Shown one piece after another: positions 1 through 64,000 of a stretch of 64,000 nucleotides of DNA. Positions within the stretch are counted from its first letter, which is position 1; every line of letters starts with the position of its first letter. This DNA is from Patescibacteria group bacterium. Its GTDB lineage: Bacteria > Patescibacteriota > WWE3 > UBA101185 > UBA10185. The stretch spans positions 57,601 through 121,600 of the forward strand of contig JAHJEV010000001.1 in NCBI GenBank assembly GCA_018825365.1, given 5' to 3'. The position numbers and the translations under genes were made by a program. Below the pieces are notes generated by a model that saw only the letters and a program-made list of their open reading frames with translations, was not told the DNA's origin and did no database searches.

Positions 1-1040
1 CTTTTTTTACAGCCTCAAAAATATCCGGTATCTGGGATCCGCATCCGGTTAGGCATATCTTTGGAGCAAAGGTTTTTACCCCGGAAAAGTCTTCAAATAA
101 CAGTTTTAAACCACTTACCCATATTTTTATTGGTTCTGAAAGGCAGTTTTTGACCACAGAGGTTTCGCTGGTTGTTAGGTTGCCCAAGTTATATGTTTCA
201 AGAATATTTTCAACCTCGTTTCTGGAAAGTCCCATCGTAGTTTTGATGGAATCAATAAAATGAAGATAGCCTATATTTAGTGTTTTCGTTGAAATTATTC
301 CTCCTCCAAACACCACCCCTACATCTGTTGAGTCTTCCGCCACGCTTATTACGACAAAATCGCTTAATTCCTTTGGAGGAAGTTTTAACCATTCAACCAA
401 GGTGTACATTTGGGACCCGATTGCAATTAAGCTAAGGCCGGCTTTTTTAATCAGATTCTGAAGACTTCTTATATGGTAGGAGGGAGAAAAAGCATTATAA
501 ACACAAGCTTCTACGTTTTCTCCACGCTGACCTTCAAGTACTTCCACACTTTGTCCTTCCACCTTTAGATAAATTTCAGAAGTTGTGATTATCTCAAGCT
601 CGGTTTCGGGATTTCCTGTTATCTGCATAACTTTGTTGTGGGCCTGAATGTATGAAGCCTCCGTTATTTTTGAGTATAGTTCCTCAACCTCTTCTTTCTG
701 AATAGGTCCGTTTGTTGGTCTTTTAAGCCTAATGGTTGTTGCAAGTCCAAGTGTCTCTCCTCCGTCTAGCCCCACAATTGCTCTGTTTAACTTTCCTCCT
801 AAGTCCTCTGTTGCTTTTTCTACGGTATTTTTTAAAGCTTGTGTGACAATATCTTTGTCAAGCACAACCCCGTTTCTTACGGCGTTTTCTGGGAGATTTG
901 TCTTTCCGGATCCAACGATCTTAAACACATCCCCATCAAAGTAAAACGCAAGACATCTCACATCTTTTGCGTTGATATTTATCGATAGGAACCTATTTTC
1001 ATCAGACGAGGCTTTTTCCAAAAAAGGCAGTCTCAGCATT
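1..1040 (-). CDS. Actin-fold ATPase, PilM/FtsA-like (C-terminus truncated by window edge)
   Basis: Manual reverse translation from ATG at 1040 (revcomp) gives MLRLPFLEKASSDENRFLSINI...KIVGSGKTNLPENAVRNGVVLDKDIVTQALK. The N-terminal pattern resembles the PilM/FtsA actin-like N-terminus ('plPegavvdGeI.D'). No stop codon before position 1. Not in the ORF track because the reading frame runs off the window. Confidence 0.45.
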
Positions 1041-1084
1041 ATTTTGATTATACAGAGATATCAGCATACCTTCCAGAAAGGGTC

Positions 1085-3490
1085 TTAGAATGGAAATTTA
1101 TCCAAAGGATTTTTTACCGGTTCTTTGGGTTCGTCTAAAGCCAGTCTTTTGTTTATCGCAGCTTCAACTTCTTCAACCGGGACCCCGTATTTATTTCTTG
1201 ATAATTCTCTTATTTGTTGTGCGGTTTTTGGATCTTTCTTAGGTGAAGATATTTCGTCCCAATCAATAAAAAGTGAGAATGGTGGAGTAGGTTGTCCTTT
1301 GACCAAAAGTCTCATATAAGCATTTCCTACCGGTAGGTTACTTAAATCTTGTTTGGTAAAATTTGGCTGGAATTGCGGTTCCAGATACTCTGCGTCGTCA
1401 ACCCCTACCCTAAAGGCACATATAGTTCCTACATTTCCAAATATTGCGTCTTTTATTTCATCGGTTAGTTGCTGAATGAATTGGTGAACCACCGTAAGAT
1501 TAAGTTTGTATTTTCTTGCCTCGGAAAGAATGGTGGCAAAATCCGGAGTCGCAAAGTTTTGGAACTCATCAACAAAAAGGAAGAAATTGGGAAAGTCCCC
1601 CTTTATCTTATGTCTTTTTAATGCGGCCGCAAGTATTCTTGGAACAAACAAAAGACCGATGAAATTTGAGTTTTCCTCTCCTATTTTCCCTTTCGCCAAA
1701 TCAATAAGAAGGATTTTCTTTTGTGACATCACGTCGTCAAAATTAAACGAGGATTTTGATTGGCCGATGATGTTTCTCATTGTTTTATCTGTCAAAAACC
1801 TATCGAACTTGGAAACGAAATACCCCATTGTTTCACCTTTTCTGCTTTGAGATGTGTGTGCAACCTCATCAATCCAGTACCTTTTCACAAGTGGGTCTGT
1901 AAGTTTGTCCAAAAACTTTTTATGGTAACTTTCGTCTATTAAAAGACGTAAAACATCGACCATCGTTGACTCCGGATCAACCATCGCGGTAAGCATCACG
2001 TTTCTGATTGTTCTTTCAAGCAGTGGACCCATAATACCCTGTTTGTTTGGATCATAAAGCTTGTACAAAAGTGCGATGAACGCATTTATAAGAATGTTTC
2101 TTTCTTCTTCAGTGTGTGCTTCCAGGAGGTTTAAGCCACAAGGCCTTTCTGAGTCTGCGGCATCAAATAAAATAACATCATCCATTCTTTCAGGAGGAAT
2201 TTTTTGTAATATATCATCTATATCAGTTCCGTGAGGATCGATAATGGCAACTCCCTCTCCGCGTTTAATATCCTGAAGAGCTATCCATTTCATAAGCTCC
2301 GACTTACCCGTACCTGTTTGTCCAATAATATAGCAATGTCTTTTTCTATCCTCATCTCTCATAAATACCTTCTTTTCCACACCTCTAAATACACTTTTTC
2401 CAAGATAAACTCCTTCGTTTTCATTAGGCAGTTCTATTGGAGCTGAAGATCTTCTTGCTCCAAGCCATACAATATTGGGGGTCCCGACATTTTTATTAGG
2501 GAAGTGAAAGACTGTTGCCATCTCCACGTTATTTAAAATGGAAACGTTTGAGTAGAGCTGGATACCCATGATCGGGAGCTCTATCTTTTTGATACTAATT
2601 TTTCTGTATATAAAATCTCTAATTAGTTTTTTAGAGGAGATGAAAGTTTTTTTGGCAAATCTGTTGTATGTCGCATCTGTAAATTGTTCAAAAGCTGTTA
2701 CAAGATTTTGAATTAGGGATTCTGCTTCCTGTTTAGTATCGGATATGGAAACGATTCTTATTTTCGTATTAAAGCCGGGGTTCCCAATTTTGCTCTCGAC
2801 CCCCTCTAAAAATTTCTCATCAACATTTGTGCGTTTTTCTGGATTTGCAACGCGTGCTTTTACGCTTGATATAAATCTTCTTCCGGCCATTCTCCAGCTA
2901 TCATCTGCCGGCTGGATAACATACTGAACGGCGATGACTTCTCCGGGTCCCATTTTGCTCATCGCTGAAGTAATAGAGCTTAAAGAATCATTCTTTAAAT
3001 TTTCATAAACTTTTATTGGGTAGTAAGCCGGTGCTTTTAGTTTTAGCTCTGTTATTTTTGTGTATTTTCCTCTGTCCCATATCTCAACCGGTTTTACGAT
3101 ATCTATTTCTGCCGAAGGGTAGGCGGCATTTATTTGTTTTTCAACCAGGGATGATATTTCATCCGGTGTCACTACATAAAACGAGATGCCTTCCGCTTTT
3201 GAGATAATTTCAAAAGCTATTCTGTTTTGACCGGTGAATAAAGACTTCCAAAAGCTTTTTTTAAAACCCATCAGATTAGAAAACATGTGTTCGGCTGCTT
3301 TTGTTTCTATCTCATTATCCGGGGGAAGTTTTATTTGAAGGAAGGTAAGTTTGTACTGGTCTGTTTTCTCGTTAACTCTCCTTTTCCAAGCGGCGAAACC
3401 AAAAACAATTGCTGTCGAGAGGAATACGAGTAGTATCAGGTAAACGGAGATCCAAAATGTATTGTATATAAGGCTATTTGGTTCCACCAT
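1085..3490 (-). CDS. Membrane-anchored P-loop ATPase of the HerA/VirB4/TraC (AAA_10/DUF87-like) class
   Basis: 801 aa. N-terminal TM helix. Walker A 'GQTGTGKSEL' followed by 'AIIDPHGTD' (the 'iiDPkGEy' signature of AAA_10/HerA-VirB4). Walker B-like 'FLFVDEFQNF'. Confidence 0.55.
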   Translation of the reverse strand: MVEPNSLIYNTFWISVYLILLVFLSTAIVFGFAAWKRRVNEKTDQYKLTFLQIKLPPDNEIETKAAEHMFSNLMGFKKSFWKSLFTGQNRIAFEIISKAEGISFYVVTPDEISSLVEKQINAAYPSAEIDIVKPVEIWDRGKYTKITELKLKAPAYYPIKVYENLKNDSLSSITSAMSKMGPGEVIAVQYVIQPADDSWRMAGRRFISSVKARVANPEKRTNVDEKFLEGVESKIGNPGFNTKIRIVSISDTKQEAESLIQNLVTAFEQFTDATYNRFAKKTFISSKKLIRDFIYRKISIKKIELPIMGIQLYSNVSILNNVEMATVFHFPNKNVGTPNIVWLGARRSSAPIELPNENEGVYLGKSVFRGVEKKVFMRDEDRKRHCYIIGQTGTGKSELMKWIALQDIKRGEGVAIIDPHGTDIDDILQKIPPERMDDVILFDAADSERPCGLNLLEAHTEEERNILINAFIALLYKLYDPNKQGIMGPLLERTIRNVMLTAMVDPESTMVDVLRLLIDESYHKKFLDKLTDPLVKRYWIDEVAHTSQSRKGETMGYFVSKFDRFLTDKTMRNIIGQSKSSFNFDDVMSQKKILLIDLAKGKIGEENSNFIGLLFVPRILAAALKRHKIKGDFPNFFLFVDEFQNFATPDFATILSEARKYKLNLTVVHQFIQQLTDEIKDAIFGNVGTICAFRVGVDDAEYLEPQFQPNFTKQDLSNLPVGNAYMRLLVKGQPTPPFSLFIDWDEISSPKKDPKTAQQIRELSRNKYGVPVEEVEAAINKRLALDEPKEPVKNPLDKFPF

Positions 3491-3866
3491 GGGCAGTGAC
3501 TACTCCTGTAATAAATTCCTTTTGTTCTATTTTGTCCGCCTCATTTGTTAGGGTATCTGTGGTTTCTAGGGCTATTGTTTCTACCGCTTCTCCCTGAACC
3601 AATTTGTTCACGACACCTGCCTGTGGCTTTTGATCTGAGATTAAGGTTTCGACCATTTCTTCTTGTGGTGCGGTTTCTATAGGCTCACCAGAAATAGATT
3701 CTACCCGCTCCGTATTAGGGGGTTCTCCAGCCTTAACAACCGCATCCTCTTTTTCCAGCGAGGTTTCTTCTAGCCATTCAGGAACCCGGGTCCCACTTGT
3801 AGGGGATGCTTCGCTCTTCTTATCTTCTAATAAAGAATTAATCACCTGGACAGGAACATTACTCAT
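3474..3866 (-). CDS. Hypothetical acidic protein
   Basis: 130-aa ORF. Its stop overlaps the start of the downstream ATPase gene, so it looks operonic. No recognisable motif. Confidence 0.35.
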   Translation of the reverse strand: MSNVPVQVINSLLEDKKSEASPTSGTRVPEWLEETSLEKEDAVVKAGEPPNTERVESISGEPIETAPQEEMVETLISDQKPQAGVVNKLVQGEAVETIALETTDTLTNEADKIEQKEFITGVVTAHGGTK

Positions 3867-3912
3867 GAGAATATTCTAACACCTGAAGGATTAAAAATTA
3901 ACAAAGCGAGGT

Positions 3913-4329
3913 TTATCTTTTTCTTACACCTTTGAAATATCTCTTCTTTATCTTTTTTGCTTCGTCCTCCAATGTTTCCGCAAAATCCTGAATCTTATCC
4001 ATCACGGGACCTTTTTCCTTTTCTATGGTCTTTTCAATTTCTGAGATTTTTTCCTTTGCAGATTCGATATAAGGATCGGCTTTTTGTTTGTACTGCTGAT
4101 ATTTAACCTTTGCTTTTCCAGCCTCATTTTTGGCTACTACCAAAGCATCTTCTCCTTTTACCTTGTATTCCTTAGCCAGTTTTTTGAGTTTTTTCCTTGT
4201 CTCCTCTCCTTTATCTGGTGCAAAAAGCAGCCCCAAAATCCCTCCTATTACAACACCCCATGTAACTCCCTTAAAGAAGGTATCCCCGCTATGGTATCTC
4301 GGGTATTTTCTTTCCTCTGATTTTTTCAT
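3913..4329 (-). CDS. YtxH/DUF948-like small membrane-associated protein
   Basis: 138 aa. 'GVVIGGILGLLFAPDKGEETRKKLKKL' matches the YtxH-type N-terminal helix plus 'APksGketR' pattern. The rest is lysine-rich coiled-coil. Confidence 0.4.
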   Translation of the reverse strand: MKKSEERKYPRYHSGDTFFKGVTWGVVIGGILGLLFAPDKGEETRKKLKKLAKEYKVKGEDALVVAKNEAGKAKVKYQQYKQKADPYIESAKEKISEIEKTIEKEKGPVMDKIQDFAETLEDEAKKIKKRYFKGVRKR

Positions 4330-4598
4330 TCTTCTTCCTCCTCATCTTCATTGAAAATTGAACTTATGCTTTTTACAGCACTGAGGCCCTTTACCACCCC
4401 GCCCATCAGGCTCGATACCATTGCTACCGGAGCCACAACGTAGTTTGATAACCTTCTTATAGTTTTGGAAACTTCTTTAGCGTCCTCTAGGGTTTCTTTC
4501 ACATCTTTCAAGACAAAAATAGAGTAAACGGCTAAAGCTGTAAGCGTTATGCAAAGGAGGATCAGGATAACTATTAGAATTACTTGTAATATTTCCAT
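4326..4598 (-). CDS. Small membrane protein with poly-Glu C-terminus
   Basis: 90 aa. N-terminal TM helix (ILIVILILLCITLTALAVYSIF). C-terminal EEEEE tail. 4-nt overlap with the downstream gene. Confidence 0.35.
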   Translation of the reverse strand: MEILQVILIVILILLCITLTALAVYSIFVLKDVKETLEDAKEVSKTIRRLSNYVVAPVAMVSSLMGGVVKGLSAVKSISSIFNEDEEEEE

Positions 4599-4703
4599 AG
4601 GCAGTTCTTTCTACCTTAAATATAAACACCCTTTGCACCCGCAGTCAACTGGTCTGGTATACTAAAACATATAAAAATTGTTCTTGGAAGGGGGTTTTGT
4701 TAA

Positions 4704-4937
4704 ATGGATGATAATACACAAAAAACAATAGTTGATGATCAAGTTCAGGGAGATCCGCCTCAGGGGGATCAAGCTGCTCCTGCTACTCCTGTAGCACCGG
4801 CGGCTCCGGTAAGCCCGGCTGTAGAGGAACCTGGGGTTGAAGGAGCTGTTCCGACCCAAGTTTCGCCTGATGGGGAGACCGAGGAAGAGGAATCTTTTGA
4901 GGATTCTGACAACACTGATACAGCTCAAACTCAGTAA
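4704..4937 (+). CDS. Small acidic Pro/Ala-rich protein (orphan)
   Basis: 77-aa ORF preceded by a GGAAGGGGG RBS-like stretch and followed by a strong terminator hairpin. Locally GC-rich. Low complexity. Confidence 0.3.
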   Translation: MDDNTQKTIVDDQVQGDPPQGDQAAPATPVAPAAPVSPAVEEPGVEGAVPTQVSPDGETEEEESFEDSDNTDTAQTQ

Positions 4938-4957
4938 CTAATTATTGGAAAAAGAAA

Positions 4958-4982
4958 GGTCCGCCTGTCACGGACCTTTTTT
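4958..4982. terminator. Bidirectional rho-independent terminator (between the small ORF and the dnaK 3' end)
   Basis: GGTCCG-cctgtca-CGGACC followed by TTTTTT. An A-run precedes the hairpin, so it also reads as a terminator on the minus strand. Confidence 0.6.
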
Positions 4983-5001
4983 AGTTCTTCCTAAAAAGGA
5001 T

Positions 5002-6882
5002 TTATTCTACAACCTCGCCCTCGACAGGCTCGTCTTTTTTGTCCTCTTTTGATTTGTCGTTTTTTTTCTCTTCCCCTGGTTTAGTTTCGTTTTGCTTGTA
5101 CATGTACTGACCAATCTTTTGCATTGACGTAGATAATTCCTCTGTTTTTTTCTTCAACTCTTCAGCAGAGGCTGTTTGTAGCGCATCTTTAATTTCTTTT
5201 ACTTTATCCTCGACCTCTTTTTTCACATCTGCAGGAACCTTATCACCGGCATCTTTAAGTGATTTTTCTGCGGTGTAGCAAAGACCGTCCGCAAGATTTC
5301 TTGCCTCTACTTCTTCTTTTCTTTTCTTGTCTTCCCCAGCGTGGGCCTCTGAGTCTTTAACCATTTTTTCAACCTCATCTTTTGAAAGTCCCGTTCCTCC
5401 TTGAATGGTTATTTTTTGTTCTTTTCCCGAGGCTTTATCCTTTGCAGTTGCATTTAAAATTCCGTTTGCATCAATATCAAATCTAACTTCTACTTGAGGG
5501 ATGCCTCTTGCGGCTGGTGGAATTCCATCCAATATAAATCTTCCTAGAGATTTGTTGTCCGAAGCCATTTCCCGTTCTCCCTGCAACACGTTGATTTCAA
5601 CGCTCGTTTGGTTGTCGGAAGCTGTTGAAAATACTTGGCTTGTCTGGGTCGGAATGGTAGTGTTTCTCTTAATAAGAGGCGTAGAGATCCCTCCCAATGT
5701 TTCAATTCCAAGTGTTAGCGGAGTTACATCTAAAAGCAAGACATCTTTAACGTCTCCTGCTAAAACTCCTCCCTGAATTGCGGCTCCAACAGCAACAACT
5801 TCATCAGGATTTATGCTTTTGTTTGGTTCCTTACCAAAAAACTCTTTGACGATCTGAACAACTTTGGGCATCCTGGTCATTCCGCCAACTAAAACTATCT
5901 CATCGATTTGCTCTTTCTTTAATCCCGAATCCTTCATAGCGTTTTCGATAGGTTGAATTGTTCTTTGAATTAAATCATCAACAAGTTGCTCAAGTTTTGA
6001 TCTGGTCAGCTTAACATCCAGATGTTTTGGTCCGGATTTATCAGCTGTAATAAAGGGAATGCTTATCTCCGTTTCCATTGTGGAGGAAAGTTCGATCTTT
6101 GCTTTTTCAGCAGCATCTTTCAGTCTTTGCATGGCCTGTCTGTCCGTCGATAAATTTACCCCAGTTTCCTTTTTGAACTCTTCCAAAAGCCAGCTAATGA
6201 CTTTCTGATCAAAATCATCTCCGCCAAGATAGGTATCTCCGTTTGTAGCTTTTACTTCAAACACCCCGTCTCCGATTTCAAGAACAGAGACATCAAAAGT
6301 TCCTCCGCCCAAATCGTAGATGATTATCTTTTCATTCTTCTTTTTATCAAGTCCATACGCAAGAGAAGAAGCTGTTGGTTCATTAATAATTCTTTTTACC
6401 TCAAACCCCGCTATCTTTCCTGCCTCCTGAGTAGCGGTTCTTTGTGAGTCGTTAAAGTATGCAGGGACGGTGATAATGGCATCTGTTATTTTTTGACCCA
6501 GAAAGCTTTCAGCATCGGCTTTCATTTTGGTAAGTATTTTTGCTGAGATCTCTTGAGGTGTATAAACTTTTCCTTCAACCTCAACACATGCAAGACCGTT
6601 TTGTCCTTCGACAATTTCGTACGGATAGTTCTTTTTAATCTTTTGAATTTCAGGGTCTGAGTACTTTCTTCCCATCAGCCTTTTTATCGAAAAGACAGTG
6701 TTTTTCGGGTTTACTACCTGTTGTCTTTTTGCAGGTACTCCGACAATATTCTGATCCGGAACTACAATTGATGGGGTAGTATTCCCGCCCTCTGCGCTGG
6801 GGATTACTTTGGTAGTCCCGCCCTCCATAACGGCCATGCAGCTGTTAGTTGTCCCTAAATCTATTCCTAGTATTTTTGACAT
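5002..6882 (-). CDS. dnaK: Chaperone DnaK (Hsp70)
   Basis: [18 protein letters not shown]..., DLGGGTFD, and a full Hsp70 architecture. Start moved to ATG at 6882, which has a perfect GGAGGA RBS. The longer track ORF would overlap grpE. Confidence 0.95.
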
Positions 6883-6895
6883 AAAATCCTCCTTT

Positions 6896-7345
6896 TTATT
6901 CCTGGCCGACAATTACCTTTGCCGGTCGTAATAACTTTCCATTTAATAAATAACCTCTTAGTATAGTTTTCAAAACTTTGTTTTTCTCTCCTTTTTTGGT
7001 TTCTACAGCCTCCATAGTTTCGTGATCAAATTCCTTTCCTTCGGCTTCTACTTCCTGTACCCCCATACTGATAAGTGTTTTTCTAAACTCTCTTAATGTA
7101 AGTTCCAGACCTTTATCTTTAATATGTTTCTCGATTTTTTCCAAGTTATCCAAAAAGGGTAGGAACTCTTCGACCGTTTGTTTTTTTACATAAAAAACTA
7201 ATTGTTCTTTGTCTTCAGCTATTCTTTTTTCAAGATTTTTGTAGTCGGCTAAAGCTCTTTTCCAATTGCTTTCCAGATCAGAAACTTTCTGTCCAAATTC
7301 CTTAATTTGTTTGTGGTATCTCTCTAATTTATCTTTTTCTTTCAT
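6896..7345 (-). CDS. grpE: Nucleotide exchange factor GrpE
   Basis: 149 aa. Coiled-coil N-terminus and a GrpE-like C-terminus. Sits immediately upstream of dnaK in the canonical hrcA-grpE-dnaK order. Confidence 0.85.
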
Positions 7346-7372
7346 ATGAATTTCTGGGCAGTAAATTGGCTT

Positions 7373-8095
7373 TTACCAAGAACCCCCAAGTTCCTCTAAA
7401 AGTTTTTTTGTATACTTAACAATTGGGATTATTTTTTGGTAGTCTAGTCTTGATGGTCCAAGAATGGCTAGGAAACCTCCCTTGTCCCCCACTTTGTAGG
7501 GCGTGAATATAATTGTTGATTTTGTAAGGTTTTCTACGGGGATCTCATCACCAATTAGTGTGTAGATTTCTCTTCCTGGGGCCACACTCTGGAAAATTCT
7601 ATCTAAAATTTCGTAGCTGTCTAATATTCTTAGTGCTGATTTTGCTATATCTATGTCCCAAAATTCTTTATGCTCCAAAACATTTACTGTCCCCGCAGAA
7701 GTTACGAACGCTTCGTCAGTTGTAGCTATAGATAAGCATCCGGTTGCCTCTGCCATAGCAAGAGTAGTTTCTCTCAAAAGTTTTTCCATCTCAAATCTAT
7801 TTGTCCAAAGTCTTTGTTTTAATGCGACTTCTTGTAAAACAGGAAGCTCTTCTTCCTGCATAAGTTCGTCTATATACATTCGATAAGCCATTTTTGTAGG
7901 AACTCTTCCGGATGATGTGTGGAGCATTTCCAAAAATCCTTGGTCAATAAGTTTTGCCATCTCGTTTCTTATTGTGGCTGGGGAGCAATGGAGATTGTAT
8001 TTCTGAACTATCTCAACCGAGCCTACCGGTTCGGCCGTGTTTATATAATCGTCTATTATTGCTTGAAGCAATTGAACCTGTCTTTCGGTCAACAT
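7373..8095 (-). CDS. hrcA: Heat-inducible transcription repressor HrcA (compact)
   Basis: N-terminal 'LTERQVQLLQAIIDDYINTAEPVGSVEIV...ATIRNEMAKL' winged-helix typical of HrcA. Operon context with grpE-dnaK. At 240 aa it is shorter than typical HrcA. Confidence 0.8.
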   Translation of the reverse strand: MLTERQVQLLQAIIDDYINTAEPVGSVEIVQKYNLHCSPATIRNEMAKLIDQGFLEMLHTSSGRVPTKMAYRMYIDELMQEEELPVLQEVALKQRLWTNRFEMEKLLRETTLAMAEATGCLSIATTDEAFVTSAGTVNVLEHKEFWDIDIAKSALRILDSYEILDRIFQSVAPGREIYTLIGDEIPVENLTKSTIIFTPYKVGDKGGFLAILGPSRLDYQKIIPIVKYTKKLLEELGGSW

Positions 8096-8097
8096 AG

Positions 8098-8133
8098 TTA
8101 TCAGTATAGTATCACGAGTGCTAAGGTTGTCAA
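8098..8133 (-). promoter_or_regulatory. CIRCE-like inverted repeat overlapping a TTGACA -35 box upstream of hrcA
   Basis: Plus strand TTAtCAgTa-N9-GAGTGCTAA (8098-8124) against the CIRCE consensus TTAGCACTC-N9-GAGTGCTAA. One half-site is perfect; the other matches 6/9. On the minus strand TTGACA (8128-8133) sits 3 nt upstream. The hrcA ATG follows directly, suggesting a leaderless or short-leader transcript. Confidence 0.45.
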
Positions 8134-8143
8134 GAGAATTTGT

Positions 8144-9925
8144 TTACTTTGTGAGTATTTGTCTGAAAGCTTCTTGAGGAATATCGACCTGGCCTATTTT
8201 TTTCATTCTAGCCTTGCCTTTTTTCTGAATATCTAAAAGCTTGTCTTTTCTTTCTCTGTGCCCCCCAGACATTTTTGCCAAAACATTTTTTCGTAGTGCT
8301 GGGATATCTTCTCTTGCAATTATTTTTCCGCCAACAGTGGCTTGAAGTGATACAACGAATTGCTGCTTTGGTATTACACCTTTTAGTTTTCTAATTAATG
8401 ACTTCCCAATTTCGTCGGCCCTTGCCCTTAAAACTATGTTTGAAAGCGGCTCGACCATTTTCCCGTGCACTAAAACATCAAGTTTTACCACGTCGACAGT
8501 TTGGTAATCTGAAAATTCATAATCAAGACTTGCGAATCCTGAGGATATCGTTTTTAGGTCATCAAAAAAGTTATAGATAAGCTCGGATAGAGGGAGTTCG
8601 TATTCAAACACCACGTTTTGTTCATTTGGGTACTCCATTTTTTTCAAAACTGCTCTCCTATCTTTACAAAGATTCATTATTGACCCTGAGTATGCAGCCG
8701 GGGTTATTATCGTACAAAAGATCCAAGGCTCTTGTATTTCAAGAATGCTTGATCTATCGGGAAGTTGAGACGGAGTCCTCACATATAGTAGTTCGTTTCT
8801 TGTATTTGTGACTTTGTACTCAACGGTTGGCGTGGTTGATATCAAATTTAAATCATATTCCCTCTCAAGCCTTTCTTGGATTATCTCGGCATGTAAAAGT
8901 CCTAAAAACCCGCATCTAAAGCCAAACCCTAGGGCTGAGCTACTTTCGGGTTCAAAACTCAAGGATGAGTCTGAAAGGAAAAGTTTTTCCAAGGCGTCTC
9001 TTAGCTGGTTTGATTTTGATGTATCAATCGGGTACATGGATACAAACACGAAAGGTTTGATTTCCTTGTAACCCGAGAGTGGTTTTGAAATGTCATCTTC
9101 CCAGCATACGGTGTCACCAACTTTTACTGCGTGTATGTCCTTAAATCCCGTTGCGATGTACCCGACCTCTCCTGTTTTGAGTTCGTTTGTTTTTACTCTT
9201 TTAAGTTTAAAGTACCCTGCTTCTTCTGGAGAGTAGATTTTTTTTGTTGCTAAGAATTTTATTTTTCTTTTGCCGTTAAGTATAAATTCACCATCAACGA
9301 CTCTTATTGTTGCAACAACCCCCAGGTACTCGTCATAAGATGAGTCAAATACCAAAGCTCTTGATGATGCGTTCTTATCACCTTGGGGATAGGGTACTTC
9401 CTTTATAATTTTTTCAAGCATGTCAGAAACTCCCTCTCCTGTTTTCGCGGATACTTTCAAGATGTCTTCTTTCTTAAACCCGAAAGTTTTAACCATATCG
9501 ATCTCAGTTTTTTCAATGTCTCCAATTCCCATATCAATTTTGTTTATAACGGGAATAATTTTTAAACCTGCTTCTTTTGCCTTGTAATAATTGGAAACCG
9601 TTTGTGCCTGGATACCCTGAGTTTTATCAACAAGCAATACTGCACCTTCGCATGCGGCCAGGGATCTGAAAACCTCGTACGTAAAATCAACATGTCCGGG
9701 AGTATCGATAAGATTTAGTTGATATCCCTTGTATTCCATTCTTATAGCCTTGAGTTTTATGGTTATTCCTTTTTCTCTTTCCAGATCCATTGAGTCTAGC
9801 GTTTGCTTTACGATGTCTCTTTGATCAATCGCGTGAGTTAACTCCAATAACCTATCCGCTAAGGTAGATTTACCGTGGTCTATATGGGCAATTATGCAAA
9901 AATTACGAATATGGTCCTGACTCAT
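8144..9925 (-). CDS. lepA: Elongation factor 4 (LepA)
   Basis: N-terminus IRNFCIIAHIDHGKSTLADRLLE, a G-domain, and a LepA C-terminal domain. 593 aa. Confidence 0.95.
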   Translation of the reverse strand: MSQDHIRNFCIIAHIDHGKSTLADRLLELTHAIDQRDIVKQTLDSMDLEREKGITIKLKAIRMEYKGYQLNLIDTPGHVDFTYEVFRSLAACEGAVLLVDKTQGIQAQTVSNYYKAKEAGLKIIPVINKIDMGIGDIEKTEIDMVKTFGFKKEDILKVSAKTGEGVSDMLEKIIKEVPYPQGDKNASSRALVFDSSYDEYLGVVATIRVVDGEFILNGKRKIKFLATKKIYSPEEAGYFKLKRVKTNELKTGEVGYIATGFKDIHAVKVGDTVCWEDDISKPLSGYKEIKPFVFVSMYPIDTSKSNQLRDALEKLFLSDSSLSFEPESSSALGFGFRCGFLGLLHAEIIQERLEREYDLNLISTTPTVEYKVTNTRNELLYVRTPSQLPDRSSILEIQEPWIFCTIITPAAYSGSIMNLCKDRRAVLKKMEYPNEQNVVFEYELPLSELIYNFFDDLKTISSGFASLDYEFSDYQTVDVVKLDVLVHGKMVEPLSNIVLRARADEIGKSLIRKLKGVIPKQQFVVSLQATVGGKIIAREDIPALRKNVLAKMSGGHRERKDKLLDIQKKGKARMKKIGQVDIPQEAFRQILTK

Positions 9926-9991
9926 GAGGTGATTTTACTATAAAAGATAACAAAAAGTGCGGAAGTTTGGTTATGCTTCCGCATTGAATTA

Positions 9992-10195
9992 TTAATCAGC
10001 TGATCGAACACTTAATAAAACAGTCTCTGGGTCGAATTCGTCTGGGTTGAAAACAAAATTGATTCCGAGTTCTCTTGCCCAGGTTTTCGCTTGGGGTATG
10101 TCGACTATATTGTATTCACCCCAAAGCTCGTGTTGTCGAGCCTTTTTGATATATCTCAATTTACCAAGGGTGGAGGGATTGGTTTGTGTATTCAT
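9992..10195 (-). CDS. Hypothetical small protein
   Basis: 67-aa ORF sitting in the gap between lepA and murJ. No recognisable motif. Confidence 0.25.
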   Translation of the reverse strand: MNTQTNPSTLGKLRYIKKARQHELWGEYNIVDIPQAKTWARELGINFVFNPDEFDPETVLLSVRSAD

Positions 10196-10248
10196 TTATT
10201 CTCCTTTCTATTATTTTGTCTAGAATATACTAGTAAATTGATCTTTTA

Positions 10249-11913
10249 TCAAATCTTTTCCCGTCCCGTTTCTGTAAGGCTGATTGCTTCTGAAGGTAGC
10301 CCTCTGCTTGAAAGTTTTATCTTTCCTGCAAGTCTGTAAAACAACTGAATCTCTTTAACCTTGAATAGACTTGTGAACATGATGTATGTGGCTACACCTA
10401 AAACTCCGGCAATAATTGTAAGACCAAGCAAATTAATAGTTCGTGTAGTATCAAATACGAATTTGTCCAGGAATCTCATCGGAATGTAAAGCATTACGCC
10501 CATAAACATTGTTGACATGGATATTTTCACAAACGGATAGAGGATTTTTTTCTTATTGAACCCACCGATTTTTTTGTTAAGGAAAATAAACATAAATATC
10601 ATGTCTATCAGCGAGGTTATCGTGTAAGCAAGTGCAATCGACCACACCCCAAGTTTAAAGTGTGTGACGAATGCTATTGAAAGCGAGACGTTAATTAAAG
10701 CTGTAGCTACGTTTATGATGACTGGGGTAACAGTGTCTTTCAAAGCGTAATACGCCCGTGTTATTAGGTAGTTTGCGCTTTGAGAAAATATTCCGATGCT
10801 GAAAAATGCAAGGGTCCACGCAGTTTTTATAGTTGCGTCCCAAGGAAAGTTATGTACTCCATAAACCAATCTTACTACTGGAACTCTGAGTATTAAAAGA
10901 ATAGCGCTGATAGGCATGACAAGATACATCATTTGGAAAAACGATGTAATAAATGTGTTTTTAAAATCCTCTCTTTCATCAAGGGAGTTTTGAGCTGACA
11001 GGGTAGGAAGCGCTGCCGCAGCCATGGAAATTCCAAATAGAGTTATAGGTAAAGTTTGAAGTTGGTCTGCAAATTTAAGATATATTACTGATGATGTTGA
11101 TACCAAAATTGCCAAGCTGTTGTTTATCGTTTGCGTGACATTAGCTAAAAGTACGCTCATTATTCTTGGAGGAACCAAAGATAAAGTCTTTTTGAAGTTT
11201 GTATCTTTTAGATTTAGTTTTGGGCGGAACGAAAACCCCGCCCTTCTTAGGAATGGGGCTTGAATTCCAAAATGAAGCAAGGCACCTATCACAACCCCTA
11301 TTGCCGGTCCGTACATTCCCATTGTTTTTGAAAGAAAAACAATTCCCACAATCATTCCAAGGTTGTACGCAACTGGAGCTAAAGCAGGTATCGCAAAGTA
11401 TTTGAATGACTGCAAAATGCTTGTTGATAAACTTCCAACCACCAAAATCGTTTGAGCAATGAGCATTATTCTCATCAAATTAGATCCAAGTGTTATTTCT
11501 TCCTCAGAAAAATTTCCAAGGGATAAGAGTCTTATTATTTGAGGGGAAAAAATGAATATTATTAGACCTGCAAAAATAAAGAAAAGAAGTGTTGTGTTTA
11601 TTATCGAAGAGGCCACATCAAAAGCTTCTTGTTTGTCCTTCTTTAAAAGGCCCGTGAATACCGGAATAAAGACCGCTGACACCGCACCAACAATTAGGAT
11701 CGAGTATATTAGGTTTGGGACTCTATCTGCGGTATAAAAGACGGCTAAAACATTCGAAACCCCAAAGTAGGAGGCCAAAAGCCTTGTTTTAATAAACCCA
11801 AGAAGGGCACTCAATCCGCCGGCTACGGCCAGTATAAAAGTAGCTGAAAGTATTGAGTTTTGAGTGTTGAATAAAAACCCTCCGTTTGTTTTTTGTTTTA
11901 GTTCAATTTGCAT
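10249..11913 (-). CDS. murJ: Lipid II flippase MurJ/MviN-like polytopic membrane protein
   Basis: About 14 predicted TM helices and MurJ-like spacing. The track ORF extends to 12039 but would overlap rpsT. The start is placed at an internal Met (MQIELK...). The true start remains uncertain. Confidence 0.65.
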   Translation of the reverse strand: MQIELKQKTNGGFLFNTQNSILSATFILAVAGGLSALLGFIKTRLLASYFGVSNVLAVFYTADRVPNLIYSILIVGAVSAVFIPVFTGLLKKDKQEAFDVASSIINTTLLFFIFAGLIIFIFSPQIIRLLSLGNFSEEEITLGSNLMRIMLIAQTILVVGSLSTSILQSFKYFAIPALAPVAYNLGMIVGIVFLSKTMGMYGPAIGVVIGALLHFGIQAPFLRRAGFSFRPKLNLKDTNFKKTLSLVPPRIMSVLLANVTQTINNSLAILVSTSSVIYLKFADQLQTLPITLFGISMAAAALPTLSAQNSLDEREDFKNTFITSFFQMMYLVMPISAILLILRVPVVRLVYGVHNFPWDATIKTAWTLAFFSIGIFSQSANYLITRAYYALKDTVTPVIINVATALINVSLSIAFVTHFKLGVWSIALAYTITSLIDMIFMFIFLNKKIGGFNKKKILYPFVKISMSTMFMGVMLYIPMRFLDKFVFDTTRTINLLGLTIIAGVLGVATYIMFTSLFKVKEIQLFYRLAGKIKLSSRGLPSEAISLTETGREKI

Positions 11914-11977
11914 CTGTTTGGATGGGCAGAAATATACTTTGTACTCATCACTGATTATGTTATTATACATCCCGACT

Positions 11978-12319
11978 ATGGCCAATACTAAGTCAGCTAA
12001 AAAAGCGGTTAGAAGCTCAGCAAGAAAAAGGTCCCACAATTTAATGTGGAAGACGAAATATAAGCAGCAGCTAAAAGCTGTTTATAAAGCTGTTGCCGGA
12101 AAAGAGACAGAGGAAGTGATTTTGGAAAAGTTTAAAGCCTTGCAAAAATCACTTGATAAAGCTGCTAAGGAAAAAGCTATTCATAAAAACAAGGCTGATA
12201 GAGTAAAATCAAACTATGCTAAAAGAATTGCTGCTCACCTTAAAGGAGAAGATAAAACTAAATCGGAAAAAATCGCAAAAACAAGACCCTCAAAACCAAG
12301 GTCAAAACGAAGCCTTTAA
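11978..12319 (+). CDS. rpsT: 30S ribosomal protein S20 with a basic C-terminal extension
   Basis: MANTKSAKKAVRSSARKR... is the canonical S20 N-terminus. The 113-aa length comes from a roughly 25-aa lysine/arginine/serine-rich tail. Confidence 0.85.
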   Translation: MANTKSAKKAVRSSARKRSHNLMWKTKYKQQLKAVYKAVAGKETEEVILEKFKALQKSLDKAAKEKAIHKNKADRVKSNYAKRIAAHLKGEDKTKSEKIAKTRPSKPRSKRSL

Positions 12320-12845
12320 AACCTTAGGCCTAAATCTTCTATCCAACTTCCAGCCGGTAGTCGCGCCATTCAAAAGACACGAAGACGCCGTTTTAATTTT
12401 TAGAAAAGTTATTATTATCCTTAGTTTTATTCTTGGGATCCTTATAGTTCTAAATTATCTACTCTTTCTCCGTATCGGTAGACTCAAGGTAGAACAAGAC
12501 AGACTTTCAAATAATGTACTGTCCGAACTTGCATCTGAAAAAACAGCTGTGAGCATAGACAGAAAAGTCACGTATTACAAAGAAATACTAAAGCTTAGAA
12601 AGCTTTTAGCTCCAAGAGTGTCTTTTGTTTTCGAAAATGTTATCGAGGGTATAAAGTTGGATGAACTTAGAATTACATTTCCAAGTTTTGAAATTACCGC
12701 AACGGCCAAAAATATTTATGACTTCACAAAACTGATCACGAATTACCTTAGTGGTGATTATGTTTCTGAAATAGTTTTAAAAAAAGCGAATTTTAACCCG
12801 CAGACAAAAGAGTATGAGTTTACTATTGGAGGCGTATTCAAATGA
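12216..12845 (+). CDS. PilN-like type IV pilus assembly protein (start uncertain)
   Basis: 'LGLNLLSNFQP' resembles the PilN N-terminal INLLP motif. It is followed by a single TM helix, a coiled-coil and an alpha/beta C-terminal domain. The ORF overlaps the rpsT 3' end in another frame, so the real start may be internal or non-ATG. Confidence 0.35.
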   Translation: MLKELLLTLKEKIKLNRKKSQKQDPQNQGQNEAFKTLGLNLLSNFQPVVAPFKRHEDAVLIFRKVIIILSFILGILIVLNYLLFLRIGRLKVEQDRLSNNVLSELASEKTAVSIDRKVTYYKEILKLRKLLAPRVSFVFENVIEGIKLDELRITFPSFEITATAKNIYDFTKLITNYLSGDYVSEIVLKKANFNPQTKEYEFTIGGVFK

Positions 12846-13399
12846 AGGAAAAGATACAAAAAGTAAGCAACAACTTCGCTAGGTTAATAACCAATGAGGT
12901 TATATCTTATAAAATTTATCTTTATTGGGCAGCAATAGCAGTTTTGCTAATGGGAATTTTTGGAGTCTACCCTTTTACTAGGGAGCTGATTGGAAAATAC
13001 CAAATATCAAGGCAAATGACGAAGCTGAATAAGGATTTGTCGAAAAAATATAATGAGATTTCCGATGCTTCTGAAAAAATAAAGCTGGTTGGTACAGATG
13101 TTTTGTACCTCAATGGTTATCTGCCGGAGAACTTTGACCCTCAAAACTACATGATCGATTTTGTAACAGCATCCGGAAATGCAGGTTACTATGTAGACAC
13201 ATTTGTGCCGACGGGACAGGAAGGATCCGTTGTCGAAATAGTTGTCGCTCTGTTCGGAGAGGGGGACCTAACTCAACTAATGGAAAATCTCGAAAACTTA
13301 AATCGTGTCTCGGAAATACAAAATGTTGAGTTAGTCAAAAGAGGGGCATCAGATACTTTGAGGCTTAACATAAAAACTTATATTATGGAAAAACAATGA
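12842..13399 (+). CDS. PilO-like type IV pilus assembly protein
   Basis: 185 aa. N-terminal TM helix, coiled-coil, and an alpha/beta periplasmic-type domain. 4-nt overlap with the upstream pilN-like gene. Confidence 0.35.
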   Translation: MKEKIQKVSNNFARLITNEVISYKIYLYWAAIAVLLMGIFGVYPFTRELIGKYQISRQMTKLNKDLSKKYNEISDASEKIKLVGTDVLYLNGYLPENFDPQNYMIDFVTASGNAGYYVDTFVPTGQEGSVVEIVVALFGEGDLTQLMENLENLNRVSEIQNVELVKRGASDTLRLNIKTYIMEKQ

Positions 13400-13581
13400 A
13401 AAAATTTGTAAGTACTCTTGCGATATTTATACTAGTTTTAACACTTTGGTTGATGATTGGTATGAAAAAAGTAAACAAAACCGATTATGTCTCCCAGGCA
13501 GTGCTTGACATGTCCAAGCCCTTAGATGTTACTATTGATATAGAATTTATTAAAGGTTTGAATCCTGCCAATGGAAAATAA
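13396..13581 (+). CDS. Small membrane protein (operon member)
   Basis: 61 aa. N-terminal TM helix. Translationally coupled to flanking genes through overlapping stops and starts. Confidence 0.3.
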   Translation: MKKFVSTLAIFILVLTLWLMIGMKKVNKTDYVSQAVLDMSKPLDVTIDIEFIKGLNPANGK

Positions 13582-14056
13582 CAGCTACAGTGTACAAACA
13601 AGCGCCGGGAGAAGTTTTAGAACATTTTTACTGACATTGTCGGTGTCTCTGATTTTGTTCAGTACAGTTTATTATTTTCTTACAACTAATGCTTCCAGGC
13701 CAGAAGCTTTAGAAACTTCTCTTAACGAAAAAACTGTAAAAAAGGTTTCAGATGATTCTGAGGTTAAAAATCAGGGGGAGGTTGCAGGTTTGGCTACGAA
13801 AACTGTATTTGGAGAAATAGCCAGTAAGGAGACAGGCGGTCAGGTAAGACAGGTTCTTGCCGGCTCCACGGAGACTTCGCAAACCACAACTACCGCCCCC
13901 AGCACAGGAACAACCGGTGTGACGATCGGACTTTTTAGCGCGTTAATATTTTTCGTTGCTAGTTTATTTGTAGTATCCAAGAATCCGAGGAAGTTGGCAC
14001 TTAGTTCGTTTGAAAGGAAAATTTCAAACAGTATGAACGAGGACGGGTCACACTAA
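13571..14056 (+). CDS. Exported Thr/Ser-rich protein with sorting-signal-like C-terminus (candidate sortase substrate)
   Basis: N-terminal signal/TM segment. A Thr-rich linker (SQTTTTAPSTGTTG), then a hydrophobic stretch VTIGLFSALIFFVASLFVV, then a basic KNPRK patch. This is the architecture of a Gram-positive cell-wall sorting signal. It is convergent with the sortase gene. Confidence 0.4.
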   Translation: MENNSYSVQTSAGRSFRTFLLTLSVSLILFSTVYYFLTTNASRPEALETSLNEKTVKKVSDDSEVKNQGEVAGLATKTVFGEIASKETGGQVRQVLAGSTETSQTTTTAPSTGTTGVTIGLFSALIFFVASLFVVSKNPRKLALSSFERKISNSMNEDGSH

Positions 14057-14073
14057 TAACTAGTCTAATATTT

Positions 14074-14796
14074 TTAATTTTCCAAAATAGCTCTTACTTC
14101 TAGTCTTTCTGCTTTTGTTCCCGCCGGCCAACAGGTCATTAAAGTGATAGTTGATTCGTTAAGATACTTTGGTTTCCAGGGCTCTAGGGGTTTCACTTTT
14201 TCTGGTTTGAGGACAACTTGATTATCAACGATGTATTTTAATCTTTTATTGTTGTAGGTTATATAAATCTCGTCTCCCTGTTTTAAATCCCCAAGAGTTG
14301 AGAAAATGGTCTTGTAATTTTTTGGATTAAAAAACCATGGTAATACAGAATGACCAAAGATATATGAATTTCCGCTTTGACCAGGAAGAGAAGACCCTTT
14401 GTAGTGTCCAATGAATCCGTCTGGACTTGATCCATCAAAGTTAGTTTTAACCTTTGTGTTTTCGATCTTGAGCTTTGGGATGCTGATATAGAAATATTCG
14501 GGAACGTTTTGCTCATTTGATATGTCGGCAGTGTTTGTTTTTATTTCTGGGAAACTATAATCTCTAAATCCGGATGCCAGCCCTAAAATGGTAGATTCCA
14601 TGGGTTTTGCGACCTCGTTCTGAGTTTTGAAAGATATTAATGGTAATGCCACTTGAGTTCCCAATACGAGAAATCCCAATGCCATCAATCCGCCGGAGAG
14701 TATTCTAGTTCTGAAAAGGAAAGGGAGGTTAACCGATTTATATATCGGATCAAAAGATTCATCTTTTACATAAATTTTTGGTTTTGAGTCAGGCAT
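14074..14796 (-). CDS. Sortase family transpeptidase
   Basis: Membrane anchor. Conserved His (IFGHSV), catalytic Cys in 'TLMTCWP' (the TLxTC motif), and a downstream Arg (RLEVRA). Confidence 0.75.
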   Translation of the reverse strand: MPDSKPKIYVKDESFDPIYKSVNLPFLFRTRILSGGLMALGFLVLGTQVALPLISFKTQNEVAKPMESTILGLASGFRDYSFPEIKTNTADISNEQNVPEYFYISIPKLKIENTKVKTNFDGSSPDGFIGHYKGSSLPGQSGNSYIFGHSVLPWFFNPKNYKTIFSTLGDLKQGDEIYITYNNKRLKYIVDNQVVLKPEKVKPLEPWKPKYLNESTITLMTCWPAGTKAERLEVRAILEN

Positions 14797-14798
14797 TG

Positions 14799-15500
14799 TT
14801 ATGAGTTTAGCACCTTTTCTATGGCCATCGGAATCAGAAGTTCTTCACTAATCTCCGAAAGTTTTGATTTCATATCAATAATTCTAAGTTCTTCAAATAT
14901 TTCCTTGATTTGATTTTCTGTAAATAAGTTTGCCTGTGATAAAGCTTTTCGTTTTACGAAATTATGTAATTTGGAAAAGGAGGCTGACGAGAATTTAGCC
15001 GAAGACAGAGTTCTTAGTCCATAGAAAAACATCGATAATATCTCAAAAGATGAAACTTGGTCTTTCAGAAGTTTGGAAAGTTCTGAGTAAGCTTTTTCTC
15101 TTTGTCTATAAAAAACAGCATCTACAAAAGCGAATATATTACTTTGGGGTACCATCTCGTTTGCATTTATCCTGGCTTTAAGTCTTTCCGCATTTTTAAT
15201 AAATATGTTAGTTTGTGGAAGGCTTTTCCCGGAGAGAATTATGATCGTAGTTGCGATGGGAGCTTTTTCCAGCATCTCGATATATTTATCCATATTTGTT
15301 TTCCCCGCCGAGGTAATATTCAATACCATAAATGGGGGATTGTTAAAAAGATCATTCGAATGGCTTTTTTCATAGATCTCCTCAGGTGTTACGTTTGTTA
15401 TATCTATCTCGATACGGGATTCTATGTTTAGTTTCTTTTGCTGGTTTTGAATAAGTATTCTGGATTTGGAAATGTCGTCACCGTGAACTATGTATATCAT
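14799..15500 (-). CDS. holA: DNA polymerase III delta subunit-like (HolA-like, compact)
   Basis: N-terminus 'MIYIVHGDDISKSRILI' resembles the HolA 'iyllyGeD' start. Alpha-helical C-terminus. 233 aa. Confidence 0.4.
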   Translation of the reverse strand: MIYIVHGDDISKSRILIQNQQKKLNIESRIEIDITNVTPEEIYEKSHSNDLFNNPPFMVLNITSAGKTNMDKYIEMLEKAPIATTIIILSGKSLPQTNIFIKNAERLKARINANEMVPQSNIFAFVDAVFYRQREKAYSELSKLLKDQVSSFEILSMFFYGLRTLSSAKFSSASFSKLHNFVKRKALSQANLFTENQIKEIFEELRIIDMKSKLSEISEELLIPMAIEKVLNS

Positions 15501-15509
15501 TGTTTCATT

Positions 15510-16655
15510 TTACTGCTTCTCACCAAAAATATATTTTTGCATATACGCATGAATTTGTGAAAAATCTCCGGTTCTTGGAATTAAAACCCACTGATCCTCG
15601 TAAAGCTGGGTATCTACAGGAGAGTATAAAAGTCCCCCTTCATCTGCCTCACTTGTGTTATCCAAAACAACCGAAACGGTTTTATCAAATTTAATCTGCT
15701 GGGAGAGAAGGTAAAAGCTTTCCAGTGTTTTTAGATCCATGTTTGTATCAACGTTTTTGGCATAAGCATCATACAGACCTTTTAACTTTGTAGGGTTGAA
15801 AAGAGTTTGTATAGATATTGCCTTGTCCTTTATAGATACAATTACTTTCTGTTGTCTTTTTGCTCTTGCAAAGTCTGTACCTTCGTCATTGTCTCCGTGT
15901 CTTGATCTTGCGAAGTCCAAAGCTGTTATGGGGTCCATTGTTTGAACCCCGGTTGTGAAAGAGATGGTTTTCCATCTGCACGGGAAGTCGTTCTCGGTAA
16001 GTTTGTCTGCTTCTTCCGGTTTCATTCCACAAAGACTGTTTTCCATACCTTCAACCGGATAGTACCTATCTGTGAATGCGGTATCGACATTAACTTCTAT
16101 TCCCCCCAAGACCTCTATTGCCTGTTCAAAAAGATCAAACGTTACTAATACGTGATAATGGATCGGAATTCCGGTGATTTCTTGTACTACTCTTTTTATC
16201 TCATCGGCGCCGCCAAATTCATATACGGCATTTAGCTTATTTGATTTATATAAAGTTCCCCCACATATGTCTGTGGTGCAGTTGTAGTTTGTTATCCACA
16301 AATCTCTGGGAAGGGAAACCATTACTATGTTGTTATCCACCGCTCCTACTGAAACTACCATCATGGTATCGGTAAGAACATGACCGCTTTCTGCTCCTGC
16401 ACCCCTTTTATCCGAGCCAAGAACTAAAATGTTTGTCCTCCCATCTGTTTCTAAAATATTGGCAGCGGAAACGTTCGCAATTATTGAGATGGGATTAAAA
16501 GCCTGCTTGATTTTCCCCCTGAATACGTAAAGTACTGTTCCGATAAGAAGAAGTATTACCACCAAAAGGATGAATTTAGAAAACCCCTTATTTCGTGGTT
16601 CGTTTACAACCATCTTTTTTTGTTTTGAAATGTCCGTATACTTCATATTCTTCAC
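15510..16655 (-). CDS. LytR-CpsA-Psr (LCP) family cell-envelope phosphotransferase
   Basis: N-terminal TM helix. 'NILVLGSDKRGAGAESGHVLTDTMMVVSV...SLPRDLW' matches the LCP core motifs. Confidence 0.7.
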   Translation of the reverse strand: MKNMKYTDISKQKKMVVNEPRNKGFSKFILLVVILLLIGTVLYVFRGKIKQAFNPISIIANVSAANILETDGRTNILVLGSDKRGAGAESGHVLTDTMMVVSVGAVDNNIVMVSLPRDLWITNYNCTTDICGGTLYKSNKLNAVYEFGGADEIKRVVQEITGIPIHYHVLVTFDLFEQAIEVLGGIEVNVDTAFTDRYYPVEGMENSLCGMKPEEADKLTENDFPCRWKTISFTTGVQTMDPITALDFARSRHGDNDEGTDFARAKRQQKVIVSIKDKAISIQTLFNPTKLKGLYDAYAKNVDTNMDLKTLESFYLLSQQIKFDKTVSVVLDNTSEADEGGLLYSPVDTQLYEDQWVLIPRTGDFSQIHAYMQKYIFGEKQ

Positions 16656-17323
16656 TCAAACTTTTTGGAGTAAGCACTTATTATATCTGCAAAAGTTTTA
16701 GGATCAAGGCTTGCGTTTCCAACCAAAACTCCGTCCAGCTTTTCTATTTTTGAAAGTTCTCCGATATTGGTTTCATTTACGGAGCCTCCATATATTAAAG
16801 TGGAGGTGCTGGGGAGTTTCTTTCTTATTTCTCCCACTGTTTTTTCGATTTCTAGTGTGCTTTTAACGTTATAAACCCCATTTTTTGATATGTTTTTAGA
16901 ATCTTCCCAGACAAATATGCAGTTTTCTGAATATAAATCTTTAAGACCTCTCGGATTTACGAAACAGATAATAGGTGTAATGCCTTCTTTTAGACAAGCA
17001 TTTCTCTTTTTGATCACCGTTTTTTGATCTTCTTTTCTTTCGCTATGGCCTATTATCGCGTATTTACAGAATGCTTTTAGTTGAAAGGCACCTGTTTCTC
17101 CTGTGTGCGCGCCTTTTTCCTCAAAGGATACATCCTGAGAAGATAGTTTAAGTGAGGTTTTTTGCGAGAGTTCAAATATTGCCGGTATGTGTACAAAACT
17201 TGGTGCTAGAATCACTTCGACTGCCGGTGTTACACAGGCTTGGAGTTCTGAAAACCCGGCAACCCACTTCGTCAGGTCTTCAAAGTTCATATTCATTTTC
17301 CAGTTAGCGATTATGTATTTCAT
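16652..17323 (-). CDS. tpiA: Triosephosphate isomerase
   Basis: 'IIANWKMN', 'IGHSERK' and 'YGGSV' motifs. Confidence 0.9.
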   Translation of the reverse strand: MKYIIANWKMNMNFEDLTKWVAGFSELQACVTPAVEVILAPSFVHIPAIFELSQKTSLKLSSQDVSFEEKGAHTGETGAFQLKAFCKYAIIGHSERKEDQKTVIKKRNACLKEGITPIICFVNPRGLKDLYSENCIFVWEDSKNISKNGVYNVKSTLEIEKTVGEIRKKLPSTSTLIYGGSVNETNIGELSKIEKLDGVLVGNASLDPKTFADIISAYSKKFE

Positions 17324-17324
17324 C

Positions 17325-18173
17325 TTATAAAGAAAGCTTTCTTATTGTGTCCTCAATTAATTTCGGTAAGTTTTCCACGTCCTCGTGGGTGTGATTATAA
17401 CCCAAAACATTAAGACATGAAAAAACAATTCCGATATCAGTATATATTTTATCTGCAAATTGGCAGGCAACAAGACTGTCTATTAAAACATTTCCTCCTA
17501 TCTCGCCAACTCTTGATTTTCCGCATCCCATCGGACAGTTTGAACAGGAAGGGTAGACGCCCCTTTCAACTCTAAGATCAGAAGTTCTTGCAAGTATTGT
17601 TTTATATAATCTTTGATATTCTTCAAAATTTTCCGGGGAGTATACTTCGGTTCCTGTTATTACAAGGCCTTTTAGATTTTTTTGGACGAACGCCTTCTCT
17701 AGATGGTTTTCAGGAGTAGTAAAATAATTGTCCAGGAGAGTCTTATTGTTTTCGTGTCCAATTACACTTCTTTTTCCCGGAAGCCCCAAAGATCGAAGGT
17801 CCATAGCCTCGCCGTGAAAGGTCGTTTTAGTGTTTAGTATTTCTACTACCGTTTTCTCTTCCGCCTTTTTGCATATCACGATTGCGTCGATTCCTGCGAA
17901 TCTCATTCTAAGAGAAAGACTTCCGCCGATATAAAGGTCCTCAATTGAGCCTTCATCATTCAAAACCACAGCCGTTTTTGATGCAAAAGGAAAAAATCCG
18001 TTTAGAGGCCCAATTGCAAAGACAACAGGTTCCTTGTCGGCATAAATTTCAAGAAGCTTTAAACCTAACCCAACACCCCCAAGGTATTTATTTAGGTCAA
18101 CAAAGCTGTTAACATCGGACTCTTTTTTAGCTAGATCTATTACCAAGACTTTTTTAGCCGATAAATCAATCAT
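17325..18173 (-). CDS. Truncated aldehyde:ferredoxin oxidoreductase family protein (AFOR N-terminal domain plus CxxCxxxC only)
   Basis: 'GGVGLGLKLL...PVVFAIGPLNGFFPFASKTAVVLNDEGS...GGSLSLRMRFAGIDAIVICKKAEEKTVVEI' aligns to the AOR N-terminal domain. 'CSNCPMGC' matches the AOR [4Fe-4S] ligand motif. At 282 aa there is no room for the pterin-binding domains. Confidence 0.55.
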   Translation of the reverse strand: MIDLSAKKVLVIDLAKKESDVNSFVDLNKYLGGVGLGLKLLEIYADKEPVVFAIGPLNGFFPFASKTAVVLNDEGSIEDLYIGGSLSLRMRFAGIDAIVICKKAEEKTVVEILNTKTTFHGEAMDLRSLGLPGKRSVIGHENNKTLLDNYFTTPENHLEKAFVQKNLKGLVITGTEVYSPENFEEYQRLYKTILARTSDLRVERGVYPSCSNCPMGCGKSRVGEIGGNVLIDSLVACQFADKIYTDIGIVFSCLNVLGYNHTHEDVENLPKLIEDTIRKLSL

Positions 18174-18436
18174 TTAGCTTGGTTCTCCACCTCATCAACT
18201 ATTTCCAGCACACTTGTGGGGCAGATCTCGCAAATTTTATCAATATTAAGCATGTTTAGGCGCGGATCTATTTCCACACTATTAACCAAAGTTTGTGGAT
18301 CTTTACCTTTTTTCCTGAATATTCTAATTAAAGATTCTTCCAAGCCTACCTTTTTCAGTTGTCTCTGAGCTTCAAGAGAGCACAACTCGCACCCGTTGCA
18401 TTTATCGACTTGTGTTGCTTTAAGTGTTTTTGACAT
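18170..18436 (-). CDS. [4Fe-4S] ferredoxin
   Basis: 88 aa. 'CNGCELC' plus 'CEICP' gives the CxxCxxC...CP pattern. Overlaps the AOR-like gene by 4 nt. Confidence 0.6.
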   Translation of the reverse strand: MSKTLKATQVDKCNGCELCSLEAQRQLKKVGLEESLIRIFRKKGKDPQTLVNSVEIDPRLNMLNIDKICEICPTSVLEIVDEVENQAK

Positions 18437-19407
18437 TAGTTTAAGGCTGTTATGCCGGGAAGAGTGCCTTCTGCCAAATACTGAAGCATGGCGCTTCCGC
18501 CGGTTGACACGAAACTAAATTTATTCAATAAACCAAGTTTATCTAGGGCGCTTATTGTATCTCCGCCTCCGACTAGCGAGTAAATACCTTTTTCTTCTGT
18601 TTCTTTTGCTATTTCAAGAGCTATTTCTCTTGTTCCCACAATAAATTCTTCTTTTTCGTACATTCCCAACGGTCCGGCCCAAAGAACTGTTTTTGCGGTT
18701 CGAATATATTTTTTAAAGTCATCTATAGTTTCGGAGTCGATATCCGTTGATTTTAGGTCTATATTACGGGAAATAATTAGGTTTCGAGGAATTTCTTTAC
18801 TCCAACTGGCAGAAAGAAGCGAACTGAGAAGCACAAAGTCCGCCATCGCAAGTAATTTGTCTATTACAGGAATTTTACTTTCAGGTTTTGCTCCTCCTAT
18901 TATCACAATAAGTGGTTTTTCAGGTGTTTTTACTATTTTGTTCAATACTTCAATCTCTTTCTGGAGCCTAAAACCGGCATAAGAAGGTAGTATTTTTGGT
19001 AATTCTACAATTGAGGTGTGTTCTCTGTGGTCGTTGCCAAAGCTTTCGTTTACATACATTTCTGCTTTTGAGGCTAGTTCTTTTGCAAATTCTGGATCTT
19101 TTTCCTCCTCTCTTGGGTCAAATCGAAGATTCTCAAGGATCTCAAATCTGTTCTCACCAAGTTTTTCATTAAAATAGGGAAGAAAGTGTCTGGTGCTTAG
19201 TTTTTCAATGACCTGACCTTTGGGTCTCCCAACGTGCCCCGCTATTAAAGGAATTCCGCCTTTTTCTATAATGAATTTAAGGGTTTCTAACAAATTATCC
19301 AGTCTGAAGGTCTCTGCGATGGTCCCGTTTTCAATTGGAACGTCTATGTCACATCGAACGAAAACTCTTGTGCCTGATTTAATGGGTGCTTCTGATAAAG
19401 ATTTCAT
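18436..19407 (-). CDS. pgk: Phosphoglycerate kinase (compact)
   Basis: 'RVFVRCDIDVP', 'GHVGRP', 'GGAKPESKIPVI', 'GGGDT' and 'STGGSAMLQYLEG' motifs. 323 aa. Confidence 0.9.
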   Translation of the reverse strand: MKSLSEAPIKSGTRVFVRCDIDVPIENGTIAETFRLDNLLETLKFIIEKGGIPLIAGHVGRPKGQVIEKLSTRHFLPYFNEKLGENRFEILENLRFDPREEEKDPEFAKELASKAEMYVNESFGNDHREHTSIVELPKILPSYAGFRLQKEIEVLNKIVKTPEKPLIVIIGGAKPESKIPVIDKLLAMADFVLLSSLLSASWSKEIPRNLIISRNIDLKSTDIDSETIDDFKKYIRTAKTVLWAGPLGMYEKEEFIVGTREIALEIAKETEEKGIYSLVGGGDTISALDKLGLLNKFSFVSTGGSAMLQYLAEGTLPGITALN

Positions 19408-19492
19408 GTGAATATTTTAGCATTAATTGAAGTTTGACATGGGTGTTTCACTGAGGTATATTCTGAAAAAACCTATAGAAAAGGAGCATCAA

Positions 19493-19795
19493 ATGGATAA
19501 CTTAAATATTCGTGTCTATAAGGCCGTTTTTCCCGACGGCAGTTATTCTTTCCAATGCAAAACGAAGGACGAGTTTGGAGTAACAAGTATGTCGAACATG
19601 GAGCTGTTGGTTGGAGAGGTAGTGGATAACATACACTTCCTTTCCGCTTCTTGTCATGACGGCAAACTCGGTAATATATCCATCGACTTTCGCCCCTATC
19701 ATGATATAGAATGCTCGGGCGCTAAGCCAAGGCTTTGTATGCCTCTTACCGAGGGAAAGATCAAAACTTTTTGGGGTATTTTTATAACAAAGTAA
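19493..19795 (+). CDS. Hypothetical Cys-containing small protein (orphan)
   Basis: AAGGAG RBS 7 nt before ATG at 19493. About 100 aa. GC above the local background. Followed by a 9-bp stem hairpin (AAGCTAGAA...TTCTAGCTT). Confidence 0.3.
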   Translation: MDNLNIRVYKAVFPDGSYSFQCKTKDEFGVTSMSNMELLVGEVVDNIHFLSASCHDGKLGNISIDFRPYHDIECSGAKPRLCMPLTEGKIKTFWGIFITK

Positions 19796-19884
19796 CCGTT
19801 CTCCGAAGCAAAGCTAGAACACGCTGCAACAACAGGTGAAATTTCTAGCTTTCTTTTGTTTTCGGTTGCTGCTTTAGCCTGGGG

Positions 19885-20961
19885 TTATTCTGCCATCATG
19901 ACAGCCATTTCCACAAGTCTGCAGCTGTAACCCCATTCATTGTCGTACCAAGCAAACACCTTAATAAGGTTCCCATCGATGACCTTAGTCATCGTGAGAT
20001 CAGCAATTGCCGAGTATGTATTTCCGATAATGTCCGAAGAGACAATTGGCTCGTATGTGACTTGGAGTACATCTTTGTAAATCGGATTTTTTGAGGCATC
20101 TTCTAAGGCCTTGTTTACCTCATCGACAGTTACATTTTTTTCTACCAAGGCAGTAATGTCGGAAATAGAACCGGTCATTACAGGAACTCTCAAAGAAACG
20201 CCATCAAACTTCTCTTTTAGATTGGGCAATGCTTCAACCGTCGCATCCGCGGCCCCTGTTGTTGTAGGGATGATGTTGTATCCGCTTGCTCTTGCTCTTC
20301 TTAAGTCAACTTTTTCTCCGAAGGGTGGGCTATCTGCAACATTTTGATTGTTCGTTATTGCGTGGATAGTACTCATTCCTGCTTTTAATATCTTAAATTC
20401 CTTGTCAAGAATAGCTAGGATTGGAGAAATGCAGTTTGTTGTGCAGGATGCGTTTGAGATTGCGTTTTGGCCTAAATACTGAGAATCGTTGACGCCTTTC
20501 ATAAAGGTTTGAATAGTTCCGCCTTTTGTTGGAGCTGAAACCACAACCTTTTTGGCACCTGCTTTTATATGTTCAAGGGCGGAATCGTCTTTTGTGAACC
20601 TTCCGGTACATTCCAACACAACATCTATGTTAAGTTCCCTCCATGGAAGTTTTGTCGGATCTTTTTCTGAAATAACTAGAGTTTTTTTACCTTCCACGAC
20701 AATGTAATTTTCACTACCTTTAATATCAAAGAAATCTTTTTCACCTCTGTTATCTTCAAGTTTTATCTTTTTTCTGTCTTCTTCAAGCCAAATTTCTTTT
20801 CCATATACGCCGTACACCGTGTCGTACTTGAGTAGGTGAGCCAAAACTCGGGGATTTGTCAGATCGTTGATAGCAATAACATCTATTCCTTTACCGTGGG
20901 CGATCTTAAAGGAGGATCTTCCTATTCTTCCAAAACCATTGATTGCAATTCGGGCAGTCAT
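19885..20961 (-). CDS. gap: Glyceraldehyde-3-phosphate dehydrogenase
   Basis: 'INGFGRIGR' and active-site 'SCTTNC'. 358 aa. Confidence 0.95.
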   Translation of the reverse strand: MTARIAINGFGRIGRSSFKIAHGKGIDVIAINDLTNPRVLAHLLKYDTVYGVYGKEIWLEEDRKKIKLEDNRGEKDFFDIKGSENYIVVEGKKTLVISEKDPTKLPWRELNIDVVLECTGRFTKDDSALEHIKAGAKKVVVSAPTKGGTIQTFMKGVNDSQYLGQNAISNASCTTNCISPILAILDKEFKILKAGMSTIHAITNNQNVADSPPFGEKVDLRRARASGYNIIPTTTGAADATVEALPNLKEKFDGVSLRVPVMTGSISDITALVEKNVTVDEVNKALEDASKNPIYKDVLQVTYEPIVSSDIIGNTYSAIADLTMTKVIDGNLIKVFAWYDNEWGYSCRLVEMAVMMAE

Positions 20962-20983
20962 AAGTAAATTGTATATTTATTTT

Positions 20984-21247
20984 TTATAAATGCGAGTCGA
21001 TCCAGTTTTTTAACATTTCTTTTGGCATTGCAGCACTTTTTCTATCTAACTCTTTATCATTTTTTAGAATCACATACGTAGGAATATTCATAATTCCAAA
21101 TTTCCCTGCCATTTCGCTTTCCGCTTCTACATCAATCTTTTGGAATTCGACTTTTCCTTCATATCCTTTTTCCAATTCCTTAACTATCGGGGCCATTGCC
21201 TTGCATGGTCCGCACCAATCTGCATAAAAATCTAAAAATTTAATCAT
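20984..21247 (-). CDS. trxA: Thioredoxin
   Basis: WCGPCK active site. 87 aa. Confidence 0.85.
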   Translation of the reverse strand: MIKFLDFYADWCGPCKAMAPIVKELEKGYEGKVEFQKIDVEAESEMAGKFGIMNIPTYVILKNDKELDRKSAAMPKEMLKNWIDSHL

Positions 21248-21317
21248 TTTATCTCCTAAGTTAGAAAATAATTAGTACGTGATTGGACTATGATAACATA
21301 CTCTTTATATACCCTCT

Positions 21318-22295
21318 ATGGAAAATAATGCTAAGAAAAAATTTACCCTTTACATCTCAGTCGTTTTAGGCTTATTGCTGATTTTCCTTGTGTTTTGGCG
21401 GTTTTTTTCAAGCGTTTTTAGCAAAAGTATTTCTGTAAAAGAAGATTTGAGTGAGAAAAATTACTACACAACTTTACTTTTCAACGAGAATCTGACGTCC
21501 GATTGGAAACCCAGTGAGGTTTTCGGTACGAGCAACAAGCCGGAAATCTCAGGCCAAAGCGCTGTTTTGGTCGATATAAATTCCGGAAAGATACTTTACG
21601 AAAAAAATTCCGCTGAAAAAATGAAGATTGCAAGCTTGGTCAAAATGATGACTGCGGTTGTTGCACTGGAACACAAAAAAATTGGTGATGAGATTATTGC
21701 TTCTCCAAAGGCCGCAACAATAGGGGAAAATATTATGGGAATTTCAGCAAGTGAGGTTTACACACTTGAAGAATTGTTGTACGGATTAATTTTGAATTCC
21801 GGAAATGATGCTGCTTACGCAATTGCCGAGGGAGTTGCGGGGGATGTGGGAACTTTTGGTAAGTGGATGAACATGAAATCAAAAGAGCTTGGGTTAGGCG
21901 ATACATATTTTGCAGATCCAAGTGGCCTAAGTGATGAAAGTTGTAGCACTGCTGTTGATCTGGTTAAACTTGCAAGGTACGCAATGCAAAATGAAGATTT
22001 TAAAAGAATTGCCGGAACAATAAACATCGAACTTCCTTATAGTGATAAACATAAATATTTGTATTTGGAAAATCAAACCAACTTATTAACAACTTATCCG
22101 GGAGTTGCCGGGATCAAAACAGGATACACCGAAGAAGCGGGGTACTGCTTAGTTACTTATGCAAGAAATGAAAATATAGAGTTGATAGGCGCAGTATTGA
22201 AAAGTGAGAACAGAAAATTCGATATGATTTGGATGCTGGACCATGGGTTTTCTGTTTTAGGTTTACCTATTAACCACCCCTTGCTGATATTTTAA
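21318..22295 (+). CDS. D-alanyl-D-alanine carboxypeptidase (PBP5/S11-type)
   Basis: SxxK (ASLVK), SGN (LNSGNDAA) and KTG (GIKTGYT) motifs. N-terminal membrane anchor. Confidence 0.8.
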   Translation: MENNAKKKFTLYISVVLGLLLIFLVFWRFFSSVFSKSISVKEDLSEKNYYTTLLFNENLTSDWKPSEVFGTSNKPEISGQSAVLVDINSGKILYEKNSAEKMKIASLVKMMTAVVALEHKKIGDEIIASPKAATIGENIMGISASEVYTLEELLYGLILNSGNDAAYAIAEGVAGDVGTFGKWMNMKSKELGLGDTYFADPSGLSDESCSTAVDLVKLARYAMQNEDFKRIAGTINIELPYSDKHKYLYLENQTNLLTTYPGVAGIKTGYTEEAGYCLVTYARNENIELIGAVLKSENRKFDMIWMLDHGFSVLGLPINHPLLIF

Positions 22296-22336
22296 AAGAA
22301 TAGAAAAAGCTATGGGGCCAGCACTAACCTGTAGTG

Positions 22337-22365
22337 TTTGACTGCAACACATGTTTGTAATATAA
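22337..22365 (+). promoter_or_regulatory. Consensus sigma-70-type promoter (TTGACT-N17-TATAAT)
   Basis: TTGACT at 22337-22342, a 17-nt spacer, then TATAAT at 22360-22365. Lies about 45 nt upstream of the ORF at 22410, which carries an AAGGAG RBS. Confidence 0.5.
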
Positions 22366-22409
22366 TCACCCCAAGAAATAAAAAAATCAAACAAAAAGGA
22401 GATGAGTAG

Positions 22410-22799
22410 ATGAAGACATTTGAGAAGCTGAAAGGCAGGATAAACCAGATAATTTCCGACTTGCCGTGGTGGTGGGTACTGATTGCTGTGTCCCCCATAC
22501 TCGTTTTTATTCTTTTCACGGTTCTTGAGTCGCTGACGTATATAGATACACAACATATGGAAACCGTGAAACTTGAAAATAACGTAACGGTCGTATTTGA
22601 AGTAGACGGGAATGAATATCGAATATCTGGCGAAAACACCACTCCAGAGGGATGCATAGTAATTCCACTGGCGAAAAACCTGACCAACAGCGAAATAGGT
22701 TTTTTAAGCTGTGGTGGTCAAAGCCTTGGTACCCTTCAGTGTGTAGTTTACTGTACCATAACATCTAATAAAATTGTGCGAGTTGAACACCTGCCGTAA
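22410..22799 (+). CDS. Hypothetical membrane protein
   Basis: 129 aa. One TM helix (WWWVLIAVSPILVFILFTVL). Good RBS and a consensus promoter upstream. Confidence 0.4.
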   Translation: MKTFEKLKGRINQIISDLPWWWVLIAVSPILVFILFTVLESLTYIDTQHMETVKLENNVTVVFEVDGNEYRISGENTTPEGCIVIPLAKNLTNSEIGFLSCGGQSLGTLQCVVYCTITSNKIVRVEHLP

Positions 22800-22921
22800 C
22801 CCTCTCAAGAATTAATTTTGGGAGGGTTATTTTTCTCACACAAAACTAAGCGCCTCAACCAAACTTCGGATAAGGTTCTGTATTAGAATGGCCCCTTAAC
22901 AATAGATGTTATTATATCTTC

Positions 22922-24895
22922 GTGTCTGAAAATTCTTCCGAACTTTTTAAGAGATTAAATCCAAAGCAGGTAGAGGCCGTGAAACATCTTGACGGTCCCG
23001 CTTTGGTTGTTGCCGGCCCCGGAAGTGGCAAAACCAGAGTTCTGACCCATCGTGTTGCGTATCTTATTGAGGAGTGTAATGTTCCCGAGACAAATATTTT
23101 GTGTGTTACTTTTACAAATAAGGCAGCCAACGAGATTAAAACCAGAGTTTCCTTATTGCTATCAAAATCAGATGGTGACACTAAACTGCCTTGGGGAGGA
23201 ACCTTTCATTCAATCTGTTCGAAGATTCTAAGGAAGGATGGGTACGAAATAGGAATTGAACCCTCATACGTAATTTATGACACTGACGACTCCTCAGTTC
23301 TTATAAAAGGAATAATAAAAGACTTTGGAATAGATTCAAAAAGATTTAATCCAAGAGGTGTTTGGGAAACAATTTCCAGTGCAAAGTCAGAGCTTGTAGG
23401 ACCGTCAGATTATGATTCTTTCGCCCAAGGATACCATCAAAGAACGGTTGCAAAAATTTACCCCGAATACCAAAAAAGGATTAGGGATAACAATGCCTTG
23501 GATTTTGATGATTTGTTAATGGAAACGGTGAGGCTTTTTATTCAAGCTCCAAGGATTTTGGAAAAGTATCAGAAGCTTTTTAAATATATTTTGGTTGACG
23601 AATATCAAGATACAAACAAAGCTCAATATGTTTTAACAAAACAGCTATCCGATCTTCATAAAAATTTGTTTGTTGTGGGGGACATGTCTCAGGCTATTTA
23701 CAGTTTCAGAGGTGCCGATTTTAGAAACATTTTAAATTTTCAAAGGGATTATCCGAAAGCTAAGGTTTACAACTTGGAACAAAATTACCGATCAACCCAA
23801 ATAATTTTAGATGCCGCAAAAAATGTTATTAAAAACAATTCAACTCATATTCCTCTTGATTTATGGACGGAAAACAAGAGTGGGGAAAAGATTGTGGTTT
23901 ATTCCGGAGGTACGGACAAAGAGGAGGTCGAATTTGTTATTAGTGAGATCACAAACCAGCTCCTAACCGGAAAAGCTTTTTTGGACATAGCGATTTTGTA
24001 CAGAACCAACGCCCAATCAAGAAACATGGAAGAAGCTTTGATAAAAAACAACATTCCATACAGGATTTTTGGAGGTGTGAGGTTTTATTCCCGTAAGGAA
24101 ATTAAAGATGTTGTGGCATTTTTACGTGTAATTCACAATCCTAAGGATTCTGTTTCTTGGAAAAGGATAGTAAACACACCTCCTCGTGGGGTAGGTCAGA
24201 AATCCGTTGAAAAGCTAAAAGATAAAAAATGGGACTTAGAAGAAATTGAAAAAGTATCTAAACTTCCAATTAAAAAATGGATCGACAGCAAAAGCGTCCT
24301 TTCAACTTTAGAACTCATGGAGAGGGTTTTAGCGGACACGGGGTATATTAAATGGCTTGATGACGGAACAGAGGAAGCTTTAAGTAGAATAGAAAACATT
24401 AAAGAGTTAAAGTCCGTCGCATCTTTGTTTGTAGAACTTCCGGACTTTTTAGAGAATGTATCTTTGATAGAAAACTCTGAAAAGCCAAGTCAATCCAATG
24501 TCGAGGGAGTAACTCTTCTTACAGCGCACGCTTCAAAAGGTCTGGAATTTCCAGTTGTATTTATCATCGGAATGGAAGAAGGTTTGTTTCCTCATTCACA
24601 GTCGGTTGAGCAGCAGCAGGAGCTTGAGGAGGAAAGAAGACTTTGTTATGTGGCGATAACCCGCGCGAAAGAAAGGGTTTTTATGACAAATGCCAGGTCC
24701 CGTCTTTACTTTGGAAATATCCAGGCCAACCTTCCGAGCAGATTTTTGTCGGAAATTCCTAAGGAACTGATGGATTTTAAGGGAATTGATTTCACAAGCT
24801 ACTTTGGAAAAGGGATTAACGGAATGAAAAAAATATCGGATTCGGATTTTCTTGATGAGCCTGACGACGATAGGGGATTTTTTAGTTGGAACTAA
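22922..24895 (+). CDS. UvrD/PcrA-family DNA helicase
   Basis: 'VVAGPGSGKTRVLTHRVAYLI', 'LVDEYQDTN' and 'TAHASKGLEFPVVFI' motifs. 657 aa. Confidence 0.85.
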   Translation: MSENSSELFKRLNPKQVEAVKHLDGPALVVAGPGSGKTRVLTHRVAYLIEECNVPETNILCVTFTNKAANEIKTRVSLLLSKSDGDTKLPWGGTFHSICSKILRKDGYEIGIEPSYVIYDTDDSSVLIKGIIKDFGIDSKRFNPRGVWETISSAKSELVGPSDYDSFAQGYHQRTVAKIYPEYQKRIRDNNALDFDDLLMETVRLFIQAPRILEKYQKLFKYILVDEYQDTNKAQYVLTKQLSDLHKNLFVVGDMSQAIYSFRGADFRNILNFQRDYPKAKVYNLEQNYRSTQIILDAAKNVIKNNSTHIPLDLWTENKSGEKIVVYSGGTDKEEVEFVISEITNQLLTGKAFLDIAILYRTNAQSRNMEEALIKNNIPYRIFGGVRFYSRKEIKDVVAFLRVIHNPKDSVSWKRIVNTPPRGVGQKSVEKLKDKKWDLEEIEKVSKLPIKKWIDSKSVLSTLELMERVLADTGYIKWLDDGTEEALSRIENIKELKSVASLFVELPDFLENVSLIENSEKPSQSNVEGVTLLTAHASKGLEFPVVFIIGMEEGLFPHSQSVEQQQELEEERRLCYVAITRAKERVFMTNARSRLYFGNIQANLPSRFLSEIPKELMDFKGIDFTSYFGKGINGMKKISDSDFLDEPDDDRGFFSWN

Positions 24896-25002
24896 CCACC
24901 TTGGTGGTGTGGGTTTTAGTTGGTACGTTTGTTGTAATAAAAATAAGGAGCCTAGTTTTTATAACCTAAGCTCCTAACATTTACTCTCTATAGCACGCGA
25001 CG

Positions 25003-27300
25003 TTATTCCGGGTTGATTGAAAAATTCTCGGCATCCGCGGCCTTGATTTGAAGCTGAAGTGCTTTGATCTCACCCTTGGTTGTCTTTAGCGTAATCACTC
25101 CGGCAACCTTAATCTTGTCCCGCCTCTCACCGTTGAGAAAGTCAAAAACATCCGAATCCAATTCGTCAAATGTCCAAACGTTAGTGTCGATACTCGGCAG
25201 GTCATAATCTGTGTCAAAAAAGTAAACCACGGGCAGATAGGGCTCCTCAGGATCCTGATCAGTGATTTCGATCAACACGCCCTGAACACCATCGCCGTGA
25301 ACATTTTTGATGTTGCGTGCGAGAACAACATCTTCCTCGACCTCGGTGTATTCGATGGCGTATTGCTCCGTATCTTTGGTATCAATTTCGACCTTTACCA
25401 ACTTTGCAGACCCGCCGTAGTCAACAATATCGACGAACCTTAGCGACTTGGTGGACCCCGGATCCTTCATCGCTTCGCACAAGTCTGTGTCTATTTCTGT
25501 GATATCCACTTCCTCGAACGACTCAGAAGATCTGCTTAAATCAACGGTTTCCCCATCGAAAAGGTACAATTGATCGGAGTACTCTTTATTCACAGGCTGT
25601 TTGGTAATCACAAGGACAAAGCCTTGGATATCATCACCATATTTTTCCTTCAGGACACGCTCGATCATAACACTATCATCAACTTCTTCTCCCTCGATAT
25701 CGAATATGTTGCACGCGTCGTCCGCGGTGATTTCAACCACCAGCAACCTGACTCCATCGCCCAGTGTTTCTACACCCACAATCTTGGCACGATTTTGATA
25801 GTCGGTTCCCATGAGGAATTCCTCAAGTGATGAGAATGTTCCATCCAGGCTTTGATCATCATGAGTGGAGTCGATATTTTCAAGACCACTTATGTCTTCT
25901 CCCTCGAATGGAAACACAAGATCGTTGTAGTCGATGTCTTTGGGCTGGTCTACGATCCTCACGTACACGCCCTGTACCTCATTTCCGTATTGCGCACGGA
26001 TTTTCCGCTCAATGATCTCGCTGTTTTCCAGCTCCTCGCCTTCAATACCGAAACGATCCGCGTCGTCAGCTCGGATATGGACTTCAAGCAGTTTTGAGAC
26101 ACCAAGGTATGTTATGATTTCTGCAAAAACCACCTCGGGCCGTTCCTGCTCACCACGGAAAATTTCTTCCAAGTCAGAATCCGACATGTTGTCGAGCTCG
26201 CGAATGTGAAATTCAGTACCTGAAGCTTCTAGGGCATCCAATGCCTGCACTGTCTCCTCATCGAAGGGATAGACTTCGTCTGGGTAGCAGTAGTTGTCAG
26301 GGACGTCAATGATTTTGACAACAAGTCCCCGAACTGACGAGTTCCTTGCTAAGATTTCTCGGACACGTTTTACAACGACCGCACTGGTCTCGACTTTCTC
26401 GTACGGAAGGTCATATTCCTCAGCCGCTTCTACATCTATTTCGATCTTCAGTAGCTGCACAACGTTTGCAAAGTTGACCAGTCCGACGATTTTCGACAGC
26501 GCCGGTGTATCTCCAGTGAGAAGAGCGTTTGTCAGTTCGTGAGGCATATCATCAAAGCTGCGGAGATTTCCAGGATCTTCAACTTTCCGAAGCCTGTCAT
26601 CGGTCTCCGTATTGAAGGTATAGATCTGCGGAAGATAGACCACAGTATCAGGAAAACCTGTTACAACAAGGACTACGCCCTGAGTCTGCGAACCATATTT
26701 CCTTCGCAGTTTTCGGGAAATGCGGGTAGCCTCGTCCTGGTATTCCGGCAAGATGTCAAAAAGTTCGGCATCTTTGGCCTTAATACGAATCTCCAGAAGC
26801 AAAAAATTACCAACTCGCGTAGTTCCAAAGTCCTGTGCGAGGGTTTCGCCCTGATTGATAACGGTTTCGTCCCGTCTTTCTAGCATAGCTGCTAGTTCCG
26901 GATTAAGATCGGCCATTCTTTCTACATCATACTCGGTGAATCCTCCTTGTAAGCCCGTAGACCTTGGTGTACCTCCAAAAAGGTAGATTCTCGAGCGGTA
27001 TGACTCGTCTTCAGGCACATCGGTAATCGTAACCAAAATGCCTTTTACAAAGTTGCCGTACTTAGATGTGATGGCAGATACCACTGTCGAGATACTCGCG
27101 AGATTGCTGCTAACCACCTTTTTAATGGCGAAAGCAAACAGTCTTGCTAACACAAACGCTGGAAACGCAAACAGCAAGAACAGCACAAGAAGGGTTTCAG
27201 CAGTTACCTTCACGATCTCCCTTCCCACTAAGAACGCCAGAAATGCGTACACTGTCAGTACCAGCGTTCCGACGACAAGTAAAGTACTAAGTTTCTTCAT
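25003..27300 (-). CDS. Membrane-anchored acidic tandem-repeat protein (6 x ~115-aa repeats), unknown function
   Basis: 765 aa. Two N-terminal TM helices. A repeated module appears at least five full times plus partial copies. Each module has a core 'LL.VEI.A.DAE.F.IEGEE...IERKIR..YG..VQGV.V.I.D.P...Y.D.VY.FD.E'. Coding GC is about 50% against a roughly 35% background. AAGGAG RBS. Confidence 0.6.
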   Translation of the reverse strand: MKKLSTLLVVGTLVLTVYAFLAFLVGREIVKVTAETLLVLFLLFAFPAFVLARLFAFAIKKVVSSNLASISTVVSAITSKYGNFVKGILVTITDVPEDESYRSRIYLFGGTPRSTGLQGGFTEYDVERMADLNPELAAMLERRDETVINQGETLAQDFGTTRVGNFLLLEIRIKAKDAELFDILPEYQDEATRISRKLRRKYGSQTQGVVLVVTGFPDTVVYLPQIYTFNTETDDRLRKVEDPGNLRSFDDMPHELTNALLTGDTPALSKIVGLVNFANVVQLLKIEIDVEAAEEYDLPYEKVETSAVVVKRVREILARNSSVRGLVVKIIDVPDNYCYPDEVYPFDEETVQALDALEASGTEFHIRELDNMSDSDLEEIFRGEQERPEVVFAEIITYLGVSKLLEVHIRADDADRFGIEGEELENSEIIERKIRAQYGNEVQGVYVRIVDQPKDIDYNDLVFPFEGEDISGLENIDSTHDDQSLDGTFSSLEEFLMGTDYQNRAKIVGVETLGDGVRLLVVEITADDACNIFDIEGEEVDDSVMIERVLKEKYGDDIQGFVLVITKQPVNKEYSDQLYLFDGETVDLSRSSESFEEVDITEIDTDLCEAMKDPGSTKSLRFVDIVDYGGSAKLVKVEIDTKDTEQYAIEYTEVEEDVVLARNIKNVHGDGVQGVLIEITDQDPEEPYLPVVYFFDTDYDLPSIDTNVWTFDELDSDVFDFLNGERRDKIKVAGVITLKTTKGEIKALQLQIKAADAENFSINPE

Positions 27301-27413
27301 GTCTCTCTCCTTTTATATGGGATATGTAAAAGAGACTCTACTACGGGTTAATTTGCTTGTCAAACCTGTTTTATATGGTTAAATTTGTAGCGGGGTATTT
27401 GTGAGCTTATAGT

Positions 27414-27442
27414 TTGACAAACAAACTGGCATATGTTATAAA
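27414..27442 (+). promoter_or_regulatory. Promoter of the nfeD-flotillin operon (TTGACA-N17-TATAAA)
   Basis: TTGACA 27414-27419, 17-nt spacer, TATAAA 27437-27442. A mirror-image TTGACA for the divergent gene sits at 27358-27363 on the minus strand. Confidence 0.45.
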
Positions 27443-27495
27443 TCACGTTAACAATAAGGGAGCAATCCCATACTCATGTAGAAAAGGAGAGAACT

Positions 27496-28062
27496 ATGAT
27501 ACTTTCGTGGATTTTTGCTGGACTGATGATCCTTGGAGGCAGCTTTTTTGTATTTAGCCTGCTCCTCGGAGGCGTTGGAGACTCGCTCGGGGATATGTTT
27601 CACGGGCTTGATTCAGCGCTTGAAAGCATCGGGCTTGACTTAATACCTGACAGTTTCGAACACGGCTCGGGAGGCGCCGGATGCATTACCATCCTGGCCT
27701 TCATCACTGGGTTCGGAGCTGCTGGCTTGGTGGCATCATTATTCGGCGCGAACGCTTTAATTTGCGTTTTGGCCGGGATTCTATTTGGTGTCATCGTCGG
27801 CGGAATTTACGCTGGGATCACTAAACTGATCATGAGTCAGCAATCAAATTCGTCAACTACCGATGCAGACATAGTCGGCAAGACAGCGCATATAACGGTC
27901 GAAATACCGAAAGGCGGTGTCGGACAAGTAATGCTGACTACCCAAGGCGGAACCCGCCCCTACCCGGCCTGTTGTGTAAATAACCAGGCGGTCGTGAGAG
28001 GGCAATCCGTAAAAGTCATCTCTGTGGAAGGAGGCAGGTTATACGTAGAAAAAGTTGAGTAA
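27496..28062 (+). CDS. nfeD: NfeD-like membrane protein (short form, C-terminal OB-fold)
   Basis: Glycine-rich TM helices. C-terminal 'KTAHITVEIPKGGVGQVMLT...GQSVKVISVEGGRLYVEKV' is a beta-barrel. Sits immediately upstream of an SPFH gene. Confidence 0.7.
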   Translation: MILSWIFAGLMILGGSFFVFSLLLGGVGDSLGDMFHGLDSALESIGLDLIPDSFEHGSGGAGCITILAFITGFGAAGLVASLFGANALICVLAGILFGVIVGGIYAGITKLIMSQQSNSSTTDADIVGKTAHITVEIPKGGVGQVMLTTQGGTRPYPACCVNNQAVVRGQSVKVISVEGGRLYVEKVE

Positions 28063-28118
28063 ACTTTTACCGTAAGCTACCTCAATCATATTCAACTCTA
28101 GATAAAGGAGAAGGTTCT

Positions 28119-29633
28119 ATGGATCTAACTGGATTACTTCCTACGATCGCATTGGTGGTAGGAATCATTGTCGTACTCCTGGTAGCGTTCTTTGCAATTT
28201 CCAGGGCTACGCGTCTCTATCACCGTGTACCTCCCAGCCAAGTGCTGGTTGTCTTCGGACGTGGTAAAACACAGTTCGATGCAGACGGAAAACAGGAAAA
28301 GACCGGCGTACGTTTCATCACCGGTGGTGGCGGCGTAGTGCTTCCAATTCTGGAAGAATGCACCACTATCGACCTGACCGTAATGACGATTACACAGAAC
28401 AAGGACCGAGTGTATTCGACCGACGGTGTTGCTGTCAACCTCGATTGGGTTGCACAGGTGAAGATAGCTGAAGATCAGCATTCACTCGCAACAGCCGCGC
28501 GTACTTTCCTGGGAAAAAGTACGAACCAAATTGTCCAGGTGATTACCGAAACCCTTTCGACGAACTTCCGGGCCATCGTGGGCCAGATGACTGTTGAAGG
28601 CGTGCATCGTGATCGCGATGCCTTCGTCCAGGCTGTCCAGAAATTGGCAGCGGATGAAATGACGGCCATGGGTGTGCGGATTATTTCCATGGGAGTCAAA
28701 GAGATCACCGATGACCTCGGTTACTTTGAAGCAATGGCTGCTCCGAAGATCGCTGAAGTGATGCGCGATGCCAAAATCGCTAAATCTTTGGCCGACCAAG
28801 CTGCCCGCGAACAAGAGGCAAAATCTATGTTGACCGCTCGTGAAGCTGAACTTCACACTGATGAAGTTATCGCTCAGAAAGAACGCGATGTTGAGCTTCA
28901 GAAGGTCGATAAGAATAAGCAGGTCGGTCTCGCCCAAGCAGACGCGGACAAAGAAGTGCAAACCAAAAAGGCTCTGGCCGTTGCACAACAACAGGAAGCC
29001 GAAGTACTGGTTCCTGCTCGCGCTGCCAAGGAAGCTGTCGAGATCAATGCGAATGCGGCAAGGTCGAAGACAGAAACAGAAGCTGACGCAAATGCCTATT
29101 CGAAGAAGACAGCAGCTCAGGCTGAAGCCCAAGCTGTAACACTCACCGGACAGGCTACAGCCGATGCCAATAAGGCAAAACTGTTTGCTGAAGCTGAAGG
29201 CACGAGGGCAAATCTTCTCGCTGAAGCCGAGGGCAAGCAGAAGATCGCTGAGGCCACCGCCGCCGAAGGTGAAGTTAACCTTCGTCAGTTTGTTGCGGCT
29301 GAGCTTATCAAAGCTCAGCAGGCAACTGGCATTGCTTTTGCTGCTGCCATGGGCCAGATTGGTGAAAACGTCAGGATCGTTCAGATTGGCGATATTCCAG
29401 CCGAAAAGAACGGACTTCTCGGTATACTGCAACAGGCCCCGCTCATTGCTGTTCAGCTCAACGAGCAAGTCAAGGCCCTCACCGGCGGTATGTCGATCGA
29501 ACAGGTTCTTACACAGGTTGCTGGTACTCTCAAACTGGCTGGGAAAACCCAAGCAGATGTTAAGACACCGAGTAGCAACGAAGAATCTGCCGCTGACATT
29601 TCTGGAAAGAAAGGTAAGAAGCTGACAAAGTAA
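28119..29633 (+). CDS. floT: Flotillin-like SPFH/band-7 protein
   Basis: N-terminal TM helix, an SPFH domain, then long Ala/Glu-rich coiled-coil with 'AEAEG' repeats typical of flotillins (FloT/YqiK). 504 aa. Confidence 0.8.
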   Translation: MDLTGLLPTIALVVGIIVVLLVAFFAISRATRLYHRVPPSQVLVVFGRGKTQFDADGKQEKTGVRFITGGGGVVLPILEECTTIDLTVMTITQNKDRVYSTDGVAVNLDWVAQVKIAEDQHSLATAARTFLGKSTNQIVQVITETLSTNFRAIVGQMTVEGVHRDRDAFVQAVQKLAADEMTAMGVRIISMGVKEITDDLGYFEAMAAPKIAEVMRDAKIAKSLADQAAREQEAKSMLTAREAELHTDEVIAQKERDVELQKVDKNKQVGLAQADADKEVQTKKALAVAQQQEAEVLVPARAAKEAVEINANAARSKTETEADANAYSKKTAAQAEAQAVTLTGQATADANKAKLFAEAEGTRANLLAEAEGKQKIAEATAAEGEVNLRQFVAAELIKAQQATGIAFAAAMGQIGENVRIVQIGDIPAEKNGLLGILQQAPLIAVQLNEQVKALTGGMSIEQVLTQVAGTLKLAGKTQADVKTPSSNEESAADISGKKGKKLTK

Positions 29634-29653
29634 AATAACATTGTAACCCTCGC

Positions 29654-29700
29654 TACGAGGATAGAGTTTCACAAAATTCTATCCTCGCTTTTTTATCCCT
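29654..29700 (+). terminator. Rho-independent terminator after flotillin
   Basis: GAGGATAG-(14 nt)-CTATCCTC followed by GCTTTTTTA. There is an additional short CCTCG/CGAGG stem just upstream. Confidence 0.5.
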
Positions 29701-29957
29701 TTAAGATGGTCGGACCTTACCCCAAACGTAATACTTAATTCATTCAAAATATTAAATAACTTCTCAGCATTGTATCTTCATATTTGATCTGAGTCATCTT
29801 TTTAAGATTCTTAGACTTGTGCTCGACTGGTTGCGTGGGAACCGGTCGGAACTTTACCTAGGATTGAACCCCTTTTTCTACCAGTTTCCGTTATTAAGTT
29901 TGTATACCCTCTGAATCCATATCCAATATCTTCTACCTTCTAGTGTAAAATATACCT

Positions 29958-30728
29958 ATGTACGAGCCGATAAAATCATTGGGCCAGAACTTTTTGGTAG
30001 ACAAACAGTTAGCAAGAGATATGGTGAGCGCGTTGGATATTGCAAATGGGGATATCATTGTTGAAATAGGGCCTGGACTTGGGTCATTAACTGAAATTCT
30101 TGCAGAAAGTATTAGTGGAACCAATAGCGAGTTGAATGCTGTTGAGGTGGACGAGAGGTTTTTTGGAAAACTAGTTTCAATGTACGCGGATGAGCAAAAC
30201 ATTAAAATTATCAATGCGGATATTTTGGAATGGCTTCCTAATTTTGAGTCACCGCACGATTTTAAAATAATAGGGTCGCTGCCTTATTACATTACTTCTC
30301 CAATTATTCATTCAATTATCAAAATGAAAAAAAGACCAGCTGTGTGTGTTTTATTGGTGCAAAAAGAGGTTGCCGGGAAGATAAAAAGTCCCGCTCCCGA
30401 TTCTTCTTATATGTCTTGTTTTATACAGACATTTTTTGATGTTTCTTATATCGGTAAGGTGCCTAAAAACAGATTTAGACCTGAGCCGGAAGTTGACGGG
30501 GGGATTTTGAAATTTGTTAGAAAAGAGGGGGATTTTTCGCCTGAATTTATCGTCAAATATGAAGCGTTTCTTCACAAAGCTTTCTCAAATCCAAGGAAAA
30601 TGCTAAATAAAATGTTCACAAAAGAGGAATTGGAAAAAGGAGGGATTGACCCCACACTGCGAGCTCAGAATCTTAATTCTTCTCAATGGCTTGAGTTTTA
30701 TAAAGTTTTAAATCAAGGAAATTCATGA
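29958..30728 (+). CDS. rsmA: 16S rRNA (adenine1518/1519-N6)-dimethyltransferase
   Basis: 'LGQNFLVD' and 'VEIGPGLGSLT' are KsgA/RsmA hallmarks. 256 aa. Confidence 0.9.
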   Translation: MYEPIKSLGQNFLVDKQLARDMVSALDIANGDIIVEIGPGLGSLTEILAESISGTNSELNAVEVDERFFGKLVSMYADEQNIKIINADILEWLPNFESPHDFKIIGSLPYYITSPIIHSIIKMKKRPAVCVLLVQKEVAGKIKSPAPDSSYMSCFIQTFFDVSYIGKVPKNRFRPEPEVDGGILKFVRKEGDFSPEFIVKYEAFLHKAFSNPRKMLNKMFTKEELEKGGIDPTLRAQNLNSSQWLEFYKVLNQGNS

Positions 30729-31465
30729 TCAAATTTAGTGTTTGTATCCCAACATTAAACGAAGAGAAGTATGTTGGGGGATTGCTTGATAGTCTTGTGC
30801 ACCAAAACCTTAAAGGATTTGAAGTTATTGTTGTAGATGGAAAATCAAAGGATAAGACTGAAGGCGCGGTTAATAAATATGCCGGTAAGTTGAATTTGAA
30901 ATTCATAAAATCTCCCAAAAGGGGAGTTTCTTTCCAAAGAAACTACGCTGCAAAACAGGCAAAGAATGATTGGATAATATTTTTTGATGCGGATGTGAAA
31001 GTAGGACCTGATTTCTTGGAAAAGATTTCCGATTACTTAGAGAAACACCCCAATACCGAGATCTTAACTACCTGGGAGGAACCTATATCAGATAAACCCA
31101 TTGATGACCTTGTTTTTGCAGCTATAAATCTTCTGATGCTTGAGATGATGAAGAAAAAAAGGCCCAACACAATCGGCTGTTTCATATGTGTTAAGAAGAA
31201 ATCTTTTTGGGAAGTAGGAGGATTTAGAGAACACATTAATTTTGGCGAAGATTTTGATTTGTCCGAAAGAATGCATAGTAAGGGTTGCAAATACGTCCTT
31301 TTAAAGACTCCAAGAATTAAAGTGTCTGTTAGGAGATTTAACAAAGAAGGAAGGTTTAATATGATTGTGAAGAATATGAGGGCGGCGATAATGTATCTAG
31401 CCCAGGGAGATGAGTTTTTTGATAAGGTTCAGGGGAAGATAAAGCACGAGTTTGGAGAATTCTAG
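30725..31465 (+). CDS. Family 2 glycosyltransferase
   Basis: 'FSVCIPTLNEE', 'VIVVDGKSKDKT' and 'FFDADV' are the GT-A fold motifs (DxD). Confidence 0.75.
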   Translation: MIKFSVCIPTLNEEKYVGGLLDSLVHQNLKGFEVIVVDGKSKDKTEGAVNKYAGKLNLKFIKSPKRGVSFQRNYAAKQAKNDWIIFFDADVKVGPDFLEKISDYLEKHPNTEILTTWEEPISDKPIDDLVFAAINLLMLEMMKKKRPNTIGCFICVKKKSFWEVGGFREHINFGEDFDLSERMHSKGCKYVLLKTPRIKVSVRRFNKEGRFNMIVKNMRAAIMYLAQGDEFFDKVQGKIKHEFGEF

Positions 31466-31487
31466 TTTTATTGGAAATAATAGATAA

Positions 31488-31522
31488 AGGCCCGTACAAG
31501 TGTTTGCGCGGGCCTCTTTTTT
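31488..31522 (+). terminator. Rho-independent terminator
   Basis: AGGCCCG-(14 nt)-CGGGCCT followed by CTTTTTT. Confidence 0.6.
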
Positions 31523-31637
31523 GGCCCAAATTCTCTTTTTAGGCCAGTACTCCATATATCCCGTCCCAAAGGACGATATTAAGTTGTAGTCAAAACATAA
31601 ACTATATGGGTTTATTAGTCAATGATATACTAGTTTT

Positions 31638-32573
31638 ATGGCAAGGCACGTTCTCCAGTCAGAACTTTGGGAAAAGTTTAAAAACAGCTACGGAACTCCC
31701 GCAGTGAGAGTAGGAAATGTCTTGTATACCAAACACAAAATACCATTTTCCTCTGACTTTTATGCGTATTCACCCCGAGTAAATCCTTTTGATATAGATT
31801 TTGATAGAGTTAAGGCTTCTTTGGAGGAAAACTCCTGCGTTGCAATTCATTTTGATGTTCCGAATGTTACAAAAGATAGCTCTGATTCGGAAAGAGCAAT
31901 CAATATTTTTAAAGATAGGTGCTCACCGTCTACAAGGGACGAATTTGCGAAGGGAAATTTTCTTTTAGATCTAACTAGGCCAGAGGAAGAGCTGTTGAAT
32001 AACATGCATAAGAAACACAGGTACAACGTTAAGTATGCACAGGGAAAGGGCGTGGTTGTAAGACAAAGCACGGATGACGCGGATTTTGATATTTTCTACA
32101 ATCTCTACTCCGAAACGGGTGGGAGAGCAAAGTTTTTTGCAAGGTCCAAAAACTACATGGAAAAAGCTTGGAGAACGTTTCGTGATGCGGGGTGTGGGCG
32201 TTTTGTAATAGCTGAGTTGGATGGCAAGCCTTTAACGGCTTGGTTGCTCATAAATTATGATAATGTCTTGTATTATCCCTATGGTGGGTCTACCAATGAA
32301 GACAGAAATGTTCAATCAAGCTGCCTGGTTGGATGGGAAGCAATTAAGTTAGGAAAGAAACTTGGATGCACATTGTTTGATATGTGGGGCGCTTCCGAGG
32401 ATATGAGTAATAAAAGTGATCCATATTTTGGATTTTCCCTATTTAAAGAGAAATTCGGCGCGAAACATGTTGTGTATATTCCCTCTTATGACTTTGTACT
32501 TAATGCCTCTGTATATAAGCTATTTACTGCAGCAAACGCTTTTAGATGGAAGCTGTTGAATTTATTGAGATGA
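31638..32573 (+). CDS. FemAB-family (peptidoglycan aminoacyltransferase-like) protein, paralog 1
   Basis: 311 aa. The C-terminal 'FKEKFGA' motif is shared with its downstream paralog. GNAT-like fold is predicted from the pattern alone. The assignment is tentative. Confidence 0.45.
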   Translation: MARHVLQSELWEKFKNSYGTPAVRVGNVLYTKHKIPFSSDFYAYSPRVNPFDIDFDRVKASLEENSCVAIHFDVPNVTKDSSDSERAINIFKDRCSPSTRDEFAKGNFLLDLTRPEEELLNNMHKKHRYNVKYAQGKGVVVRQSTDDADFDIFYNLYSETGGRAKFFARSKNYMEKAWRTFRDAGCGRFVIAELDGKPLTAWLLINYDNVLYYPYGGSTNEDRNVQSSCLVGWEAIKLGKKLGCTLFDMWGASEDMSNKSDPYFGFSLFKEKFGAKHVVYIPSYDFVLNASVYKLFTAANAFRWKLLNLLR

Positions 32574-33472
32574 CGCCAATTCAAGACATCAGGCAAAGTG
32601 AAAAATGGGGCCTTTATTTGAAGTCCTTGGGCTGGGAATATTCAAAAACGTCTTCTGGAATTTTGGTTGTTACTAAAAATATAAAAGTGGGAAGTGTTGC
32701 AAAAGTTCAAAGGCCCCAAAATCTAACCCAAAAAGATTTGAATGAAATAGATCAGATATGCAGAGAAAAGAAGGCACTTTTTGTTAAAATGGAGCCTTTT
32801 TGCTTTGAAGACACTAATCTTTTAGAACAAAACGGATATATTGCAAATACCAACCCTTTATCTCCACCATCAACTTTTTACATCGACCTTACAAAATCTG
32901 AAGAGGATCTTTGGAAAAACATCTCAGAAAGCGGACATTACTCAATAAATAGATCCAAAAGGGAAGAAACTAAAATGAGATTTTACCAAAATCCTCTGAT
33001 CGAAAAGCTTCAGCCTTACTTCAAAATGTGTCAGGAAACAGGGAGGAGAAATCGCTTTTTTATCCAGCCGTACAAGGATTTGCTTTCTAAAGTAAAGGTA
33101 TTCGGAAAAGACTCACACCTAATTTTGGCATACGATAAAAACGGAAATTTATTAAGCGGTAAGTTTTACTTGTGCCACAAAGATATGGTTTTGTATTCAA
33201 CCGGTGGCACATCTGCCTTAGGGAGGAAAGGTAAGGCGGGATACCAGCTTTTATGGGATTCAATTTTGTATTTTAAAGGTTTGGGGTACAAAGTTTTTGA
33301 CTTGGAGGGGAGAAGTGACGATAGATTTAAAGAAATTTCAAAAAACTGGGCCGGGTTTACTCACTTCAAAGAGAAGTTTGGTGCGGAAGTTATCGAATTT
33401 CCATATCCCTATAACAAATACTTTAGTCTGATTATGAAATTGATTGATAAGTTTTTTAAGATGCCTGTTTAA
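32546..33472 (+). CDS. FemAB-family (peptidoglycan aminoacyltransferase-like) protein, paralog 2
   Basis: 308 aa. Same architecture and the same 'FKEKFGA' motif as the upstream gene. Tandem duplicates. Confidence 0.45.
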   Translation: MEAVEFIEMTPIQDIRQSEKWGLYLKSLGWEYSKTSSGILVVTKNIKVGSVAKVQRPQNLTQKDLNEIDQICREKKALFVKMEPFCFEDTNLLEQNGYIANTNPLSPPSTFYIDLTKSEEDLWKNISESGHYSINRSKREETKMRFYQNPLIEKLQPYFKMCQETGRRNRFFIQPYKDLLSKVKVFGKDSHLILAYDKNGNLLSGKFYLCHKDMVLYSTGGTSALGRKGKAGYQLLWDSILYFKGLGYKVFDLEGRSDDRFKEISKNWAGFTHFKEKFGAEVIEFPYPYNKYFSLIMKLIDKFFKMPV

Positions 33473-36354
33473 TCTTTCTCTGCAAAAGGACAGATGTTTT
33501 TGTGATCACACCAGGTGCAGTGTCTTCCCGGAGTAGGTTCGAAATCTCCTTTCTTTATTCCCTTAACAACTTCTTTAATTTTTTCTTTTTCGGTTTGAAT
33601 TTGCTTGTCGTTTCTTGTTGTCGAAACCTTTTCTCCTGTTTCCACATAATAAAAAGTCATGTTTTTTGGGTTTAGGTTTAAAGCTTCCCTTGCACCCATT
33701 GCATAAATGGTCATCTGCGCATCTTTATCGGCCTCTACCTGTTCTTTTGGGTTTCCGGTTTTGTAGTCGATTATTTCGATATCTCCGTTTTTGTGTTCGT
33801 CAATTCTATCTATCTTTCCATAAAGCTTCGTCCCGTCTACTAAAATGTTAAAAGATTTTTCTATGCCCAGATGTTTTACATCCAAGCCTTTGTTTTTTTC
33901 GTAATACTCCTCAAGTAACTTCTTTCCGCTTTCAAACCTCATTTTTCTGTGTTTTTCGTCAAGATAGCCAAGCGGATTCCAGTTTTTCTCATAGATTTTT
34001 AGTAATTGGCTCAGACTCATATCCTTCCCAAACATTTTTTGAGTGTGAAATTCCTTAAGAGTGTCGTGGATTGTATTTCCAAAGCTTAGTGAGTGATTTG
34101 GAGCAGCCGGTACTTTAAGAACATAAGAATATTTGTACCTAAGGGGACAAATTTTGTAGTTATCTATTTGTGAGTAGCTGACAAAATCGGGGGTAAATCC
34201 CGAAAGTTTCCTTACATGTGCTTCTCTGAATCCTGTTCCGACGGCAAAAAGGGTGTGTTGTTCCTGTTTTCTTTCCTCCTTTTTGTCTATATTTTCTGTT
34301 TCAGTTTTTATACCTGTCTCCTGTAAGAAGCCGCCGGGTGTTGTTTTCCTTTTTCCTCCATAATCATGTCCATAAGTCATGAAAAGGTATTTTTTTGCTC
34401 TGGTCATTCCAACATAAAACAACCTTCTTTCTTCCTGAATATGGCTGTCTCCTGTTGGCAAGGACTCTTTTATCAGCTCGTCAGGAAGGTCAATTGTGTC
34501 TCCGCGATTTCTGGTTGGGAATCTTCCGGAGACAAGGTTTGACATGAAAACTACCGGAAACTCCAGACCCTTCGCGGAGTGAACGGTCATCAAATTAATC
34601 GTATCTATGTCTTCAATTTCAGCTTGGGCCGGATTTTCTCCCGCCTCAATCACAAGATCTACGTAGTCGATAAAATCTATTAATGTAGGCATTATTTTGC
34701 TCTCAGTGTGAAAATCTACCTCAAATTTCTGTATTTTGGTTAGAAAAAGGTTGATGTTTTTAATGCAAAGCTCGTTTTCAACTGTTTCTTCTTCCAAAAA
34801 CTGGTTAATGTAATTTGTTGACTCAACAAGTTCATACACAAGCTCTGTTGGGGTTGCTTTCGTTAGTCTTTCCTGAAAACTCTCAATTATTTTTCTCGTG
34901 TTTTGAACATTTACGTCCTTCGATTCTTTAACTTGTTCCCAAAGGTCCGTTTTTGTGACCCTTGTTTTTGACAGCAGGCTTGAAATTTCCTTGTACGGGG
35001 CACCCAAAGTTTGAATGCTCAGGGTTCGGTACAAACTTGTGCCGTCAAGTGGGTTCACAATGGCCTTTAGGAAGGCCAAAATGTCTCTAATTTCCTCCCG
35101 ATCATACAAACCGCGATTCCCAACCAGTTGATAAGGAAGGCCGTGTTTTCGCAGTGACATAACAAACGGATCCAGATGGTTGTTTGCCCTTGTCATAACA
35201 GCAAAATCTTTGTATGTGTATTGAGGTTCCTTGGCTAAAACATCTAAAATCTTGGAAATTATGAACTCAACCTCGTCTTCAAGAGTTTCAAGTTGAATTA
35301 TTTCAGGACTCGCACCTTTTTCTTTAACCTCGCTTTTTAACTCTTTTGAGATTCCAAGTTTAGACTCCAGTGTGTCAGGATTGTTGTTTTGAATTAGTTT
35401 ATACGCCGGGTCAAGAATCTTTTGAGTGGATCTGTAATTTTTGATAAGAGTCACGGTCTTTGCATGTTTAAACTCGTCCATAAATTGAAGAATGTTTGAG
35501 ATTGCGGCCCCCCTGAATTTGTAAATCGATTGTGAGTCATCGCCAACGACCAAAAGACTTCTGTTTTCATCCGTTTCTTGTATGGGGTAGAGCATTTTTA
35601 CAAGCTCATATTGTGCGTAATTTGTGTCCTGAAACTCATCAACGAGTATGTGTTTGAATTGTTGCCGGTATTTCTTGAGAATATTTGGTCTTTTTTTGAA
35701 TAGCTTTATTGACCACATTATCAAATCTCCAAAATCAAGCTTTGATTCCTTTATTTTGTATTCTTCATACCTCTCGTACACGTGGGAAAGCTCTTCCCAT
35801 CTTTGGTTATCTTCTTCGTTTTCAAAGTTCTTTTTAGTTTTGATAAATTTTTTGAAGTCGTTTGTAGAAATGTTTTCATCTTGAAGATGAGAAATGAATT
35901 TTAGTGTTGCCGAAATGAATTTGGTTGGATTCCCTAAGGGTCTGAAGTATTTTAAATTCAAATCAAACAGGTTTTTTCTAAGCAGCAGCCATTGTTCCGG
36001 GGCGGAGAGTATTTTGTAAGAAGGGTCCAGTCCGATTTCCAAACCTTCTGTTTTAAGAATTCTGTCAGCGAAGGAGTGAAATGTATAAACCCAGGGTTCC
36101 TCATATCCTAGTGGCATAACATCGTCAATTCTGTTTGTCATTTCTTGAGATGCCTTTTCAGTGAATGTTAGAGCAAGTAGTTCTTGTGGGCTGATATTTT
36201 TTTCTTGAATCAAATATCTGATTCGTTCGGTTATGACCCTGGTTTTTCCTGTTCCGGCACCCGCGATTACAAGAATGGGACCACCTTTATGCTCAACGGC
36301 TTTGATCTGATCTGAATTTAGTCTTGTTTCTTGCGCTTTCTTTTTTGGTGCCAT
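33469..36354 (-). CDS. UvrD-like helicase fused to a C-terminal PD-(D/E)xK (Cas4/RecB-like) nuclease
   Basis: 'VIAGAGTGKTRVITERIRYLI', 'LVDEFQDTN' and 'VHSAKGLEFPVVFM' are helicase motifs. The C-terminus has 'CPLRYKY', 'IDRID...DYKTG' and a Cys cluster 'CTWCDHKNIC' typical of AddB/Cas4-type nucleases. 961 aa. Confidence 0.8.
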   Translation of the reverse strand: MAPKKKAQETRLNSDQIKAVEHKGGPILVIAGAGTGKTRVITERIRYLIQEKNISPQELLALTFTEKASQEMTNRIDDVMPLGYEEPWVYTFHSFADRILKTEGLEIGLDPSYKILSAPEQWLLLRKNLFDLNLKYFRPLGNPTKFISATLKFISHLQDENISTNDFKKFIKTKKNFENEEDNQRWEELSHVYERYEEYKIKESKLDFGDLIMWSIKLFKKRPNILKKYRQQFKHILVDEFQDTNYAQYELVKMLYPIQETDENRSLLVVGDDSQSIYKFRGAAISNILQFMDEFKHAKTVTLIKNYRSTQKILDPAYKLIQNNNPDTLESKLGISKELKSEVKEKGASPEIIQLETLEDEVEFIISKILDVLAKEPQYTYKDFAVMTRANNHLDPFVMSLRKHGLPYQLVGNRGLYDREEIRDILAFLKAIVNPLDGTSLYRTLSIQTLGAPYKEISSLLSKTRVTKTDLWEQVKESKDVNVQNTRKIIESFQERLTKATPTELVYELVESTNYINQFLEEETVENELCIKNINLFLTKIQKFEVDFHTESKIMPTLIDFIDYVDLVIEAGENPAQAEIEDIDTINLMTVHSAKGLEFPVVFMSNLVSGRFPTRNRGDTIDLPDELIKESLPTGDSHIQEERRLFYVGMTRAKKYLFMTYGHDYGGKRKTTPGGFLQETGIKTETENIDKKEERKQEQHTLFAVGTGFREAHVRKLSGFTPDFVSYSQIDNYKICPLRYKYSYVLKVPAAPNHSLSFGNTIHDTLKEFHTQKMFGKDMSLSQLLKIYEKNWNPLGYLDEKHRKMRFESGKKLLEEYYEKNKGLDVKHLGIEKSFNILVDGTKLYGKIDRIDEHKNGDIEIIDYKTGNPKEQVEADKDAQMTIYAMGAREALNLNPKNMTFYYVETGEKVSTTRNDKQIQTEKEKIKEVVKGIKKGDFEPTPGRHCTWCDHKNICPFAEKD

Positions 36355-36446
36355 CGTAAAGGTATTATATCTTATCGATTGTCCGAAGTCCTAACGAATG
36401 TTATAATGTTGTCCCATCAATTAAAAGAGAGAGAAAGGAGAAAATT

Positions 36447-36605
36447 ATGGAACCAGATCCAATTGCTGTTTGTTGGGCATTCGCCTTTATTTTGGGGGCC
36501 TTGGGACTAATCGTCCTCGGCCTGGTTTGCATAGGCATTCTTACCAATGAGGGGAAAAATAATGAAAATGATAAGGCGGGAGAAATGATTGAGGAAGCAG
36601 TTTAG
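36447..36605 (+). CDS. Small membrane protein (52 aa)
   Basis: AGGAG RBS. ORF MEPDPIAVCWAFAFILGALGLIVLGLVCIGILTNEGKNNENDKAGEMIEEAV. A terminator follows immediately. Below the ORF-track size cutoff. Confidence 0.3.
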   Translation: MEPDPIAVCWAFAFILGALGLIVLGLVCIGILTNEGKNNENDKAGEMIEEAV

Positions 36606-36618
36606 TAGTAGTTCCTCC

Positions 36619-36652
36619 AGCCAAGGTGTCTTTCTAATGCCTTGGCTTTTTT
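36619..36652 (+). terminator. Rho-independent terminator
   Basis: AGCCAAGG-(13 nt)-CCTTGGCT followed by TTTTTT. Confidence 0.55.
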
Positions 36653-36692
36653 GTATTTAAATATTAGAATGAGTGAGTAGCGGGGAAGAAAT

Positions 36693-37835
36693 ATGATTGC
36701 TTTATATATCACTGTTGGAATAATAATAGGATTGGTGTTGACCATAATGGTAATTCCGGGTATCAGGAAAATGGTCTTTGGTTCTAATGAAGAGTCTTTT
36801 TCAATTATTGAGCAGAAGTTAAATGAGTATTTTCCAAAAGCTTTGCAATCAGCCACCGAACAACTTATTACCATGGCTGATCAGAAATTGGATGCCAAGA
36901 AGCAGACAATAGACGTTGATGTTGCAAATAAAAAAACTGCAATAGAAGATCTGATAAAAAATATTAAAGAAGAACTGACTGTCAGCAACAAAAAGCTTGA
37001 AGATGCGGAGAAAGAAAGAGTCGGGTCGTTTAGGGAATTAAAATCACAGCTGGAAAATCAAAAAATGATATCCGAGCAACTACGAGTTACGACAGAAAGT
37101 CTGAGAAAAGTGCTTTCCAACAATCAGTTGAGGGGTCAGTTTGGTGAACAGGTTGCCGAGGATTTACTTAAGATGGCGGGATTTGTCGGTGGAGTTGATT
37201 ATTTTTACAACAAGGCTCAAGAAGGATCCGGTACCAGGCCTGATTTTACAGTGCTTTTGCCAGATGGGGTAAAAATTAATGTTGACGCGAAGTTTCCCTA
37301 TTCGAACTTACAAAAGTATGTTGAAACAGAAGACAAAGAAGCTCAAAAAAACCATCTGAAAAGTTTTGAAAACGACATTAAAGAAAAAATTAAGCAGGTT
37401 ACAACAAGGGAATATATAAATCCGGAAGACAACACTGTTGATTTTGTTATTTTGTTCATCCCAAACGAAATGATCTTCTCTTTTATTTATGAAAAGATGA
37501 ATGACATTTGGACTGAGGCTATGAGGCAACGGGTGGTGTTTACAGGACCCTTTAGTTTTACCGCGACACTGCGGCTTATAAGACAATCTTATGCCAATTT
37601 TAAGATTCAAAACAATGTGCGCAAAATAGTCATGTTGATCAAAGAATTTGAGAAAGAATTTTCTAAATACAACGAGGAGTTTACCAAAATCGGAGACAGA
37701 ATTAACTCGCTTTCAGATCAATATGAGAGAGTAGACACAACAAGAACTAAAGTGTTGGTCAGAACTGTTGATAGAATAAGAATTGAAGAGTCGGAAGAAC
37801 TTCCGGAAATACCCGAAGAAACTGAGACGGACTGA
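36693..37835 (+). CDS. rmuC: DNA recombination protein RmuC
   Basis: N-terminal TM helix, a long coiled-coil, and a C-terminal RmuC-type nuclease-like domain ('DFVILFIPNE'). 380 aa. Confidence 0.6.
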   Translation: MIALYITVGIIIGLVLTIMVIPGIRKMVFGSNEESFSIIEQKLNEYFPKALQSATEQLITMADQKLDAKKQTIDVDVANKKTAIEDLIKNIKEELTVSNKKLEDAEKERVGSFRELKSQLENQKMISEQLRVTTESLRKVLSNNQLRGQFGEQVAEDLLKMAGFVGGVDYFYNKAQEGSGTRPDFTVLLPDGVKINVDAKFPYSNLQKYVETEDKEAQKNHLKSFENDIKEKIKQVTTREYINPEDNTVDFVILFIPNEMIFSFIYEKMNDIWTEAMRQRVVFTGPFSFTATLRLIRQSYANFKIQNNVRKIVMLIKEFEKEFSKYNEEFTKIGDRINSLSDQYERVDTTRTKVLVRTVDRIRIEESEELPEIPEETETD

Positions 37836-37869
37836 GCAAATAATTCCCCATCAATGATAAAATCAAGGT

Positions 37870-38232
37870 ATGCCCAAATTTATGTGGACAATTGTTGTGT
37901 TTTCGCTGGTGTCGTGGGGAGTTGTAGCAACGCTGGTTTGTAAATCCGCCCCAGATTCATATCTTAACATCGCAACCTTTTTGGTTGCCCTTTATGCTGC
38001 TTTAGATAGTACACTTTGCATTCCTTTTTATTTGATATACCGCAAACGTTTTATTAATTTCACAGATCAGAAAGTTCTTTTTAGGATGAGCTCCAAGTGG
38101 CCCGCGTTTATAAGTTTTGGTGTGGTAGGGATGCTTTTTTTGAAAGCTTTTCACTTAATAAATCTACTAAACGCCGGTTTGTTCACCCTCTTGTATATCG
38201 GTATTTTCTTCCAAATAAAAGGAAGAAAGTGA
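37870..38232 (+). CDS. Hypothetical membrane protein
   Basis: 120 aa. Three to four predicted TM helices. Confidence 0.35.
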   Translation: MPKFMWTIVVFSLVSWGVVATLVCKSAPDSYLNIATFLVALYAALDSTLCIPFYLIYRKRFINFTDQKVLFRMSSKWPAFISFGVVGMLFLKAFHLINLLNAGLFTLLYIGIFFQIKGRK

Positions 38233-38269
38233 TAAATCCGATCGTTAGAAATGTTAAAATAGTTCCGTT

Positions 38270-39688
38270 ATGAAAAAGAAAATACTTATCACAACCGCAA
38301 TAGACTACGTTAATGATGTAATTCATATCGGGCATGCTTATCAGAAAATACTAGCTGATTGTGTTGCCAGGTTTGAACGAGTAAGAAGAGGAAAAGACAA
38401 TGTATTTTTTGTTACTGGAACCGATGAGCATGGTCAGAAAGTTTATAACGCGGCCAAAGAGCAGGGTTTAGATGTCAGGGGTTTCGTGGATGATATTGCG
38501 AAAAAAGATCAAGATCAGCAAGATAGCTTACAGATTTCGTATGATAGATTTATAAGAACAACCGACGAGGATCATAAGAAGTTTGCGGGAGAGTTTTTCA
38601 AAAAAGTTTATGATGCAGGGTATATTTACAAAGGAACTTATAAGGGTTTGTACTGCGAAGGTTGTGAGGCTTACAAAACGGAGAAGGATTTAGTTGATGG
38701 GAAATGTTCCTTGCACCCAACAGGAGAAATCCAGGTTGTTGAGGAAGAAAATTACTTCTTTAAGTTTTCTAAATTCAAAAATTTCCTCAAAGATTTATAT
38801 GATAGTAATCCCGATTTTGTGCTACCAAAATCTCGTTTTAAAGAGATGTATTCGTTCATTGACAAGATTGAGGATATTCCTGTAACAAGGAGAAAAGAGA
38901 AGCTTCCGTGGGGTATAGAATGTCCGATTGATGGCGACCATGTTATTTGGGTTTGGTTTGATGCACTTGTTAATTATTTAACTTTTGGTTTGGAGAAAAA
39001 TATTTGGAATAAAAATATGGAAATAATTCACTTTGTGGGGAAAGATGTAGCAAGAATGCACGCACTTCTGTGGCCCTGTATGTTGAAGGCTGCTGGGTAT
39101 GAACTTCCTGATTGTATTTACGACCACGCATTTTTAAGTATAAACGGGAAAAAAATAAGTAAGAGTTTGGGAAATGTTGTAGCTCCTAAAGACTTGGTGG
39201 AAAAGTATGGAGTCGATCCTGTTAGATATTATTTCTTGAGATATGGTCCTATCGTTGAGGATGCCGATTTTAGTGAGGAGCATTTCAAAATTGTTTATAA
39301 TGCGGATCTCGCAAATGGGTTGGGGAACACAGTGGCTAGATTAGCCAAACTAGCCGAAAAGTCTGAATTGTCATTCGTTGGCATCACGAATGAAAATGAC
39401 AGATTGAGTAAAGAAGTGACTCAGCACTTTGATGTATTTCGAGTGGATTTAGCTATACAAAATGTGTGGTCTAGACTTTCTGAACTAGATAAACACATAA
39501 ATGGGAATACCCCATGGGCTATAACTGATGAAAAGAAACTTAAGGAAGTTTTGGAATATGAGATTAAAGAGCTTTGCGTAGTAGCCTCTCTTTGTAAGCC
39601 TTTTATTCCCGACACTTCACAAAAGATCCTTAATACATTTGGAAGTGAGAAGGTTACTGCTTCGGTGGGATTATTCCCAAGAATATAA
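38270..39688 (+). CDS. metG: Methionyl-tRNA synthetase (compact)
   Basis: HIGH motif 'IHIGHAYQ'. KMSKS-type 'KISKSLGN'. Zn knuckle 'CEGCEAY...GKCSLHP'. 472 aa. Confidence 0.9.
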   Translation: MKKKILITTAIDYVNDVIHIGHAYQKILADCVARFERVRRGKDNVFFVTGTDEHGQKVYNAAKEQGLDVRGFVDDIAKKDQDQQDSLQISYDRFIRTTDEDHKKFAGEFFKKVYDAGYIYKGTYKGLYCEGCEAYKTEKDLVDGKCSLHPTGEIQVVEEENYFFKFSKFKNFLKDLYDSNPDFVLPKSRFKEMYSFIDKIEDIPVTRRKEKLPWGIECPIDGDHVIWVWFDALVNYLTFGLEKNIWNKNMEIIHFVGKDVARMHALLWPCMLKAAGYELPDCIYDHAFLSINGKKISKSLGNVVAPKDLVEKYGVDPVRYYFLRYGPIVEDADFSEEHFKIVYNADLANGLGNTVARLAKLAEKSELSFVGITNENDRLSKEVTQHFDVFRVDLAIQNVWSRLSELDKHINGNTPWAITDEKKLKEVLEYEIKELCVVASLCKPFIPDTSQKILNTFGSEKVTASVGLFPRI

Positions 39689-41068
39689 ATGTCAAATACT
39701 CCTAAAAATTTTTCAAAGGTAATAAAAAAACTTGCAGATATTTTTGGTGAATATCAGTACGCCTTTAGAGGTACATCTAGTCTGGTTATGCAAGATTTAG
39801 ATATGAACGTCGATGACATTGATATACTGTGTGATGAAAAGACTGCTCTGGCAGCAAATAAACTATTAAAGGACTTTTTAGTTGAAGAGGTTAAGTATAG
39901 TGAATCTCCGAAGTTTAAATCCTTCCTTGGCAATTTTAATGTGGATGGAGTAAAGGTAGAAATAATGGGTAACTGGCAGATTCTTGATTCGAAAGAAGTT
40001 TGGAGCAGGGTTTACGATGCTAGTGATAGAGTAGAAGTGGAATATGATAATGAGAAAGTATTTGTTACATCTGTGAATCTAGAATTGGAAATGTTTGCCA
40101 AAATGGGTAGGTGGACAGCTTTCCAAAAAATTAAAAAGCAAATAAAACCTATGAAAAAAATGTTAATTATTGACACATATAATTTTCTCCACAGAGCTTA
40201 TCACGCAATTCCGTCAACATTCAAAGGACCGGACGGCCAACCTACAAATGCGATTTACGGTTTCACGTCAATGATAATTAACGTTCTGGATCAGGTAAGA
40301 CCTGATTACATGGTTGCGGCACTCGATGGGCGGGAACCCACATTTCGAGTAGCCGATTTTACCGCCTACAAAGCTCACAGAAAACCAATGGAAGAAGAGC
40401 TTGAGGTGCAAATACCCAAAGTTTTTGAAATCCTAGATGCCTTTGGAATCAAAAAAATTCTGGTTGAGGGTTACGAAGCCGATGATGTTATTGGGACTGT
40501 TGCTAAGAAGTTTTCAAATGAAGTTGAAGTGGTAATAATCTCTAACGACAAAGATTTATGGCAGCTTGCGGGAGACCATATCACAATAATGGTTCCGGGA
40601 CAAAAGGGACTTTTTGAGTTTATGGGGGATAAAGAAGTTGATGTCAGACTTGGTTTTGAGGCCGAAAAAATAGCGGATTATAAGGGTTTAAGAGGGGATC
40701 CGAGTGATAATATCCCGGGAGTTTATGGAGTGGGGGAGGTGACTGCAACAAGTCTTCTTAAGCAGTTTGGGTCAATTGAGGAGATCTACAAAAATATCGA
40801 GAAGGTAAAGCCCGATAAGTTGAAGGAAAAACTTCTTAACTCCTACGAACAGGCTTTGATGAGCAAAAAGTTGGCCCAGATTGTTTTGGATGTTCCTTAC
40901 AAACTGGATTTGGATGAGTGCAAGTACAGCACATTTAACATTGGCAGAGTTAAAGAGGAACTTCAGAAATATAATTTTAAGTCTTTGATTAGAAGGTTGG
41001 GTCTTGAGCCCGATGAAGGAAAGAAGAAAGAGAAGGAAGTACCGGATAGTCAACTTTCACTGTTATAA
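39689..41068 (+). CDS. 5'-3' exonuclease (Pol I/FEN-type) with an extra ~150-aa N-terminal domain (possible minimal nucleotidyltransferase fold)
   Basis: From residue ~153 'MKKMLIIDTYNFLHRAYHA...EADDVIG...GDPSDNIPGV' is the 53EXO/H3TH fold. Residues 1-150 contain 'RGTSSLVMQDLDMNVDDIDIL', the G[ST]...DxD pattern of pol-beta-type NTases. It is a single continuous ORF. Confidence 0.75.
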   Translation: MSNTPKNFSKVIKKLADIFGEYQYAFRGTSSLVMQDLDMNVDDIDILCDEKTALAANKLLKDFLVEEVKYSESPKFKSFLGNFNVDGVKVEIMGNWQILDSKEVWSRVYDASDRVEVEYDNEKVFVTSVNLELEMFAKMGRWTAFQKIKKQIKPMKKMLIIDTYNFLHRAYHAIPSTFKGPDGQPTNAIYGFTSMIINVLDQVRPDYMVAALDGREPTFRVADFTAYKAHRKPMEEELEVQIPKVFEILDAFGIKKILVEGYEADDVIGTVAKKFSNEVEVVIISNDKDLWQLAGDHITIMVPGQKGLFEFMGDKEVDVRLGFEAEKIADYKGLRGDPSDNIPGVYGVGEVTATSLLKQFGSIEEIYKNIEKVKPDKLKEKLLNSYEQALMSKKLAQIVLDVPYKLDLDECKYSTFNIGRVKEELQKYNFKSLIRRLGLEPDEGKKKEKEVPDSQLSLL

Positions 41069-41073
41069 AAAGG

Positions 41074-41117
41074 AAATCGCCCAGTCTTTATATGCAAATC
41101 CGGGCGATTTTTTTTGG
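41074..41117. terminator. Bidirectional rho-independent terminator
   Basis: AAATCGCCC-(19 nt)-GGGCGATTT followed by TTTTTTT. Sits between convergent genes. Confidence 0.6.
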
Positions 41118-41138
41118 TCAGATTCTGTTTTCATTTTT

Positions 41139-41474
41139 TTATCCAAGTAGATACTTGAAGTAGAGTTGCCAGTCGTTCCGCGATGGGTCTACAATTCCTA
41201 GCAACACAGCACCCTTTTGCTTCAGGTTGGCATATATACGTGAGAAACTACCTAGGCTGAAATCCCCGCTTGCGATCAAAACGGCCTGTTCCTTCTTGGG
41301 GAATTTTCTCTTAGCCAGTTCGCTGAAACCACTTGGGTCGAAAACGTTGATCACCTGCGAGCCATTGGTGGGTTGTTCTTTCTCGACCGTACTCACTTTG
41401 AGTTGTTCGAGGACCGCTCTGACCTGCGGTTCTGCGTCTTTATCGAGAAACAACCTTACTACTACGGTACTCAT
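41139..41474 (-). CDS. Hypothetical protein (GC-rich orphan)
   Basis: 111-aa ORF with about 50% GC. No recognisable motif. Confidence 0.3.
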   Translation of the reverse strand: MSTVVVRLFLDKDAEPQVRAVLEQLKVSTVEKEQPTNGSQVINVFDPSGFSELAKRKFPKKEQAVLIASGDFSLGSFSRIYANLKQKGAVLLGIVDPSRNDWQLYFKYLLG

Positions 41475-41557
41475 ACGACCTCCTTTCCTTTCTTTCGGAG
41501 ATTATACTACACAATTTAGGTTTACATGCAAGTTACATTGTGTGAAAGTATAGTGAT

Positions 41558-42193
41558 ATGGAAAATCTCAATGAAAAAGCAGAAGAAATAGCAAGGATTC
41601 TTGAAAAAAACTATCCAAATCCTAAAACTGAGTTAGTACACGCCAATGAGTATGAATTGGCTGTTTCTGTTGTGCTTTCAGCCCAGACGACTGACAAAAA
41701 AGTTAATCAGGTTACTCCTGCGTTGTTCAAAGAATATCCAACATGGCAGGTACTTTCAAATGCTGAAGTGGCTGATGTTGCAAACTTCATAAGACAAGTT
41801 AATTTTTATAAGGGAAAGGCGCAAAGGCTGGTAAAAGCAGCTCAGAGGGTTGTTGCTGAGTATGAAGGTGTTCTTCCTCACTCGATGGAAAGTCTTATGA
41901 CTATACCCGGTATTGCAAGAAAAAGTGCCAATGTAATAATGCAGCAAGCTTGGGGAATAGCCGAGGGGATTGTTGTAGACACACATGTTATAAGAGTTTC
42001 AAACAAACTTGGGTTAACTATTCATAAGGATCCCGCGAAGATAGAAAGGGACTTGATGAACATATTTCCAAGGAAATATTGGAGAAATATCTCAAGCGCG
42101 CTGGTTTTACACGGTCGATATATCTGCATTGCCAGAAAGCCAAATTGTGGTGAGTGTTGTTTGAATAAGATTTGTCCCAGCGCTTTTAAGTAG
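41558..42193 (+). CDS. nth: Endonuclease III
   Basis: HhH-GPD core. C-terminal [4Fe-4S] motif 'CIARKPNCGECCLNKIC'. Confidence 0.85.
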   Translation: MENLNEKAEEIARILEKNYPNPKTELVHANEYELAVSVVLSAQTTDKKVNQVTPALFKEYPTWQVLSNAEVADVANFIRQVNFYKGKAQRLVKAAQRVVAEYEGVLPHSMESLMTIPGIARKSANVIMQQAWGIAEGIVVDTHVIRVSNKLGLTIHKDPAKIERDLMNIFPRKYWRNISSALVLHGRYICIARKPNCGECCLNKICPSAFK

Positions 42194-42197
42194 GGGA

Positions 42198-42716
42198 TTA
42201 CTGGACTATTTCAAAAACTCTGATTGTCGCGAAATACTTGCTTTGGTTTTCATCGTAGTTCCAATCACCGACTACCGTCATTCTTAACTCAAAACTTTTT
42301 TCCGGGTCTATTCTTATCAGCTCCGCAAGGTCCTTGTATGAGGGTGTTCTTTGTCTGAAAAATATCTCTTTGTTTGTTTTATTTGTCCACATGACTTTCT
42401 GATCTTTCGCTACATCAACAAATTTAGGTACCCAGCCAAAGTCTGTAAATTCAACATTTACGACTCCCAAAGAGGCATCAATTTCTGCCTCTGTTTGAGC
42501 TTTGATTTGGGCACTTTCACTTGCCTGTTTTGTTTCTAATTCTTGTGCTGTTTCTTCCTCAGTTACACTGTAGGAGCTTTCGTTTCCAATTCCTTTCATC
42601 TCTGTTAACTTGTTATGAGATTTTAAAGCATAGAAAAAAATCAATCCAAGAAACACCGTGAGTGTAATAAGTCCGATTGTGAATACTGGTTTGTTTCGCT
42701 CAAAAAACGCTTTCAT
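42198..42716 (-). CDS. Hypothetical membrane-anchored protein
   Basis: 172 aa. N-terminal TM helix. Extracytoplasmic beta-rich C-terminus. Confidence 0.35.
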   Translation of the reverse strand: MKAFFERNKPVFTIGLITLTVFLGLIFFYALKSHNKLTEMKGIGNESSYSVTEEETAQELETKQASESAQIKAQTEAEIDASLGVVNVEFTDFGWVPKFVDVAKDQKVMWTNKTNKEIFFRQRTPSYKDLAELIRIDPEKSFELRMTVVGDWNYDENQSKYFATIRVFEIVQ

Positions 42717-42733
42717 TGGTAGATTATATCAGT

Positions 42734-43729
42734 TTAGGCAATTGAGCTTACGCTATCTTTCAGCAGCTCTTTATTTACCAGATATTTTGGTGGGTTCTTA
42801 TTAATTAATACATCAATTACGTTCTCTGCTGCCATTCTAGCCATCTGAATTCTTGCTTCCCAGGTTGCGCTGGCAATGTGCGGAGTTAGAAGCACGTTGT
42901 TTAGTTTCAAAAGGTCTGGATGGATTTTTGGTTCTTCTTCAAACACATCAAGAGCCGCTCCGGCAATGTAGTTTTCTTTTAGAGCTAAAGCCAGAGCGTT
43001 TTCATCAATCACCGGACCCCTTGCCGTATTTATGAGTATAGCGCCGGGTTTCATAAGTTCAAATTGAGCACTATCTATCATGTGCTTTGTTTCTTCGGAC
43101 AGGTTAACGTGCAGGGAAATCACATCGCTATTTTGTAGCAAGTAATCCAAACTTACCTTTTCTGCATCTAACAGATTTTCGGCTTCTGGATGTGGGGCGA
43201 TATCGTAATAAAGAATTTTCATGTTAAGACCGTGTTTTGCCATTCGCGAAAAGAACTGTCCAATCCTTCCAAAACCGATAATTCCCAGTGTCTTTCCCAT
43301 GAATTTTGGTCCTATAAATGTCATGGGGTCCCAGTATTTGTATTTTCCATCTCTGCAGAATTTATCTGCCTCCGCAAGTCTTCTTCCAAGTCCCAGCATC
43401 ATGGAAAGTGCGTGTTCAGCAACAGCCTCTGTTAGATCACCCGGGGTGTTGGCAACATAAATATTTTTCTTCGTAGCTTCATCAAGGTCAATGTTGTCAT
43501 AACCCACAGAGTAGGTTGCAACAACCTTTAAGTTTTTAGCTACTTCAAATACGGACTTGTTAATCTGGTCGGGTATTACCGGAATGATCGCGTCAGCGTC
43601 TTTAATAGCTTTTTTTAACTCTGCGGGCGACAGAGGAGCACCTTTTCTGTAATCAAGCTCCAAGTTTTTGTGCTCTGTTAAAAGGTTTATTCCTGCTTGT
43701 GGTATTTCTCTTGTAATTAATACTTTCAT
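42734..43729 (-). CDS. D-isomer-specific 2-hydroxyacid dehydrogenase (glycerate/hydroxypyruvate reductase-like)
   Basis: NAD-binding 'GIIGFGRIGQ'. Catalytic R/E/H spacing typical of the family. 331 aa. Confidence 0.8.
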   Translation of the reverse strand: MKVLITREIPQAGINLLTEHKNLELDYRKGAPLSPAELKKAIKDADAIIPVIPDQINKSVFEVAKNLKVVATYSVGYDNIDLDEATKKNIYVANTPGDLTEAVAEHALSMMLGLGRRLAEADKFCRDGKYKYWDPMTFIGPKFMGKTLGIIGFGRIGQFFSRMAKHGLNMKILYYDIAPHPEAENLLDAEKVSLDYLLQNSDVISLHVNLSEETKHMIDSAQFELMKPGAILINTARGPVIDENALALALKENYIAGAALDVFEEEPKIHPDLLKLNNVLLTPHIASATWEARIQMARMAAENVIDVLINKNPPKYLVNKELLKDSVSSIA

Positions 43730-43744
43730 GGGCAGTTTCCAGCT

Positions 43745-44695
43745 TTATTCCACTAACTTATTTACCAAATTTTCCATCTTATCTTTAGTATAAAGACCAG
43801 TATCTGTTCCTGCTACTTCTATTTCACCTCTGGCGTTAACAACCCCCCAGGCTAGCGCTTCTCTTAGAGGTCTTTTGTGAAATATTGCCGACACAAAACC
43901 CGATGAGAAAGCATCCCCAGCTCCGGTTTTATCAACAACCGGCCGTCCATCATCATATGCAGTAAGACTTACGAGATTTTCCCCATCAAACGCACTAACA
44001 CCTTTTTCGCCATCGGTTATTACGGTGAGTTTTGGTCCTAACTTTTGCAAGTCAATGTGTATTTGCGGAAGTGGTTTTTCTCCGACAATTTTTGCGGCCT
44101 CTTCCATATTCAAGATTAAAATATCGGTAACTTCCATGAAGCTTTTTAGTGATTCAACACCGGCTTTTAGCTGGTATGTACCGGGATTAAAGACGATTCC
44201 CACACCCGAATTTGATTTAATATATTTAATTAGTTCGTCCTGAAAACTCTGAAACCCATCTCCAATTGAAGTGTAGTAGAGAAGTTTGGGTTTTTCCCAA
44301 TCCCTTACCATGTAATTTCTTTTTCCGTGGTAGGAGAAGATTGTTCGTTCCTTGTTATAAACAATGATTGAGTGAATATCAGTCGTAGTGGCAGCATTTT
44401 TTACGCAGTATCTTGTATCAACTCCAAGTTTCGCCAGTTCTTTAATTATTCTTTCTCCGTTTTCATCATCTCCGATTTCAGTATAAATCGAAGTTTTAAG
44501 ACCCAGATAGTTGCAACCAATACCCACATTTACCGCGTTTCCGGCAATTGATGTTGTAAGGCTTTCAACTGGTATTTTTGTGCCGTGAACAAAACATATT
44601 TCTGAATCACCAGAGGTGGTTACCTTTTCATCAACCGTGTTTACGTGCAGCGTTATATCTATTGACGAATCTCCTATGGTTAGAATGTCACTCAT
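43745..44695 (-). CDS. PfkB-family carbohydrate kinase
   Basis: C-terminal 'DKTGAGDAFSSGF' anion-hole motif. N-terminal GG motif region. 316 aa. Confidence 0.75.
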   Translation of the reverse strand: MSDILTIGDSSIDITLHVNTVDEKVTTSGDSEICFVHGTKIPVESLTTSIAGNAVNVGIGCNYLGLKTSIYTEIGDDENGERIIKELAKLGVDTRYCVKNAATTTDIHSIIVYNKERTIFSYHGKRNYMVRDWEKPKLLYYTSIGDGFQSFQDELIKYIKSNSGVGIVFNPGTYQLKAGVESLKSFMEVTDILILNMEEAAKIVGEKPLPQIHIDLQKLGPKLTVITDGEKGVSAFDGENLVSLTAYDDGRPVVDKTGAGDAFSSGFVSAIFHKRPLREALAWGVVNARGEIEVAGTDTGLYTKDKMENLVNKLVE

Positions 44696-45687
44696 ATTTT
44701 CTCCATATTTTTTAGAAACTTATAAACCTTATCTTCTATATGATGGGCGCTAAGACCGTATTTGTCTTTAAGCTCCTCGTATTTTCCGGACTCTAGAAAA
44801 GTGTCATTGATACCTATTCGAAGCAGCGGGAGGGGATTTTTATCGCTCAAAAGCTCGGCTATTGCTCCTCCCAGCCCCCCGTTTATTTGATGCTCCTCGA
44901 CAGTTACTACGCATTTTGTTTTTTTAACGCTTTGTAAAATTGTTACCTCGTCCAGGGGTTTGATTGTTGGACTTGAGATTACCTCCGCTTCTATTTTGTA
45001 CTTTGCTTTTAGATGTTTTGCAGCAAGTAGCGTCTCATATATTATTGGTCCGCAGGAAATTATTGTGACATCTTTTCCCTCTATGAACACATCCGCTTTT
45101 CCTATTTTAAATAGAGTTTCCCTGGTTGTGATTAATGGTGTTTCTGCTTTTGAAAATCGAAGATACACGGGGCCTTTGTGTTTTGAAATTTCAACAACTG
45201 CTTTTTGTGTTTGATTAGAATCAATTGTGTTTATAACTACCATGTTTGGCAACACTCGCATTGTTGCGATGTCTTCAAGAGGCAGGGCATTTGCTCCGTC
45301 AGGAGCGTTTGATAATCCGGCGTGGGATCCGCATATCTTAACATTCGCATTTTGAAGACAAACAGAGAGTCTTATTTGATCCCAATTTCTTGTAGTGGTG
45401 AATATTGCGTGAGTTGCAACAAACGGGATTTTTCCTGACATCGAAAGACCGGCGGCTATTCCCATCATATTTTGTTCGGCAATACCGCAATGTATGAATC
45501 TTTCGGGATATTTTTCCATGAACCCCCCAAGTCTTACTGAATATGATAAATCGGCGCCAAGAACTATGATGTTTTTGTTTATGGCCGCCGCATCTAAAAC
45601 TCCCTCTCCAAAGCCGTCTCTTGAAGCTTTGAGTTTAACATCACTACTGAATATATCTTGATCAAGTTTGATTTTTTGGTTCAGCAT
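44692..45687 (-). CDS. Transketolase, C-terminal (pyrimidine-binding) subunit
   Basis: Pyr-binding and C-terminal domains ('ERFIHCGIAEQNMMGIAAGL'). Split-type transketolase. Confidence 0.85.
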   Translation of the reverse strand: MLNQKIKLDQDIFSSDVKLKASRDGFGEGVLDAAAINKNIIVLGADLSYSVRLGGFMEKYPERFIHCGIAEQNMMGIAAGLSMSGKIPFVATHAIFTTTRNWDQIRLSVCLQNANVKICGSHAGLSNAPDGANALPLEDIATMRVLPNMVVINTIDSNQTQKAVVEISKHKGPVYLRFSKAETPLITTRETLFKIGKADVFIEGKDVTIISCGPIIYETLLAAKHLKAKYKIEAEVISSPTIKPLDEVTILQSVKKTKCVVTVEEHQINGGLGGAIAELLSDKNPLPLLRIGINDTFLESGKYEELKDKYGLSAHHIEDKVYKFLKNMEKI

Positions 45688-45705
45688 TGGGCAGCGAAGA
45701 AGTAA

Positions 45706-46239
45706 TTAATTGCATTCTAAAGTTTTTGTAACCTTATCAAATCTTATATCCCAATCGGTTTTTGATAGAGTTATAATGTCAACAGCGACGTTCATACCCG
45801 GTTGTGGTGTGCATATATCTCCAGGCACTGTCTCTTCAACTAAAACAAGAAGTCTCTTTTTGGCCTTTTCTTCATAAACTTTTCTTATTTTTACCTTTAC
45901 CCCCTTAAACTCATTAGTGTCTGACGTCGCGGCAATTACCACATCATTGTCGAAATTAATATTTTCTTGTACCTTCAGCAGACCACTTTCATCAATAGAA
46001 TTTAAAAATTCATTTAGTTGTTCGTTTGTGGTAATAACCTCTCTTCGTTTTTCTAACTGTTTTGTTGTGGTAACTGTAGTGGGGAAGTCGGTCAGCCTTG
46101 TGATTGTCGGTTCTTTGTTAAAGTTTGGTAATTTTATTTCGTCTTTAAGAAGAAAAGACCCCACTCCCAATATCAGAAGTATAATGATTGCCAGAGGGAT
46201 CAAACTTACGTTTAATACTGCTTTTTGTTTTTCAATCAT
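45706..46239 (-). CDS. Hypothetical membrane-anchored protein inserted between the transketolase halves
   Basis: 177 aa. N-terminal TM helix. Overlaps the stop of the upstream transketolase N-terminal subunit gene by 8 nt. Confidence 0.35.
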   Translation of the reverse strand: MIEKQKAVLNVSLIPLAIIILLILGVGSFLLKDEIKLPNFNKEPTITRLTDFPTTVTTTKQLEKRREVITTNEQLNEFLNSIDESGLLKVQENINFDNDVVIAATSDTNEFKGVKVKIRKVYEEKAKKRLLVLVEETVPGDICTPQPGMNVAVDIITLSKTDWDIRFDKVTKTLECN

Positions 46240-47098
46240 AAAGTATTTTACCTTTCAAAGTTTTTAGTTCTTCCAGCGCGGTTTTCGCCTCTTTGGAATT
46301 GGGAGCTATTCCGTGCCATCGAAAATCGTTCTCCATAAATTTTACACCCTTACCGGGTATCGTATGTGCAATTATAGCAGTTGGACGCTGTGTTATGGTT
46401 TTTGCCATATTAAATGCACTTATGATCTCAGCTATGTTGTGTCCGTCTATCTCAATTACAAACCAATTGAAACTCTCAAGCTTCTCTTTAAGGTTTTCCA
46501 GCGGCATTACATCTTCGGTATTTCCGTCACTTTGAATATTATTTCTGTCTATGATCCATGTGATATTGTTTAGTTTTTTGTTTGGGGCAAACATTGCGGC
46601 TTCCCACACCTGTCCCTCATCTAGTTCTCCGTCTCCTGTCATACAGTAAATTCTGTAATTTTGTTTATCCATTTTTGCTGCTAATGCCATGCCTATAGCC
46701 TGGGAGAAGCCTTGTCCTAAAGAGCCGCTTGTATTTTCGATTCCGGGAACAGTTCCCAAAACAGGGTGCCCCTGAAGTTTGGAATTAATTTTTCTCAATG
46801 TCCAAAGCTCCTTTTCAGGAAAAAACCCTCTGTGTGAAAGAGTGGCGTACCAGATCGGAACTATGTGTCCATTTGATAGTACAAACCTATCCCTGTTTTT
46901 CATATTTGGATTTTGAGGGTCTATGTTGAGAGTGTGAAAGTATAGGGCAGTAAAAATCTCAGCAGTTCCCAAAGATCCTGCTGTGTGTCCGGTACCGGCT
47001 TCCAGAAGCATATCCACAACAAGTTGTCTTAGTTTGTTAGCAACTTGATAAAGTTTTTCAGTATCCAAAACAGGTTCTTTTTTTTGGGATGTGGGCAT
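46232..47098 (-). CDS. Transketolase, N-terminal (TPP-binding) subunit
   Basis: 'GHTAGSLGTAEIF' and 'GDGELDEGQVWEA' are the TPP-binding motifs. Confidence 0.85.
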   Translation of the reverse strand: MPTSQKKEPVLDTEKLYQVANKLRQLVVDMLLEAGTGHTAGSLGTAEIFTALYFHTLNIDPQNPNMKNRDRFVLSNGHIVPIWYATLSHRGFFPEKELWTLRKINSKLQGHPVLGTVPGIENTSGSLGQGFSQAIGMALAAKMDKQNYRIYCMTGDGELDEGQVWEAAMFAPNKKLNNITWIIDRNNIQSDGNTEDVMPLENLKEKLESFNWFVIEIDGHNIAEIISAFNMAKTITQRPTAIIAHTIPGKGVKFMENDFRWHGIAPNSKEAKTALEELKTLKGKILYD

Positions 47099-47430
47099 TA
47101 AGATGAGTATAAAAGTTTTGGATTTTAATTACAAGAAATGTTTGATATTTAGCTCTTTACTTAAAATGTTCTAATGCAGGTGTTTGACTTTTGGGGATAT
47201 TTTCGGTAGTACTACCGTCGATAGGTGCACATGAAAGCTCGTCAGGTCAAATTAGACCCGCTCGGTTCAACGGTTTCTCTCCTTTTTAAAGTTGGACTGT
47301 TTTTACGAGCCAGTGCACCCTTCCTCCTCAAAGCGTGCGGTGAGTTGTCTGCCAAGGATGCTGTAATCATTGCCCCCCAGGTAGATACAACCTCTGCACG
47401 CTTCTTTTTATTCAACTGCTTCTGGGAAAT

Positions 47431-48027
47431 TTATTTTCTGTTCTTATCGAATTCTTTTAGGTAAGCCAAAACTTCTTCTGGGGTAGTGCATATTTTCAGT
47501 ATTTCTCTTTCTCCTATTTTTAGTATCATATTTCTTTCTATAGCGTCCAAAATGTCATTCCAAAAGCTTCCAAAAAGGATTATCGGTTTGCTGTTTGGTT
47601 CGTGTATCCATGAACTCACCCAGGTCATTCCAAACTCACTTAAAGTTCCAATACTTCCTTTAAATATGATGTGAACATCGGAAGTTTGAAGCATTACCTT
47701 CGTTCTATCAAAATAATCAAGAGTTATAACTTCAAAGTCAAAGTTATTGTCTAAAGCAACCCCCTCGTAGTGCCTCTTGGGTTTATTTGGATGGTAGGTT
47801 ACTGCAAGTGCTTTTGCACCTCCGGCATGAGCTCCGTTTGTTGCTGCATCCATGATTCCCGGACCACCCCCATCAACTATTTGGTATCCGTTTTCAGCTA
47901 AAAGTTTTGCGGTTTCAAAGGCTTGGATGTATGGTTCCTCGTCCATTTTCCAGGCAGCGCCACCCAGAATGCACACCGTTAATGGTTTTTTATCCTTTAT
48001 ATTGTTAATAGTTGCTACTTGATCCAT
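47431..48027 (-). CDS. LOG-family (TIGR00730) Rossmann-fold nucleotide-binding protein
   Basis: 'VCILGGAAW' and 'VDGGGPGIMDAATNGA' motifs. Start set to the internal Met (MDQVATINN), which leaves a 23-nt overlap with the rpe stop; the track ORF start at 48093 overlaps by 89 nt. Confidence 0.65.
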   Translation of the reverse strand: MDQVATINNIKDKKPLTVCILGGAAWKMDEEPYIQAFETAKLLAENGYQIVDGGGPGIMDAATNGAHAGGAKALAVTYHPNKPKRHYEGVALDNNFDFEVITLDYFDRTKVMLQTSDVHIIFKGSIGTLSEFGMTWVSSWIHEPNSKPIILFGSFWNDILDAIERNMILKIGEREILKICTTPEEVLAYLKEFDKNRK

Positions 48028-48679
48028 GGGCAGTTTTTGAAAATTCCCTATACTTTTCTTTGGGATTTTCTGAATTAAATATTGCAGAACCAATGACTAT
48101 ATTGTCAACTCTGGTGCTTAGTATCTGAGGTAGGGTAGTGTCATTTACCCCGCCATCTATTTGTATTGTTATAGAGGGATGCTCCTTTTTAAAGGCTGTA
48201 ATTTTTGGGAGTACTGCCTGAATAAAGCTATTTCCCTGCTTTCCCGGAACTATTGCCATGAACTGAGCAAAATCTATGTTTTCTACATAAGGGTTAATGA
48301 GTTTATTGTCTTGATCTGTGTTTATGGACACACCCGTTTTATACCCAAGTTTTTTTGCAAGTTTAATAAAAGTTTTCATTTGCAACGGATCTACAAGCTG
48401 GGTAAACACGGTACTCACATTCTTGATTTTTACTGTTTTGGAGGGAATAAACTTTCTATTCTTGTTTAAGAAATCAACTGGATTTATAACCATCAAATGT
48501 AACTGAAGTTCCGCTTGCGTCTCGATCTTATCCAGTTTTTCTATTTCCAGAAATGTTTTTCCATCAACAAGCTTGTCGTCAGCTATGTCTATTTGAATAA
48601 TTGAAGCCACGTTCTCAATGATTTTGATTTTCTCGACAACTTTTTCAAATGTGGGTTCCAATATAACTGGAATTATCAT
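48005..48679 (-). CDS. rpe: Ribulose-phosphate 3-epimerase-like TIM-barrel
   Basis: 'IIQIDIADDKLVDGKTF' and 'LHLMVINP' resemble the RPE metal-binding motifs (hlDvMDG / HLMV). Context with rpiB and transketolase supports the call. Confidence 0.65.
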   Translation of the reverse strand: MIIPVILEPTFEKVVEKIKIIENVASIIQIDIADDKLVDGKTFLEIEKLDKIETQAELQLHLMVINPVDFLNKNRKFIPSKTVKIKNVSTVFTQLVDPLQMKTFIKLAKKLGYKTGVSINTDQDNKLINPYVENIDFAQFMAIVPGKQGNSFIQAVLPKITAFKKEHPSITIQIDGGVNDTTLPQILSTRVDNIVIGSAIFNSENPKEKYREFSKTAHGSSSNY

Positions 48680-49116
48680 TTTAGTAGGGAATCTAGTTTG
48701 TCCAACCTTCTTTTTCTTCTTTCTTCTGTACCAAAAGGTGTGTTTAACCAGCTGTCCGTTATTTCTACAGCTTTCGTTTCGTCTATGTAGTCGGCCGGCA
48801 GCACTAGTATATTAGAAAAATCATCGTGTCTTGATGATGCAGCTTGCTTCGGATCCCATGATAAAGCTGCTCTGACGCCTTTAAACCTGTTTGCGACGAC
48901 ACTCATACCGACACCGTTTCGGCATAACAAAATACCGATATCCTCCGAGTTCTTGTCGATTTTCTTGGCAAGTTGTACTGCAAAATCAGGGTAATCATCA
49001 TCCATATTCAGTTTCGTAGGGCCCAAATCTTCAATTTTAATCCCTTTGTTCTTGTAATAATCCACAAGGTAGTTTTTTAACTTAAATCCTCCATGATCGG
49101 ATGAGATGTATATCAT
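48676..49116 (-). CDS. rpiB: Ribose-5-phosphate isomerase B
   Basis: 'MIYISSDHGG' and 'ILLCRNGVGMSVVANR' are RpiB/LacAB motifs. Confidence 0.85.
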   Translation of the reverse strand: MIYISSDHGGFKLKNYLVDYYKNKGIKIEDLGPTKLNMDDDYPDFAVQLAKKIDKNSEDIGILLCRNGVGMSVVANRFKGVRAALSWDPKQAASSRHDDFSNILVLPADYIDETKAVEITDSWLNTPFGTEERRKRRLDKLDSLLK

Positions 49117-49853
49117 TTTGTTCCTTTTAGGCTAAGAAATATGACGGATAAGCCTAATACAAGTATAGAGACACATTGAGATACGTTCAAGCCCGATATC
49201 GTCCAAGGATCTATTCTTAAGTATTCTAAAAAGAAACGAATTGTAGAATAAAAGCTAAGATAAATGGCCAAGAATGTGCCGTTTTTGAAAATGCATTTCT
49301 TACTTTTGTATAAGGAAAATAGAACGAGGAACAAAACGAAATTTAATACAGATTCGTATAAGAAAAGCGGATGGAATTTTTCAAAATTTGCAAATGGTGC
49401 GGGTCTGTTTTGCGGTTCGATAAATATTCCCCAGGGTAGGTTAGTTGGGAGTCCGAAGATTTCCTGGTTTAAAAAGTTTCCCCATCTACCTATTGCCTGT
49501 CCCAAGGGTAGTGATATCGCTATTAAGTCAAACCACAGGAGCACCTTTTGTTTTTTGATCTTAAGATATAAAAAAGCACCCGCTGCTCCTCCTAATATTG
49601 CTCCCCATATTCCAAGTCCACCCTTAGAAATTTCAAATACTTTTAGTAGGTTAGTTGAATAGTAGGGTAAACTGCTTACTACATGATAGAGTCTGGCACC
49701 GATTATTCCGCACAATATAGACCAAAAAGTAACCCCCCAGAAAATATTACTATCTTTACTTTTTACAAAAGATCTGACAACAAAAAGACAGGAAATTATG
49801 GACAGAGTTATCAAAAGACCGTAAAGATTTGGCACTAGAAGATGTATAAACAA
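49113..49853 (-). CDS. lgt: Prolipoprotein diacylglyceryl transferase
   Basis: Lgt signature 'GRWGNFLNQEIFG'. Polytopic membrane protein. Confidence 0.8.
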   Translation of the reverse strand: MFIHLLVPNLYGLLITLSIISCLFVVRSFVKSKDSNIFWGVTFWSILCGIIGARLYHVVSSLPYYSTNLLKVFEISKGGLGIWGAILGGAAGAFLYLKIKKQKVLLWFDLIAISLPLGQAIGRWGNFLNQEIFGLPTNLPWGIFIEPQNRPAPFANFEKFHPLFLYESVLNFVLFLVLFSLYKSKKCIFKNGTFLAIYLSFYSTIRFFLEYLRIDPWTISGLNVSQCVSILVLGLSVIFLSLKGTK

Positions 49854-50380
49854 TAAATCAGAACTAACATCAAAAACATGATAAATCCAATGATTCCTGT
49901 TTTAGTCGGTTTTACTTTCATAGCCCAAAACCATTCTGCTGTTTTACCTTCAAACAAACTTTCGATAAGTTTGTAAATAGAACTTGCGAAGGTAGAAAGT
50001 ATTAAGGCCTTTATCAGAAGAGACTGGGAAGCATACACTGCAAAGATGGCAATTGGTACCAAAATTGCTTGAAACAGGGCGCTATTTAGGGCTCTGTCCG
50101 TTAGCTCACTTTTATGTGTGTTAACAAATCCGATAAGCCCGCCAAAGTCTTTGTGTTTAATGTACCCGATGATTGATTTTGAAAATTCTGTATTTGGTTC
50201 AAGTATGTATGCATACATTACATACTCCAGATCAAGAACGAATGTTCCCAGAAGACATCCGATTACAATTTCGGATATTGGCCATGGTCTTCTAATAACC
50301 CCAAGAGCAAGTAGGGTAATAGTTAAAGTCGCTGAAATTAATAGAGGTAGTTTGTAATAATTAAGGATTTTTCTAATCAC
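49835..50380 (-). CDS. Hypothetical polytopic membrane protein
   Basis: 181 aa. Four to five TM helices. Overlaps the lgt start. Confidence 0.35.
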   Translation of the reverse strand: MIRKILNYYKLPLLISATLTITLLALGVIRRPWPISEIVIGCLLGTFVLDLEYVMYAYILEPNTEFSKSIIGYIKHKDFGGLIGFVNTHKSELTDRALNSALFQAILVPIAIFAVYASQSLLIKALILSTFASSIYKLIESLFEGKTAEWFWAMKVKPTKTGIIGFIMFLMLVLIYCLYIF

Positions 50381-50417
50381 AATTTAATAATACTATCACG
50401 GAAGATAAGTTCAACAT

Positions 50418-50705
50418 CTAGGGCTTTTTCGTGTTGGTTTTTTCATCCTTGGCTTTTTTTAATTGCCCGAGTTTCCACATAAAAAGCCTTCCTTTGGTTG
50501 TTGCCTTTTTAGACTCCAAAACTGAAACACGCGCTTCTTCAAGAAGGTTCCTGTCCTCATTCTTGGCCAGTTTTATATATAGGGTTCTATGTTTTTTATC
50601 GTTTAGTTCCTCAGCAAGTCTGTTTCCATAAGCCTGAAACTCATGAGAACATCTGTAGTCGCGTGCCATTTTCCTGCTTTGTAGTATTTCAGAAAGTTTT
50701 TTCAT
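50418..50705 (-). CDS. Hypothetical basic protein
   Basis: 95 aa, lysine-rich. Lies directly downstream of the ligase gene. Confidence 0.3.
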   Translation of the reverse strand: MKKLSEILQSRKMARDYRCSHEFQAYGNRLAEELNDKKHRTLYIKLAKNEDRNLLEEARVSVLESKKATTKGRLFMWKLGQLKKAKDEKTNTKKP

Positions 50706-50708
50706 TCT

Positions 50709-52520
50709 TTAAGAGTTTTTCGAAAGCTTGTTTTTGTTTTTATACATTTTTACTATTTCATTAAGTGTTGTTGCATCGGTGGGGCTTTTATCCTCTCTAA
50801 ATTTTAAAAGCCTTGGGAATCTTAAGGCATATCCTGCCGTATGGGTAGGGGAGATACTTATCTCATCAGCTCCGATCTCAACAACGATTCTTGGTTCGAC
50901 GAAAACTGCAGGTTTAAATATTTTATCCATCTCAACACTTGCAGGTTTTTCCTTGATTTTTATCTTGTCACACATCAATTTTAGCTTTGTCCAGTCTTCT
51001 TCTGTAAGACCCGTGCCGATTTTTGAAATAGTTTTGAATGTGTCTTTTTCATTGTCATAGACGCCTACAAGAAAACCCCCGATACCGAATTTTGATCTCA
51101 CACCTTTTCCTGAGTAGTAGCCAAGGACAACGCAATCAATTGAATCATTTATAAGGTTTTCGTCTGCGGTTTTGTATTTAACCCACGAGAATGATCTGGC
51201 TCCGGGGTGATAGGAGTCTTCGGGAGTTTTAACCACAAGGCCTTCCAAACCTTTGGATTTGGCTAAATCATAGTATTTCCTAAGCTCCTCAAGTTTTGTT
51301 GTTTCAAATTGCTCATCAACACTTATAACTTCTCCGGGCTCGATAACTTTTTTAAGAATTTCCTTTCTCTCCTTTAAAGGTTTGTCCATTAATGACTTTC
51401 CGTTAAGAAACAAGATATCAAAGATTAAATATTTAAATGGAATATTTTTTGCAGTTTCTGCAACATCATATTTCCTCTTTCTTTGAATAGTTTCTTGGAA
51501 GTGGAGGAATCTTCCAGTTTTTCTATCAAAGCCAATTCCCTCACCATCCAAAATTACAGAGTCTGCTTTGATTTGTTTTTTTGCCGCCGCGATTATTTCC
51601 GGGTACTGGTGAGTGGTCTCCTCAAGATTTCGTGTAAAAGTTTTGATCATAAAATCATTTTTTGTTGTTCCAAAAAGGTCTGATTGTTCATCTTTGTCAT
51701 TCTTTGGCTTCTTATTTTTGTCAAAATGCATCTGAATTCTGGTTCCATCAAACTTAAACTCCGCCCACATGTTTTTTATCCTTTCAGGAATTTCTTCAAT
51801 TCCGCTGACCCTTTGGCATCTTTGGGAAAGAATCGGAACTCCTGTTTCCACATCTATTTTTTCAACACCTCCCATTCCGTCAGTCTTTATCTTTTTAGCG
51901 ATGAGTCCTATGTCCGGGTATATATAAAACTTAGATTCGATTTTCTTTGCCAGTTTTCTATCTTTTAAAAGATTTGCTAAAGACGCAATTATTGTAAGTT
52001 CAGTAAAACCAAGTCGCATTGTGTCCAGGATTATTCTTGTTACGTATTTGGCAGAGAGGGGATCAAGCTCCTTTATCAGTGCGCAGGCCTTTGTGGCTTT
52101 CTGTTCCTGCGACCCGGTTCCTTCGATTTTGGTTATTTCTAGAAGTTTTGAATAAACCTTCGTTATAGAAAGATCGCTTTTGCCTGATTTCTTAAGCTCA
52201 AAAACTACACTTCCCAAATCCCCATACTTTTTATAGAGAGTTGATACCTTTCCTTTGAGGTTTGTCTCTTTCAGGGTAGAGAATGCCTGTTCGATGATTC
52301 GGGTCATCATTTTTTCGGCGATATTGAATTTAACTCCTGCAAAAGCCGATTCCAAATGTCCGGATGCAAGATAAATCGCTTTGTCAGTCTCTTGAGGTGA
52401 TAGGTTAGAGATTAGGTCTGTAAGTATGTCGGTAATTTCCAATCTCTTGGTGGTTTCCTCCAGTTTTTGGAGGTATTTTGCAAGTTCACTAAACTTCATA
52501 TTGGCCTTATTATACTGCAT
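50709..52520 (-). CDS. ATP-dependent DNA ligase (archaeal/eukaryotic Lig I type)
   Basis: Adenylation motif 'AEFKFDGTR' (KxDG). N-terminal DNA-binding domain. OB-fold C-terminus. 603 aa. Confidence 0.8.
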   Translation of the reverse strand: MQYNKANMKFSELAKYLQKLEETTKRLEITDILTDLISNLSPQETDKAIYLASGHLESAFAGVKFNIAEKMMTRIIEQAFSTLKETNLKGKVSTLYKKYGDLGSVVFELKKSGKSDLSITKVYSKLLEITKIEGTGSQEQKATKACALIKELDPLSAKYVTRIILDTMRLGFTELTIIASLANLLKDRKLAKKIESKFYIYPDIGLIAKKIKTDGMGGVEKIDVETGVPILSQRCQRVSGIEEIPERIKNMWAEFKFDGTRIQMHFDKNKKPKNDKDEQSDLFGTTKNDFMIKTFTRNLEETTHQYPEIIAAAKKQIKADSVILDGEGIGFDRKTGRFLHFQETIQRKRKYDVAETAKNIPFKYLIFDILFLNGKSLMDKPLKERKEILKKVIEPGEVISVDEQFETTKLEELRKYYDLAKSKGLEGLVVKTPEDSYHPGARSFSWVKYKTADENLINDSIDCVVLGYYSGKGVRSKFGIGGFLVGVYDNEKDTFKTISKIGTGLTEEDWTKLKLMCDKIKIKEKPASVEMDKIFKPAVFVEPRIVVEIGADEISISPTHTAGYALRFPRLLKFREDKSPTDATTLNEIVKMYKNKNKLSKNS

Positions 52521-52550
52521 TTTTGGGGTATTTATCTCTTTGAGGGTTGG

Positions 52551-53561
52551 TTATCTCAGCTCGTATCTAGAGGATTTAGTGCTTCCCACTTTTTGTACTA
52601 TATCCATATCTATCAATACCTTAAGATCTCTCAAAACTGTATCTTCCGATACATCGGGAAAAAGAATTGGGAAGTCCTTGTTTTGTAATAAACCATAATC
52701 TTGTATGTGTTCCACAATTTTTTCTTGCCTTAAACTTAGTCTGGTTCTTCCTGTAGCTTTTGCTATCTTTATATCCTTTGCAAGAAGCTTCACATTTTGT
52801 GCTGTTGTTGAAACCTCTGATGATAACCCATCTGAAAAATATTCTATCCATCTTGTAAAATCCGGCTCCTCCAAATCAAGAGAGTCTATTTGGTTCTCAT
52901 ATTCGTTTTTTGTATTTTTGTAATAATTTTCCAAAGATATAAAGTCTTTAAAACCATATCCCAGTGTTTTGAGACTGATATAGGTAAGTAGGTTAGAGGA
53001 GACATTGTTTAGTTCCTCAAAAGGCTTGATGACTTCAAGGTAAGCTTTTATTATTGCGGATGTTATTATGGGATGGGTTTCTTTAGCATCTAGGCTGTTA
53101 TACCAATCAAAAAGCTGAACCATCTGAGCCAGTATTTTTTCTGGGGATGTTTTGCCTTGGATTTTTGTTCCTCTGTAAGCCCCCTGTTTTACCTTAGGAA
53201 GTATTCCTTCGGTCAGTGTTTTGTGAATATATTTAAGGTCCACTTCTTCTATTTCGTTGTTTTTTGAAATCTCTTCAGCCAGTTGAGCGGCCACTATTAT
53301 GTTTGTGGTCTCCCGATGGTTTGATCTGCTTACATTATCTATCGAGGCTTTTATTTTTTGTTGATCACCATTTATTCCCAAAAGCTGCAAAGATCCATAA
53401 ATTATTTTTACCAAAGCCTCCTTTTTTAGTTGTAACTCCCACGAGGGCAGTATCGTGGTGTTTTCTATAATGGCTTTGCCATACTCAATAGAGGAGATGT
53501 TTTTAAGTGTCTTTGGGGTTATTGAATATTCCGGCAGAAACATACTGAATAATTCTCGCAT
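52551..53561 (-). CDS. Fic/DOC-family-like protein with degenerate motif and C-terminal winged helix
   Basis: 'THPIITSAIIKAYLEVIKPFEELNNVSS' occupies the place of the Fic HPFx[DE]GNGR motif but lacks GNGR. The C-terminus is wHTH-like. Start placed at the internal Met (MRELFSMF). Confidence 0.35.
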   Translation of the reverse strand: MRELFSMFLPEYSITPKTLKNISSIEYGKAIIENTTILPSWELQLKKEALVKIIYGSLQLLGINGDQQKIKASIDNVSRSNHRETTNIIVAAQLAEEISKNNEIEEVDLKYIHKTLTEGILPKVKQGAYRGTKIQGKTSPEKILAQMVQLFDWYNSLDAKETHPIITSAIIKAYLEVIKPFEELNNVSSNLLTYISLKTLGYGFKDFISLENYYKNTKNEYENQIDSLDLEEPDFTRWIEYFSDGLSSEVSTTAQNVKLLAKDIKIAKATGRTRLSLRQEKIVEHIQDYGLLQNKDFPILFPDVSEDTVLRDLKVLIDMDIVQKVGSTKSSRYELR

Positions 53562-53635
53562 ATTTCCCGCAAAAAAGTAAATATTTTGAATGTTGTGATA
53601 CAATGTTGCCAAAACTAGAGAAAAGGAGAAGAGAT

Positions 53636-53935
53636 ATGGAGACAATCGTTTTGCACTCTTTTAGCAACGACAACTTTATGATTTACCTGGTGAGGCGGGG
53701 AGGGGTGCTCCTCGATCGTGTCGTGGTCAAGATCTGCGTTCGGGGTTCCGAGGTTTTCAAAAAAGAAGTTTTAATTCACCCCGGCTTCCTTGGCTTCAAC
53801 CTGGTGGGGCTCGCCCAGGTGCCAGTAGACCCCTCTGTCCTTAAGGGAGAGGGTGCAGATTTAAGCATCCTTGTGCTCAAGAATGAAAGAGAAGTGTGTC
53901 CCCCCGTGCCTTTCCTGGTTCCACTATCTTCCTAG
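53636..53935 (+). CDS. GC-rich orphan ORF (alternatively part of a structured RNA)
   Basis: AAGGAG RBS 7 nt before ATG. About 99 aa. About 55% GC. Followed by a terminator. No recognisable domain. Confidence 0.25.
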   Translation: METIVLHSFSNDNFMIYLVRRGGVLLDRVVVKICVRGSEVFKKEVLIHPGFLGFNLVGLAQVPVDPSVLKGEGADLSILVLKNEREVCPPVPFLVPLSS

Positions 53936-53958
53936 GCTGAGATTGCGAGAATCTGTTG

Positions 53959-53994
53959 GGCCTCCGGTTTAATATTTAGACCGGAGGTTTTTTA
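53959..53994 (+). terminator. Rho-independent terminator
   Basis: CCTCCGGT-(12 nt)-ACCGGAGG followed by TTTTTTATT. Overlaps the recF stop codon. Confidence 0.55.
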
Positions 53995-55080
53995 TTCTAT
54001 CGGTAGTAAAACTACTCTCAAAGCTTTATCTTTTATAAACTCCAGATTTGCAGTACTTGTTATGGTTGTTTGTTGTCCCTCGATTGTTTGAAGAACCGCT
54101 TCCTGATGTTTTGCATCAAGTTCGGAGAAAATATCATCTAACAAAAGAACTGGTCTTTCTTTTTTAATCTTTTCTATGTATTCAATCTCGGCTAGTTTTA
54201 AAGCTAATACACATGTTCTTTGTTCTCCTCGGGACCCAAATTCAGAAACATTGTGCTTATTAAAATGTATTTCAAAGTCGTCTCTGTGAGGACCTATTAG
54301 ACAGGTTTTTGCTGCTATTTCGCGGTTTTTATACTCTTCTAATCTTTCTTTACTAATCTCATTTTTTTTGTATTCAAGTTCAAGTTTTGTTCCTTCTCCT
54401 CCCAGTTTGATTCCGTTATCGCCAATTATAGATTTTATGTTTTTAAACATCTTGCCTCTTTTTTCCTGAATAAGCATTCCGTTAGTCAGAATCTGGTTTG
54501 TATAAAAATCGATTTGATCCCAGCCACCGGTTCCCTGCGAAATATTTTCTAACAATTTATTTCTTTGTCTAACTGCTTTAACGTAATCGTTTAGTGCTCG
54601 TTTGTAATTTATATCTACCTGAGAAATTAAGTTATCAATATATTTCCTTCTTTCTGATGGAGAACCTGTTGTAAGCTGTATGTCTTCGGGAGAGAAAAGA
54701 ACTGAATTAAATATCCCTGTAAAGTATTGAATGCTTTTTGCAACCTTATTTATTTTCGCTTTTTTTATCGAAAGGTTCCCACCTTTTTCACTACCAATTA
54801 TCTGAAGTTCTAGATCAAATTTCTCCTCGCCCGTGCTTACTTTTGCTGCTACCGTACAAAAGAATTTATTATATTGAATAAGGTCTCTGTCATACCTTGA
54901 CCTGTCAGACCTTCCTGTTGAAAGTAGGTGAATTGCTTCCAATATGTTCGATTTTCCCGAGCCATTGGGTCCTGTTATTAAGGTAAGTTTATCATCAAAA
55001 TCCAGGTTAAGTTTTGAGTGGTTCCTATAATTTGTAAGTTTTAGATTGTATATTTTCATAGGGTTTTTAACGGCTGACAT
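53992..55080 (-). CDS. recF: DNA replication and repair protein RecF
   Basis: 'LTLITGPNGSGKSNILEAI', 'LLLDDIFSELD' and the SMC-like signature. 362 aa. Confidence 0.85.
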   Translation of the reverse strand: MSAVKNPMKIYNLKLTNYRNHSKLNLDFDDKLTLITGPNGSGKSNILEAIHLLSTGRSDRSRYDRDLIQYNKFFCTVAAKVSTGEEKFDLELQIIGSEKGGNLSIKKAKINKVAKSIQYFTGIFNSVLFSPEDIQLTTGSPSERRKYIDNLISQVDINYKRALNDYVKAVRQRNKLLENISQGTGGWDQIDFYTNQILTNGMLIQEKRGKMFKNIKSIIGDNGIKLGGEGTKLELEYKKNEISKERLEEYKNREIAAKTCLIGPHRDDFEIHFNKHNVSEFGSRGEQRTCVLALKLAEIEYIEKIKKERPVLLLDDIFSELDAKHQEAVLQTIEGQQTTITSTANLEFIKDKALRVVLLPIE

Positions 55081-55892
55081 GTGGGACAGAAGTATGTGCC
55101 TCTTCCGTTAATTTTAATAAATTCAACCTTACCATTACACACGTCACAAATATTTTTTAGATAGATTCTAAAGTGGTCCTGTTGACTTCCCGAGTTTCCA
55201 AAAATATCTACGTACATTTTGTCGGGTAGAGTAGAGCCCCTGTTTTTGATTCCCTCATTTAAGATTTCACGGATAGATTTTAAAAGCTTTTTGGCAGACT
55301 CTGGTGTAATATCTTGGGTTGAAGTTTTTGGATTTATATTTGCTAAAAATAAAGCATCTGTTGCATAAATATTGCCCAAACCGGAGATAATTTTTTGGTC
55401 AAGTAGAACATTTTTAATGGTTGTTTTCTTGGATTTAATCGCTTTTAGAAAATTCTCCATCGAGACCGTTTCGTTTAAAGGCATTAACCCATATTTAGAG
55501 GTCAAAATGTCAAGATTATTCTTGCTTAATACTGCCACCTTACCAAACTGTCTCATATCACAGAATTTTAAATGCTTAATTTTGTTATCTTTTTGTAGCT
55601 CTAGTACAATTTTTACCCAATTATCGGTTTCATCAGGTGGTTCTCGTAACAAAATCCTGCCTGTCATTGCAAGGTGGAACACCAAATAACTGTTTTCACC
55701 TAGTTTTAGAACAATATTTTTGGCAATATTGTCTACATCTTGAATTTCTTTACCAATAAGTTCTTTTAAACCCACCTGTACGCTACTGGGTATTTTGTAG
55801 TATTTGGAGATTTGTATGTTTTTTACCTTAAATCCAACAATATTTTTCTTTAAATCTTGTGAAATTGTATGTACTTCTGGAAATTCCGGCAT
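55056..55892 (-). CDS. mutM: Formamidopyrimidine-DNA glycosylase (Fpg/Nei family)
   Basis: N-terminal 'MPEFPEV'. H2TH. C-terminal zinc finger 'CDVCNGKV...CPTCQ'. Confidence 0.85.
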   Translation of the reverse strand: MPEFPEVHTISQDLKKNIVGFKVKNIQISKYYKIPSSVQVGLKELIGKEIQDVDNIAKNIVLKLGENSYLVFHLAMTGRILLREPPDETDNWVKIVLELQKDNKIKHLKFCDMRQFGKVAVLSKNNLDILTSKYGLMPLNETVSMENFLKAIKSKKTTIKNVLLDQKIISGLGNIYATDALFLANINPKTSTQDITPESAKKLLKSIREILNEGIKNRGSTLPDKMYVDIFGNSGSQQDHFRIYLKNICDVCNGKVEFIKINGRGTYFCPTCQPLKTL

Positions 55893-55893
55893 A

Positions 55894-57030
55894 TTAGTTT
55901 TGAGCAGTTTCCTTCTTTTGCATTTCCTCCCATTTTTCTCTTACAAAGTTTTCAAACTCAGTTTTAAATCTCTCTTTCGAGAACTTTTGAGCATATTCTT
56001 TTATTTTTCCATGATCAAATTCCCTATTTTTAATAGCTTTATCAAATTCGACAAGTTTTTCTGATAGGGAATCAACTGTTTCCTCATCGAAAAACATTCC
56101 GGTTTCGTTTTCAATTATCGTTTCCAAATGACCGCCGGATCTGTGAGCAAGTACCGGTTTTCCATGTGCCATTGCTTCAACCGGAACTATTCCAAAATCC
56201 TCATCCGTAACCGGGTTTATGAGTCCCGCAGAATCTTCTAATATTTGATGCTTTTCTTCTTCTGATACCTTTCCCTTAAAGACTATATTTTCTTTTGCTA
56301 TGTCCTTGAGGTGAACCTCTTCTAATCCCGTTCCTATAATAACCAGAGGGAATCGGATGTTATTAAAGGTTTCTACGAGAAGGTCAAAGTTTTTGTATTT
56401 TGATAATCTCCCAACCGCTACGAAGTATGGAACAACTGCCTTTTTTAAACCGTCTTTGGAATTGAAGGAAAAATCAACTGGGGGATGAATAACTTTTGCG
56501 TCTCTACCATAAAATTTGTGAATTCTTTTTCTTGTGGTCTCAGAGTTAGTGATTATAAAGTCAGGTCTTTGTGCAGCAACGTAATCCCAGATTCTAATAA
56601 AGTTTACAAGATAGCTGTAAAAGGGCTTAAAGAATGGTTTTTCCCATTTGGTGGATTCTTGAGAGTATTTGTATAAAAATCTCGGGGGAGTGTGAATATA
56701 AGAAATATGTAGTTGATCTGGTCTCGTGAGTATCCCTTTGTTCCAGGTTGTTCCGTCTGAGATTACAATATCGTATTTTCTGAAATCAAAGCTTTCGAAT
56801 ATTGTTGGCATTGAGAATAGGAAACAAAGCTTTGAGGATAACTTATGAATCAAGCCTTTAGGATAAATAATTTCTTTACCGTTAATATACTTCGACATGT
56901 CATTCGATTTGTATTTGGCGGTGTATATGGGTGAGTCGGGAAATATCTCAGATATTGCCTCAAGGGTTTTTTCTGCCCCTCCGTATTGAACTAAAAACTC
57001 ATGGGCAAGCGCTACTTTGGGTTGTTTCAT
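55894..57030 (-). CDS. GT-B fold glycosyltransferase (GT4-like)
   Basis: C-terminal 'EDFGIVPVEAMAHGKPVLA...SGG' is the E-X7-E-type motif. Confidence 0.8.
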   Translation of the reverse strand: MKQPKVALAHEFLVQYGGAEKTLEAISEIFPDSPIYTAKYKSNDMSKYINGKEIIYPKGLIHKLSSKLCFLFSMPTIFESFDFRKYDIVISDGTTWNKGILTRPDQLHISYIHTPPRFLYKYSQESTKWEKPFFKPFYSYLVNFIRIWDYVAAQRPDFIITNSETTRKRIHKFYGRDAKVIHPPVDFSFNSKDGLKKAVVPYFVAVGRLSKYKNFDLLVETFNNIRFPLVIIGTGLEEVHLKDIAKENIVFKGKVSEEEKHQILEDSAGLINPVTDEDFGIVPVEAMAHGKPVLAHRSGGHLETIIENETGMFFDEETVDSLSEKLVEFDKAIKNREFDHGKIKEYAQKFSKERFKTEFENFVREKWEEMQKKETAQN

Positions 57031-57151
57031 GTTTGTATTATATCTTATTTAGTAATCAATTTTTCGATAGATCCGATATTTAGTAGTCTGATTTCGGGTT
57101 TTATGTATGCAAACTCTTGACACTCCTTCCGAAATATGAGTCCATTTAAAC

Positions 57152-57661
57152 ATGAAGAAAAGCCCCCTAATACCCCTTGTTTTTATAGTTAGTTTGTTTT
57201 TAGTCGTTCCTGCTGCTTTCTGGGTGCTTACCTCAAAAACCTCAGATGAAAACGTCCAGGGTGTCACCATCAAATCCAATGTTAGGGGAGTTTTGGTAAG
57301 GATAGATTCAAATTATGGCAATTGGGACATGGCTAAGTATCTTTGCAAGGATAAAGAAACCTGTGAGGTTTCTCTGATTTCCGGAAAAGGTTTAGATACA
57401 ACAAGTGGAGGACAGGTAGAAAATAGGGATGTTGCGGTTGAGTACACATCTGAGTGGAAAGATTACCAGTATTTAAAAATCTATGTCAGGTCGGGGTGGG
57501 GTTCCCAGGTCAGAGAATTTAAAGTCTCAAAGATCGGAAGTATCCCCGGCATGACTATCGAAAAAATGACTTATGGGGGTTCTGATTATAGTGTTGTTTT
57601 TATTCCGCTTGATAGTATTAGAGAGACCTTATTACCCACAGTCAGATTTTCGGATTTATAA
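57152..57661 (+). CDS. Secreted hypothetical protein
   Basis: 169 aa. N-terminal signal peptide/anchor (LIPLVFIVSLFLVVPAAFWVL). Confidence 0.4.
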   Translation: MKKSPLIPLVFIVSLFLVVPAAFWVLTSKTSDENVQGVTIKSNVRGVLVRIDSNYGNWDMAKYLCKDKETCEVSLISGKGLDTTSGGQVENRDVAVEYTSEWKDYQYLKIYVRSGWGSQVREFKVSKIGSIPGMTIEKMTYGGSDYSVVFIPLDSIRETLLPTVRFSDL

Positions 57662-57712
57662 CTCAACACCCAAGCGTTTTGATTTTCCCGTCTATTGTTC
57701 TAATATTTACTC

Positions 57713-58201
57713 ATGCAGATCATTGCCCGAGATTCCCAGCTATGGATTTATATGACGCCGGAAGTGCGCGATCTTATAGAGGATGGGGAGGTTGTGTTGA
57801 ATTTTGTTTATGAGAATAAGGAAAGGTCCAAGGCCGGTATCTCTGATTATTCATTTATGGTATTTCCATTTGCGAAAGCATTTGAGGGGTTCTTAAAAAG
57901 ATTTTTTTGGGATGCAGGTTTGATTACAAAAGCCGAATATTTTTCAGATGAGATAAGAATAGGAAGACTTTTAAATCCCGGATATGAAGATAACTCTAGT
58001 ATTTACAAAAAGATATGTGGCGGAAAAGAAATTCCGGATAAATTATGGAAAGCTTGGAAGAGGGGAAGAAATTTGGTTTTTCATTACTTTCCCCATAATT
58101 TTAGAAGACTGGGTTACAATGAGGCGCTAGATGTGGTTAATGAAATAATAAAAGCAATGGATGCGGTTGTGTCTCACTGTTCCGTAAAGGTCAAAGATTA
58201 G
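57713..58201 (+). CDS. Hypothetical protein
   Basis: 162-aa ORF. No recognisable motif. Confidence 0.35.
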   Translation: MQIIARDSQLWIYMTPEVRDLIEDGEVVLNFVYENKERSKAGISDYSFMVFPFAKAFEGFLKRFFWDAGLITKAEYFSDEIRIGRLLNPGYEDNSSIYKKICGGKEIPDKLWKAWKRGRNLVFHYFPHNFRRLGYNEALDVVNEIIKAMDAVVSHCSVKVKD

Positions 58202-58204
58202 GGA

Positions 58205-60598
58205 TTAATTATTCGTTTCGAATCTAGAGCCTATAACTTTAATGGTTTTTGTAATTTTTCCCTGGGTGTTTACACGGATAACATAGTTTTTGGTATCTTC
58301 CATATTTCCGTTTATGTCCTGTGACTTATACAAAAAGTCAGTAACACCTTCTTTTTGGATTAAAATTGGTTCTTTATATAATTCCCATGTTTCTCCATCG
58401 TCGATTGAATAAAAAATACCTTCAATATCAGTGCTTTCCTCGTTGTCACAAGATAGATTAATTAAAGGGTATTCTACAAACCAGCCGTTTAATTGGTCTC
58501 CTTGAACTAAAATAACGGTTTCAGGTGGTAAGATATCTGCTTTTTCTGCAAATGCTGCAAACTTGCTAAAGTGATTGGTATATGAGGTAAGGGTATTAGT
58601 AACAGTATCAAAGGTGCTTTCTAAAGATTCCCATAAACCTGAGTTTTGATTCCAATAATACAGTTTTATAGTGCTAGTAATTACGTTGCTTAGTGACAAA
58701 GGATTTATTTGTATAGATATTTTTATCAAATTATCAAAGTTTGAAATTATGTCTCCGCTTTGGTCGAAAGCTTCCAAAATGAAAGACGTGCTTTCTATAT
58801 ATTTTAAATTTTTTTGAACGCTGTTTAATGTAGGTTGGATATAAGAAACAATTTTTGCTGTAAAGTTTTTCGCTGAATTTTGAAAATTTTCAAAAGAAAC
58901 CTTTTTGTTGTCTAATACCAAGTCGTCGGAATCTTCCGGATTTGAACCCGAACTAATAAAACGAGAATTCTTTCCAATATCGGTTTTCCACAAATACGAA
59001 CTTTCACTTCCTCGATGATTTCCTAATGAATCATTCCAAGTAAAATTTTTCCACGGATCAGAACTTATTAAACTTTGCCACCCGAATGGATCGACTCTTC
59101 CGATAGGGAAGTCGTTTAAGTAATCTCCATCCAATCCCAAATCCCTCAAAATTTCAAAATGAAGATGGGGCCCGCTTGTCTTTCCCGTCATACCCACTTT
59201 TCCTATTTTGTCACCGGCATTTACCCATACTTTGTCATATTTTGTTATTAATTCATCACTTTGTAGATGTTCATATATTGACTGATATCCTTGCGGGTGG
59301 TCTATCTTAATAGTGTTTCCGCATGCACTGCAGTAGTAATAACTGGCATATCCGGAAGCCGGGGCTACTATCTCCGTTCCATATTTTAGAGCAAAATCGG
59401 TTCCGCTGTGGGAGCTATAATAAATGTTAGGTTCTGAGTCTTTGTACCCTAAAAAATTTTGAGTAGTAGTTTTGTCACTTTCCGGTTCAACAAAATACGC
59501 ATAACCTAAAAGAGGGTAACTGTGATCGAAGTACGCAGTAATTTTGTCGATTAATTCCTGATCCCCTTGACTAGTCCAAGGAATGTCAAAAATTGGAAGT
59601 TTGGGAATCGAATCTTCCGGTAGTTGATATCTGTAAACTCCTTCGTATAAGACTGCCGCAAATAAATATGCAGGTTCCGAATAAATCCAATTTATATCTC
59701 TCGTTTTATTAAAGGGATCCGAGATTTCTAAGCCCGTGTTTTCCCAAGTGTTTCCTAGGTTTGAAGTAGAGTAGACAGTATAAGTTTGATTAATCGGATT
59801 TTGTCTGCCAACATAATATTTATTTCTGAAATGCGTGATATTCCCAACCGCATAGTTTCCAAAACTGTCAACTTTATTCCAAGTTGTTCCCAAATCCATT
59901 GATGCGTAAATGCCAGTAGTTGCCGAAGATCCGGCAAATACCTCAGATTCATTTATAGCAAAATAGTACAAGGATTTATTTAATAAAGAGGACATTTCTG
60001 TCCACGTCTCCCCATGATCTACAGATCTGTAAACCGATCTTAAAGTTGCAACAATTGCTAAATTGTCACTTGAGGCCAGTGCGTATATTTTTGTTCCGTC
60101 ACAGGAAATCCCGATTCTCTGAGTCCATGTATCCCCTTTGTCTTTTGAAATCCAAAGCCCGCAATTTTCAGTTCCCAGATATATAGTTTGTGAGTCTGTT
60201 GTAACCTTATTTGTAGAGTACGGCGGACCAATGTAGCTCCAGGTTGCGCCTTTATCCGATGAGACAAAAAGCCCGTTTGTGTTGTTTTGAGTGTAGTAGG
60301 TTGTTGCATATATTTTTCCATCGTAATATTTAATATCCGTGATTCCTCTGCCAGAAAGACCAAGTGTTTGCCAGGTTTGCCCCAGGTCTTTTGATATATA
60401 AAGTGCGTTTTTGGGAGGCGGCACCTCCCAGATATTTGTATTTAATTCCCCGGCAAGGATACCAAAGGGAGTGTTTTCCAAAGAAGTTATTGATTGCGAG
60501 GCTAAACCCGTTTTAATCCAGGAAGCCCCAGTCTTAAAAAGAGAAGAGAAAGTAATTAATATAGCCAAAACAGTTAGATATTTTAAATATTGTTTCAC
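58205..60598 (-). CDS. Secreted BNR/Asp-box beta-propeller fused to an M23 (LytM-type) metallopeptidase
   Basis: Signal peptide. At least six Asp-box repeats (SKDLGQTW, SSDKGATW, SKDKGDTW, SVDHGETW, SMDLGTTW, STSNLGNTW). The M23 domain has 'HSGTDFA' (HxxxD) and 'GPHLHFEI' (HxH). Then a roughly 300-aa C-terminal domain. Confidence 0.7.
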   Translation of the reverse strand: MKQYLKYLTVLAILITFSSLFKTGASWIKTGLASQSITSLENTPFGILAGELNTNIWEVPPPKNALYISKDLGQTWQTLGLSGRGITDIKYYDGKIYATTYYTQNNTNGLFVSSDKGATWSYIGPPYSTNKVTTDSQTIYLGTENCGLWISKDKGDTWTQRIGISCDGTKIYALASSDNLAIVATLRSVYRSVDHGETWTEMSSLLNKSLYYFAINESEVFAGSSATTGIYASMDLGTTWNKVDSFGNYAVGNITHFRNKYYVGRQNPINQTYTVYSTSNLGNTWENTGLEISDPFNKTRDINWIYSEPAYLFAAVLYEGVYRYQLPEDSIPKLPIFDIPWTSQGDQELIDKITAYFDHSYPLLGYAYFVEPESDKTTTQNFLGYKDSEPNIYYSSHSGTDFALKYGTEIVAPASGYASYYYCSACGNTIKIDHPQGYQSIYEHLQSDELITKYDKVWVNAGDKIGKVGMTGKTSGPHLHFEILRDLGLDGDYLNDFPIGRVDPFGWQSLISSDPWKNFTWNDSLGNHRGSESSYLWKTDIGKNSRFISSGSNPEDSDDLVLDNKKVSFENFQNSAKNFTAKIVSYIQPTLNSVQKNLKYIESTSFILEAFDQSGDIISNFDNLIKISIQINPLSLSNVITSTIKLYYWNQNSGLWESLESTFDTVTNTLTSYTNHFSKFAAFAEKADILPPETVILVQGDQLNGWFVEYPLINLSCDNEESTDIEGIFYSIDDGETWELYKEPILIQKEGVTDFLYKSQDINGNMEDTKNYVIRVNTQGKITKTIKVIGSRFETNN

Positions 60599-60676
60599 TA
60601 TTTTTTAATATTCTTTATCACAGACTTATTCAATTAAGGAAACTCTATTTTCCGTAGAGTGTAGTAAAATACCCCT

Positions 60677-61999
60677 GTGAGTAATTTGATTGAGCAAATA
60701 AAAATACAAAACCCAGATCTTAAAATCTCTGAAATTGAGGGACTCCTATTTATATTAAGAAACGAACCCGAAATCTCAAACAACGCTTTAATCAGAAAAT
60801 CAGGGCTACCTAAAGAAACACTAAAGTTATTTAAAAAATCCATATCCGATTATTTAGAAAACAGCGGAGAAGATGAAGTAACCTTAAACAAAACGGGAAA
60901 AGAGGTGCTCTCTGGGATAGAGTTGCCCCCTTATAAATGGACTTTATATCCATCTGATGAGTTAACCTTGTCATATAATAAGGTGTTGGAAATAAGGAAT
61001 AAATATGACATAGTGGCCAAAAGAGAATACGACCAATTTCTTGCTACGCCTGAAACTACTTACAATAAGGCTCGGGTTGCCATTGACAAGGGTGTGGTCC
61101 AGGGAAAGAACATTGCGTTTATCGGAGACGATGATTTAGTTTCTTTGGCACTTGCTTCAGTTTGTAGTTCTTATAAAAGTATTACAGTTTTTGATATTGA
61201 TGGGGATCTTCTATCCAAAGTAGAGACAGGAGCAAAGGATTTAAATTTTAAAAATCTATTTACTGCTAAATATGATGTTAGAAAAGAGTTAAATCAAAAA
61301 TATTTGGGAAGATTCGATACTGTTATCTTTGACCCACCCTATACGAAGAGTGGGGTAACGTTATTTTTGCAAAGGGCCGTGGAATTGCTTGGGAAAGTTG
61401 GGGGATTTGAAGGTAAGTATATTTTCATGTACTACGGAAACAGTTTTAAGTCTCCGGAAAAAACTCTAAAAATACAGGAAATTGTGAATAGATTTAATCT
61501 TGTTATCGAGGATAAGATAAATAAATTTGCACAGTATGAAGGTGCGGAGTCTGTTGGAAGCTCAAGTTCTTTGTATGTTTTGAAAGCCGACAAGTTTACC
61601 CACCCAGTTGATATCACGTTTGATTCCAAGAACATTTATACATACGAAAAGCAGGAAGATGAGAAGTTTCCTTTTGTAGATCATGTCGTTCTTAAGGTTC
61701 ATGACGTAGCTTCGGATCTTTTAATATCAAAAGGAAGGTTAATGGGGTCGATGGAGAAACTATGTAAGATGCATAGGTTTAAGGTCGTAAGCAAAGAAAT
61801 TTCAGTATTTGCCGGAGGTGGCATGACAGCAACGTTTGTTTTAGCAAACTCCAATTTGGTTGTTCATACATGGCCGGAGTTTAAAGCTTTACATATAGAT
61901 TTGATCACATGCTCACCAATATTTAAAAAGGAAGTGTTAAGAGAAAGTGTTTGTGAGGTCTTTGGTACTGATAGGGTTGAGTATCTATATATAGAGTAG
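60677..61999 (+). CDS. Three-domain fusion: wHTH-like N-terminus + class-I SAM-dependent transferase-like domain (DPPY) + pyruvoyl-type S-adenosylmethionine decarboxylase-like domain
   Basis: Residues ~140-230 have 'IAFIGDDDLVSL', 'ITVFDIDGD' and 'FDTVIFDPPY' (motifs I, II, IV of amino-group-directed MTases/aminopropyltransferases). Residues ~330-439 have 'VFAGGGMTATFVLANSNLVVHTWPEFKALHIDLITCSPIF'. This matches SpeH-type AdoMetDC ('GvsgvvlLaESHisiHTWPE...DvftCg'), except that E-S is replaced by N-S. Confidence 0.65.
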   Translation: MSNLIEQIKIQNPDLKISEIEGLLFILRNEPEISNNALIRKSGLPKETLKLFKKSISDYLENSGEDEVTLNKTGKEVLSGIELPPYKWTLYPSDELTLSYNKVLEIRNKYDIVAKREYDQFLATPETTYNKARVAIDKGVVQGKNIAFIGDDDLVSLALASVCSSYKSITVFDIDGDLLSKVETGAKDLNFKNLFTAKYDVRKELNQKYLGRFDTVIFDPPYTKSGVTLFLQRAVELLGKVGGFEGKYIFMYYGNSFKSPEKTLKIQEIVNRFNLVIEDKINKFAQYEGAESVGSSSSLYVLKADKFTHPVDITFDSKNIYTYEKQEDEKFPFVDHVVLKVHDVASDLLISKGRLMGSMEKLCKMHRFKVVSKEISVFAGGGMTATFVLANSNLVVHTWPEFKALHIDLITCSPIFKKEVLRESVCEVFGTDRVEYLYIE

Positions 62000-62038
62000 A
62001 GAATATAGATCAGTACCTTTGATTTTTAGGCGATTTTG

Positions 62039-62067
62039 TTGACAACGCACTTAGTTGTTGCTATTTA
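62039..62067 (+). promoter_or_regulatory. Candidate rRNA promoter (TTGACA-N17-TATTTA)
   Basis: TTGACA 62039-62044, 17-nt spacer, TATTTA 62062-67. Lies about 155 nt upstream of the 16S 5' end. Confidence 0.35.
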
Positions 62068-62221
62068 TTTAATGCTGAAGTACTATTCAGCTCTTGTACA
62101 TTGAAAATTTCCTTTGAGATTTTGAGTTTTCAAGATCATTAAGGCGAAAAGAACGGGTGCTTTGATGAATATCCCCTAACGCATTTGTGGATATTCATTA
62201 AAAGTAATTTAGCTTTTTATT

Positions 62222-63895
<1,674 letters not shown>

Positions 63896-64000
63896 AAAGA
63901 GAAAATTCGTTTTCTCTCCTTGGATTAGACAACTTAAGTATATTTATATGCTTAAGTGTCGGTCGGATGGGAGGAAAGTAGTTTCACCAAATAGGAATCT

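Follow-up and report, generated by a model that had tools for sequence, protein, structure and literature searches.

A Reduced, 282-Residue AOR-Family Protein and a Ferredoxin-Like Putative Partner Encoded Between pgk and tpiA in WWE3 Bacteria

Introduction

Why does a WWE3 bacterium keep, between pgk and tpiA, a gene of the aldehyde:ferredoxin oxidoreductase (AOR) family that is too short to encode the enzyme? The gene lies in a stretch of 64,000 nucleotides of Patescibacteria DNA, the whole of which is called the window here. Its 282-residue product, hereafter mini-AOR, is encoded next to an 88-aa Cys protein that resembles a ferredoxin. The original prediction left two alternatives, a decayed remnant of a GAPOR-like gene or a new small Fe-S electron-transfer pair co-transcribed with lower glycolysis, and our analysis inclines towards the second. 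The explanation that best covers the data overall blends the anatomy and origin of the protein with an electron-transfer role, and we regard it as moderately probable. We found no description of the mini-AOR protein in the searchable literature.

The Locus

The genes of the cluster are listed below, beginning with the gene at its head.

20984-21247, minus strand: trx, from the list of open reading frames and Pfam/NCBIfam; heads the cluster
19885-20961, minus strand: gap, a type I GAPDH by Pfam/NCBIfam
Between gap and pgk: a spacer of 478 nt that contains an open reading frame at 19427-19795 on the opposite strand
18436-19407, minus strand: pgk, 323 aa, Pfam PGK E = 3e-81
18170-18436, minus strand: gene of the 88-aa Cys protein, single-cluster ferredoxin-like, with C13-x2-C16-x2-C19 followed by a distal C72-P73
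17325-18173, minus strand: mini-AOR, 282 aa, an intact open reading frame of the AOR family without domains 2 and 3
16652-17323, minus strand: tpiA, 223 aa, Pfam TIM E = 1e-42, matching the solved TIM structure 7r7m_A at E = 1e-71
15510-16655, minus strand: lytR, followed by holA and a sortase gene

The order gap, pgk, ferredoxin, AOR, tpiA had been predicted from the sequence. Order and strand were correct, but gap and pgk are separated by the 478-nt spacer. Read from the sequence, the stop of pgk and the start of the 88-aa gene have one base in common (TAATG), and the stop of the 88-aa gene overlaps the start of mini-AOR by 4 nt (ATGA). A single base (g) separates the mini-AOR stop TAA from the ATG of tpiA, which begins, as had been stated, at the second base after the stop. 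From these three junctions it follows that pgk, the 88-aa gene, mini-AOR, and tpiA are packed for coupled translation. Junctions and gene order together bear out the earlier description of the arrangement as unusual and of the two inserted genes as tightly coupled to pgk and tpiA. A scan for promoters and terminators found sites no more numerous than in shuffled sequence. At this locus the sequence is identical to that of a Patescibacteria MAG contig (GCA_043824185.1).

Conservation and Selection

A database search returned 393 homologs of mini-AOR. The best 120 of the 393 share 56-100% identity and are 279-286 aa long, the exceptions being a fragment of 214 aa and a sequence of 309 aa; those that carry a name all belong to WWE3 or Patescibacteria. 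A scan with one genome per species located mini-AOR loci encoding proteins of 270-300 aa in 78 species-level genomes, nearly all of them WWE3/Katanobacteria. Exhaustive searching with the mini-AOR profile gave about 44 clusters at 50% identity (E < 1e-30), whose complete members span 270-302 aa and are accompanied by shorter metagenomic fragments.

Comparison of the gap-pgk-tpi region across relatives had been proposed as a check, and it showed a conserved setting. By tblastn the order trx-gap-(variable)-pgk-small gene-mini-AOR-tpi-lytR-holA-sortase is found down to 38% mini-AOR identity, with a gap-pgk spacer that varies among relatives. At nine related loci pgk is missing from the site, and the small gene, mini-AOR, and tpi are still together.

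Nei-Gojobori dN/dS values from 12 close genome pairs were 0.024-0.076 for mini-AOR and 0.003-0.13 for the 88-aa protein. The same pairs gave 0.03-0.09 for gap, 0.04-0.25 for pgk, and 0.05-0.135 for tpi. Mini-AOR is constrained as strongly as these three glycolytic genes, or more strongly. It is an intact, length-conserved, reduced gene that is ancient within WWE3 and represents a fixed state.

Anatomy of Mini-AOR

Three parts of an AOR can be recognized in the protein.

17574-18173, minus strand: residues 1-200, domain 1 (the beta-sandwich base), complete
17523-17546, minus strand: C210-S-N-C213-P-M-G-C217, three AOR-type [4Fe-4S] ligands, putative and assigned by sequence
17358-17489, minus strand: residues 229-272, the SLVAC237xFA segment with the fourth ligand and the next helix with C253 and an H263-E264 motif

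The prediction of an AOR N-domain with a CxxCxxxC motif is upheld by the match of Pfam AFOR_N to residues 8-120 (E = 4.3e-18, 66 bits against a cutoff of 29.8) and by C210, C213, and C217. Foldseek, run on the 282-aa protein as had been suggested, returned AOR-family structures only (E 1e-13 to 4e-10). The AF2 model has a pLDDT of 80-98 over residues 1-180 and below 50 over residues 200-249, the Cys region, as one would expect of a cluster site that is empty.

A local search of eight sequences showed the family profile to be colinear with three separated stretches of full-length AORs. Residues 1-198 correspond to residues 1 to about 230 of a full-length AOR, which is the whole of domain 1; residues 204-218 correspond to residues ~263-298, the CxxCxxxC loop; and residues 229-272 correspond to residues ~445-530, the fourth Cys with the next helix (E 5e-9 to 3e-4 in the same search). 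Searched alone against PDB and Pfam, the C-terminal 87 residues gave only sub-threshold matches, though at the right AOR position, with BamB at E = 1.3 and AFOR_C matching weakly in 17 of 21 members. Relative to a full-size AOR of 538 aa from a sister lineage (P0165), the gaps are about 41, 167, and 55 residues.

The claim that 282 aa are too few for the pterin domains was borne out. Pfam AFOR_C stays below threshold (E = 0.088, 12.4 bits against a cutoff of 27) and touches only the Cys motif, at residues 175-220. Mini-AOR lacks the ~256 residues that make up domains 2 and 3 in full-size AORs. These domains hold two pterins and the W atom of an AOR together with the catalytic Glu and His. We take Glu313, His448, Asp338, and Arg182 to be the catalytic and pterin-contact residues in PfAOR numbering, as checked against 1aor alignments. 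In the alignment with P0165 and 1aor, the regions of Glu313, Asp338, and His448 are deleted from mini-AOR. The pterin-phosphate residue Arg182, an Arg in 14 of 14 bacterial AORs, is replaced by F151, and the PfAOR Arg76 position is held by K66.

The Cys motif is kept in full. The mini-AOR segment sCsnCPmGCGk aligns to pCyaCPiGCGr of PfAOR, with its C288, C291, and C295, and also to SCYNCPMKCG of BamB, and full-length AOR queries land on this motif in tblastn. The fourth cluster Cys, C237, is present in 14 of 14 Cys-bearing full-size CPR AORs and in 14 of 14 bacterial AORs compared. All four (C210, C213, C217, and C237) are invariant in 33 sequences, and at the level of sequence mini-AOR retains the four putative [4Fe-4S] ligands of AORs. 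Conservation reaches at least 88% at 24 positions among 33 divergent representatives of the mini form. Gly and Pro account for nine of these. The polar or metal-binding residues comprise the four ligand Cys together with C253, H263, E264, and E267, and the remaining seven positions are L14, F151, Y186, S209, L234, F251, and G216, the last of which lies inside the Cys loop. This distribution suggests that the functional core is the cluster and that domain 1 acts as a scaffold for it. In anatomy and origin the protein is very probably a reduced member of the AOR family.

Full-Size, Cluster-Less, and Micro Relatives

After the mini forms, the next-best matches of the profile are AORs of 538-604 aa. 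AORs measuring 536-578 aa make up a CPR clade with about 40 clusters, and at five loci (L085, L087, L088, L093, and L094) a pair made up of a 78-100-aa and a 536-578-aa protein occupies the same slot. All five have the same small Cys gene before the AOR gene and lytR and holA after it. In L088, L093, and L094 pgk is just upstream; in L085 and L087 gap is further upstream and pgk was not seen. None of the five full-size AORs is followed by tpiA, which follows every reduced AOR whose contig reaches far enough. Because sister CPR lineages carry the full-size pair in the same slot, the mini gene derives from a full-size AOR-family gene and is a reduced ortholog of it; mini-AOR and the 88-aa gene are positional orthologs of that pair.

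Other states are on record. Micro forms of 215-217 aa keep the four Cys and lack C253, and tpiA follows the 217-aa one. In one lineage a 276-aa form adjoins a group 3b hydrogenase operon and is likewise followed by tpiA. Two 550-aa proteins (P0164 and P0168) have all four Cys replaced, the fourth by Asp, and retain both the slot and the Cys-bearing small partner. In a neighbor-joining tree, which is rough and carries no bootstrap support, mini and micro forms make up one clade that is sister to the Cys-bearing full-size CPR clade; the cluster-less 550-aa pair falls outside both, and bacterial AORs are the outgroup. The nearest relatives from outside CPR are uncharacterised bacterial AORs of 578-592 aa. 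Of 96 near-invariant positions, 39 differ between the full-size CPR clade and bacterial AORs, among them that of Arg182, where Arg has become Phe. It follows that loss of the pterin site may predate the deletion, and the full-size CPR AORs may themselves be degenerate.

A GAPOR-like origin fares badly. The GAPOR_Arch model (NCBIfam NF040818) does not match mini-AOR at E <= 1. When run on five full-size CPR and bacterial relatives it scored 17.9-33.6 bits in three, over the N-domain only and against a cutoff of 1300, and gave no match in the other two. GAPOR ancestry is rejected on these scores and on the closest relatives, which are bacterial AORs. What stands of the proposed decayed GAPOR-like remnant is the origin from a full-size AOR-family gene; decay does not fit a gene under selection (dN/dS 0.02-0.08, 78 species), and there is no affinity to GAPOR.

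We also considered that tpiA might replace the lost domains, as mini-AOR and TIM together measure 505 aa against 538-550 aa for the full-size proteins. This was rejected as coincidence: the deletion lies inside the protein, and the C-terminal segment that is kept corresponds to AOR residues ~445-530.

The 88-aa Partner

The small gene always adjoins the AOR gene, with stop and start overlapping. Across 32 sequences, which include partners of full-size AORs, C13, G15, C16, C19, D57, and C72 never vary, and P73 is conserved to at least 90%. The 88-aa protein has the CxxCxxC...CP pattern of single-[4Fe-4S] ligation, and additional Cys (CPxxC or CxxCxxCxxxC) occur only in some deep members of the family. 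The name ferredoxin is drawn from the Cys pattern and from the family, where Pfam Fer4 matches 30 of 32 members (best E 9e-6); the protein of the window, taken by itself, scores below the Fer4 cutoff (12.8 bits against 21.1). A search of the PDB with the family profile retrieved the Fe-S subunit of WOR5, 9mqx_E of a bifurcating AOR, AorA of AorABC (8c0z_C), and HycB3. AF2 modelled the protein with a pLDDT of 85, and Foldseek matched this model weakly (E ~0.2, TM ~0.5) to Fe-S subunits and Pf ferredoxin. We infer that the 88-aa protein descends from a polyferredoxin small subunit of which a single cluster remains.

What the Pair May Do

We propose that the pair would no longer be able to oxidise aldehydes and that selection would keep the electron-transfer end of the old enzyme, each protein having one [4Fe-4S] cluster and the two being docked in the manner of heteromeric AORs. 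In a fermenter with PFOR and a group 3b hydrogenase, the two proteins would relay electrons at low potential or sense redox state, and would be made along with PGK and TIM via translational coupling. We offer this role tentatively. WWE3 ferments by means of PFOR and ADP-forming acetyl-CoA synthetase and has a 3b hydrogenase (PMC3812714), a metabolism in which a low-potential carrier or adaptor is plausible. Kantor et al. [quoted passage not shown]

Several observations, the cluster-less 550-aa lineage among them, sit uneasily with an electron relay. With nothing at the far end of the wire, the four-Cys cluster would lack an obvious donor or acceptor. The conserved C253 and His-Glu motif of the mini clade go beyond what simple electron transfer calls for. 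Fold matches of the small protein are weak (E ~0.2), and AF2 confidence in the Cys region of mini-AOR is below 50. As lytR, holA, and sortase are conserved in order too, position alone is no proof of a link to glycolysis. A reading along the lines of ferredoxin:thioredoxin reductase, suggested by the upstream trx gene and by a cluster with an extra Cys, was dropped: only five Cys are conserved, and four in the micro forms.

A non-redox role is unlikely, though it accounts for some of the same data. Domain 1 would then be a platform of a scaffold or regulator that binds TIM, PGK, or another protein, the cluster being structural or a redox switch. The position of tpiA speaks for it, right after each reduced AOR, the 217-aa micro form included, after none of the five full-size ones, and one base from the mini-AOR stop; so does the persistence of the small gene, mini-AOR, and tpi as a block in the nine loci without pgk. 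The cluster-less 550-aa lineage keeps the protein and its partner without the Cys ligands, so that the role retained in that lineage is not cluster-based. Against this, the Cys ligands are the most conserved polar or metal-binding residues of mini-AOR, the conserved sites of domain 1 being mainly Gly/Pro with L14, F151, and Y186, and the adjacency of tpiA may stem from one ancestral event, given that the reduced forms are one clade.

A new Fe-S enzyme, in which the cluster, C253, and H263/E264/E267 form a new active site atop domain 1, strikes us as quite doubtful. Such an enzyme might, for example, reduce disulfides or small molecules, fed by its ferredoxin partner and possibly tied to the upstream thioredoxin gene. 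C253 is present in 94% of the mini representatives, and Ala takes its place in full-size and micro forms; H263, E264, and E267 are each at least 91% conserved among the 33 representatives. These residues, the very low dN/dS, trx at the head of the cluster, and K66 kept at the Arg76 position favour such an enzyme. However, all four canonical ligand Cys are there, so an open Fe site is not implied; micro forms do without C253; H263 is conserved in the full-size CPR clade as well; and no known fold or motif match points to any particular chemistry. We attach similarly little weight to a broader form of this idea, in which the reduced AOR, the one-cluster ferredoxin, and tpiA would be a functional unit and AOR domain 1 with its cluster would be a hitherto unrecognised stand-alone Fe-S class with its own chemistry (C253 and His-Glu).

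It is very improbable that the enzyme is split, with pterin domains encoded elsewhere and a complex that is still a W/Mo aldehyde (or GAP) oxidoreductase. The part searched is 64 kb of one genome, and heteromeric AORs are known from the names of PDB entries, both of which leave room for a split. A search for the missing AOR domains in other frames and nearby, proposed as a check for a split gene or a pseudogene, came back empty: domains 2 and 3 of seven full-length AORs found no tblastn match outside the mini gene in the 64-kb window and ~80 related loci. The deletion is internal, with a C-terminal piece equivalent to AOR ~445-530, unlike a simple gene split. Phe stands at the Arg182-equivalent pterin-phosphate position, and GAPDH and PGK are both present, which makes a bypass needless. 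No pterin-cofactor gene is among the ~40 identified or scanned of the 41 window open reading frames of at least 200 aa.

Scarcely any credence is due to the view that a full-length AOR or GAPOR has recently become a pseudogene here, or only looks short through a frameshift or an error of assembly. A full-length AOR at the site had been named as the sign of an artefact, and full-size AORs do hold this slot in other CPR lineages, but they belong to a different, distant lineage and the mini form is fixed. The reading is excluded by a length of 270-300 aa that recurs across 78 species-level genomes as well as many independent assemblies, by a dN/dS of 0.02-0.08, and by nearby other frames free of AOR-like sequence in tblastn, with the GAPOR model also unmatched.

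Annotation and Significance

Public records name mini-AOR "AOR N-terminal domain-containing protein" and JGI records "aldehyde:ferredoxin oxidoreductase." By its sequence the protein is related to AORs but appears to lack the features that make an AOR an enzyme. The AOR label is thus misleading, and reconstructions of WWE3 metabolism that rely on it to count an AOR would be wrong. A reduced protein under the name of the full enzyme is a widespread annotation trap.

The locus also offers a clean natural case of a protein undergoing reductive evolution in a lineage with small genomes, in which a metalloenzyme of ~600 aa would have been cut to its base domain and electron-entry site. Its partner would likewise have been cut from several clusters to one, and selection acts on both as strongly as on the core enzymes of glycolysis. 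The states are available side by side, as full-size, cluster-less full-size, 280-aa mini, and 215-aa micro forms. If carrying electrons or sensing redox state in connection with PGK and TIM is the dedicated task of the pair, the pair would be a missing piece in how these fermenters handle reduced ferredoxin. If the three-gene functional unit were true instead, lower glycolysis in WWE3-type CPR would have a ferredoxin-linked control point or reaction.

Comparison With Known Systems

Mini-AOR has the domain-1 fold in common with the AOR family (1aor, FOR 1b25, WOR5 6x1o, BamB 4z3w, 9g7j, 9mqx, and 8c0z), on whose structures it superposes over 254-262 residues. It shares with tungsten AORs the C-x2-C-P-x-G-C-G motif and a fourth Cys in S-L-x-x-C-x-F, and a ferredoxin-type partner is a further likeness. 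Unlike AORs, it has no domains 2 and 3, carries Phe in place of Arg182, and has a clade-specific fifth Cys. With these domains missing and Arg182 changed to Phe, it would have neither a pterin/W pocket nor a substrate channel.

The full-size CPR AORs (P0165, P0279, P0304, and others) sit in the same slot, downstream of pgk and the small Cys gene and before lytR/holA, and share with mini-AOR the Phe at the Arg182 position and the His at 263. Unlike mini-AOR, they keep AFOR_C with Glu313- and Asp338-type residues. Archaeal GAPOR belongs to the AOR family too, and mini-AOR is encoded among genes of lower glycolysis. Its locus has both GAPDH and PGK, unlike the GAPOR bypass.

For the partner, the closest known systems are Fe-S small subunits (WOR5-S 6x6u_B, AorA 8c0z_C, and 9mqx_E) and HycB-type polyferredoxins, with profile E values from 7e-5 to 0.03. 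Similarity to the polyferredoxin subunits of heteromeric AORs (WOR5-S and AorA) is weak (E 0.002-0.03). As in heteromeric AORs, the small gene immediately precedes the AOR-family gene, and as in the AOR/HycB small subunits, the 88-aa protein has an N-terminal K-C-x-G-C-x-L-C and a distal C-P. Its family has one cluster motif in 76-100 aa, whereas the AOR/HycB small subunits have three or four in 150-190 aa.

Other routes of reduction in the AOR family

In addition to the mini-AOR, the 282-aa domain-reduced AOR-family protein encoded between pgk and tpiA, the related genomes carry full-size AOR-like proteins in the same slot and still smaller members of the family, which we call micro-AORs.

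L085 6001-7653: P0168, 550-aa AOR-like protein, mini-AOR slot
L087 7001-8653: P0164, 550-aa AOR-like protein, mini-AOR slot
L090 466-1119: P0190, micro-AOR, 217 aa
P0187: second micro-AOR, 215 aa

Sequence comparison revealed that all four cluster cysteines, the putative [4Fe-4S] ligands of the family, are substituted in both P0164 and P0168 (by S, N/A, E/D and D), while a gene for the Cys-bearing small partner is still found upstream of each. Reduction in these proteins, which keep full length and have lost the cluster cysteines, is a route opposite to that of the mini-AOR. The micro-AORs have been cut down to the four-Cys region and some 100 domain-1 residues. The L090 micro-AOR has the same neighbours as the mini-AOR, namely the small gene (here 80 aa) and tpiA. 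In one lineage, the cluster of pgk, small gene, mini-AOR and tpi is adjoined by a divergent four-gene operon for a group 3b-type [NiFe] hydrogenase (L091 and L092 804-4622).

Glycolytic genes and the gap-pgk spacer

The window PGK (18436-19407) is unusually short, with 323 aa against the 379 positions of the Pfam model, and its match to the model is broken into three stretches. PGK length among relatives is 321-349 aa. The window TIM (16652-17323, 223 aa) is very near PDB 7r7m, a solved TIM of 216 aa (E=1e-71). This structure presumably comes from a tree-of-life-wide TIM survey. The TIMs of some Katanobacteria cluster with archaeal TIMs (Jaffe et al., 2020, PMC7304191).

19408-19884: gap-pgk spacer
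19427-19795, opposite strand to gap and pgk: 122-aa spacer ORF

The spacer ORF has no Pfam match. The best promoter-like match of the region (11 of 12 positions) lies within the spacer on the plus strand, at 19434-19462. Spacer length is variable among relatives, from about 40 to 2500 nt.

Other features of the window

42734-48679: pentose-phosphate cluster
50709-52520: ATP-dependent DNA ligase
62216-63634: complete 16S rRNA gene

The ATP-dependent DNA ligase is of the archaeal/eukaryotic type. An 801-aa protein (1085-3490) with weak matches to TraG/VirD4 and HerA-type ATPases may belong to a conjugation or DNA-transfer system. G+C content rises to 0.43-0.48 at 24000-30000, compared with about 0.38 elsewhere; in this stretch lie a 765-aa ORF (25003-27300) without a Pfam match and a Band_7/SPFH protein of 504 aa (28119-29633), accompanied by a long antisense ORF. 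At 63588-63842 lies a match to group I introns (55 bits), which overlaps the 3' end of the 16S rRNA gene. A 440-aa protein encoded at 60677-61999 has an AdoMet-decarboxylase domain fused to BpsA_C, a branched-chain polyamine synthase domain. In the pentose-phosphate cluster, transketolase is split between two genes, at 46232-47098 and 44692-45687. The cluster also encodes a PfkB kinase, a D-2-hydroxyacid dehydrogenase and ribulose-phosphate 3-epimerase, and it agrees with the WWE3 cluster described previously (Kantor et al., 2013, PMC3812714).

Follow-up and report, generated by a model that had tools for sequence, protein, structure and literature searches.

The DNA analysed here, a 64,000-nucleotide stretch of contig JAHJEV010000001.1 (hereafter the window), belongs to the small genome of a WWE3 (CPR) bacterium and carries a GC-rich island of approximately 4.7 kb at positions 25003-29633. 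Only three genes are contained between its terminators: an ORF on the minus strand encoding a 765-aa repeat protein (rep765, 25003-27300) and, divergently oriented on the plus strand, nfeD (27496-28062; 188 aa, YuaF-like and of the NfeD2 type) and a flotillin gene (28119-29633; 504 aa, FloT-like, SPFH2), which follows nfeD on the same strand after a gap of 56 nt. The left neighbour is uvrD/pcrA (22922-24895) and the right neighbour rsmA (29958-30728), as assigned with Pfam, and the island edges fall at terminators, not at repeats. On the left, folding of 24925-25005 revealed an intrinsic-terminator-like element on the minus strand (24935-24975), in which a hairpin at 24946-24975 with a 10-bp stem (GGAGCUUAGG/CUAGGCUCC) is followed by a U-rich tail (UUAUUUUUAUU; dG -21.7, z -3.05); it is located at the 3' end of rep765, between the convergent uvrD and rep765 genes. 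On the right, an intrinsic terminator 3' of the flotillin gene (29656-29695, plus strand) is composed of a 14-bp stem at 29656-29687 with a 4-nt loop and a subsequent T run, CTTTTTTAT (dG -19.0 kcal/mol, z -6.78). Both the position between these two genes and the bracketing hairpin terminators had been described in the initial annotation of this DNA and are borne out. No integrase or transposase gene was identified in the island, no tRNA in the window and no direct repeats spanning the island edges.

The composition of the island deviates markedly from that of its surroundings. The GC content of rep765, nfeD and the flotillin gene is 0.470, 0.506 and 0.515, and their GC3 0.507, 0.524 and 0.495, respectively, as against means of 0.377 +/- 0.020 (maximum 0.420) for GC and 0.351 +/- 0.025 (maximum 0.394) for GC3 among the 45 other window ORFs of at least 150 aa, while past position 29600 GC drops to 0.31-0.37. 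Tetranucleotide analysis likewise sets the island apart, the distance of 25001-29600 from the backbone profile being 16 SD above 96 non-overlapping windows. The earlier estimate of about 50% GC for the three genes (47-51.5%) and the mention of GC-rich third codon positions (0.50-0.52) are thus substantiated, whereas the backbone, given as roughly 35%, is in fact at about 38% GC, 35% being its GC3. Recoding of the island proteins with the synonymous codon usage of the backbone yielded a GC3 of only 0.34-0.35, and the GC3 shift is therefore not due to amino acid content. The synonymous codon usage of the island differs from that of the backbone (r 0.60) and is similar to that of a second island (see below; r 0.85) and to that of an Anaerolineales genome (r 0.83).

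In the rep765 product, a membrane hairpin of two helices at the N-terminus precedes six acidic repeats of approximately 115 aa, the two-TM architecture originally ascribed to it. A Kyte-Doolittle scan positions the hairpin at 27136-27282 (minus strand), with TM1 at aa 7-25 (27226-27282), TM2 at aa 37-55 (27136-27192) and a loop of 11 residues, while AF2 predicted helices at 6-28 and 34-63. The repeat region (25006-27108, minus strand) is divided into units u1 (26746-27108), u2 (26392-26745), u3 (26038-26391), u4 (25690-26037), u5 (25348-25689) and u6 (25006-25347), each of 114-121 aa, with a pairwise identity of 19-32% and the secondary-structure order H-E-E-(h)-E-H-E-E-H. The gene contains no tandem repeat at the DNA level, indicating that the repeats are old. 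Acidic residues (D+E) account for 19.5% of the protein as against 9.7% for K+R, and its soluble part has a pI of 4.27 and a net charge of -78. Since K+R residues are more numerous in the N-tail and C-flank combined than in the loop, as they are in all five family members, the positive-inside rule predicts an N-in/C-in topology with the repeats on the cytoplasmic side. Neither the whole protein nor any of 12 units produced a consistent match in Pfam at E<=10, and no match was obtained in NCBIfam, PADLOC or PHROGs; the best hit of the rep765 profile among PDB sequences (E 0.081) was only a 38-residue peptide, structural modelling yielded no confident model with a significant match, and no recognisable catalytic motif was detected. 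As our literature search found no paper tying a rep765-like protein to flotillin, the initial remark that it has no described counterpart also holds.

The two genes facing rep765 are the NfeD and SPFH/flotillin pair that had been proposed. NfeD possesses three hydrophobic segments (residues 1-29, 60-85 and 82-114, approximately), and scores below the 29.1-bit cut-off of the Pfam NfeD family PF01957 (E 0.0015, 19.1 bits). A profile built from three orthologues matched the soluble domain of Bacillus subtilis YuaF (2k14) over residues 118-184 with an E value of 4.2e-4, and PH1510-C (3wwv) weakly (E 1.4), and the C-terminus of NfeD looks like an OB-like domain. The flotillin displays an N-terminal TM segment (aa 9-27, mean Kyte-Doolittle value 3.17), a Band_7 domain (PF01145, residues 36-223; E 6.4e-27, 95 bits against a cut-off of 23.6 bits) and a long A/E-rich coiled-coil region, and phmmer aligned its residues 65-418 to chains 9bq2 and 9l3g of the human flotillin-1/2 cage (E values between 3.7e-37 and 1e-32). 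Its score against the NCBIfam FloT model NF058507 (230.3 bits) is under the 700-bit equivalog cut-off, and it is a FloT relative, not a FloT equivalog. The order nfeD-then-flotillin is also observed in loci L001, L006, L092 and L093, and the NfeD-SPFH2 operon type has been described previously (PMC2636767).

The 195-bp intergenic region between rep765 and nfeD (27301-27495) was analysed by a promoter scan and for inverted repeats. On the minus strand the rep promoter comprises a -35 box TTGACA at 27363-27358 and a -10 box TAGAGT at 27340-27335, while a candidate nfeD promoter on the plus strand comprises TTGACA at 27414-27419 and TATAAA at 27437-27442. Both -35 boxes are located within a 14-nt inverted repeat, GTTTGACAARCAAA, the ribosome-binding regions of rep765 and nfeD are near-identical (AAAAGGAGAGA), and three loci share the promoter stretch CSCGTWGTARART 5' of rep. 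The divergent units may be co-regulated.

A profile search of 1.84 billion representative proteins retrieved five members of the rep family, all from CPR bacteria. HMMER identified six repeat stretches in four of these and five in P0125, and the best cross-protein match of a unit was the unit at the same position in 57 of 120 cases, the chance expectation being 20. The family is new and CPR-specific, very rare and fast-evolving. Inspection of gene neighbourhoods showed that rep adjoins SPFH genes in three loci. The same divergent trio is present in a second genome, between topA and rpsB (the second island; L001-L003, L091 and L094), with identities to the window of 72% (flotillin), 58% (NfeD) and 37% (rep), and the gene of a third member, P0123 (locus L088), diverges from an SPFH gene across a 223-bp spacer. 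The L088 SPFH protein, an incomplete fragment of 280 aa, lacks a TM segment and does not significantly resemble the window flotillin; such pairing with a non-orthologous SPFH extends the rep-SPFH link beyond common descent. At L090, two tandem rep paralogues lie after topA and a UPF0182 membrane protein gene, with no SPFH gene in the available 8.9 kb, and the contig stops 50 bp past the second paralogue. As the family has five members, linkage statistics are thin.

Between five and six WWE3 relatives maintain the gene order gapdh-trx-dacB-uvrD-[X]-rsmA-GT2-fem-fem, X denoting the site at which the window carries the island. Site X is empty in L010, where uvrD and rsmA are approximately 50 nt apart, and is occupied by unrelated genes of host-like GC in L008, L009 and L012; the trio is absent from site X in the syntenic WWE3 relatives, and tblastn of the three island proteins against 80 loci returned no match. 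Because the site is empty or otherwise filled in relatives, the trio is to be regarded as an insertion, and we consider insertion together with conservation of the module highly probable. This evidence is independent of composition and supports a foreign origin; of the earlier proposal, horizontal acquisition is consequently upheld, while no higher-GC donor host or partner could be pinpointed. The named relatives of the flotillin are Chloroflexota, none of the 120 best matches is another Patescibacteria-labelled flotillin, and in a neighbour-joining tree rooted on a Bacillota sequence, which carries no support values and has mostly unnamed tips, the WWE3 flotillin pair nests among Chloroflexota-labelled sequences, whereas the rep protein is confined to CPR. 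The nearest non-WWE3 flotillin-NfeD pairs are without rep, two of them having a different small acidic partner downstream. Each of the four host lineages exhibits the same GC offset of +8 to +15 points; this shared excess is not accounted for by a single recent transfer, nor is its occurrence in four diverged hosts as one old transfer predicts.

In the bacteria that have been studied, flotillin scaffolds and their NfeD partners assemble into oligomers at the cytoplasmic membrane face, where they confine or stabilise client proteins. We propose, judging the chances of the reading as a whole to be evenly balanced, that the island is a horizontally acquired and mobile CPR membrane-organisation module in which rep is an SPFH partner. 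The block would be self-contained, with two transcription units that diverge from the common 195-bp region and that each end at a terminator. One unit would represent a standard nfeD-flotillin operon, providing an SPFH scaffold of the FloT type together with a YuaF-like partner, while the other, rep765, would be anchored through its hairpin and would present six acidic alpha/beta domains on the cytoplasmic side, where the flotillin assembly also lies. Rep765 may then serve as a dedicated SPFH partner, either as a client held in a flotillin microdomain or cage or as an adaptor that recruits other factors. A functional partnership of rep with SPFH has a slightly less than even prospect, and a physical link between rep and flotillin may likewise be envisaged.

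The closest known arrangement is the yuaF-floT operon of B. subtilis and other bacteria, with which the window operon shares the nfeD-then-flotillin order, the NfeD membrane segments, probably the C-terminal OB-like domain (which matches YuaF), and the N-terminal anchor, Band_7 domain and long coiled coil of the flotillin; it differs in having no yuaI-like third gene, in the divergent gene for a 765-aa repeat protein and in its CPR host. NfeD binds flotillin directly on the cytoplasmic side (PMC11222466), and SPFH cages, namely HflK/C-FtsH and the flotillin cage, enclose membrane clients (PMC11260169). The likeness to these cages, a functional analogy only, lies in an SPFH scaffold and a linked membrane-anchored protein whose soluble part is predicted on the scaffold side, although FtsH is a protease, which the putative window client is not. 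The orientation differs as well, HflK/C facing the periplasm and FloT-type proteins the cytoplasm. In the flotillin-associated rhodopsin clusters of streamlined aquatic bacteria (PMC10308929), conserved genomic linkage in small genomes likewise ties a flotillin gene to a membrane protein that is lineage-specific and of unknown role, but the partner described here is no rhodopsin: it has two TM segments and six alpha/beta repeats of a new kind, belongs to a far rarer family (five members) and is situated in an island of foreign composition. B. subtilis has a pspA-ydjGHI (samGHI) system that relies on membrane proteins to recruit an SPFH protein from the cytosol (PMC8581546; bioRxiv 10.64898/2026.02.06.704340), and a role of rep at L088 as membrane recruiter of SPFH would fit this precedent since a membrane-hairpin protein is likewise paired there with a TM-less, albeit fragmentary, SPFH protein; this again is only an analogy, as rep is related to YdjG/YdjH neither in sequence nor in fold and pspA is absent from the neighbourhood. 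Finally, the donors of most transfers into Patescibacteria were found to be other Patescibacteria (PMC12455944), in keeping with a module shared among CPR genomes. The genomic islands reported there are similarly compositionally deviant blocks in streamlined CPR genomes, but the window island is devoid of integrase, transposase, tRNA and flanking repeats, and its cargo is a membrane-scaffold module as opposed to metabolic or defence genes (no PADLOC match).

Alternatively, rep may be unrelated to flotillin, being an independent lineage-specific membrane protein located in the same variable, GC-rich accessory stretch and co-transferred with nfeD-flotillin. We deem this unlikely, though worth serious attention: the L090 paralogues adjoin UPF0182 and no SPFH gene is visible there, rep is always missing from flotillin operons of other genomes, and the window and L001 arrangements may share ancestry and could stem from one ancestral island. 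Against this, the divergent pairing persists at 37% rep identity and in differing genomic contexts, P0123 is paired with an SPFH that is not orthologous, and both WWE3 flotillin copies found adjoin a rep gene.

Slightly less likely is the reading that the module has long resided in WWE3-like CPR bacteria as an ancient accessory, mostly lost and sometimes relocated, whose high GC would reflect gene-specific constraint and not import. The 72% flotillin identity between the islands does equal housekeeping divergence (uvrD 65-72%, topA 66-72%), and the GC offset is alike in all four host lineages; nevertheless, island locations differ, site X in syntenic relatives is empty or otherwise filled, and the flotillin nests among Chloroflexota-labelled sequences. 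The excess, moreover, sits in synonymous third positions, for which we know of no selective cause, and the nearest flotillin from elsewhere is encoded in a low-GC genome with a host-like GC3 of 0.34, which shows that such genes do ameliorate.

It is also conceivable, if distinctly improbable, that rep is N-out/C-out and displays its acidic domains extracellularly, where they might serve an episymbiotic CPR bacterium in adhesion or in interaction with its host, an arms race accounting for its rapid evolution. The family shows no signal peptide or cell-wall anchor, however, the positive-inside rule favours N-in/C-in in five of five members, and the partner genes act at the cytoplasmic face (PMC11222466).

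The assembly or binning chimera raised at the outset, in which a GC-rich block of another organism would have been joined to a CPR contig, might be suspected because composition shifts sharply at either edge and because one public scaffold with the sister module, PFVN01000097 (labelled Moranbacteria), continues beyond an N gap into DNA of 31% GC. It is nevertheless rejected with near certainty, since both junctions recur in two further assemblies, namely NCBI contig JBDRTJ010000062 (99.96% identity, 6 mismatches in 15.8 kb) and the Logan assembly of SRR26275509, which was produced by a different assembler and spans 24337-30092 (1 mismatch in 5756 bp). Moreover, terminators and not repeats mark the edges, CPR sequence flanks the sister island in four assemblies, and the identical rep765 protein is recorded under three NCBI accessions.

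Five true members of the repeat-protein family (P0001, P0002, P0123, P0124 and P0125; 753–776 aa, with five or six units matched in each) were recovered in a full HMMER search of 1.84 billion cluster representatives using a 12-unit profile; for P0123–P0125, nearer relatives on longer contigs may exist. A further candidate, P0126 (611 aa, E 3e-6), proved to be spurious, being a short-motif match in an unrelated Ig-like repeat protein, while a scan of metagenomes re-found the P0002 locus and yielded no further loci. In the window, the gene for the 765-aa member (rep765; 25003–27300, minus strand) faces nfeD (27496–28062; 188 aa) and a Band_7/SPFH (flotillin) gene (28119–29633; 504 aa), both on the plus strand, with uvrD/pcrA (22922–24895) as the left and rsmA (29958–30728) as the right neighbour of this island. 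The same divergent trio lies between topA and rpsB at the sister loci L001–L003, L091 and L094, where the flotillin, NfeD and repeat protein are 72%, 58% and 37% identical to the window copies, and where the module has a GC content of 0.51–0.555 against approximately 0.43 in its flanks; the best named relatives of the L001 topA product belong to WWE3 (63–66% identity). At a third type of locus (L088 and L089; module GC 0.465–0.54 vs 0.38–0.39), a 223-bp spacer separates P0123 from a divergently oriented SPFH gene, topA converges on the other side, and the SPFH protein has no TM segment and no significant similarity to the window flotillin. The repeat protein is thereby paired with a different SPFH protein in another genome. 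At L090 (967–8807), topA is followed by a gene for a UPF0182 membrane protein (976 aa) and by P0124 and P0125 in tandem, the two paralogues being 29% identical and all three genes being GC-richer than the adjoining topA (0.44–0.48 vs 0.39); this contig ends 50 bp past the second paralogue, beyond which an SPFH neighbour is possible. The initial annotation had asked whether homologues of the repeat protein recur beside such genes, and an SPFH neighbour was indeed present in the window, L001-type and L088-type loci.

One of the sister loci, L094 (PFVN01000097.1; GCA_002790635.1), is labelled Candidatus Moranbacteria and carries a module 99.8% identical to that of L001. It contains N runs at 2426–2438 and 7606–7642, one inside the flotillin gene and one at the switch to 31%-GC DNA. 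Assignment of this module to Moranbacteria was rejected, as the scaffold's low-GC part, which may account for the label, is linked to the rest through an N gap and the module's real flanks are WWE3-like by topA; neither label nor join looks reliable.

The most economical reading of the linkage would be that the repeat protein and the SPFH assembly constitute a functional unit, in which the SPFH scaffold would lie against the membrane on its cytoplasmic face, with the hairpin-anchored, six-domain acidic protein acting as its client or adaptor. HflK/C enclosing FtsH offers an analogue of such a scaffold with its client (PMC11260169), membrane proteins that recruit cytosolic SPFH proteins offer one of the adaptor role (PMC8581546), and the flotillin-associated rhodopsins, likewise defined by gene linkage only, provide a precedent (PMC10308929). 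What is unusual is the presence of a flotillin pair in CPR, its compositionally foreign insertion and its invariable association with a repeat protein confined to CPR. We tentatively propose that the repeat protein may be a dedicated client or organiser of a CPR SPFH assembly, with a previously unseen fold, and that the unit may be passed horizontally from one ultra-small bacterium to another as a plug-in membrane-compartment module. That the repeat protein is an unrelated passenger appears rather doubtful, as its linkage recurs with a second SPFH type. Its function is read from gene context only, in five known members from uncultivated hosts. Since client lists are long and indirect, the role of bacterial flotillins is debated, and the present system is a minimal case, in which a flotillin, its partner NfeD and a single large linked protein are maintained by a genome far smaller than 1.5 Mb. 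Should the linkage be a physical one, the two would form a defined scaffold-partner pair, and if the protein is indeed a dedicated client, flotillin function could be read from a single obligate partner and not from dozens of clients that are only loosely defined.

As a pair, nfeD and the flotillin gene are of an ordinary type, with the gene order of the classic NfeD2-SPFH2 operon (PMC2636767), and NfeD and flotillin are known to bind one another at the cytoplasmic side and to stabilise clients (PMC11222466). The 504-aa protein comprises a hydrophobic N-terminal anchor (residues 9–27) and a Band_7 domain, and aligns with human flotillin-1/2, for which cage structures exist, over approximately 350 residues (E 1e-37); because its NCBIfam FloT score (230 bits) falls under the 700-bit equivalog cut-off, it is considered a FloT-like flotillin and not a strict orthologue. 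The 188-aa NfeD has three hydrophobic segments, and its C-terminal 60–70 residues, which score below threshold on Pfam NfeD, match the structurally solved soluble domain of B. subtilis YuaF when a three-sequence profile is employed (E 4e-4). Among the best 120 flotillin homologues (43–55% identity), eight of the ten that are named belong to Chloroflexota and none carries a Patescibacteria label except the query itself. In a neighbour-joining tree rooted on a Bacillota sequence, which is without support values and has mostly unnamed tips, the two WWE3 flotillins group as sisters nested in this Chloroflexota-labelled set. The nearest outside flotillins, P0011 (on a 40%-GC contig, with a host-like operon GC3 of 0.34) and P0030 (on a 314-kb contig of 49% GC), are encoded in operons where a gene for a small acidic helical protein comes after NfeD-flotillin and the repeat protein is absent.

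In the operons closest to the WWE3 pair, a conserved acidic helical protein of 129–136 aa is encoded directly 3′ of the flotillin gene (L092, 3713–4123; L093, 9735–10124). These two proteins are 37% identical to each other and show a weak match to DUF445 (E 6e-4); such a gene is absent from the window, and kinship of the repeat unit with them was rejected (hhalign probability 0.15%). On the Anaerolineales contig L006 (3108–8518), genes for an ECF sigma factor, two unknown proteins and a LiaF-like/Toast_rack protein lie directly upstream of an NfeD-flotillin pair, an arrangement reminiscent of yuaFGI in Bacillus, which is under sigma-W control (PMC2636767).

The GC content of rep765, nfeD and the flotillin gene is 0.47, 0.51 and 0.515, and their GC3 is 0.51, 0.52 and 0.50, against means of 0.377 (sd 0.020, maximum 0.420) and 0.351 (sd 0.025, maximum 0.394), respectively, for the 45 other ORFs of the window, where the 16S rRNA gene accounts for the sole other GC-rich stretch (62–64 kb). 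A 4.6-kb segment covering the island lies 16 SD from the backbone tetranucleotide profile. When the island proteins were recoded with backbone codon preferences, GC3 fell to 0.34–0.35, so that synonymous choice, and not amino-acid content only, carries the shift; island codon usage correlates at 0.60 with its own backbone, at 0.85 with the L001 sister island and at 0.83 with an Anaerolineales contig. The initial description of this composition was accurate save for the backbone GC, which is corrected from 35% to 38%. Backbone-level GC resumes immediately outside two hairpins, one with a 14-bp stem and a T run 3′ of the flotillin gene (29656–29687; z −6.8) and one with a 10-bp stem and a U-rich tail 3′ of rep765 (24946–24975, minus strand; z −3.05), and no tRNA, integrase, flanking direct repeats or att-like repeats were found at the island edges.

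The window belongs to a metagenome-assembled genome of Patescibacteria (CPR). Its uvrD is 63–72% identical to that of genomes with the same local gene order, which bear the label candidate division WWE3 or, in some cases, are mislabelled Saccharibacteria, and the order gapdh-trx-dacB-uvrD-[X]-rsmA-GT2-fem-fem-(961-aa helicase) is kept in five to six related genomes. Site X is empty in L010 (approximately 50 nt, ~9927–9982), holds a secreted 3D/G5-like protein gene in L009 (9936–10711) and L012 (5107–6390; 244–274 aa in the two, accompanied in L012 by a 131-aa membrane protein) and an 886-aa S8 peptidase gene in L008 (9951–12923), these fillers being host-like in GC. Relatives of the three island proteins were encoded in none of the 80 fetched loci. 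Since relatives are empty or differently filled at this point and lack the trio, the uvrD-rsmA junction is a variable spot in WWE3 and the trio the cargo of one lineage, which bears out the horizontal insertion first suggested from composition and provides a clean example of gene insertion into a CPR genome, the site being empty in a relative. The 324-bp spacer before rsmA holds no remnant of the relatives' 3D-domain gene and no Rfam match. A phage origin was rejected (no relative in IMG/VR and no PHROG match), as was homology between hyp129, encoded upstream of uvrD in the window, and hyp128, which adjoins the sister island in L001 (16% identity, negative score).

In each of the four host lineages the module exceeds its flanks by 8–15 GC points, and yet its copies have diverged to the same degree as the housekeeping genes of the hosts. 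A single ancient transfer fits poorly, since its composition should have ameliorated by now, which seems to have happened to the P0011 operon. The excess would be explained by repeated delivery from a GC-richer pool that is unsampled and might consist of other CPR, as Patescibacteria receive most of their transfers from Patescibacteria (PMC12455944). A GC-richer donor of the module was not found. The alternative that the module is an old resident with constrained GC would accommodate the housekeeping-like divergence of its copies, and is unlikely in view of the empty or otherwise filled site in syntenic relatives.

Rep765 has two hydrophobic helices (residues 7–25 and 37–55) separated by an 11-residue loop, followed by six units of 114–121 residues with a mutual identity of 19–32%; its soluble part has a pI of 4.27 and a net charge of −78. 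Self-BLASTP gave no off-diagonal matches, the repeats being visible only by anchored alignment and HMM, and a recent repeat expansion was rejected as there are no DNA-level tandem repeats. The five members share 20–39% pairwise identity compared to 66–72% for their hosts' topA fragments, which indicates that the family evolves fast, while cross-member unit matches fall at the same position in 57 of 120 cases against 20 expected by chance, placing the six-unit architecture before the divergence of the family. In all five members K/R residues are more numerous in the N-terminal tail and the flank after TM2 than in the loop, which predicts a cytoplasmic location for the two termini and therefore for the repeats. 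The reading as a surface protein is distinctly improbable given this predicted orientation.

AlphaFold2 modelled unit 4 from the 12-unit alignment, a shallow one, with a pLDDT of 86.1 and a pTM of 0.78 (order H-E-E-(h)-E-H-E-E-H). A full-length model, likewise from a shallow alignment, of five sequences, repeated this pattern six times (pLDDT 76.6, pTM 0.43), although at this pTM the inter-domain arrangement is not defined. The initial annotation had recognised no described counterpart of the protein, and neither the whole sequence nor any unit matched a curated family in Pfam, NCBIfam, PADLOC or PHROGs. The confident unit model matches no solved structure, and the protein represents a new family, so far CPR-only. 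The invariant repeat residues (G, A, Y, P, F, R and D) form no catalytic pattern, which points to a probable structural or binding role.

Within the 195-bp region between rep765 and nfeD, a sigma-70-like rep765 promoter (10/12; TTGACA, 17 nt, TAGAGT) and a candidate nfeD promoter found by eye (TTGACA, 17 nt, TATAAA) were located, and a 14-nt inverted repeat contains both −35 boxes. A shared operator was rejected, as this inverted repeat is not kept in L001 or L088. The sole conserved element of the divergent control regions across loci is the rep promoter stretch, a −35-like box followed by CSCGTWGTARART, which is kept in the window, L001-type and L088-type loci. The 5′ leader/RBS regions of rep765 and nfeD (27297–27317 and 27479–27499) are near-identical inverted copies (AAAAGGAGAGA..ATGA, 17/21 nt), the nfeD version being also kept in L001.

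An assembly chimera, which the initial annotation had offered as an alternative to horizontal acquisition, is ruled out for the island and has practically no likelihood left, as the Logan assembly of SRR26275509 covers 24337–30092 including both junctions with one mismatch and contig JBDRTJ010000062 (GCA_043824185.1) carries the same DNA with six mismatches over 15.8 kb aligned. The small sequence differences indicate that these assemblies are not copies of each other. The 765-aa protein has three NCBI accessions and is identical in sequence to entries named 'hypothetical protein [Patescibacteria group bacterium]'.

Elsewhere in the window, a 282-aa ORF with AFOR_N (aldehyde ferredoxin oxidoreductase N-terminal) as its only domain lies at 17325–18173, between pgk and tpi of a gapdh-pgk-tpi cluster. 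The 16S rRNA gene is located at 62216–63634 (1287 bits; a match of 1419 nt against a 1533-position model), and its 3′ end is overlapped by a group I intron match at 63588–63842 (55 bits, E 3e-11), rRNA insertions being known in CPR.

Follow-up and report, generated by a model that had tools for sequence, protein, structure and literature searches.

The window, a stretch of 64,000 nucleotides from the genome of an uncultivated member of the Patescibacteria, contains a gene encoding an acidic protein of tandem repeats that lies divergently beside an nfeD-flotillin gene pair. The features of this module are as follows, in window coordinates.

25003..27300, minus strand: acidic repeat protein gene, from the list of open reading frames (765 aa; stop codon at 25003-25005)
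27301..27495, no strand: putative divergent promoter region common to the repeat gene and nfeD-floT, from the sequence and a promoter scan
27496..28062, plus strand: gene for an NfeD-like membrane protein of 188 aa with a C-terminal OB-type domain, the first gene of the flotillin operon
28119..29633, plus strand: gene for a FloT-type flotillin of 504 aa, with an N-terminal TM helix, an SPFH domain and an Ala/Glu/Lys-rich C-terminal region
29656..29687, plus strand: terminator-like hairpin with a 14-bp stem and a T run (inverted repeat I11), from a promoter/terminator sequence scan

The repeat gene starts with an ATG that has a strong Shine-Dalgarno (SD) sequence, and its product is identical to the NCBI MAG protein ABIJ82_03910, annotated as a 'hypothetical protein' of a Patescibacteria group bacterium. 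The protein has a pI of 4.32, with 19.5% D+E and 9.7% K+R, and its soluble part has a net charge of -80. The intergenic region has mirrored -35-like boxes (27352-27365 and 27412-27425), mirrored SD/start contexts (27297-27317 and 27479-27499) and the inverted repeats I10 and I4, and probably holds promoters for both directions. The hairpin at 29656..29687 closes the nfeD-floT unit and also marks the edge of a block of high GC3, with values of 0.507 for the repeat gene, 0.524 for nfeD and 0.495 for floT versus 0.32-0.39 in 15 neighbouring genes. The module genes have the same GC3 offset at the other loci described below. No direct repeats or tRNA genes flank the block in the window, and tblastn searches of phage and plasmid collections gave no match and thus no sign of an origin in a mobile element.

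The NfeD-like protein aligns at its C-terminus with the whole 57-position PF01957 model, scoring 19.1 bits (28.3 bits for the Ca. Moranbacteria orthologue) against a cutoff of 29.1, and is 57% identical to its orthologue at locus L009. The flotillin matches PF01145 (Band_7) with 95 bits and the FloT model NF058507 with 230 bits (E = 5e-68), below the equivalog cutoff of at least 700; on these profile scores it is a FloT-like SPFH protein rather than a FloT equivalog. Its nearest relatives are Chloroflexota proteins annotated as flotillins (50-53% identity). At the window, L001 and L009, the nfeD-type gene is immediately upstream of, and co-oriented with, the SPFH gene, the order established for NfeD-flotillin operons (PMC11222466), and the window has the same canonical pair as S. 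aureus nfeD-floA, B. subtilis yuaF-floT and E. coli yqiJ-yqiK. What it adds to such operons is a third, divergent gene, found only at these few loci and sharing the composition of the pair. The flotillin literature that we searched describes no dedicated, genetically linked partner besides NfeD.

Repeat array and domain fold

Parsing of the window protein with a profile HMM of the repeat gave seven matches, five to complete units of ~115 aa and two to half-units, behind two TM helices.

27223..27291, minus strand: TM helix 1, aa ~4-26 (Kyte-Doolittle 19-residue windows up to 2.63; AF2 helix 6-28)
27127..27195, minus strand: TM helix 2, aa ~36-58 (hydropathy up to 2.54; AF2 helix 34-63)
26935..27123, minus strand: R0, C-terminal half-unit (a2-b3-b4), aa 60-122 (HMM profile positions 67-102, E = 2.7e-8)
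26569..26928, minus strand: R1, full unit, aa 125-244, with an insertion between aN and b1 (HMM 116 bits; alignments)
26218..26568, minus strand: R2, full unit, aa 245-361 (HMM 127 bits)
25861..26217, minus strand: R3, full unit, aa 362-480 (HMM 135 bits)
25519..25860, minus strand: R4, full unit, aa 481-594, the unit modelled singly (HMM 131 bits)
25171..25518, minus strand: R5, full unit, aa 595-710 (HMM 135 bits)
25006..25170, minus strand: R6, N-terminal half-unit (aN-b1-b2-a'), aa 711-765 (HMM profile positions 4-57, E = 1.2e-7)

Local alignments between full units scored 86-161 against a shuffle mean of ~28-32 (z = 12-22), and none of 200 shuffles reached the observed score. The total is six unit-equivalents, one of them divided between both ends of the array. 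R0, into whose helix a2 the second AF2 membrane helix (34-63) runs almost directly, aligns with the second half of each full unit and is found in all five members of the family. The chain ends in the a'-a2 loop of R6, and the C-terminal ends of the five proteins fall at the same repeat position to within a few residues. The two terminal halves are exactly complementary in the window protein (positions 4-57 and 67-102); in other members the corresponding spans are 3-57/64-105 and 4-53/50-101, the pattern being weaker in the paralogues P0004 and P0005. The half-units are conserved to the same degree as the full units, with 30-31% versus 30-45% identity to orthologues. The split terminal unit, one of the two most informative features of the locus, is absent from the earlier note.

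Units within the protein have a mean identity of 20%, and no tandem repeat is present in the gene at the DNA level; judged by this divergence the duplication is old, as the earlier note had held. Across family members, units at the same position are 24.7% identical versus 19.1% at different positions; most are positional orthologues. Conservation across units and orthologues is confined to columns of G, A, L, I/V, Y and F, apparently structural in character, and the alignment columns contain no conserved His, Cys or Ser pattern. Much else that the earlier note had claimed for the protein holds: the N-terminal hairpin is the two-helix membrane anchor it described, its core motif agrees with our consensus, the pI is as acidic as it said and, given the conserved columns, it was right to see no catalytic motif. 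The six ~115-aa repeats that it counted are real but resolve into five full units and two complementary halves, and the Asp/Glu clusters that it placed at the start and end of each module (before aN and after b4) recur after b2 and in the a'-a2 loop ('EGEE..D').

An AF2 model of a single unit (R4) has a pLDDT of 87.2 overall and 91-96 over residues 11-100, with a pTM of 0.59 and about 20 disordered tail residues. The modelled elements follow the order aN-b1-b2-a'-a2-b3-b4 (H11-16, E25-33, E37-44, H46-51, H62-74, E80-83, E97-100), in line with the small alpha/beta domains previously proposed. The full-length model is less confident (pTM 0.43; R6 pLDDT 57-76) and has short extra strands (b0) in linkers, for example at 480-482 and 595-597. 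Those strands suggest contacts between units, and the true domain could lie in the other phase, made of a2-b3-b4 of one unit and aN-b1-b2-a' of the next. In that case exactly six whole domains would follow one another in a simple linear chain, directly from TM2 on and with no remainder, and there would be neither a split domain nor ring closure. We doubt this, since the aN-to-b4 unit modelled singly forms one confident body, and all 25 units of the family are nearly free of gaps between b1 and b3, the a'-a2 loop included, whereas both the length and the sequence of the linker that follows b4 vary; the remaining indels lie in the aN-b1 and b3-b4 loops. In the full-length model, likewise, the a'-a2 loops lie inside high-confidence blocks and the dips in pLDDT sit in the linkers after b4.

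A search of solved structures with the unit gave weak matches only and no relative, the only recurring themes being POTRA domains and the ring-building motifs of type III secretion systems. The POTRA arrays of BamA/Toc75 and the ring-building motifs of PrgH/YscD are likewise tandem small alpha/beta domains beside a membrane anchor, but the unit has no significant superposition on the BamA/Toc75 POTRA domains (b-a-a-b-b, about 75 aa). With its bb-aa-bb order in about 115-120 residues the unit also recalls the tunnelling fold (T-fold) of GTP cyclohydrolase I, PTPS, DHNA and urate oxidase, apart from the extra helix (H11-16) in front, although it does not superpose in three dimensions on solved T-fold proteins. 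T-folds build closed rings, and tandem copies within one chain occur. The closest parallel to the split is provided by 'Velcro' beta-propellers and circularly permuted repeat rings, in which the first and last repeats are also partial and complementary, an arrangement conserved here throughout the family. The propeller blade is, however, four-stranded, whereas the unit here is an alpha/beta domain, its split point also carries the membrane anchor and its complementation is predicted.

Family members and their linkage to SPFH genes

An exhaustive search of about 15 billion proteins identified a family of only five, encoded at four loci, of which the two that are taxonomically named are from Patescibacteria. 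The distribution is very patchy, and the protein in the window is this very small family's founding member. Among CPR genomes, orphan families are a common finding. A word-indexed homologue search, also when run with a five-member profile, returned P0001 and P0002 only, and a metagenome scan re-found only the Moranbacteria-type locus. Two further candidates, P0006 and P0007, were rejected as spurious, because their similarity is confined to a 'KDEYGDNVSGVTV' motif of 28 aa that lies in adhesin-like repeats rich in Asn, Ser and Thr. Pfam, NCBIfam and PADLOC models, run against the complete protein and all 25 units one by one, gave isolated sub-threshold noise only (Zn_protease, 12.9 bits; KH_DEAH11, E = 0.019 in one unit), PADLOC models had no match at E <= 0.01 to any of the three module proteins, and the best hit of a sequence-profile search of the PDB (E = 0.23) was to a de novo designed protein.

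The earlier note could not place the repeat in a known family, and these searches bear it out. It had named BON, PepSY and YbbR as domains whose presence would make the protein ordinary. All three are excluded by the Pfam models and the structure search: BON (PF04972) has neither a Pfam match nor structural similarity, PepSY (PF03413) neither a Pfam match nor similarity of fold, and YbbR-like (PF07949), likewise without a Pfam match, is an all-beta repeat of ~85 aa, whereas the modelled unit has three helices.

At three of the four loci the repeat gene lies divergently beside an SPFH gene, which belongs to an nfeD-floT pair in two and encodes a protein with no TM helix in the third. In Ca. Moranbacteria the repeat gene and nfeD-floT are arranged as in the window, with outer flanks that are entirely different; a genome scan with the window flotillin matched this locus only. 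At L006 the gene for P0003 diverges from the gene for the TM-less SPFH protein, which is of a different subfamily and 18% identical to the window flotillin. L008 has P0004 and P0005 as tandem paralogues, with UPF0182 upstream; no SPFH gene is present within the 8.9 kb available, and the contig ends 50 bp after P0005. In L001 the repeat gene is followed by a gene for 128 aa, for which the window has no equivalent. The linkage to nfeD-flotillin is absent from the earlier note and is the other most informative feature.

With 36-39% identity, versus 57% for NfeD and 71% for the flotillin, the repeat protein evolves much faster than its neighbours, a pattern also typical of surface-exposed proteins. 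A topA gene is nearby at three of the four loci, and part of the SPFH adjacency may therefore reflect shared ancestry rather than selection. The closest Chloroflexota flotillin loci have no counterpart of the repeat gene, and so flotillin clearly works without it. The linkage sample is four loci, and function is read from gene context only.

Membrane topology and possible function

Because it has two TM helices, the repeat protein must have both termini on one side of the membrane. All five members have a positive N-terminal tail, a neutral to acidic TM1-TM2 loop and, within 15-25 residues after TM2, a stretch rich in K/R, although the first 15 residues after TM2 are not positive in P0004 and P0005. 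By the positive-inside rule this pattern predicts that the repeats face the cytoplasm, a charge-bias argument that is modest. The window flotillin also has K/R after its TM helix, and the SPFH partner at L006, with no TM helix or signal sequence, must be cytoplasmic. In S. aureus, flotillin and the OB domain of NfeD act on the cytoplasmic face (PMC11222466). The extracytoplasmic array proposed in the earlier note is thus not supported; of the functions it suggested, scaffolding is plausible.

SPFH adjacency suggests that the repeat protein partners that membrane scaffold, and from gene context the protein would interact physically with flotillin and/or NfeD. In the reading that we put forward, the TM hairpin would tether a polyanionic array of ~700 residues (net charge about -80) that is circularly permuted, beginning after TM2 with a second half-unit and ending with a first half-unit. 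R0 and R6 would complement each other to form a sixth domain, which would return the C-terminus to the membrane surface and make a loop or ring of the chain; alternatively, the terminal halves might join protomers head-to-tail. Facing the cytoplasm, the array would work with the divergent NfeD-FloT module as its dedicated scaffold, occupant or client. That the repeat protein is such a cytoplasm-facing, membrane-tethered partner of NfeD-flotillin, its loop closed by the split domain, is to our minds a serious possibility, held at somewhat less than even confidence.

We do not think that the repeat protein is an enzyme or a surface adhesin. An array on the cell surface for adhesion or the binding of divalent cations, for example in CPR episymbiosis, with the flotillin neighbourhood incidental or due to co-insertion, would suit the extreme acidity (pI 4.2-4.3 with a net charge of -74 to -91 for four of the five members), the tandem-domain build, the very patchy distribution and the fast divergence relative to neighbouring genes, all of them features common among surface proteins. 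It is nevertheless rather unlikely, as the hairpin is predicted N-in/C-in in every member, the N-terminus has no cleavable signal-peptide or lipobox pattern, the Pfam and structure searches revealed no known surface, adhesin or Ca-binding repeat, and the SPFH partner at L006 has neither a signal sequence nor a TM helix. That the protein is an enzyme, or part of a transporter, that has gone unrecognised seems very improbable indeed: an active site might in principle be concealed in a new fold, but nothing positive points to one, no polar or catalytic residue is conserved across units or orthologues, only two TM helices are present and no family matches.

The array could also face the cytoplasm and be independent of flotillin, a membrane-tethered polyanion that might buffer cations, act as a spacer, or serve as a mimic or decoy of nucleic acid, and that travels with nfeD-floT on a horizontally transferred segment. 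The common anomalous GC3 would then report co-transfer and not co-function, and the Chloroflexota relatives of the flotillin without a repeat gene, the repeat genes at L008 with no SPFH gene visible and the charges of the repeat protein, which show no complementarity to FloT or NfeD, all fit such an arrangement. Against it, the SPFH adjacency has been kept at 21-39% protein identity, with the outer flanks fully turned over and with two SPFH subfamilies, and the promoter elements are divergent and mirrored; we regard this independence as possible but improbable.

SPFH proteins, in the account outlined in recent work (PMC12624060; bioRxiv 10.1101/2025.06.14.659634), form domed rings that abut the membrane and sequester membrane proteins. 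A more specific form of the flotillin partnership, which we consider distinctly doubtful, is a single-chain, pseudo-six-fold ring of a hitherto unseen alpha/beta fold, closed by the split domain, with the membrane hairpin at the cut point of that domain, that would lie flat on the cytoplasmic face as an occupant, lid or organiser dedicated to a dome of flotillin and NfeD.

The repeat unit is a confidently modelled domain that nothing in the PDB matches, and for an alpha/beta repeat it is an unusual architecture that one unit is split, in a conserved way, between both ends of the chain. Although Patescibacteria have such small genomes, the SPFH adjacency has been kept through extensive divergence in sequence and through rearrangement. 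The role and partners of bacterial flotillins are still debated, and the partnership, if true, would provide a concrete handle on a flotillin-client or flotillin-scaffold relationship; should the ring form be correct, the repeat protein would be the first structural partner, besides NfeD, to be genetically hard-wired to a bacterial flotillin.

Repeat architecture and the divided unit

The gene and the parsed units of the acidic repeat protein (P0001) are as follows.

Window 25003-27300, minus strand: repeat-protein ORF, 765 aa, ATG start with AAGGAGAGAGAC ahead
aa 63-119: C-terminal half-unit, HMM match limited to profile positions 67-102
aa 125-244, 245-361, 362-480, 481-594 and 595-710: five complete repeat units, 116-135 bits each
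aa 707-765: N-terminal half-unit, HMM match limited to profile positions 4-57

The protein has a pI of 4.32, with 19.5% D+E and 9.7% K+R, and two strongly hydrophobic 19-residue windows that peak at residues 7-25 and 37-55, in agreement with the two-helix anchor and strong acidity described in the earlier note. Seven segments can be aligned with each other. Pairs of full units give local alignment scores of 86-161 versus shuffle means of ~28-32 (z = 12-22), and none of 200 shuffles attained the observed score. Parsing with a repeat HMM trained on ten units gave five full and two partial matches, and there are thus six unit-equivalents, one of them split, with its second half located directly after TM2 and its first half forming the C-terminus of the protein. 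The claim of six tandem repeats is therefore correct in number, but one unit is divided between the ends of the array. The duplication is old, as had been proposed: units within the protein average 20% identity and there is no detectable tandem repeat in the gene at the DNA level.

An identical protein is annotated as a 'hypothetical protein' in the Patescibacteria MAG GCA_043824185.1. When the repeat profile was run exhaustively with HMMER against 1.84 billion representatives, standing for ~15 billion proteins, it identified only five true family members (P0001 to P0005), each 753-776 aa long with 6-7 repeat matches; the family is extremely rare. P0002 originates from a Candidatus Moranbacteria MAG. 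Two weaker matches, limited to a 28-residue motif within unrelated Asn/Ser/Thr-rich repeats, were discarded. The order TM hairpin, C-half unit, five full units, N-half unit is collinear in all five members, each of which ends a few residues past a 'DA..F.I' motif. Most units have their orthologue at the same position in the other members, which makes the whole architecture, with its split, older than the divergence of the family, and the terminal half-units are approximately as conserved as the full units.

Predicted fold and searches for relatives

The full-length AlphaFold2 model, based on the five-sequence alignment, has a mean pLDDT of 76.6 (80-92 in the repeat region) and a pTM of 0.43. 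For the single unit R4, modelled with 25 units as the alignment, the pLDDT is 87.2 (91-96 over residues 11-100) and the pTM 0.59, with helices (a) and strands (b) in the order aN-b1-b2-a'-a2-b3-b4. The b1-to-b3 stretch is nearly gap-free in all 25 units whereas the linker after b4 is variable both in sequence and in length, and it is in the linkers, rather than the a'-a2 loop, that the pLDDT of the full-length model dips. With the confidently modelled single-unit body, these features argue that the aN...b4 phase is probably the structural domain, which would make the terminal pieces true half-domains. The split point falls within the a'-a2 loop, which is acidic ('EGEE..D'). Further clusters of acidic columns precede aN and follow b2 and b4, and basic residues are located on a2.

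Searches of Pfam, NCBIfam and PADLOC gave no match to the repeat protein, nor did a profile search of PDB sequences, and the best Foldseek match of the full-length model to the PDB had an E value of only 0.32. The repeat thus could not be placed in a known family, as had been noted, and these blank searches leave BON, PepSY and YbbR, the identities named beforehand as refutations, unsupported. The bb-aa-bb element order is reminiscent of the T-fold, but no T-fold proteins were retrieved by the structure search. Judged against Pfam, NCBIfam, PADLOC and the PDB, we rate both protein family and fold as new. The feature reported earlier is real and most points of its description are correct; the conserved split unit and the linkage to genes of the flotillin-type SPFH family had been missed.

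Gene neighbourhood and probable transfer

In the window, the repeat gene is divergent from genes encoding a 188-aa NfeD-like membrane protein and a 504-aa FloT-like flotillin, the latter followed by a strong terminator-like hairpin. The intervening region is quasi-palindromic.

27297-27499: region between the repeat gene and nfeD
27297-27317 and 27479-27499: mirrored Shine-Dalgarno/start contexts, AAAGGAGAGA-N-ATGA (21 nt, 81%)
27352-27365 and 27412-27425: mirrored GTTTGACAA-type -35-like boxes (14 nt, 93% complementary)

The Shine-Dalgarno symmetry is also present at the Moranbacteria locus (L001) and at the P0003 locus (L006). The three-gene layout at L001 is identical, with outer flanks wholly unlike: topA and rpsB-tsf-frr there, uvrD and ksgA in the window. 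Immediately 3' of the Moranbacteria repeat gene is a gene for a predicted 128-aa small membrane protein (L001 7772-8158), with high GC3 (0.56) like the rest of the module; the window has no equivalent of it. The P0003 gene is also divergent from a SPFH gene (L006 1-840, minus strand), the product of which has neither an N-terminal TM helix nor a signal sequence, and there is an in-frame stop 15 codons before its ATG. By BLASTP, its similarity to the window flotillin is not significant (18% identity over 96 residues, E = 0.19), and the repeat family is thus paired here with another SPFH subfamily, of soluble type. At L008 (967-8807), the tandem paralogues P0004 (753 aa) and P0005 (776 aa) are encoded directly 3' of a gene for a 976-aa UPF0182 membrane protein; the contig stops 50 bp past P0005, and the locus is therefore uninformative on SPFH linkage. 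P0005 is far less acidic, with a net charge of -32 versus -74 to -91 in the other members.

High GC3 in the window is limited to exactly the repeat gene, nfeD and floT (0.507, 0.524 and 0.495), with 0.32-0.39 in all 15 surrounding genes, and in all four genomes the module genes are ~0.1-0.2 above the flanking housekeeping genes.

High-GC3 module spans
Window: 25003-29633
L001: 2953-8158
L006: 1-3331
L008: 967-8807

This offset persists although orthologous repeat proteins share only 21-39% identity, and might stem from some property intrinsic to the genes or from their having been transferred repeatedly between CPR lineages. The nearest non-CPR relatives of the window flotillin are Chloroflexota proteins (50-53% identity), and there is no repeat-gene counterpart at those loci. 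The nfeD-floT pair thus looks to have been acquired horizontally. The repeat gene, for its part, seems to have been added to the pair in these few genomes alone and is now carried along with it. At L011 3108-8518, an Anaerolineales locus and the closest of the Chloroflexota flotillin loci, nfeD-flotillin is preceded on the same strand by genes for an ECF sigma factor, two unknown products and a LiaF-like/Toast_rack protein, a context that is envelope-stress-type and quite unlike the CPR module.

Elsewhere in the window, the 3' neighbour of a bacterial 16S rRNA gene (62216-63634; 1287 bits) is a match to a group I intron (63588-63842; 55 bits, which exceeds the gathering score) that overlaps the gene, and this region accounts for the rise in GC at the window end. 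Such insertions in rRNA are known for CPR bacteria. Glycolytic GAPDH, PGK and TIM genes (14074-20961) are interspersed with a 282-aa gene for which the sole match, among precomputed hits, is AFOR_N, the aldehyde:ferredoxin oxidoreductase N-terminal domain, and two FemAB-family genes are adjacent at 31638-33472.

Probable topology and proposed role

With two TM helices, the N- and C-termini of the repeat protein come to the same membrane face. Every one of the five members has a positive N-terminal tail and a neutral or acidic TM1-TM2 loop; positive charge follows TM2 directly in P0001 to P0003 and slightly further on in P0004 and P0005. The positive charges of the window flotillin similarly come after its TM helix, and for S. 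aureus the cytoplasmic face is where flotillin and the soluble domain of NfeD act (PMC11222466). Together with the TM-less SPFH protein linked to P0003, this evidence places the repeats in the cytoplasm, which we consider probable, and goes against the extracytoplasmic location proposed earlier. It also speaks against the rival interpretation as a surface adhesin or cation binder, to which the acidity would be suited.

We propose that the protein would be a membrane-tethered, cytoplasm-facing polyanionic array in which the two terminal half-units, being conserved and exactly complementary, may complement into a sixth domain, within a chain or between chains. Such closure would pin both array ends at the membrane surface and form a closed loop or ring. 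A plain linear string of six domains in another phase would also give six unit-equivalents; the domain boundaries argued for by the models conflict with it. Conserved linkage, co-transfer and a shared promoter region suggest that the array may be a dedicated partner of the FloT-NfeD assembly, whether scaffold, occupant or client. An independent polyanion that is only co-transferred would share the GC3 offset; linkage to SPFH genes despite unlike outer flanks, and the mirrored promoter elements, point to partnership instead. SPFH proteins are known to assemble on membranes into domed rings with membrane proteins enclosed (PMC12624060; bioRxiv 10.1101/2025.06.14.659634), and a hairpin-anchored ring would suit this logic. 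The whole reading, of a cytoplasmic polyanionic array with half-unit closure and a FloT-NfeD partner, is tentative and, in our estimate, falls somewhat short of probable.

CPR genomes commonly encode orphan proteins. For this one, we infer a possible function from sequence context at only four loci; if the proposed role is right, the repeat protein would be, at the system level, a new accessory to a known kind of module.

Follow-up and report, generated by a model that had tools for sequence, protein, structure and literature searches.

Here we report that the intergenic region separating an orphan repeat-protein gene from an nfeD-flotillin unit in a Patescibacteria genome is probably a conserved bidirectional control region, built from two back-to-back housekeeping-type (sigma-70-like) promoters, with no need for a factor that binds its palindrome. 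The region lies in a 64-kb stretch of DNA that was analyzed as a whole and is called the window below. Its two -35 boxes form a mirror image, from which the first-pass annotation had suggested that the genes on either side are co-regulated, possibly by one dimeric factor sitting on the inverted repeat. The promoters recur in related loci and the extended repeat does not, and the mirror repeat is probably not the binding site of a shared regulator.

Results

Two opposed predicted promoters occupy the intergenic spacer

Positions 27301-27495 form a 195-bp spacer, as read from the sequence, between the divergent repeat-protein gene (25003-27300, minus strand; 765 aa) and the nfeD-like gene (27496-28062, plus strand; 188 aa). 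A flotillin/SPFH gene (28119-29633, plus strand; 504 aa) follows nfeD, and an intrinsic terminator, consisting of a 14-pair hairpin and then a T-run (29656-29695, plus strand), ends the nfeD-flotillin unit. The repeat-gene promoter has a -35 box TTGACA (27358-27363, read from 27363 to 27358 on the minus strand), a 17-nt spacer and a -10 box TAGAGT (27335-27340, read from 27340 to 27335), and a consensus promoter scan lists it at 10/12. Directly 5' of its -10 box is a CCCGTAG element (27341-27347, minus strand) that is conserved in five upstream regions. The nfeD promoter on the plus strand has TTGACA (27414-27419), 17 nt and TATAAA (27437-27442). This promoter is absent from the scanner's list because TATAAA does not carry the highly conserved T at position 6 and so departs from the form TAnnnT, to which TAGAGT on the minus strand and the orthologous boxes TAGGAT and TATATT conform. 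A TGT triplet stands immediately 5' of TATAAA, producing an extended -10 element of the TGn type (27434-27442), which would compensate for the missing T. All of the 9-mers, hexamers, 17-nt spacings and the spacer length given by the first-pass annotation are found at the coordinates it reported.

Both genes carry the same Shine-Dalgarno (SD) stretch, AAAAGGAGAGA, placed 3 nt from each ATG, which bears out another of the first-pass observations. It occupies 27304-27314 on the minus strand for the repeat gene (ATG at 27300-27298) and 27482-27492 on the plus strand for nfeD (ATG at 27496). The GGAG core ends 6 nt 5' of both ATGs, and AAAGGAG pairs with the 16S rRNA tail, CCTCCTTTCT. Both sites are purine-rich, complementary to the 16S 3' tail and within 5-9 nt of the start codon, as canonical SD sites are. 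Because the 16S 3' end is the canonical CCTCCTTTCT, AAAGGAG is simply the complement of that tail; the full AAAAGGAGAGA also recurs 5' of repeat-gene homologues elsewhere. Each leader additionally contains the motif ATCCCATA (27316-27323, minus strand, for the repeat gene; 27465-27472, plus strand, for nfeD), which was detected with a repeat finder and by anchored comparison. The leaders are unstructured, with folding z-scores of -1.4 to +1.0 against shuffles, and no Rfam family matched them. We therefore rejected a riboswitch or attenuator, there being no Rfam match and folding no better than that of shuffles. We also rejected a small open reading frame, since the spacer holds merely spurious frames of 28-51 aa that overlap the signals. 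Read on the plus strand, the left arm of the mirror repeat also gives TTGTCA-17-TAAATT (27357-27385; 9/12), a reading that arises because this arm is nearly palindromic. By sequence, this could be a weak additional nfeD promoter, whose leader would measure about 110 nt; it is not conserved in the orthologous module described below.

The promoter pair is conserved in distant relatives

We compared the window with three related loci, designated L001, L022 and L024, the last of which contains two paralogues, for a total of five repeat-gene and three nfeD/SPFH upstream regions. Two of these loci (L001 and L022) provided other divergent spacers, both from distant relatives (no more than 36% protein identity). 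L001 is from a Candidatus Moranbacteria metagenome-assembled genome (MAG) and is the sole orthologous module, with flotillin (71% identity) and NfeD (57%) genes on one strand and the repeat gene (36%) diverging from them across a 199-bp spacer (5117-5315). Its chromosomal context is unlike that of the window, and its block is likewise rich in GC at third codon positions (GC3) and SD-bearing. In L022, an SPFH gene is head-to-head with the repeat gene with 223 bp between them; there is no NfeD gene, and the SPFH protein belongs to another subfamily with no significant BLAST similarity to the window flotillin. In L024, a UPF0182 gene is followed by two repeat-gene paralogues in tandem. When genomes and metagenomes were scanned with NfeD for more orthologous spacers, only the Moranbacteria locus and the Anaerolineales locus came up again, and no divergent repeat gene accompanies the Anaerolineae nfeD-flotillin loci.

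This comparison upholds the first-pass assignment of divergent promoters, since L001 and L022 each have a sigma-70-type pair and SD sites in corresponding places. For the L001 spacer, the scanner independently lists TGGACA-17-TAAAAT together with a TG-bearing TTGACA-17-TAGGAT; for L022 it lists TTGACT-17-TATATT, which also has the TG. The -35/-10 spacer is 17 nt in all eight aligned promoters, including both in the window, and the TTG of the -35 box is kept in seven of the eight. Matches to TTGACA are six of six on both strands here and range from 3/6 to 6/6 at the same place in the relatives. At the repeat gene, the orthologous positions of the -35 box read TGGACA, TTGCTT, TTGCTA and TTGCAA, and the -10 counterparts in the four other loci are TAAAAT, TAGAAT, TACTAT and TAACAT. 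At nfeD/SPFH, the -35 box is TTGACA in L001 and TTGACT in L022, and the extended -10 counterparts are TGT-TAGGAT and TGA-TATATT, respectively.

These alignments give a distinct pattern for each side of the spacer. The repeat-gene promoters (five loci) consist of TTGnnA and TAnnAT separated by 17 nt whose 3' end is CC-GT(A/T)G; the leader measures 34-46 nt, and its SD, AAAAGGAGA(G/A)A, stands precisely 3 nt before the ATG in the window, in L022 and in the first L024 paralogue. The repeat-gene SD is conserved in both L022 and L024. In the nfeD/SPFH promoters (three loci), TTGAC(A/T) and TAnnnn are likewise separated by 17 nt, here with TGn at the 3' end, and the leader measures 42-60 nt; the counterpart of the nfeD SD in L001 is AAAAGGAGAGG. 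A further motif, CCCA(T/A)A, precedes the A-rich SD by about 1-10 nt in leaders of either side (repeat gene and nfeD/SPFH), 6 of 8 in total. In an unbiased k-mer search of the five repeat-gene upstream regions, conservation was highest for two blocks, the SD and, around the -10 box, CCCGTAGTAG (k = 10; reached by 0/300 shuffles). The second of these blocks corresponds to CC-GT(A/T)G, which stands 5' of the repeat-gene -10 box in all five regions: window 27341-27347 (minus strand), L001 5257-5263, L022 1013-1019, and L024 4002-4008 and 6418-6424. This element is outside the standard sigma-70 consensus, and it may be the real regulatory site.

At the other end of the operon, the outer stem of the flotillin terminator, CGAGGATA/TATCCTCG, and its T6 are identical in L001 (2891-2922, minus strand), where the flotillins are 71% identical. 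The similarity ends right past the T-run, which places a module boundary there.

The mirror repeat exceeds chance and is absent from the related loci

In the window, TTGTCAAAC lies at 27357-27365 and its reverse complement, GTTTGACAA, at 27412-27420. The inverted repeat is longer than first reported, with 14 nt of which 13 are complementary, GTTTGACAA[A/G]CAAA, comprising a left arm TTTGCTTGTCAAAC (27352-27365) and a right arm GTTTGACAAACAAA (27412-27425). The right arm contains a perfect 11-bp palindrome of 5-1-5 form, GTTTG-A-CAAAC, and the left copy agrees at 10 of 11 positions. The arms are 46 nt apart, with their centres separated by 57-60 bp.

The 9-mer alone is not enriched in the 64-kb window (2 found versus 1.13 expected). 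A 14-nt inverted repeat with one mismatch or fewer arose in 3 of 1000 dinucleotide shuffles of the spacer, and in 94 of 20000 trials with both TTGACA hexamers held fixed (p ~0.005). Because the window holds about eight divergent spacers, the corrected significance of the symmetry is modest (p ~0.04). The likeness extends beyond the arms: with the -35, -10 and SD cores held in place, 9 of 2000 shuffles reach the resemblance seen between the two promoter-leader halves, and these halves share three blocks in the same order, namely the 14-nt -35 block, ATCCCATA (8/8) and AAAAGGAGAGA-N3-ATG. From the shuffle results and the shared, ordered blocks, we therefore conclude that the symmetry is real.

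The first-pass annotation had suggested looking for the palindrome at homologous loci and had taken its absence there as a refutation, which is the outcome obtained here. The extended repeat is absent from L001 and L022, and no match to the 14-mer was found in any related locus. The best inverted repeat in the L001 and L022 spacers is an opposed SD pair rather than -35 arms. Over 20 positions flanking the -35 boxes, 9 are identical in the window compared with 7 in L001 and 8 in L022, and the gap between the two boxes is 50 bp in the window and 35 and 84 bp in the two relatives. The L001 halves are no more alike than chance (1279/2000 shuffles versus 9/2000 in the window). The L001 spacer has its own 14-nt mirrored SD flanks, CAAAGA[T/A]AAGGAGA (2/300 shuffles), where those of the window are TA[T/G]AAAAGGAGAGA. 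This difference suggests concerted evolution of the two leaders inside each genome.

The proposal of a single dimeric factor on the inverted repeat fails on the distance between the arms, on their absence from the relatives, on the want of a regulator gene and on the finding of no further sites in the window. The half-sites of one dimer are usually about 0-12 bp apart, and 46 nt is too far. Across the four genomic contexts of the repeat-gene family, the module neither contains nor directly adjoins a gene for a DNA-binding protein, and a regulon search found both the 14-mer and the 11-bp palindrome at chance level across the 64 kb. The first-pass interpretation is therefore supported in part: the head-to-head SPFH arrangement in three genomes favors a functional link with nfeD-flotillin, and the shared regulator is not supported.

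Alternative explanations of the symmetry

A variant of the regulator idea would treat each arm as the operator of a lineage-specific transcription factor (candidate site GTTTGACAARCAAA), with a dimer on each arm or a looping tetramer blocking both promoters and thereby co-repressing both units. Such an operator is conceivable, at low probability, because the 5-1-5 palindrome of each arm overlaps a -35 box. The arm match does exceed chance with the hexamers fixed (94/20000), the palindrome is perfect in the right arm and 10/11 in the left, and the 57 bp between centres is about 5.4 helical turns. L022 also contains an exact 11-nt direct repeat, CTTTGTTAAAA, at 941-951 and 1001-1011, 60 nt apart. 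However, these 11-mers are only loosely like the window arms, differing at 3 of 11 positions, and sit otherwise relative to the promoters, so that their significance is doubtful. Moreover, neither L001 nor L022 conserves the arms, sites elsewhere in the 64 kb are no more frequent than expected, and no locus has a regulator gene in or beside the module. Part of the arm palindrome also comes free, because TTGACAA is inherently self-complementary (TTG-A-CAA). We consider operators of this kind rather unlikely. Taken together, the sequence comparisons indicate that the mirror match is not a conserved operator, and a lineage-specific function of the extended match (p ~0.005) is possible.

The symmetry might instead be a fossil of copying, left by an inverted duplication or by gene conversion between the halves and without function in itself. 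The three shared blocks in one order and the likeness of the halves beyond core-preserving shuffles (9/2000) speak for such an event, as do the mirrored SD flanks of L001 (14 nt; 2/300 shuffles), which look like homogenization within a genome. Yet CCCA(T/A)A and the long SD are family-wide leader features in other genomes and can be explained without copying; between the shared blocks, the halves cannot be aligned, and the leaders differ by 19 nt. We regard copying as plausible but unlikely, though slightly less so than operators. Simple coincidence, meaning that two good -35 boxes have similar flanks by chance in AT-rich DNA and that the first-pass annotation singled out the most conspicuous example from 64 kb, has in its favor the non-significant 9-mer count, the similar flank identities of the relatives (7/20 and 8/20 versus 9/20 here) and the correction for about eight divergent spacers (p ~0.04). 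It accounts poorly for the contiguous run, in which 7 of 8 hexamer-adjacent positions match (94/20000), and for the further shared blocks that follow in the same order, and appears very improbable. A pair of conserved divergent promoters, with the extended match as a local feature of this lineage, is the explanation that we favor.

The repeat gene is paired with SPFH genes in three genomes

The 765-aa repeat protein is composed of two N-terminal transmembrane helices followed by six acidic units of about 117 aa, and has no Pfam match and no known fold match. A word-indexed search of 5.8 billion proteins returned the protein itself and one homologue with 36% identity. A full HMM scan of 1.84 billion representatives, run with a repeat-unit profile, brought in another three full-length members, giving a five-member family with relatives of the repeat gene in three other genomes. 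We rejected a phage or plasmid origin, since tblastn found no match for the repeat protein in phages or plasmids, and likewise rejected a defence system, since no module protein matched in PADLOC. A 129-aa SD-led open reading frame at 22410-22799 was considered as a homologue of the 128-aa gene 3' of the L001 repeat gene and discarded, as there is no similarity.

The partner proteins are recognizable. The flotillin has a Band_7 match (6.4e-27) spanning residues 36-223, a hydrophobic N-terminus visible in the translation, and its nearest named relatives in Anaerolineae (Chloroflexota), at 50-53% identity. The gene directly upstream, in the same orientation, matches the Pfam NfeD C-terminal domain at 19.1 bits, below the cut-off of 29.1; its product is 57% identical to the L001 NfeD, and the L001 and Anaerolineales homologues have a weak precomputed NfeD match. 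At the locus of the nearest named flotillin relative, from Anaerolineales (L006, 2108-7518), the nfeD-flotillin pair is preceded by genes for an ECF sigma factor and a LiaF-like protein and by two genes without annotation (180 and 341 aa), an arrangement reminiscent of the envelope-stress control known from B. subtilis.

The repeat gene is head-to-head with an SPFH-family gene in three genomes, and these SPFH genes belong to two unrelated subfamilies. That the repeat gene recurs opposite two non-orthologous SPFH genes favors a functional link of its product with nfeD-flotillin and is the strongest evidence for such a link. Tentatively, and with considerable doubt, the repeat protein could be a new SPFH/flotillin scaffold partner in Patescibacteria, with a hairpin membrane anchor and six acidic domains of undescribed fold, served by a dedicated, conserved promoter class TTGnnA-N10-CCnGTAG-TAnnAT; the module would then be regulated at the invariant CCnGTAG rather than at the mirrored -35 boxes.

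The module differs from its host in gene-start architecture and composition

The host is a Patescibacteria (CPR) MAG with about 38-39% GC. Its 16S rRNA gene (62216-63895) contains a group I intron near the 3' end (63588-63842, 55 bits), and the canonical anti-SD CCTCCTTTCT forms the end of the 3' exon (~63886-63895). A TAnAAT box ends 3-12 nt, mostly 6 nt, 5' of the start codon in 19 of 55 genes, compared with 3.5% of random positions; examples are the genes at 8144-9925 (minus), 12216-12845 (plus), 29958-30728 (plus) and 55894-57030 (minus). TGn is frequent in these leaderless-type promoters and they have no -35 consensus, and an SD core occurs in merely 11 of the 55 window genes. From the placement of TAnAAT, the TGn and the missing -35 consensus, the host seems to use mostly leaderless mRNAs transcribed from -10-only promoters.

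Against this background, the three-gene block of repeat gene, nfeD and flotillin stands out with its leaders, strong SD sites, perfect -35 boxes and high GC. Its GC content is 47-52% and its GC3 about 0.50, versus about 0.35 for the host, with all codon classes shifted. A GC3 offset of about +0.15 over neighboring housekeeping genes recurs in four diverged genomes, where the GC3-rich repeat-gene/SPFH block spans approximately 24900-29700 in the window, 2853-8158 in L001, 1-3331 in L022 and 967-8807 in L024. The topA gene neighbors the block in three of the four genomes, and chromosomal contexts differ otherwise. There is no tRNA gene in the window and no integrase or transposase among the annotated neighbors. 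Because the offset recurs in four diverged genomes, a simple recent horizontal transfer of a GC island is weakened as an explanation. The differing contexts and the Chloroflexota affinity of the flotillin would suit horizontal acquisition, yet the recurring offset and the topA neighbor make ancient vertical descent with a lasting bias just as good a fit. Classical expression-linked codon bias is weakened too, because the L001 ribosomal and translation-factor genes rpsB and tsf are host-like in GC3 and have no SD. The only other window gene with a strong SD (AAAGGAGG) and high GC3 (0.545) is a 111-aa open reading frame at 41139-41474 (minus strand), which has no Pfam match.

Discussion

We propose that the spacer works as two promoters set back to back. 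On the minus strand, TTGACA-17-TAGAGT would initiate transcription at about 27327 to give a leader of about 27 nt. On the plus strand, TTGACA-14-TGT-TATAAA would initiate at about 27449 to give a leader of about 46 nt. Each transcript would thus begin with a short, unstructured leader that ends in an optimally spaced, extended SD (AAAAGGAGAGA-N3-ATG) able to pair with the 16S tail. Since both units have what look like strong constitutive signals of one class, co-expression of the repeat protein with NfeD-flotillin is probable, and as divergent neighbors they may also be coupled through supercoiling. This model assumes that the host RNA polymerase uses TTGACA efficiently, the host's own promoters having no -35 consensus. 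The 14-nt mirror match would be specific to this lineage and most likely a local by-product, resulting either from copying of an inverted half or from the drift of both boxes to one optimum. The mirrored boxes add little, because the pair consists of ordinary divergent promoters.

To our knowledge, the promoter and translation signals of uncultured Patescibacteria are almost unstudied. Within one genome, the window presents two architectures: leaderless genes with a -10 box alone, and a module that has leaders, SD sites and -35 boxes. The head-to-head SPFH pairing provides a first functional lead for an orphan repeat protein that has no known fold match, and also a lead for flotillin biology in organisms with minimal membranes.

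The organization of the module can be compared with that of known flotillin loci. The location of nfeD directly upstream of a co-oriented SPFH/flotillin gene is near-universal (PMC11222466), and FloA and FloT of B. subtilis are under the control of the ECF sigma factor sigma-W (PMC8581546). As in the Firmicutes nfeD-flotillin (floA/floT) operons, a gene for a putative membrane NfeD protein precedes the flotillin gene in the window, and a terminator lies 3' of the flotillin gene; the divergent orphan repeat protein is not described in those operons. We rejected a sigma-W/ECF promoter of the B. subtilis type, as there is no consistent match: the best agreement with TGAAAC-N15-17-CGTA in the compared loci is 6-7 of 10 positions, inconsistently placed.

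The nfeD promoter resembles extended -10 promoters in the TGT before its -10 box, the TG being kept in L001 and L022, and many host promoters also have TGn. Extended -10 promoters need no -35 box, whereas the nfeD promoter has a perfect one as well. With the classical palindromic operators of divergent genes, the spacer shares inverted symmetry and arms that overlap the -35 boxes. It differs from them in that its arms are 46 nt apart instead of 0-10 nt, are not conserved and have no cognate regulator gene. The closest likeness is to bacterial divergent sigma-70 pairs, which also have opposed -35/-10 promoters with 17-nt spacers in an intergenic region of about 200 bp and a leader and SD for each gene, and in which the RNA polymerase footprints do not collide (50 bp separate the -35 boxes here). 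Unlike such pairs, the spacer contains no intervening regulator site that is conserved across its relatives. The promoter pair is also atypical for its own genome, because the other host promoters are -10-only and leaderless. The window pair is best filed as a fresh instance of ordinary divergent housekeeping-type promoters.
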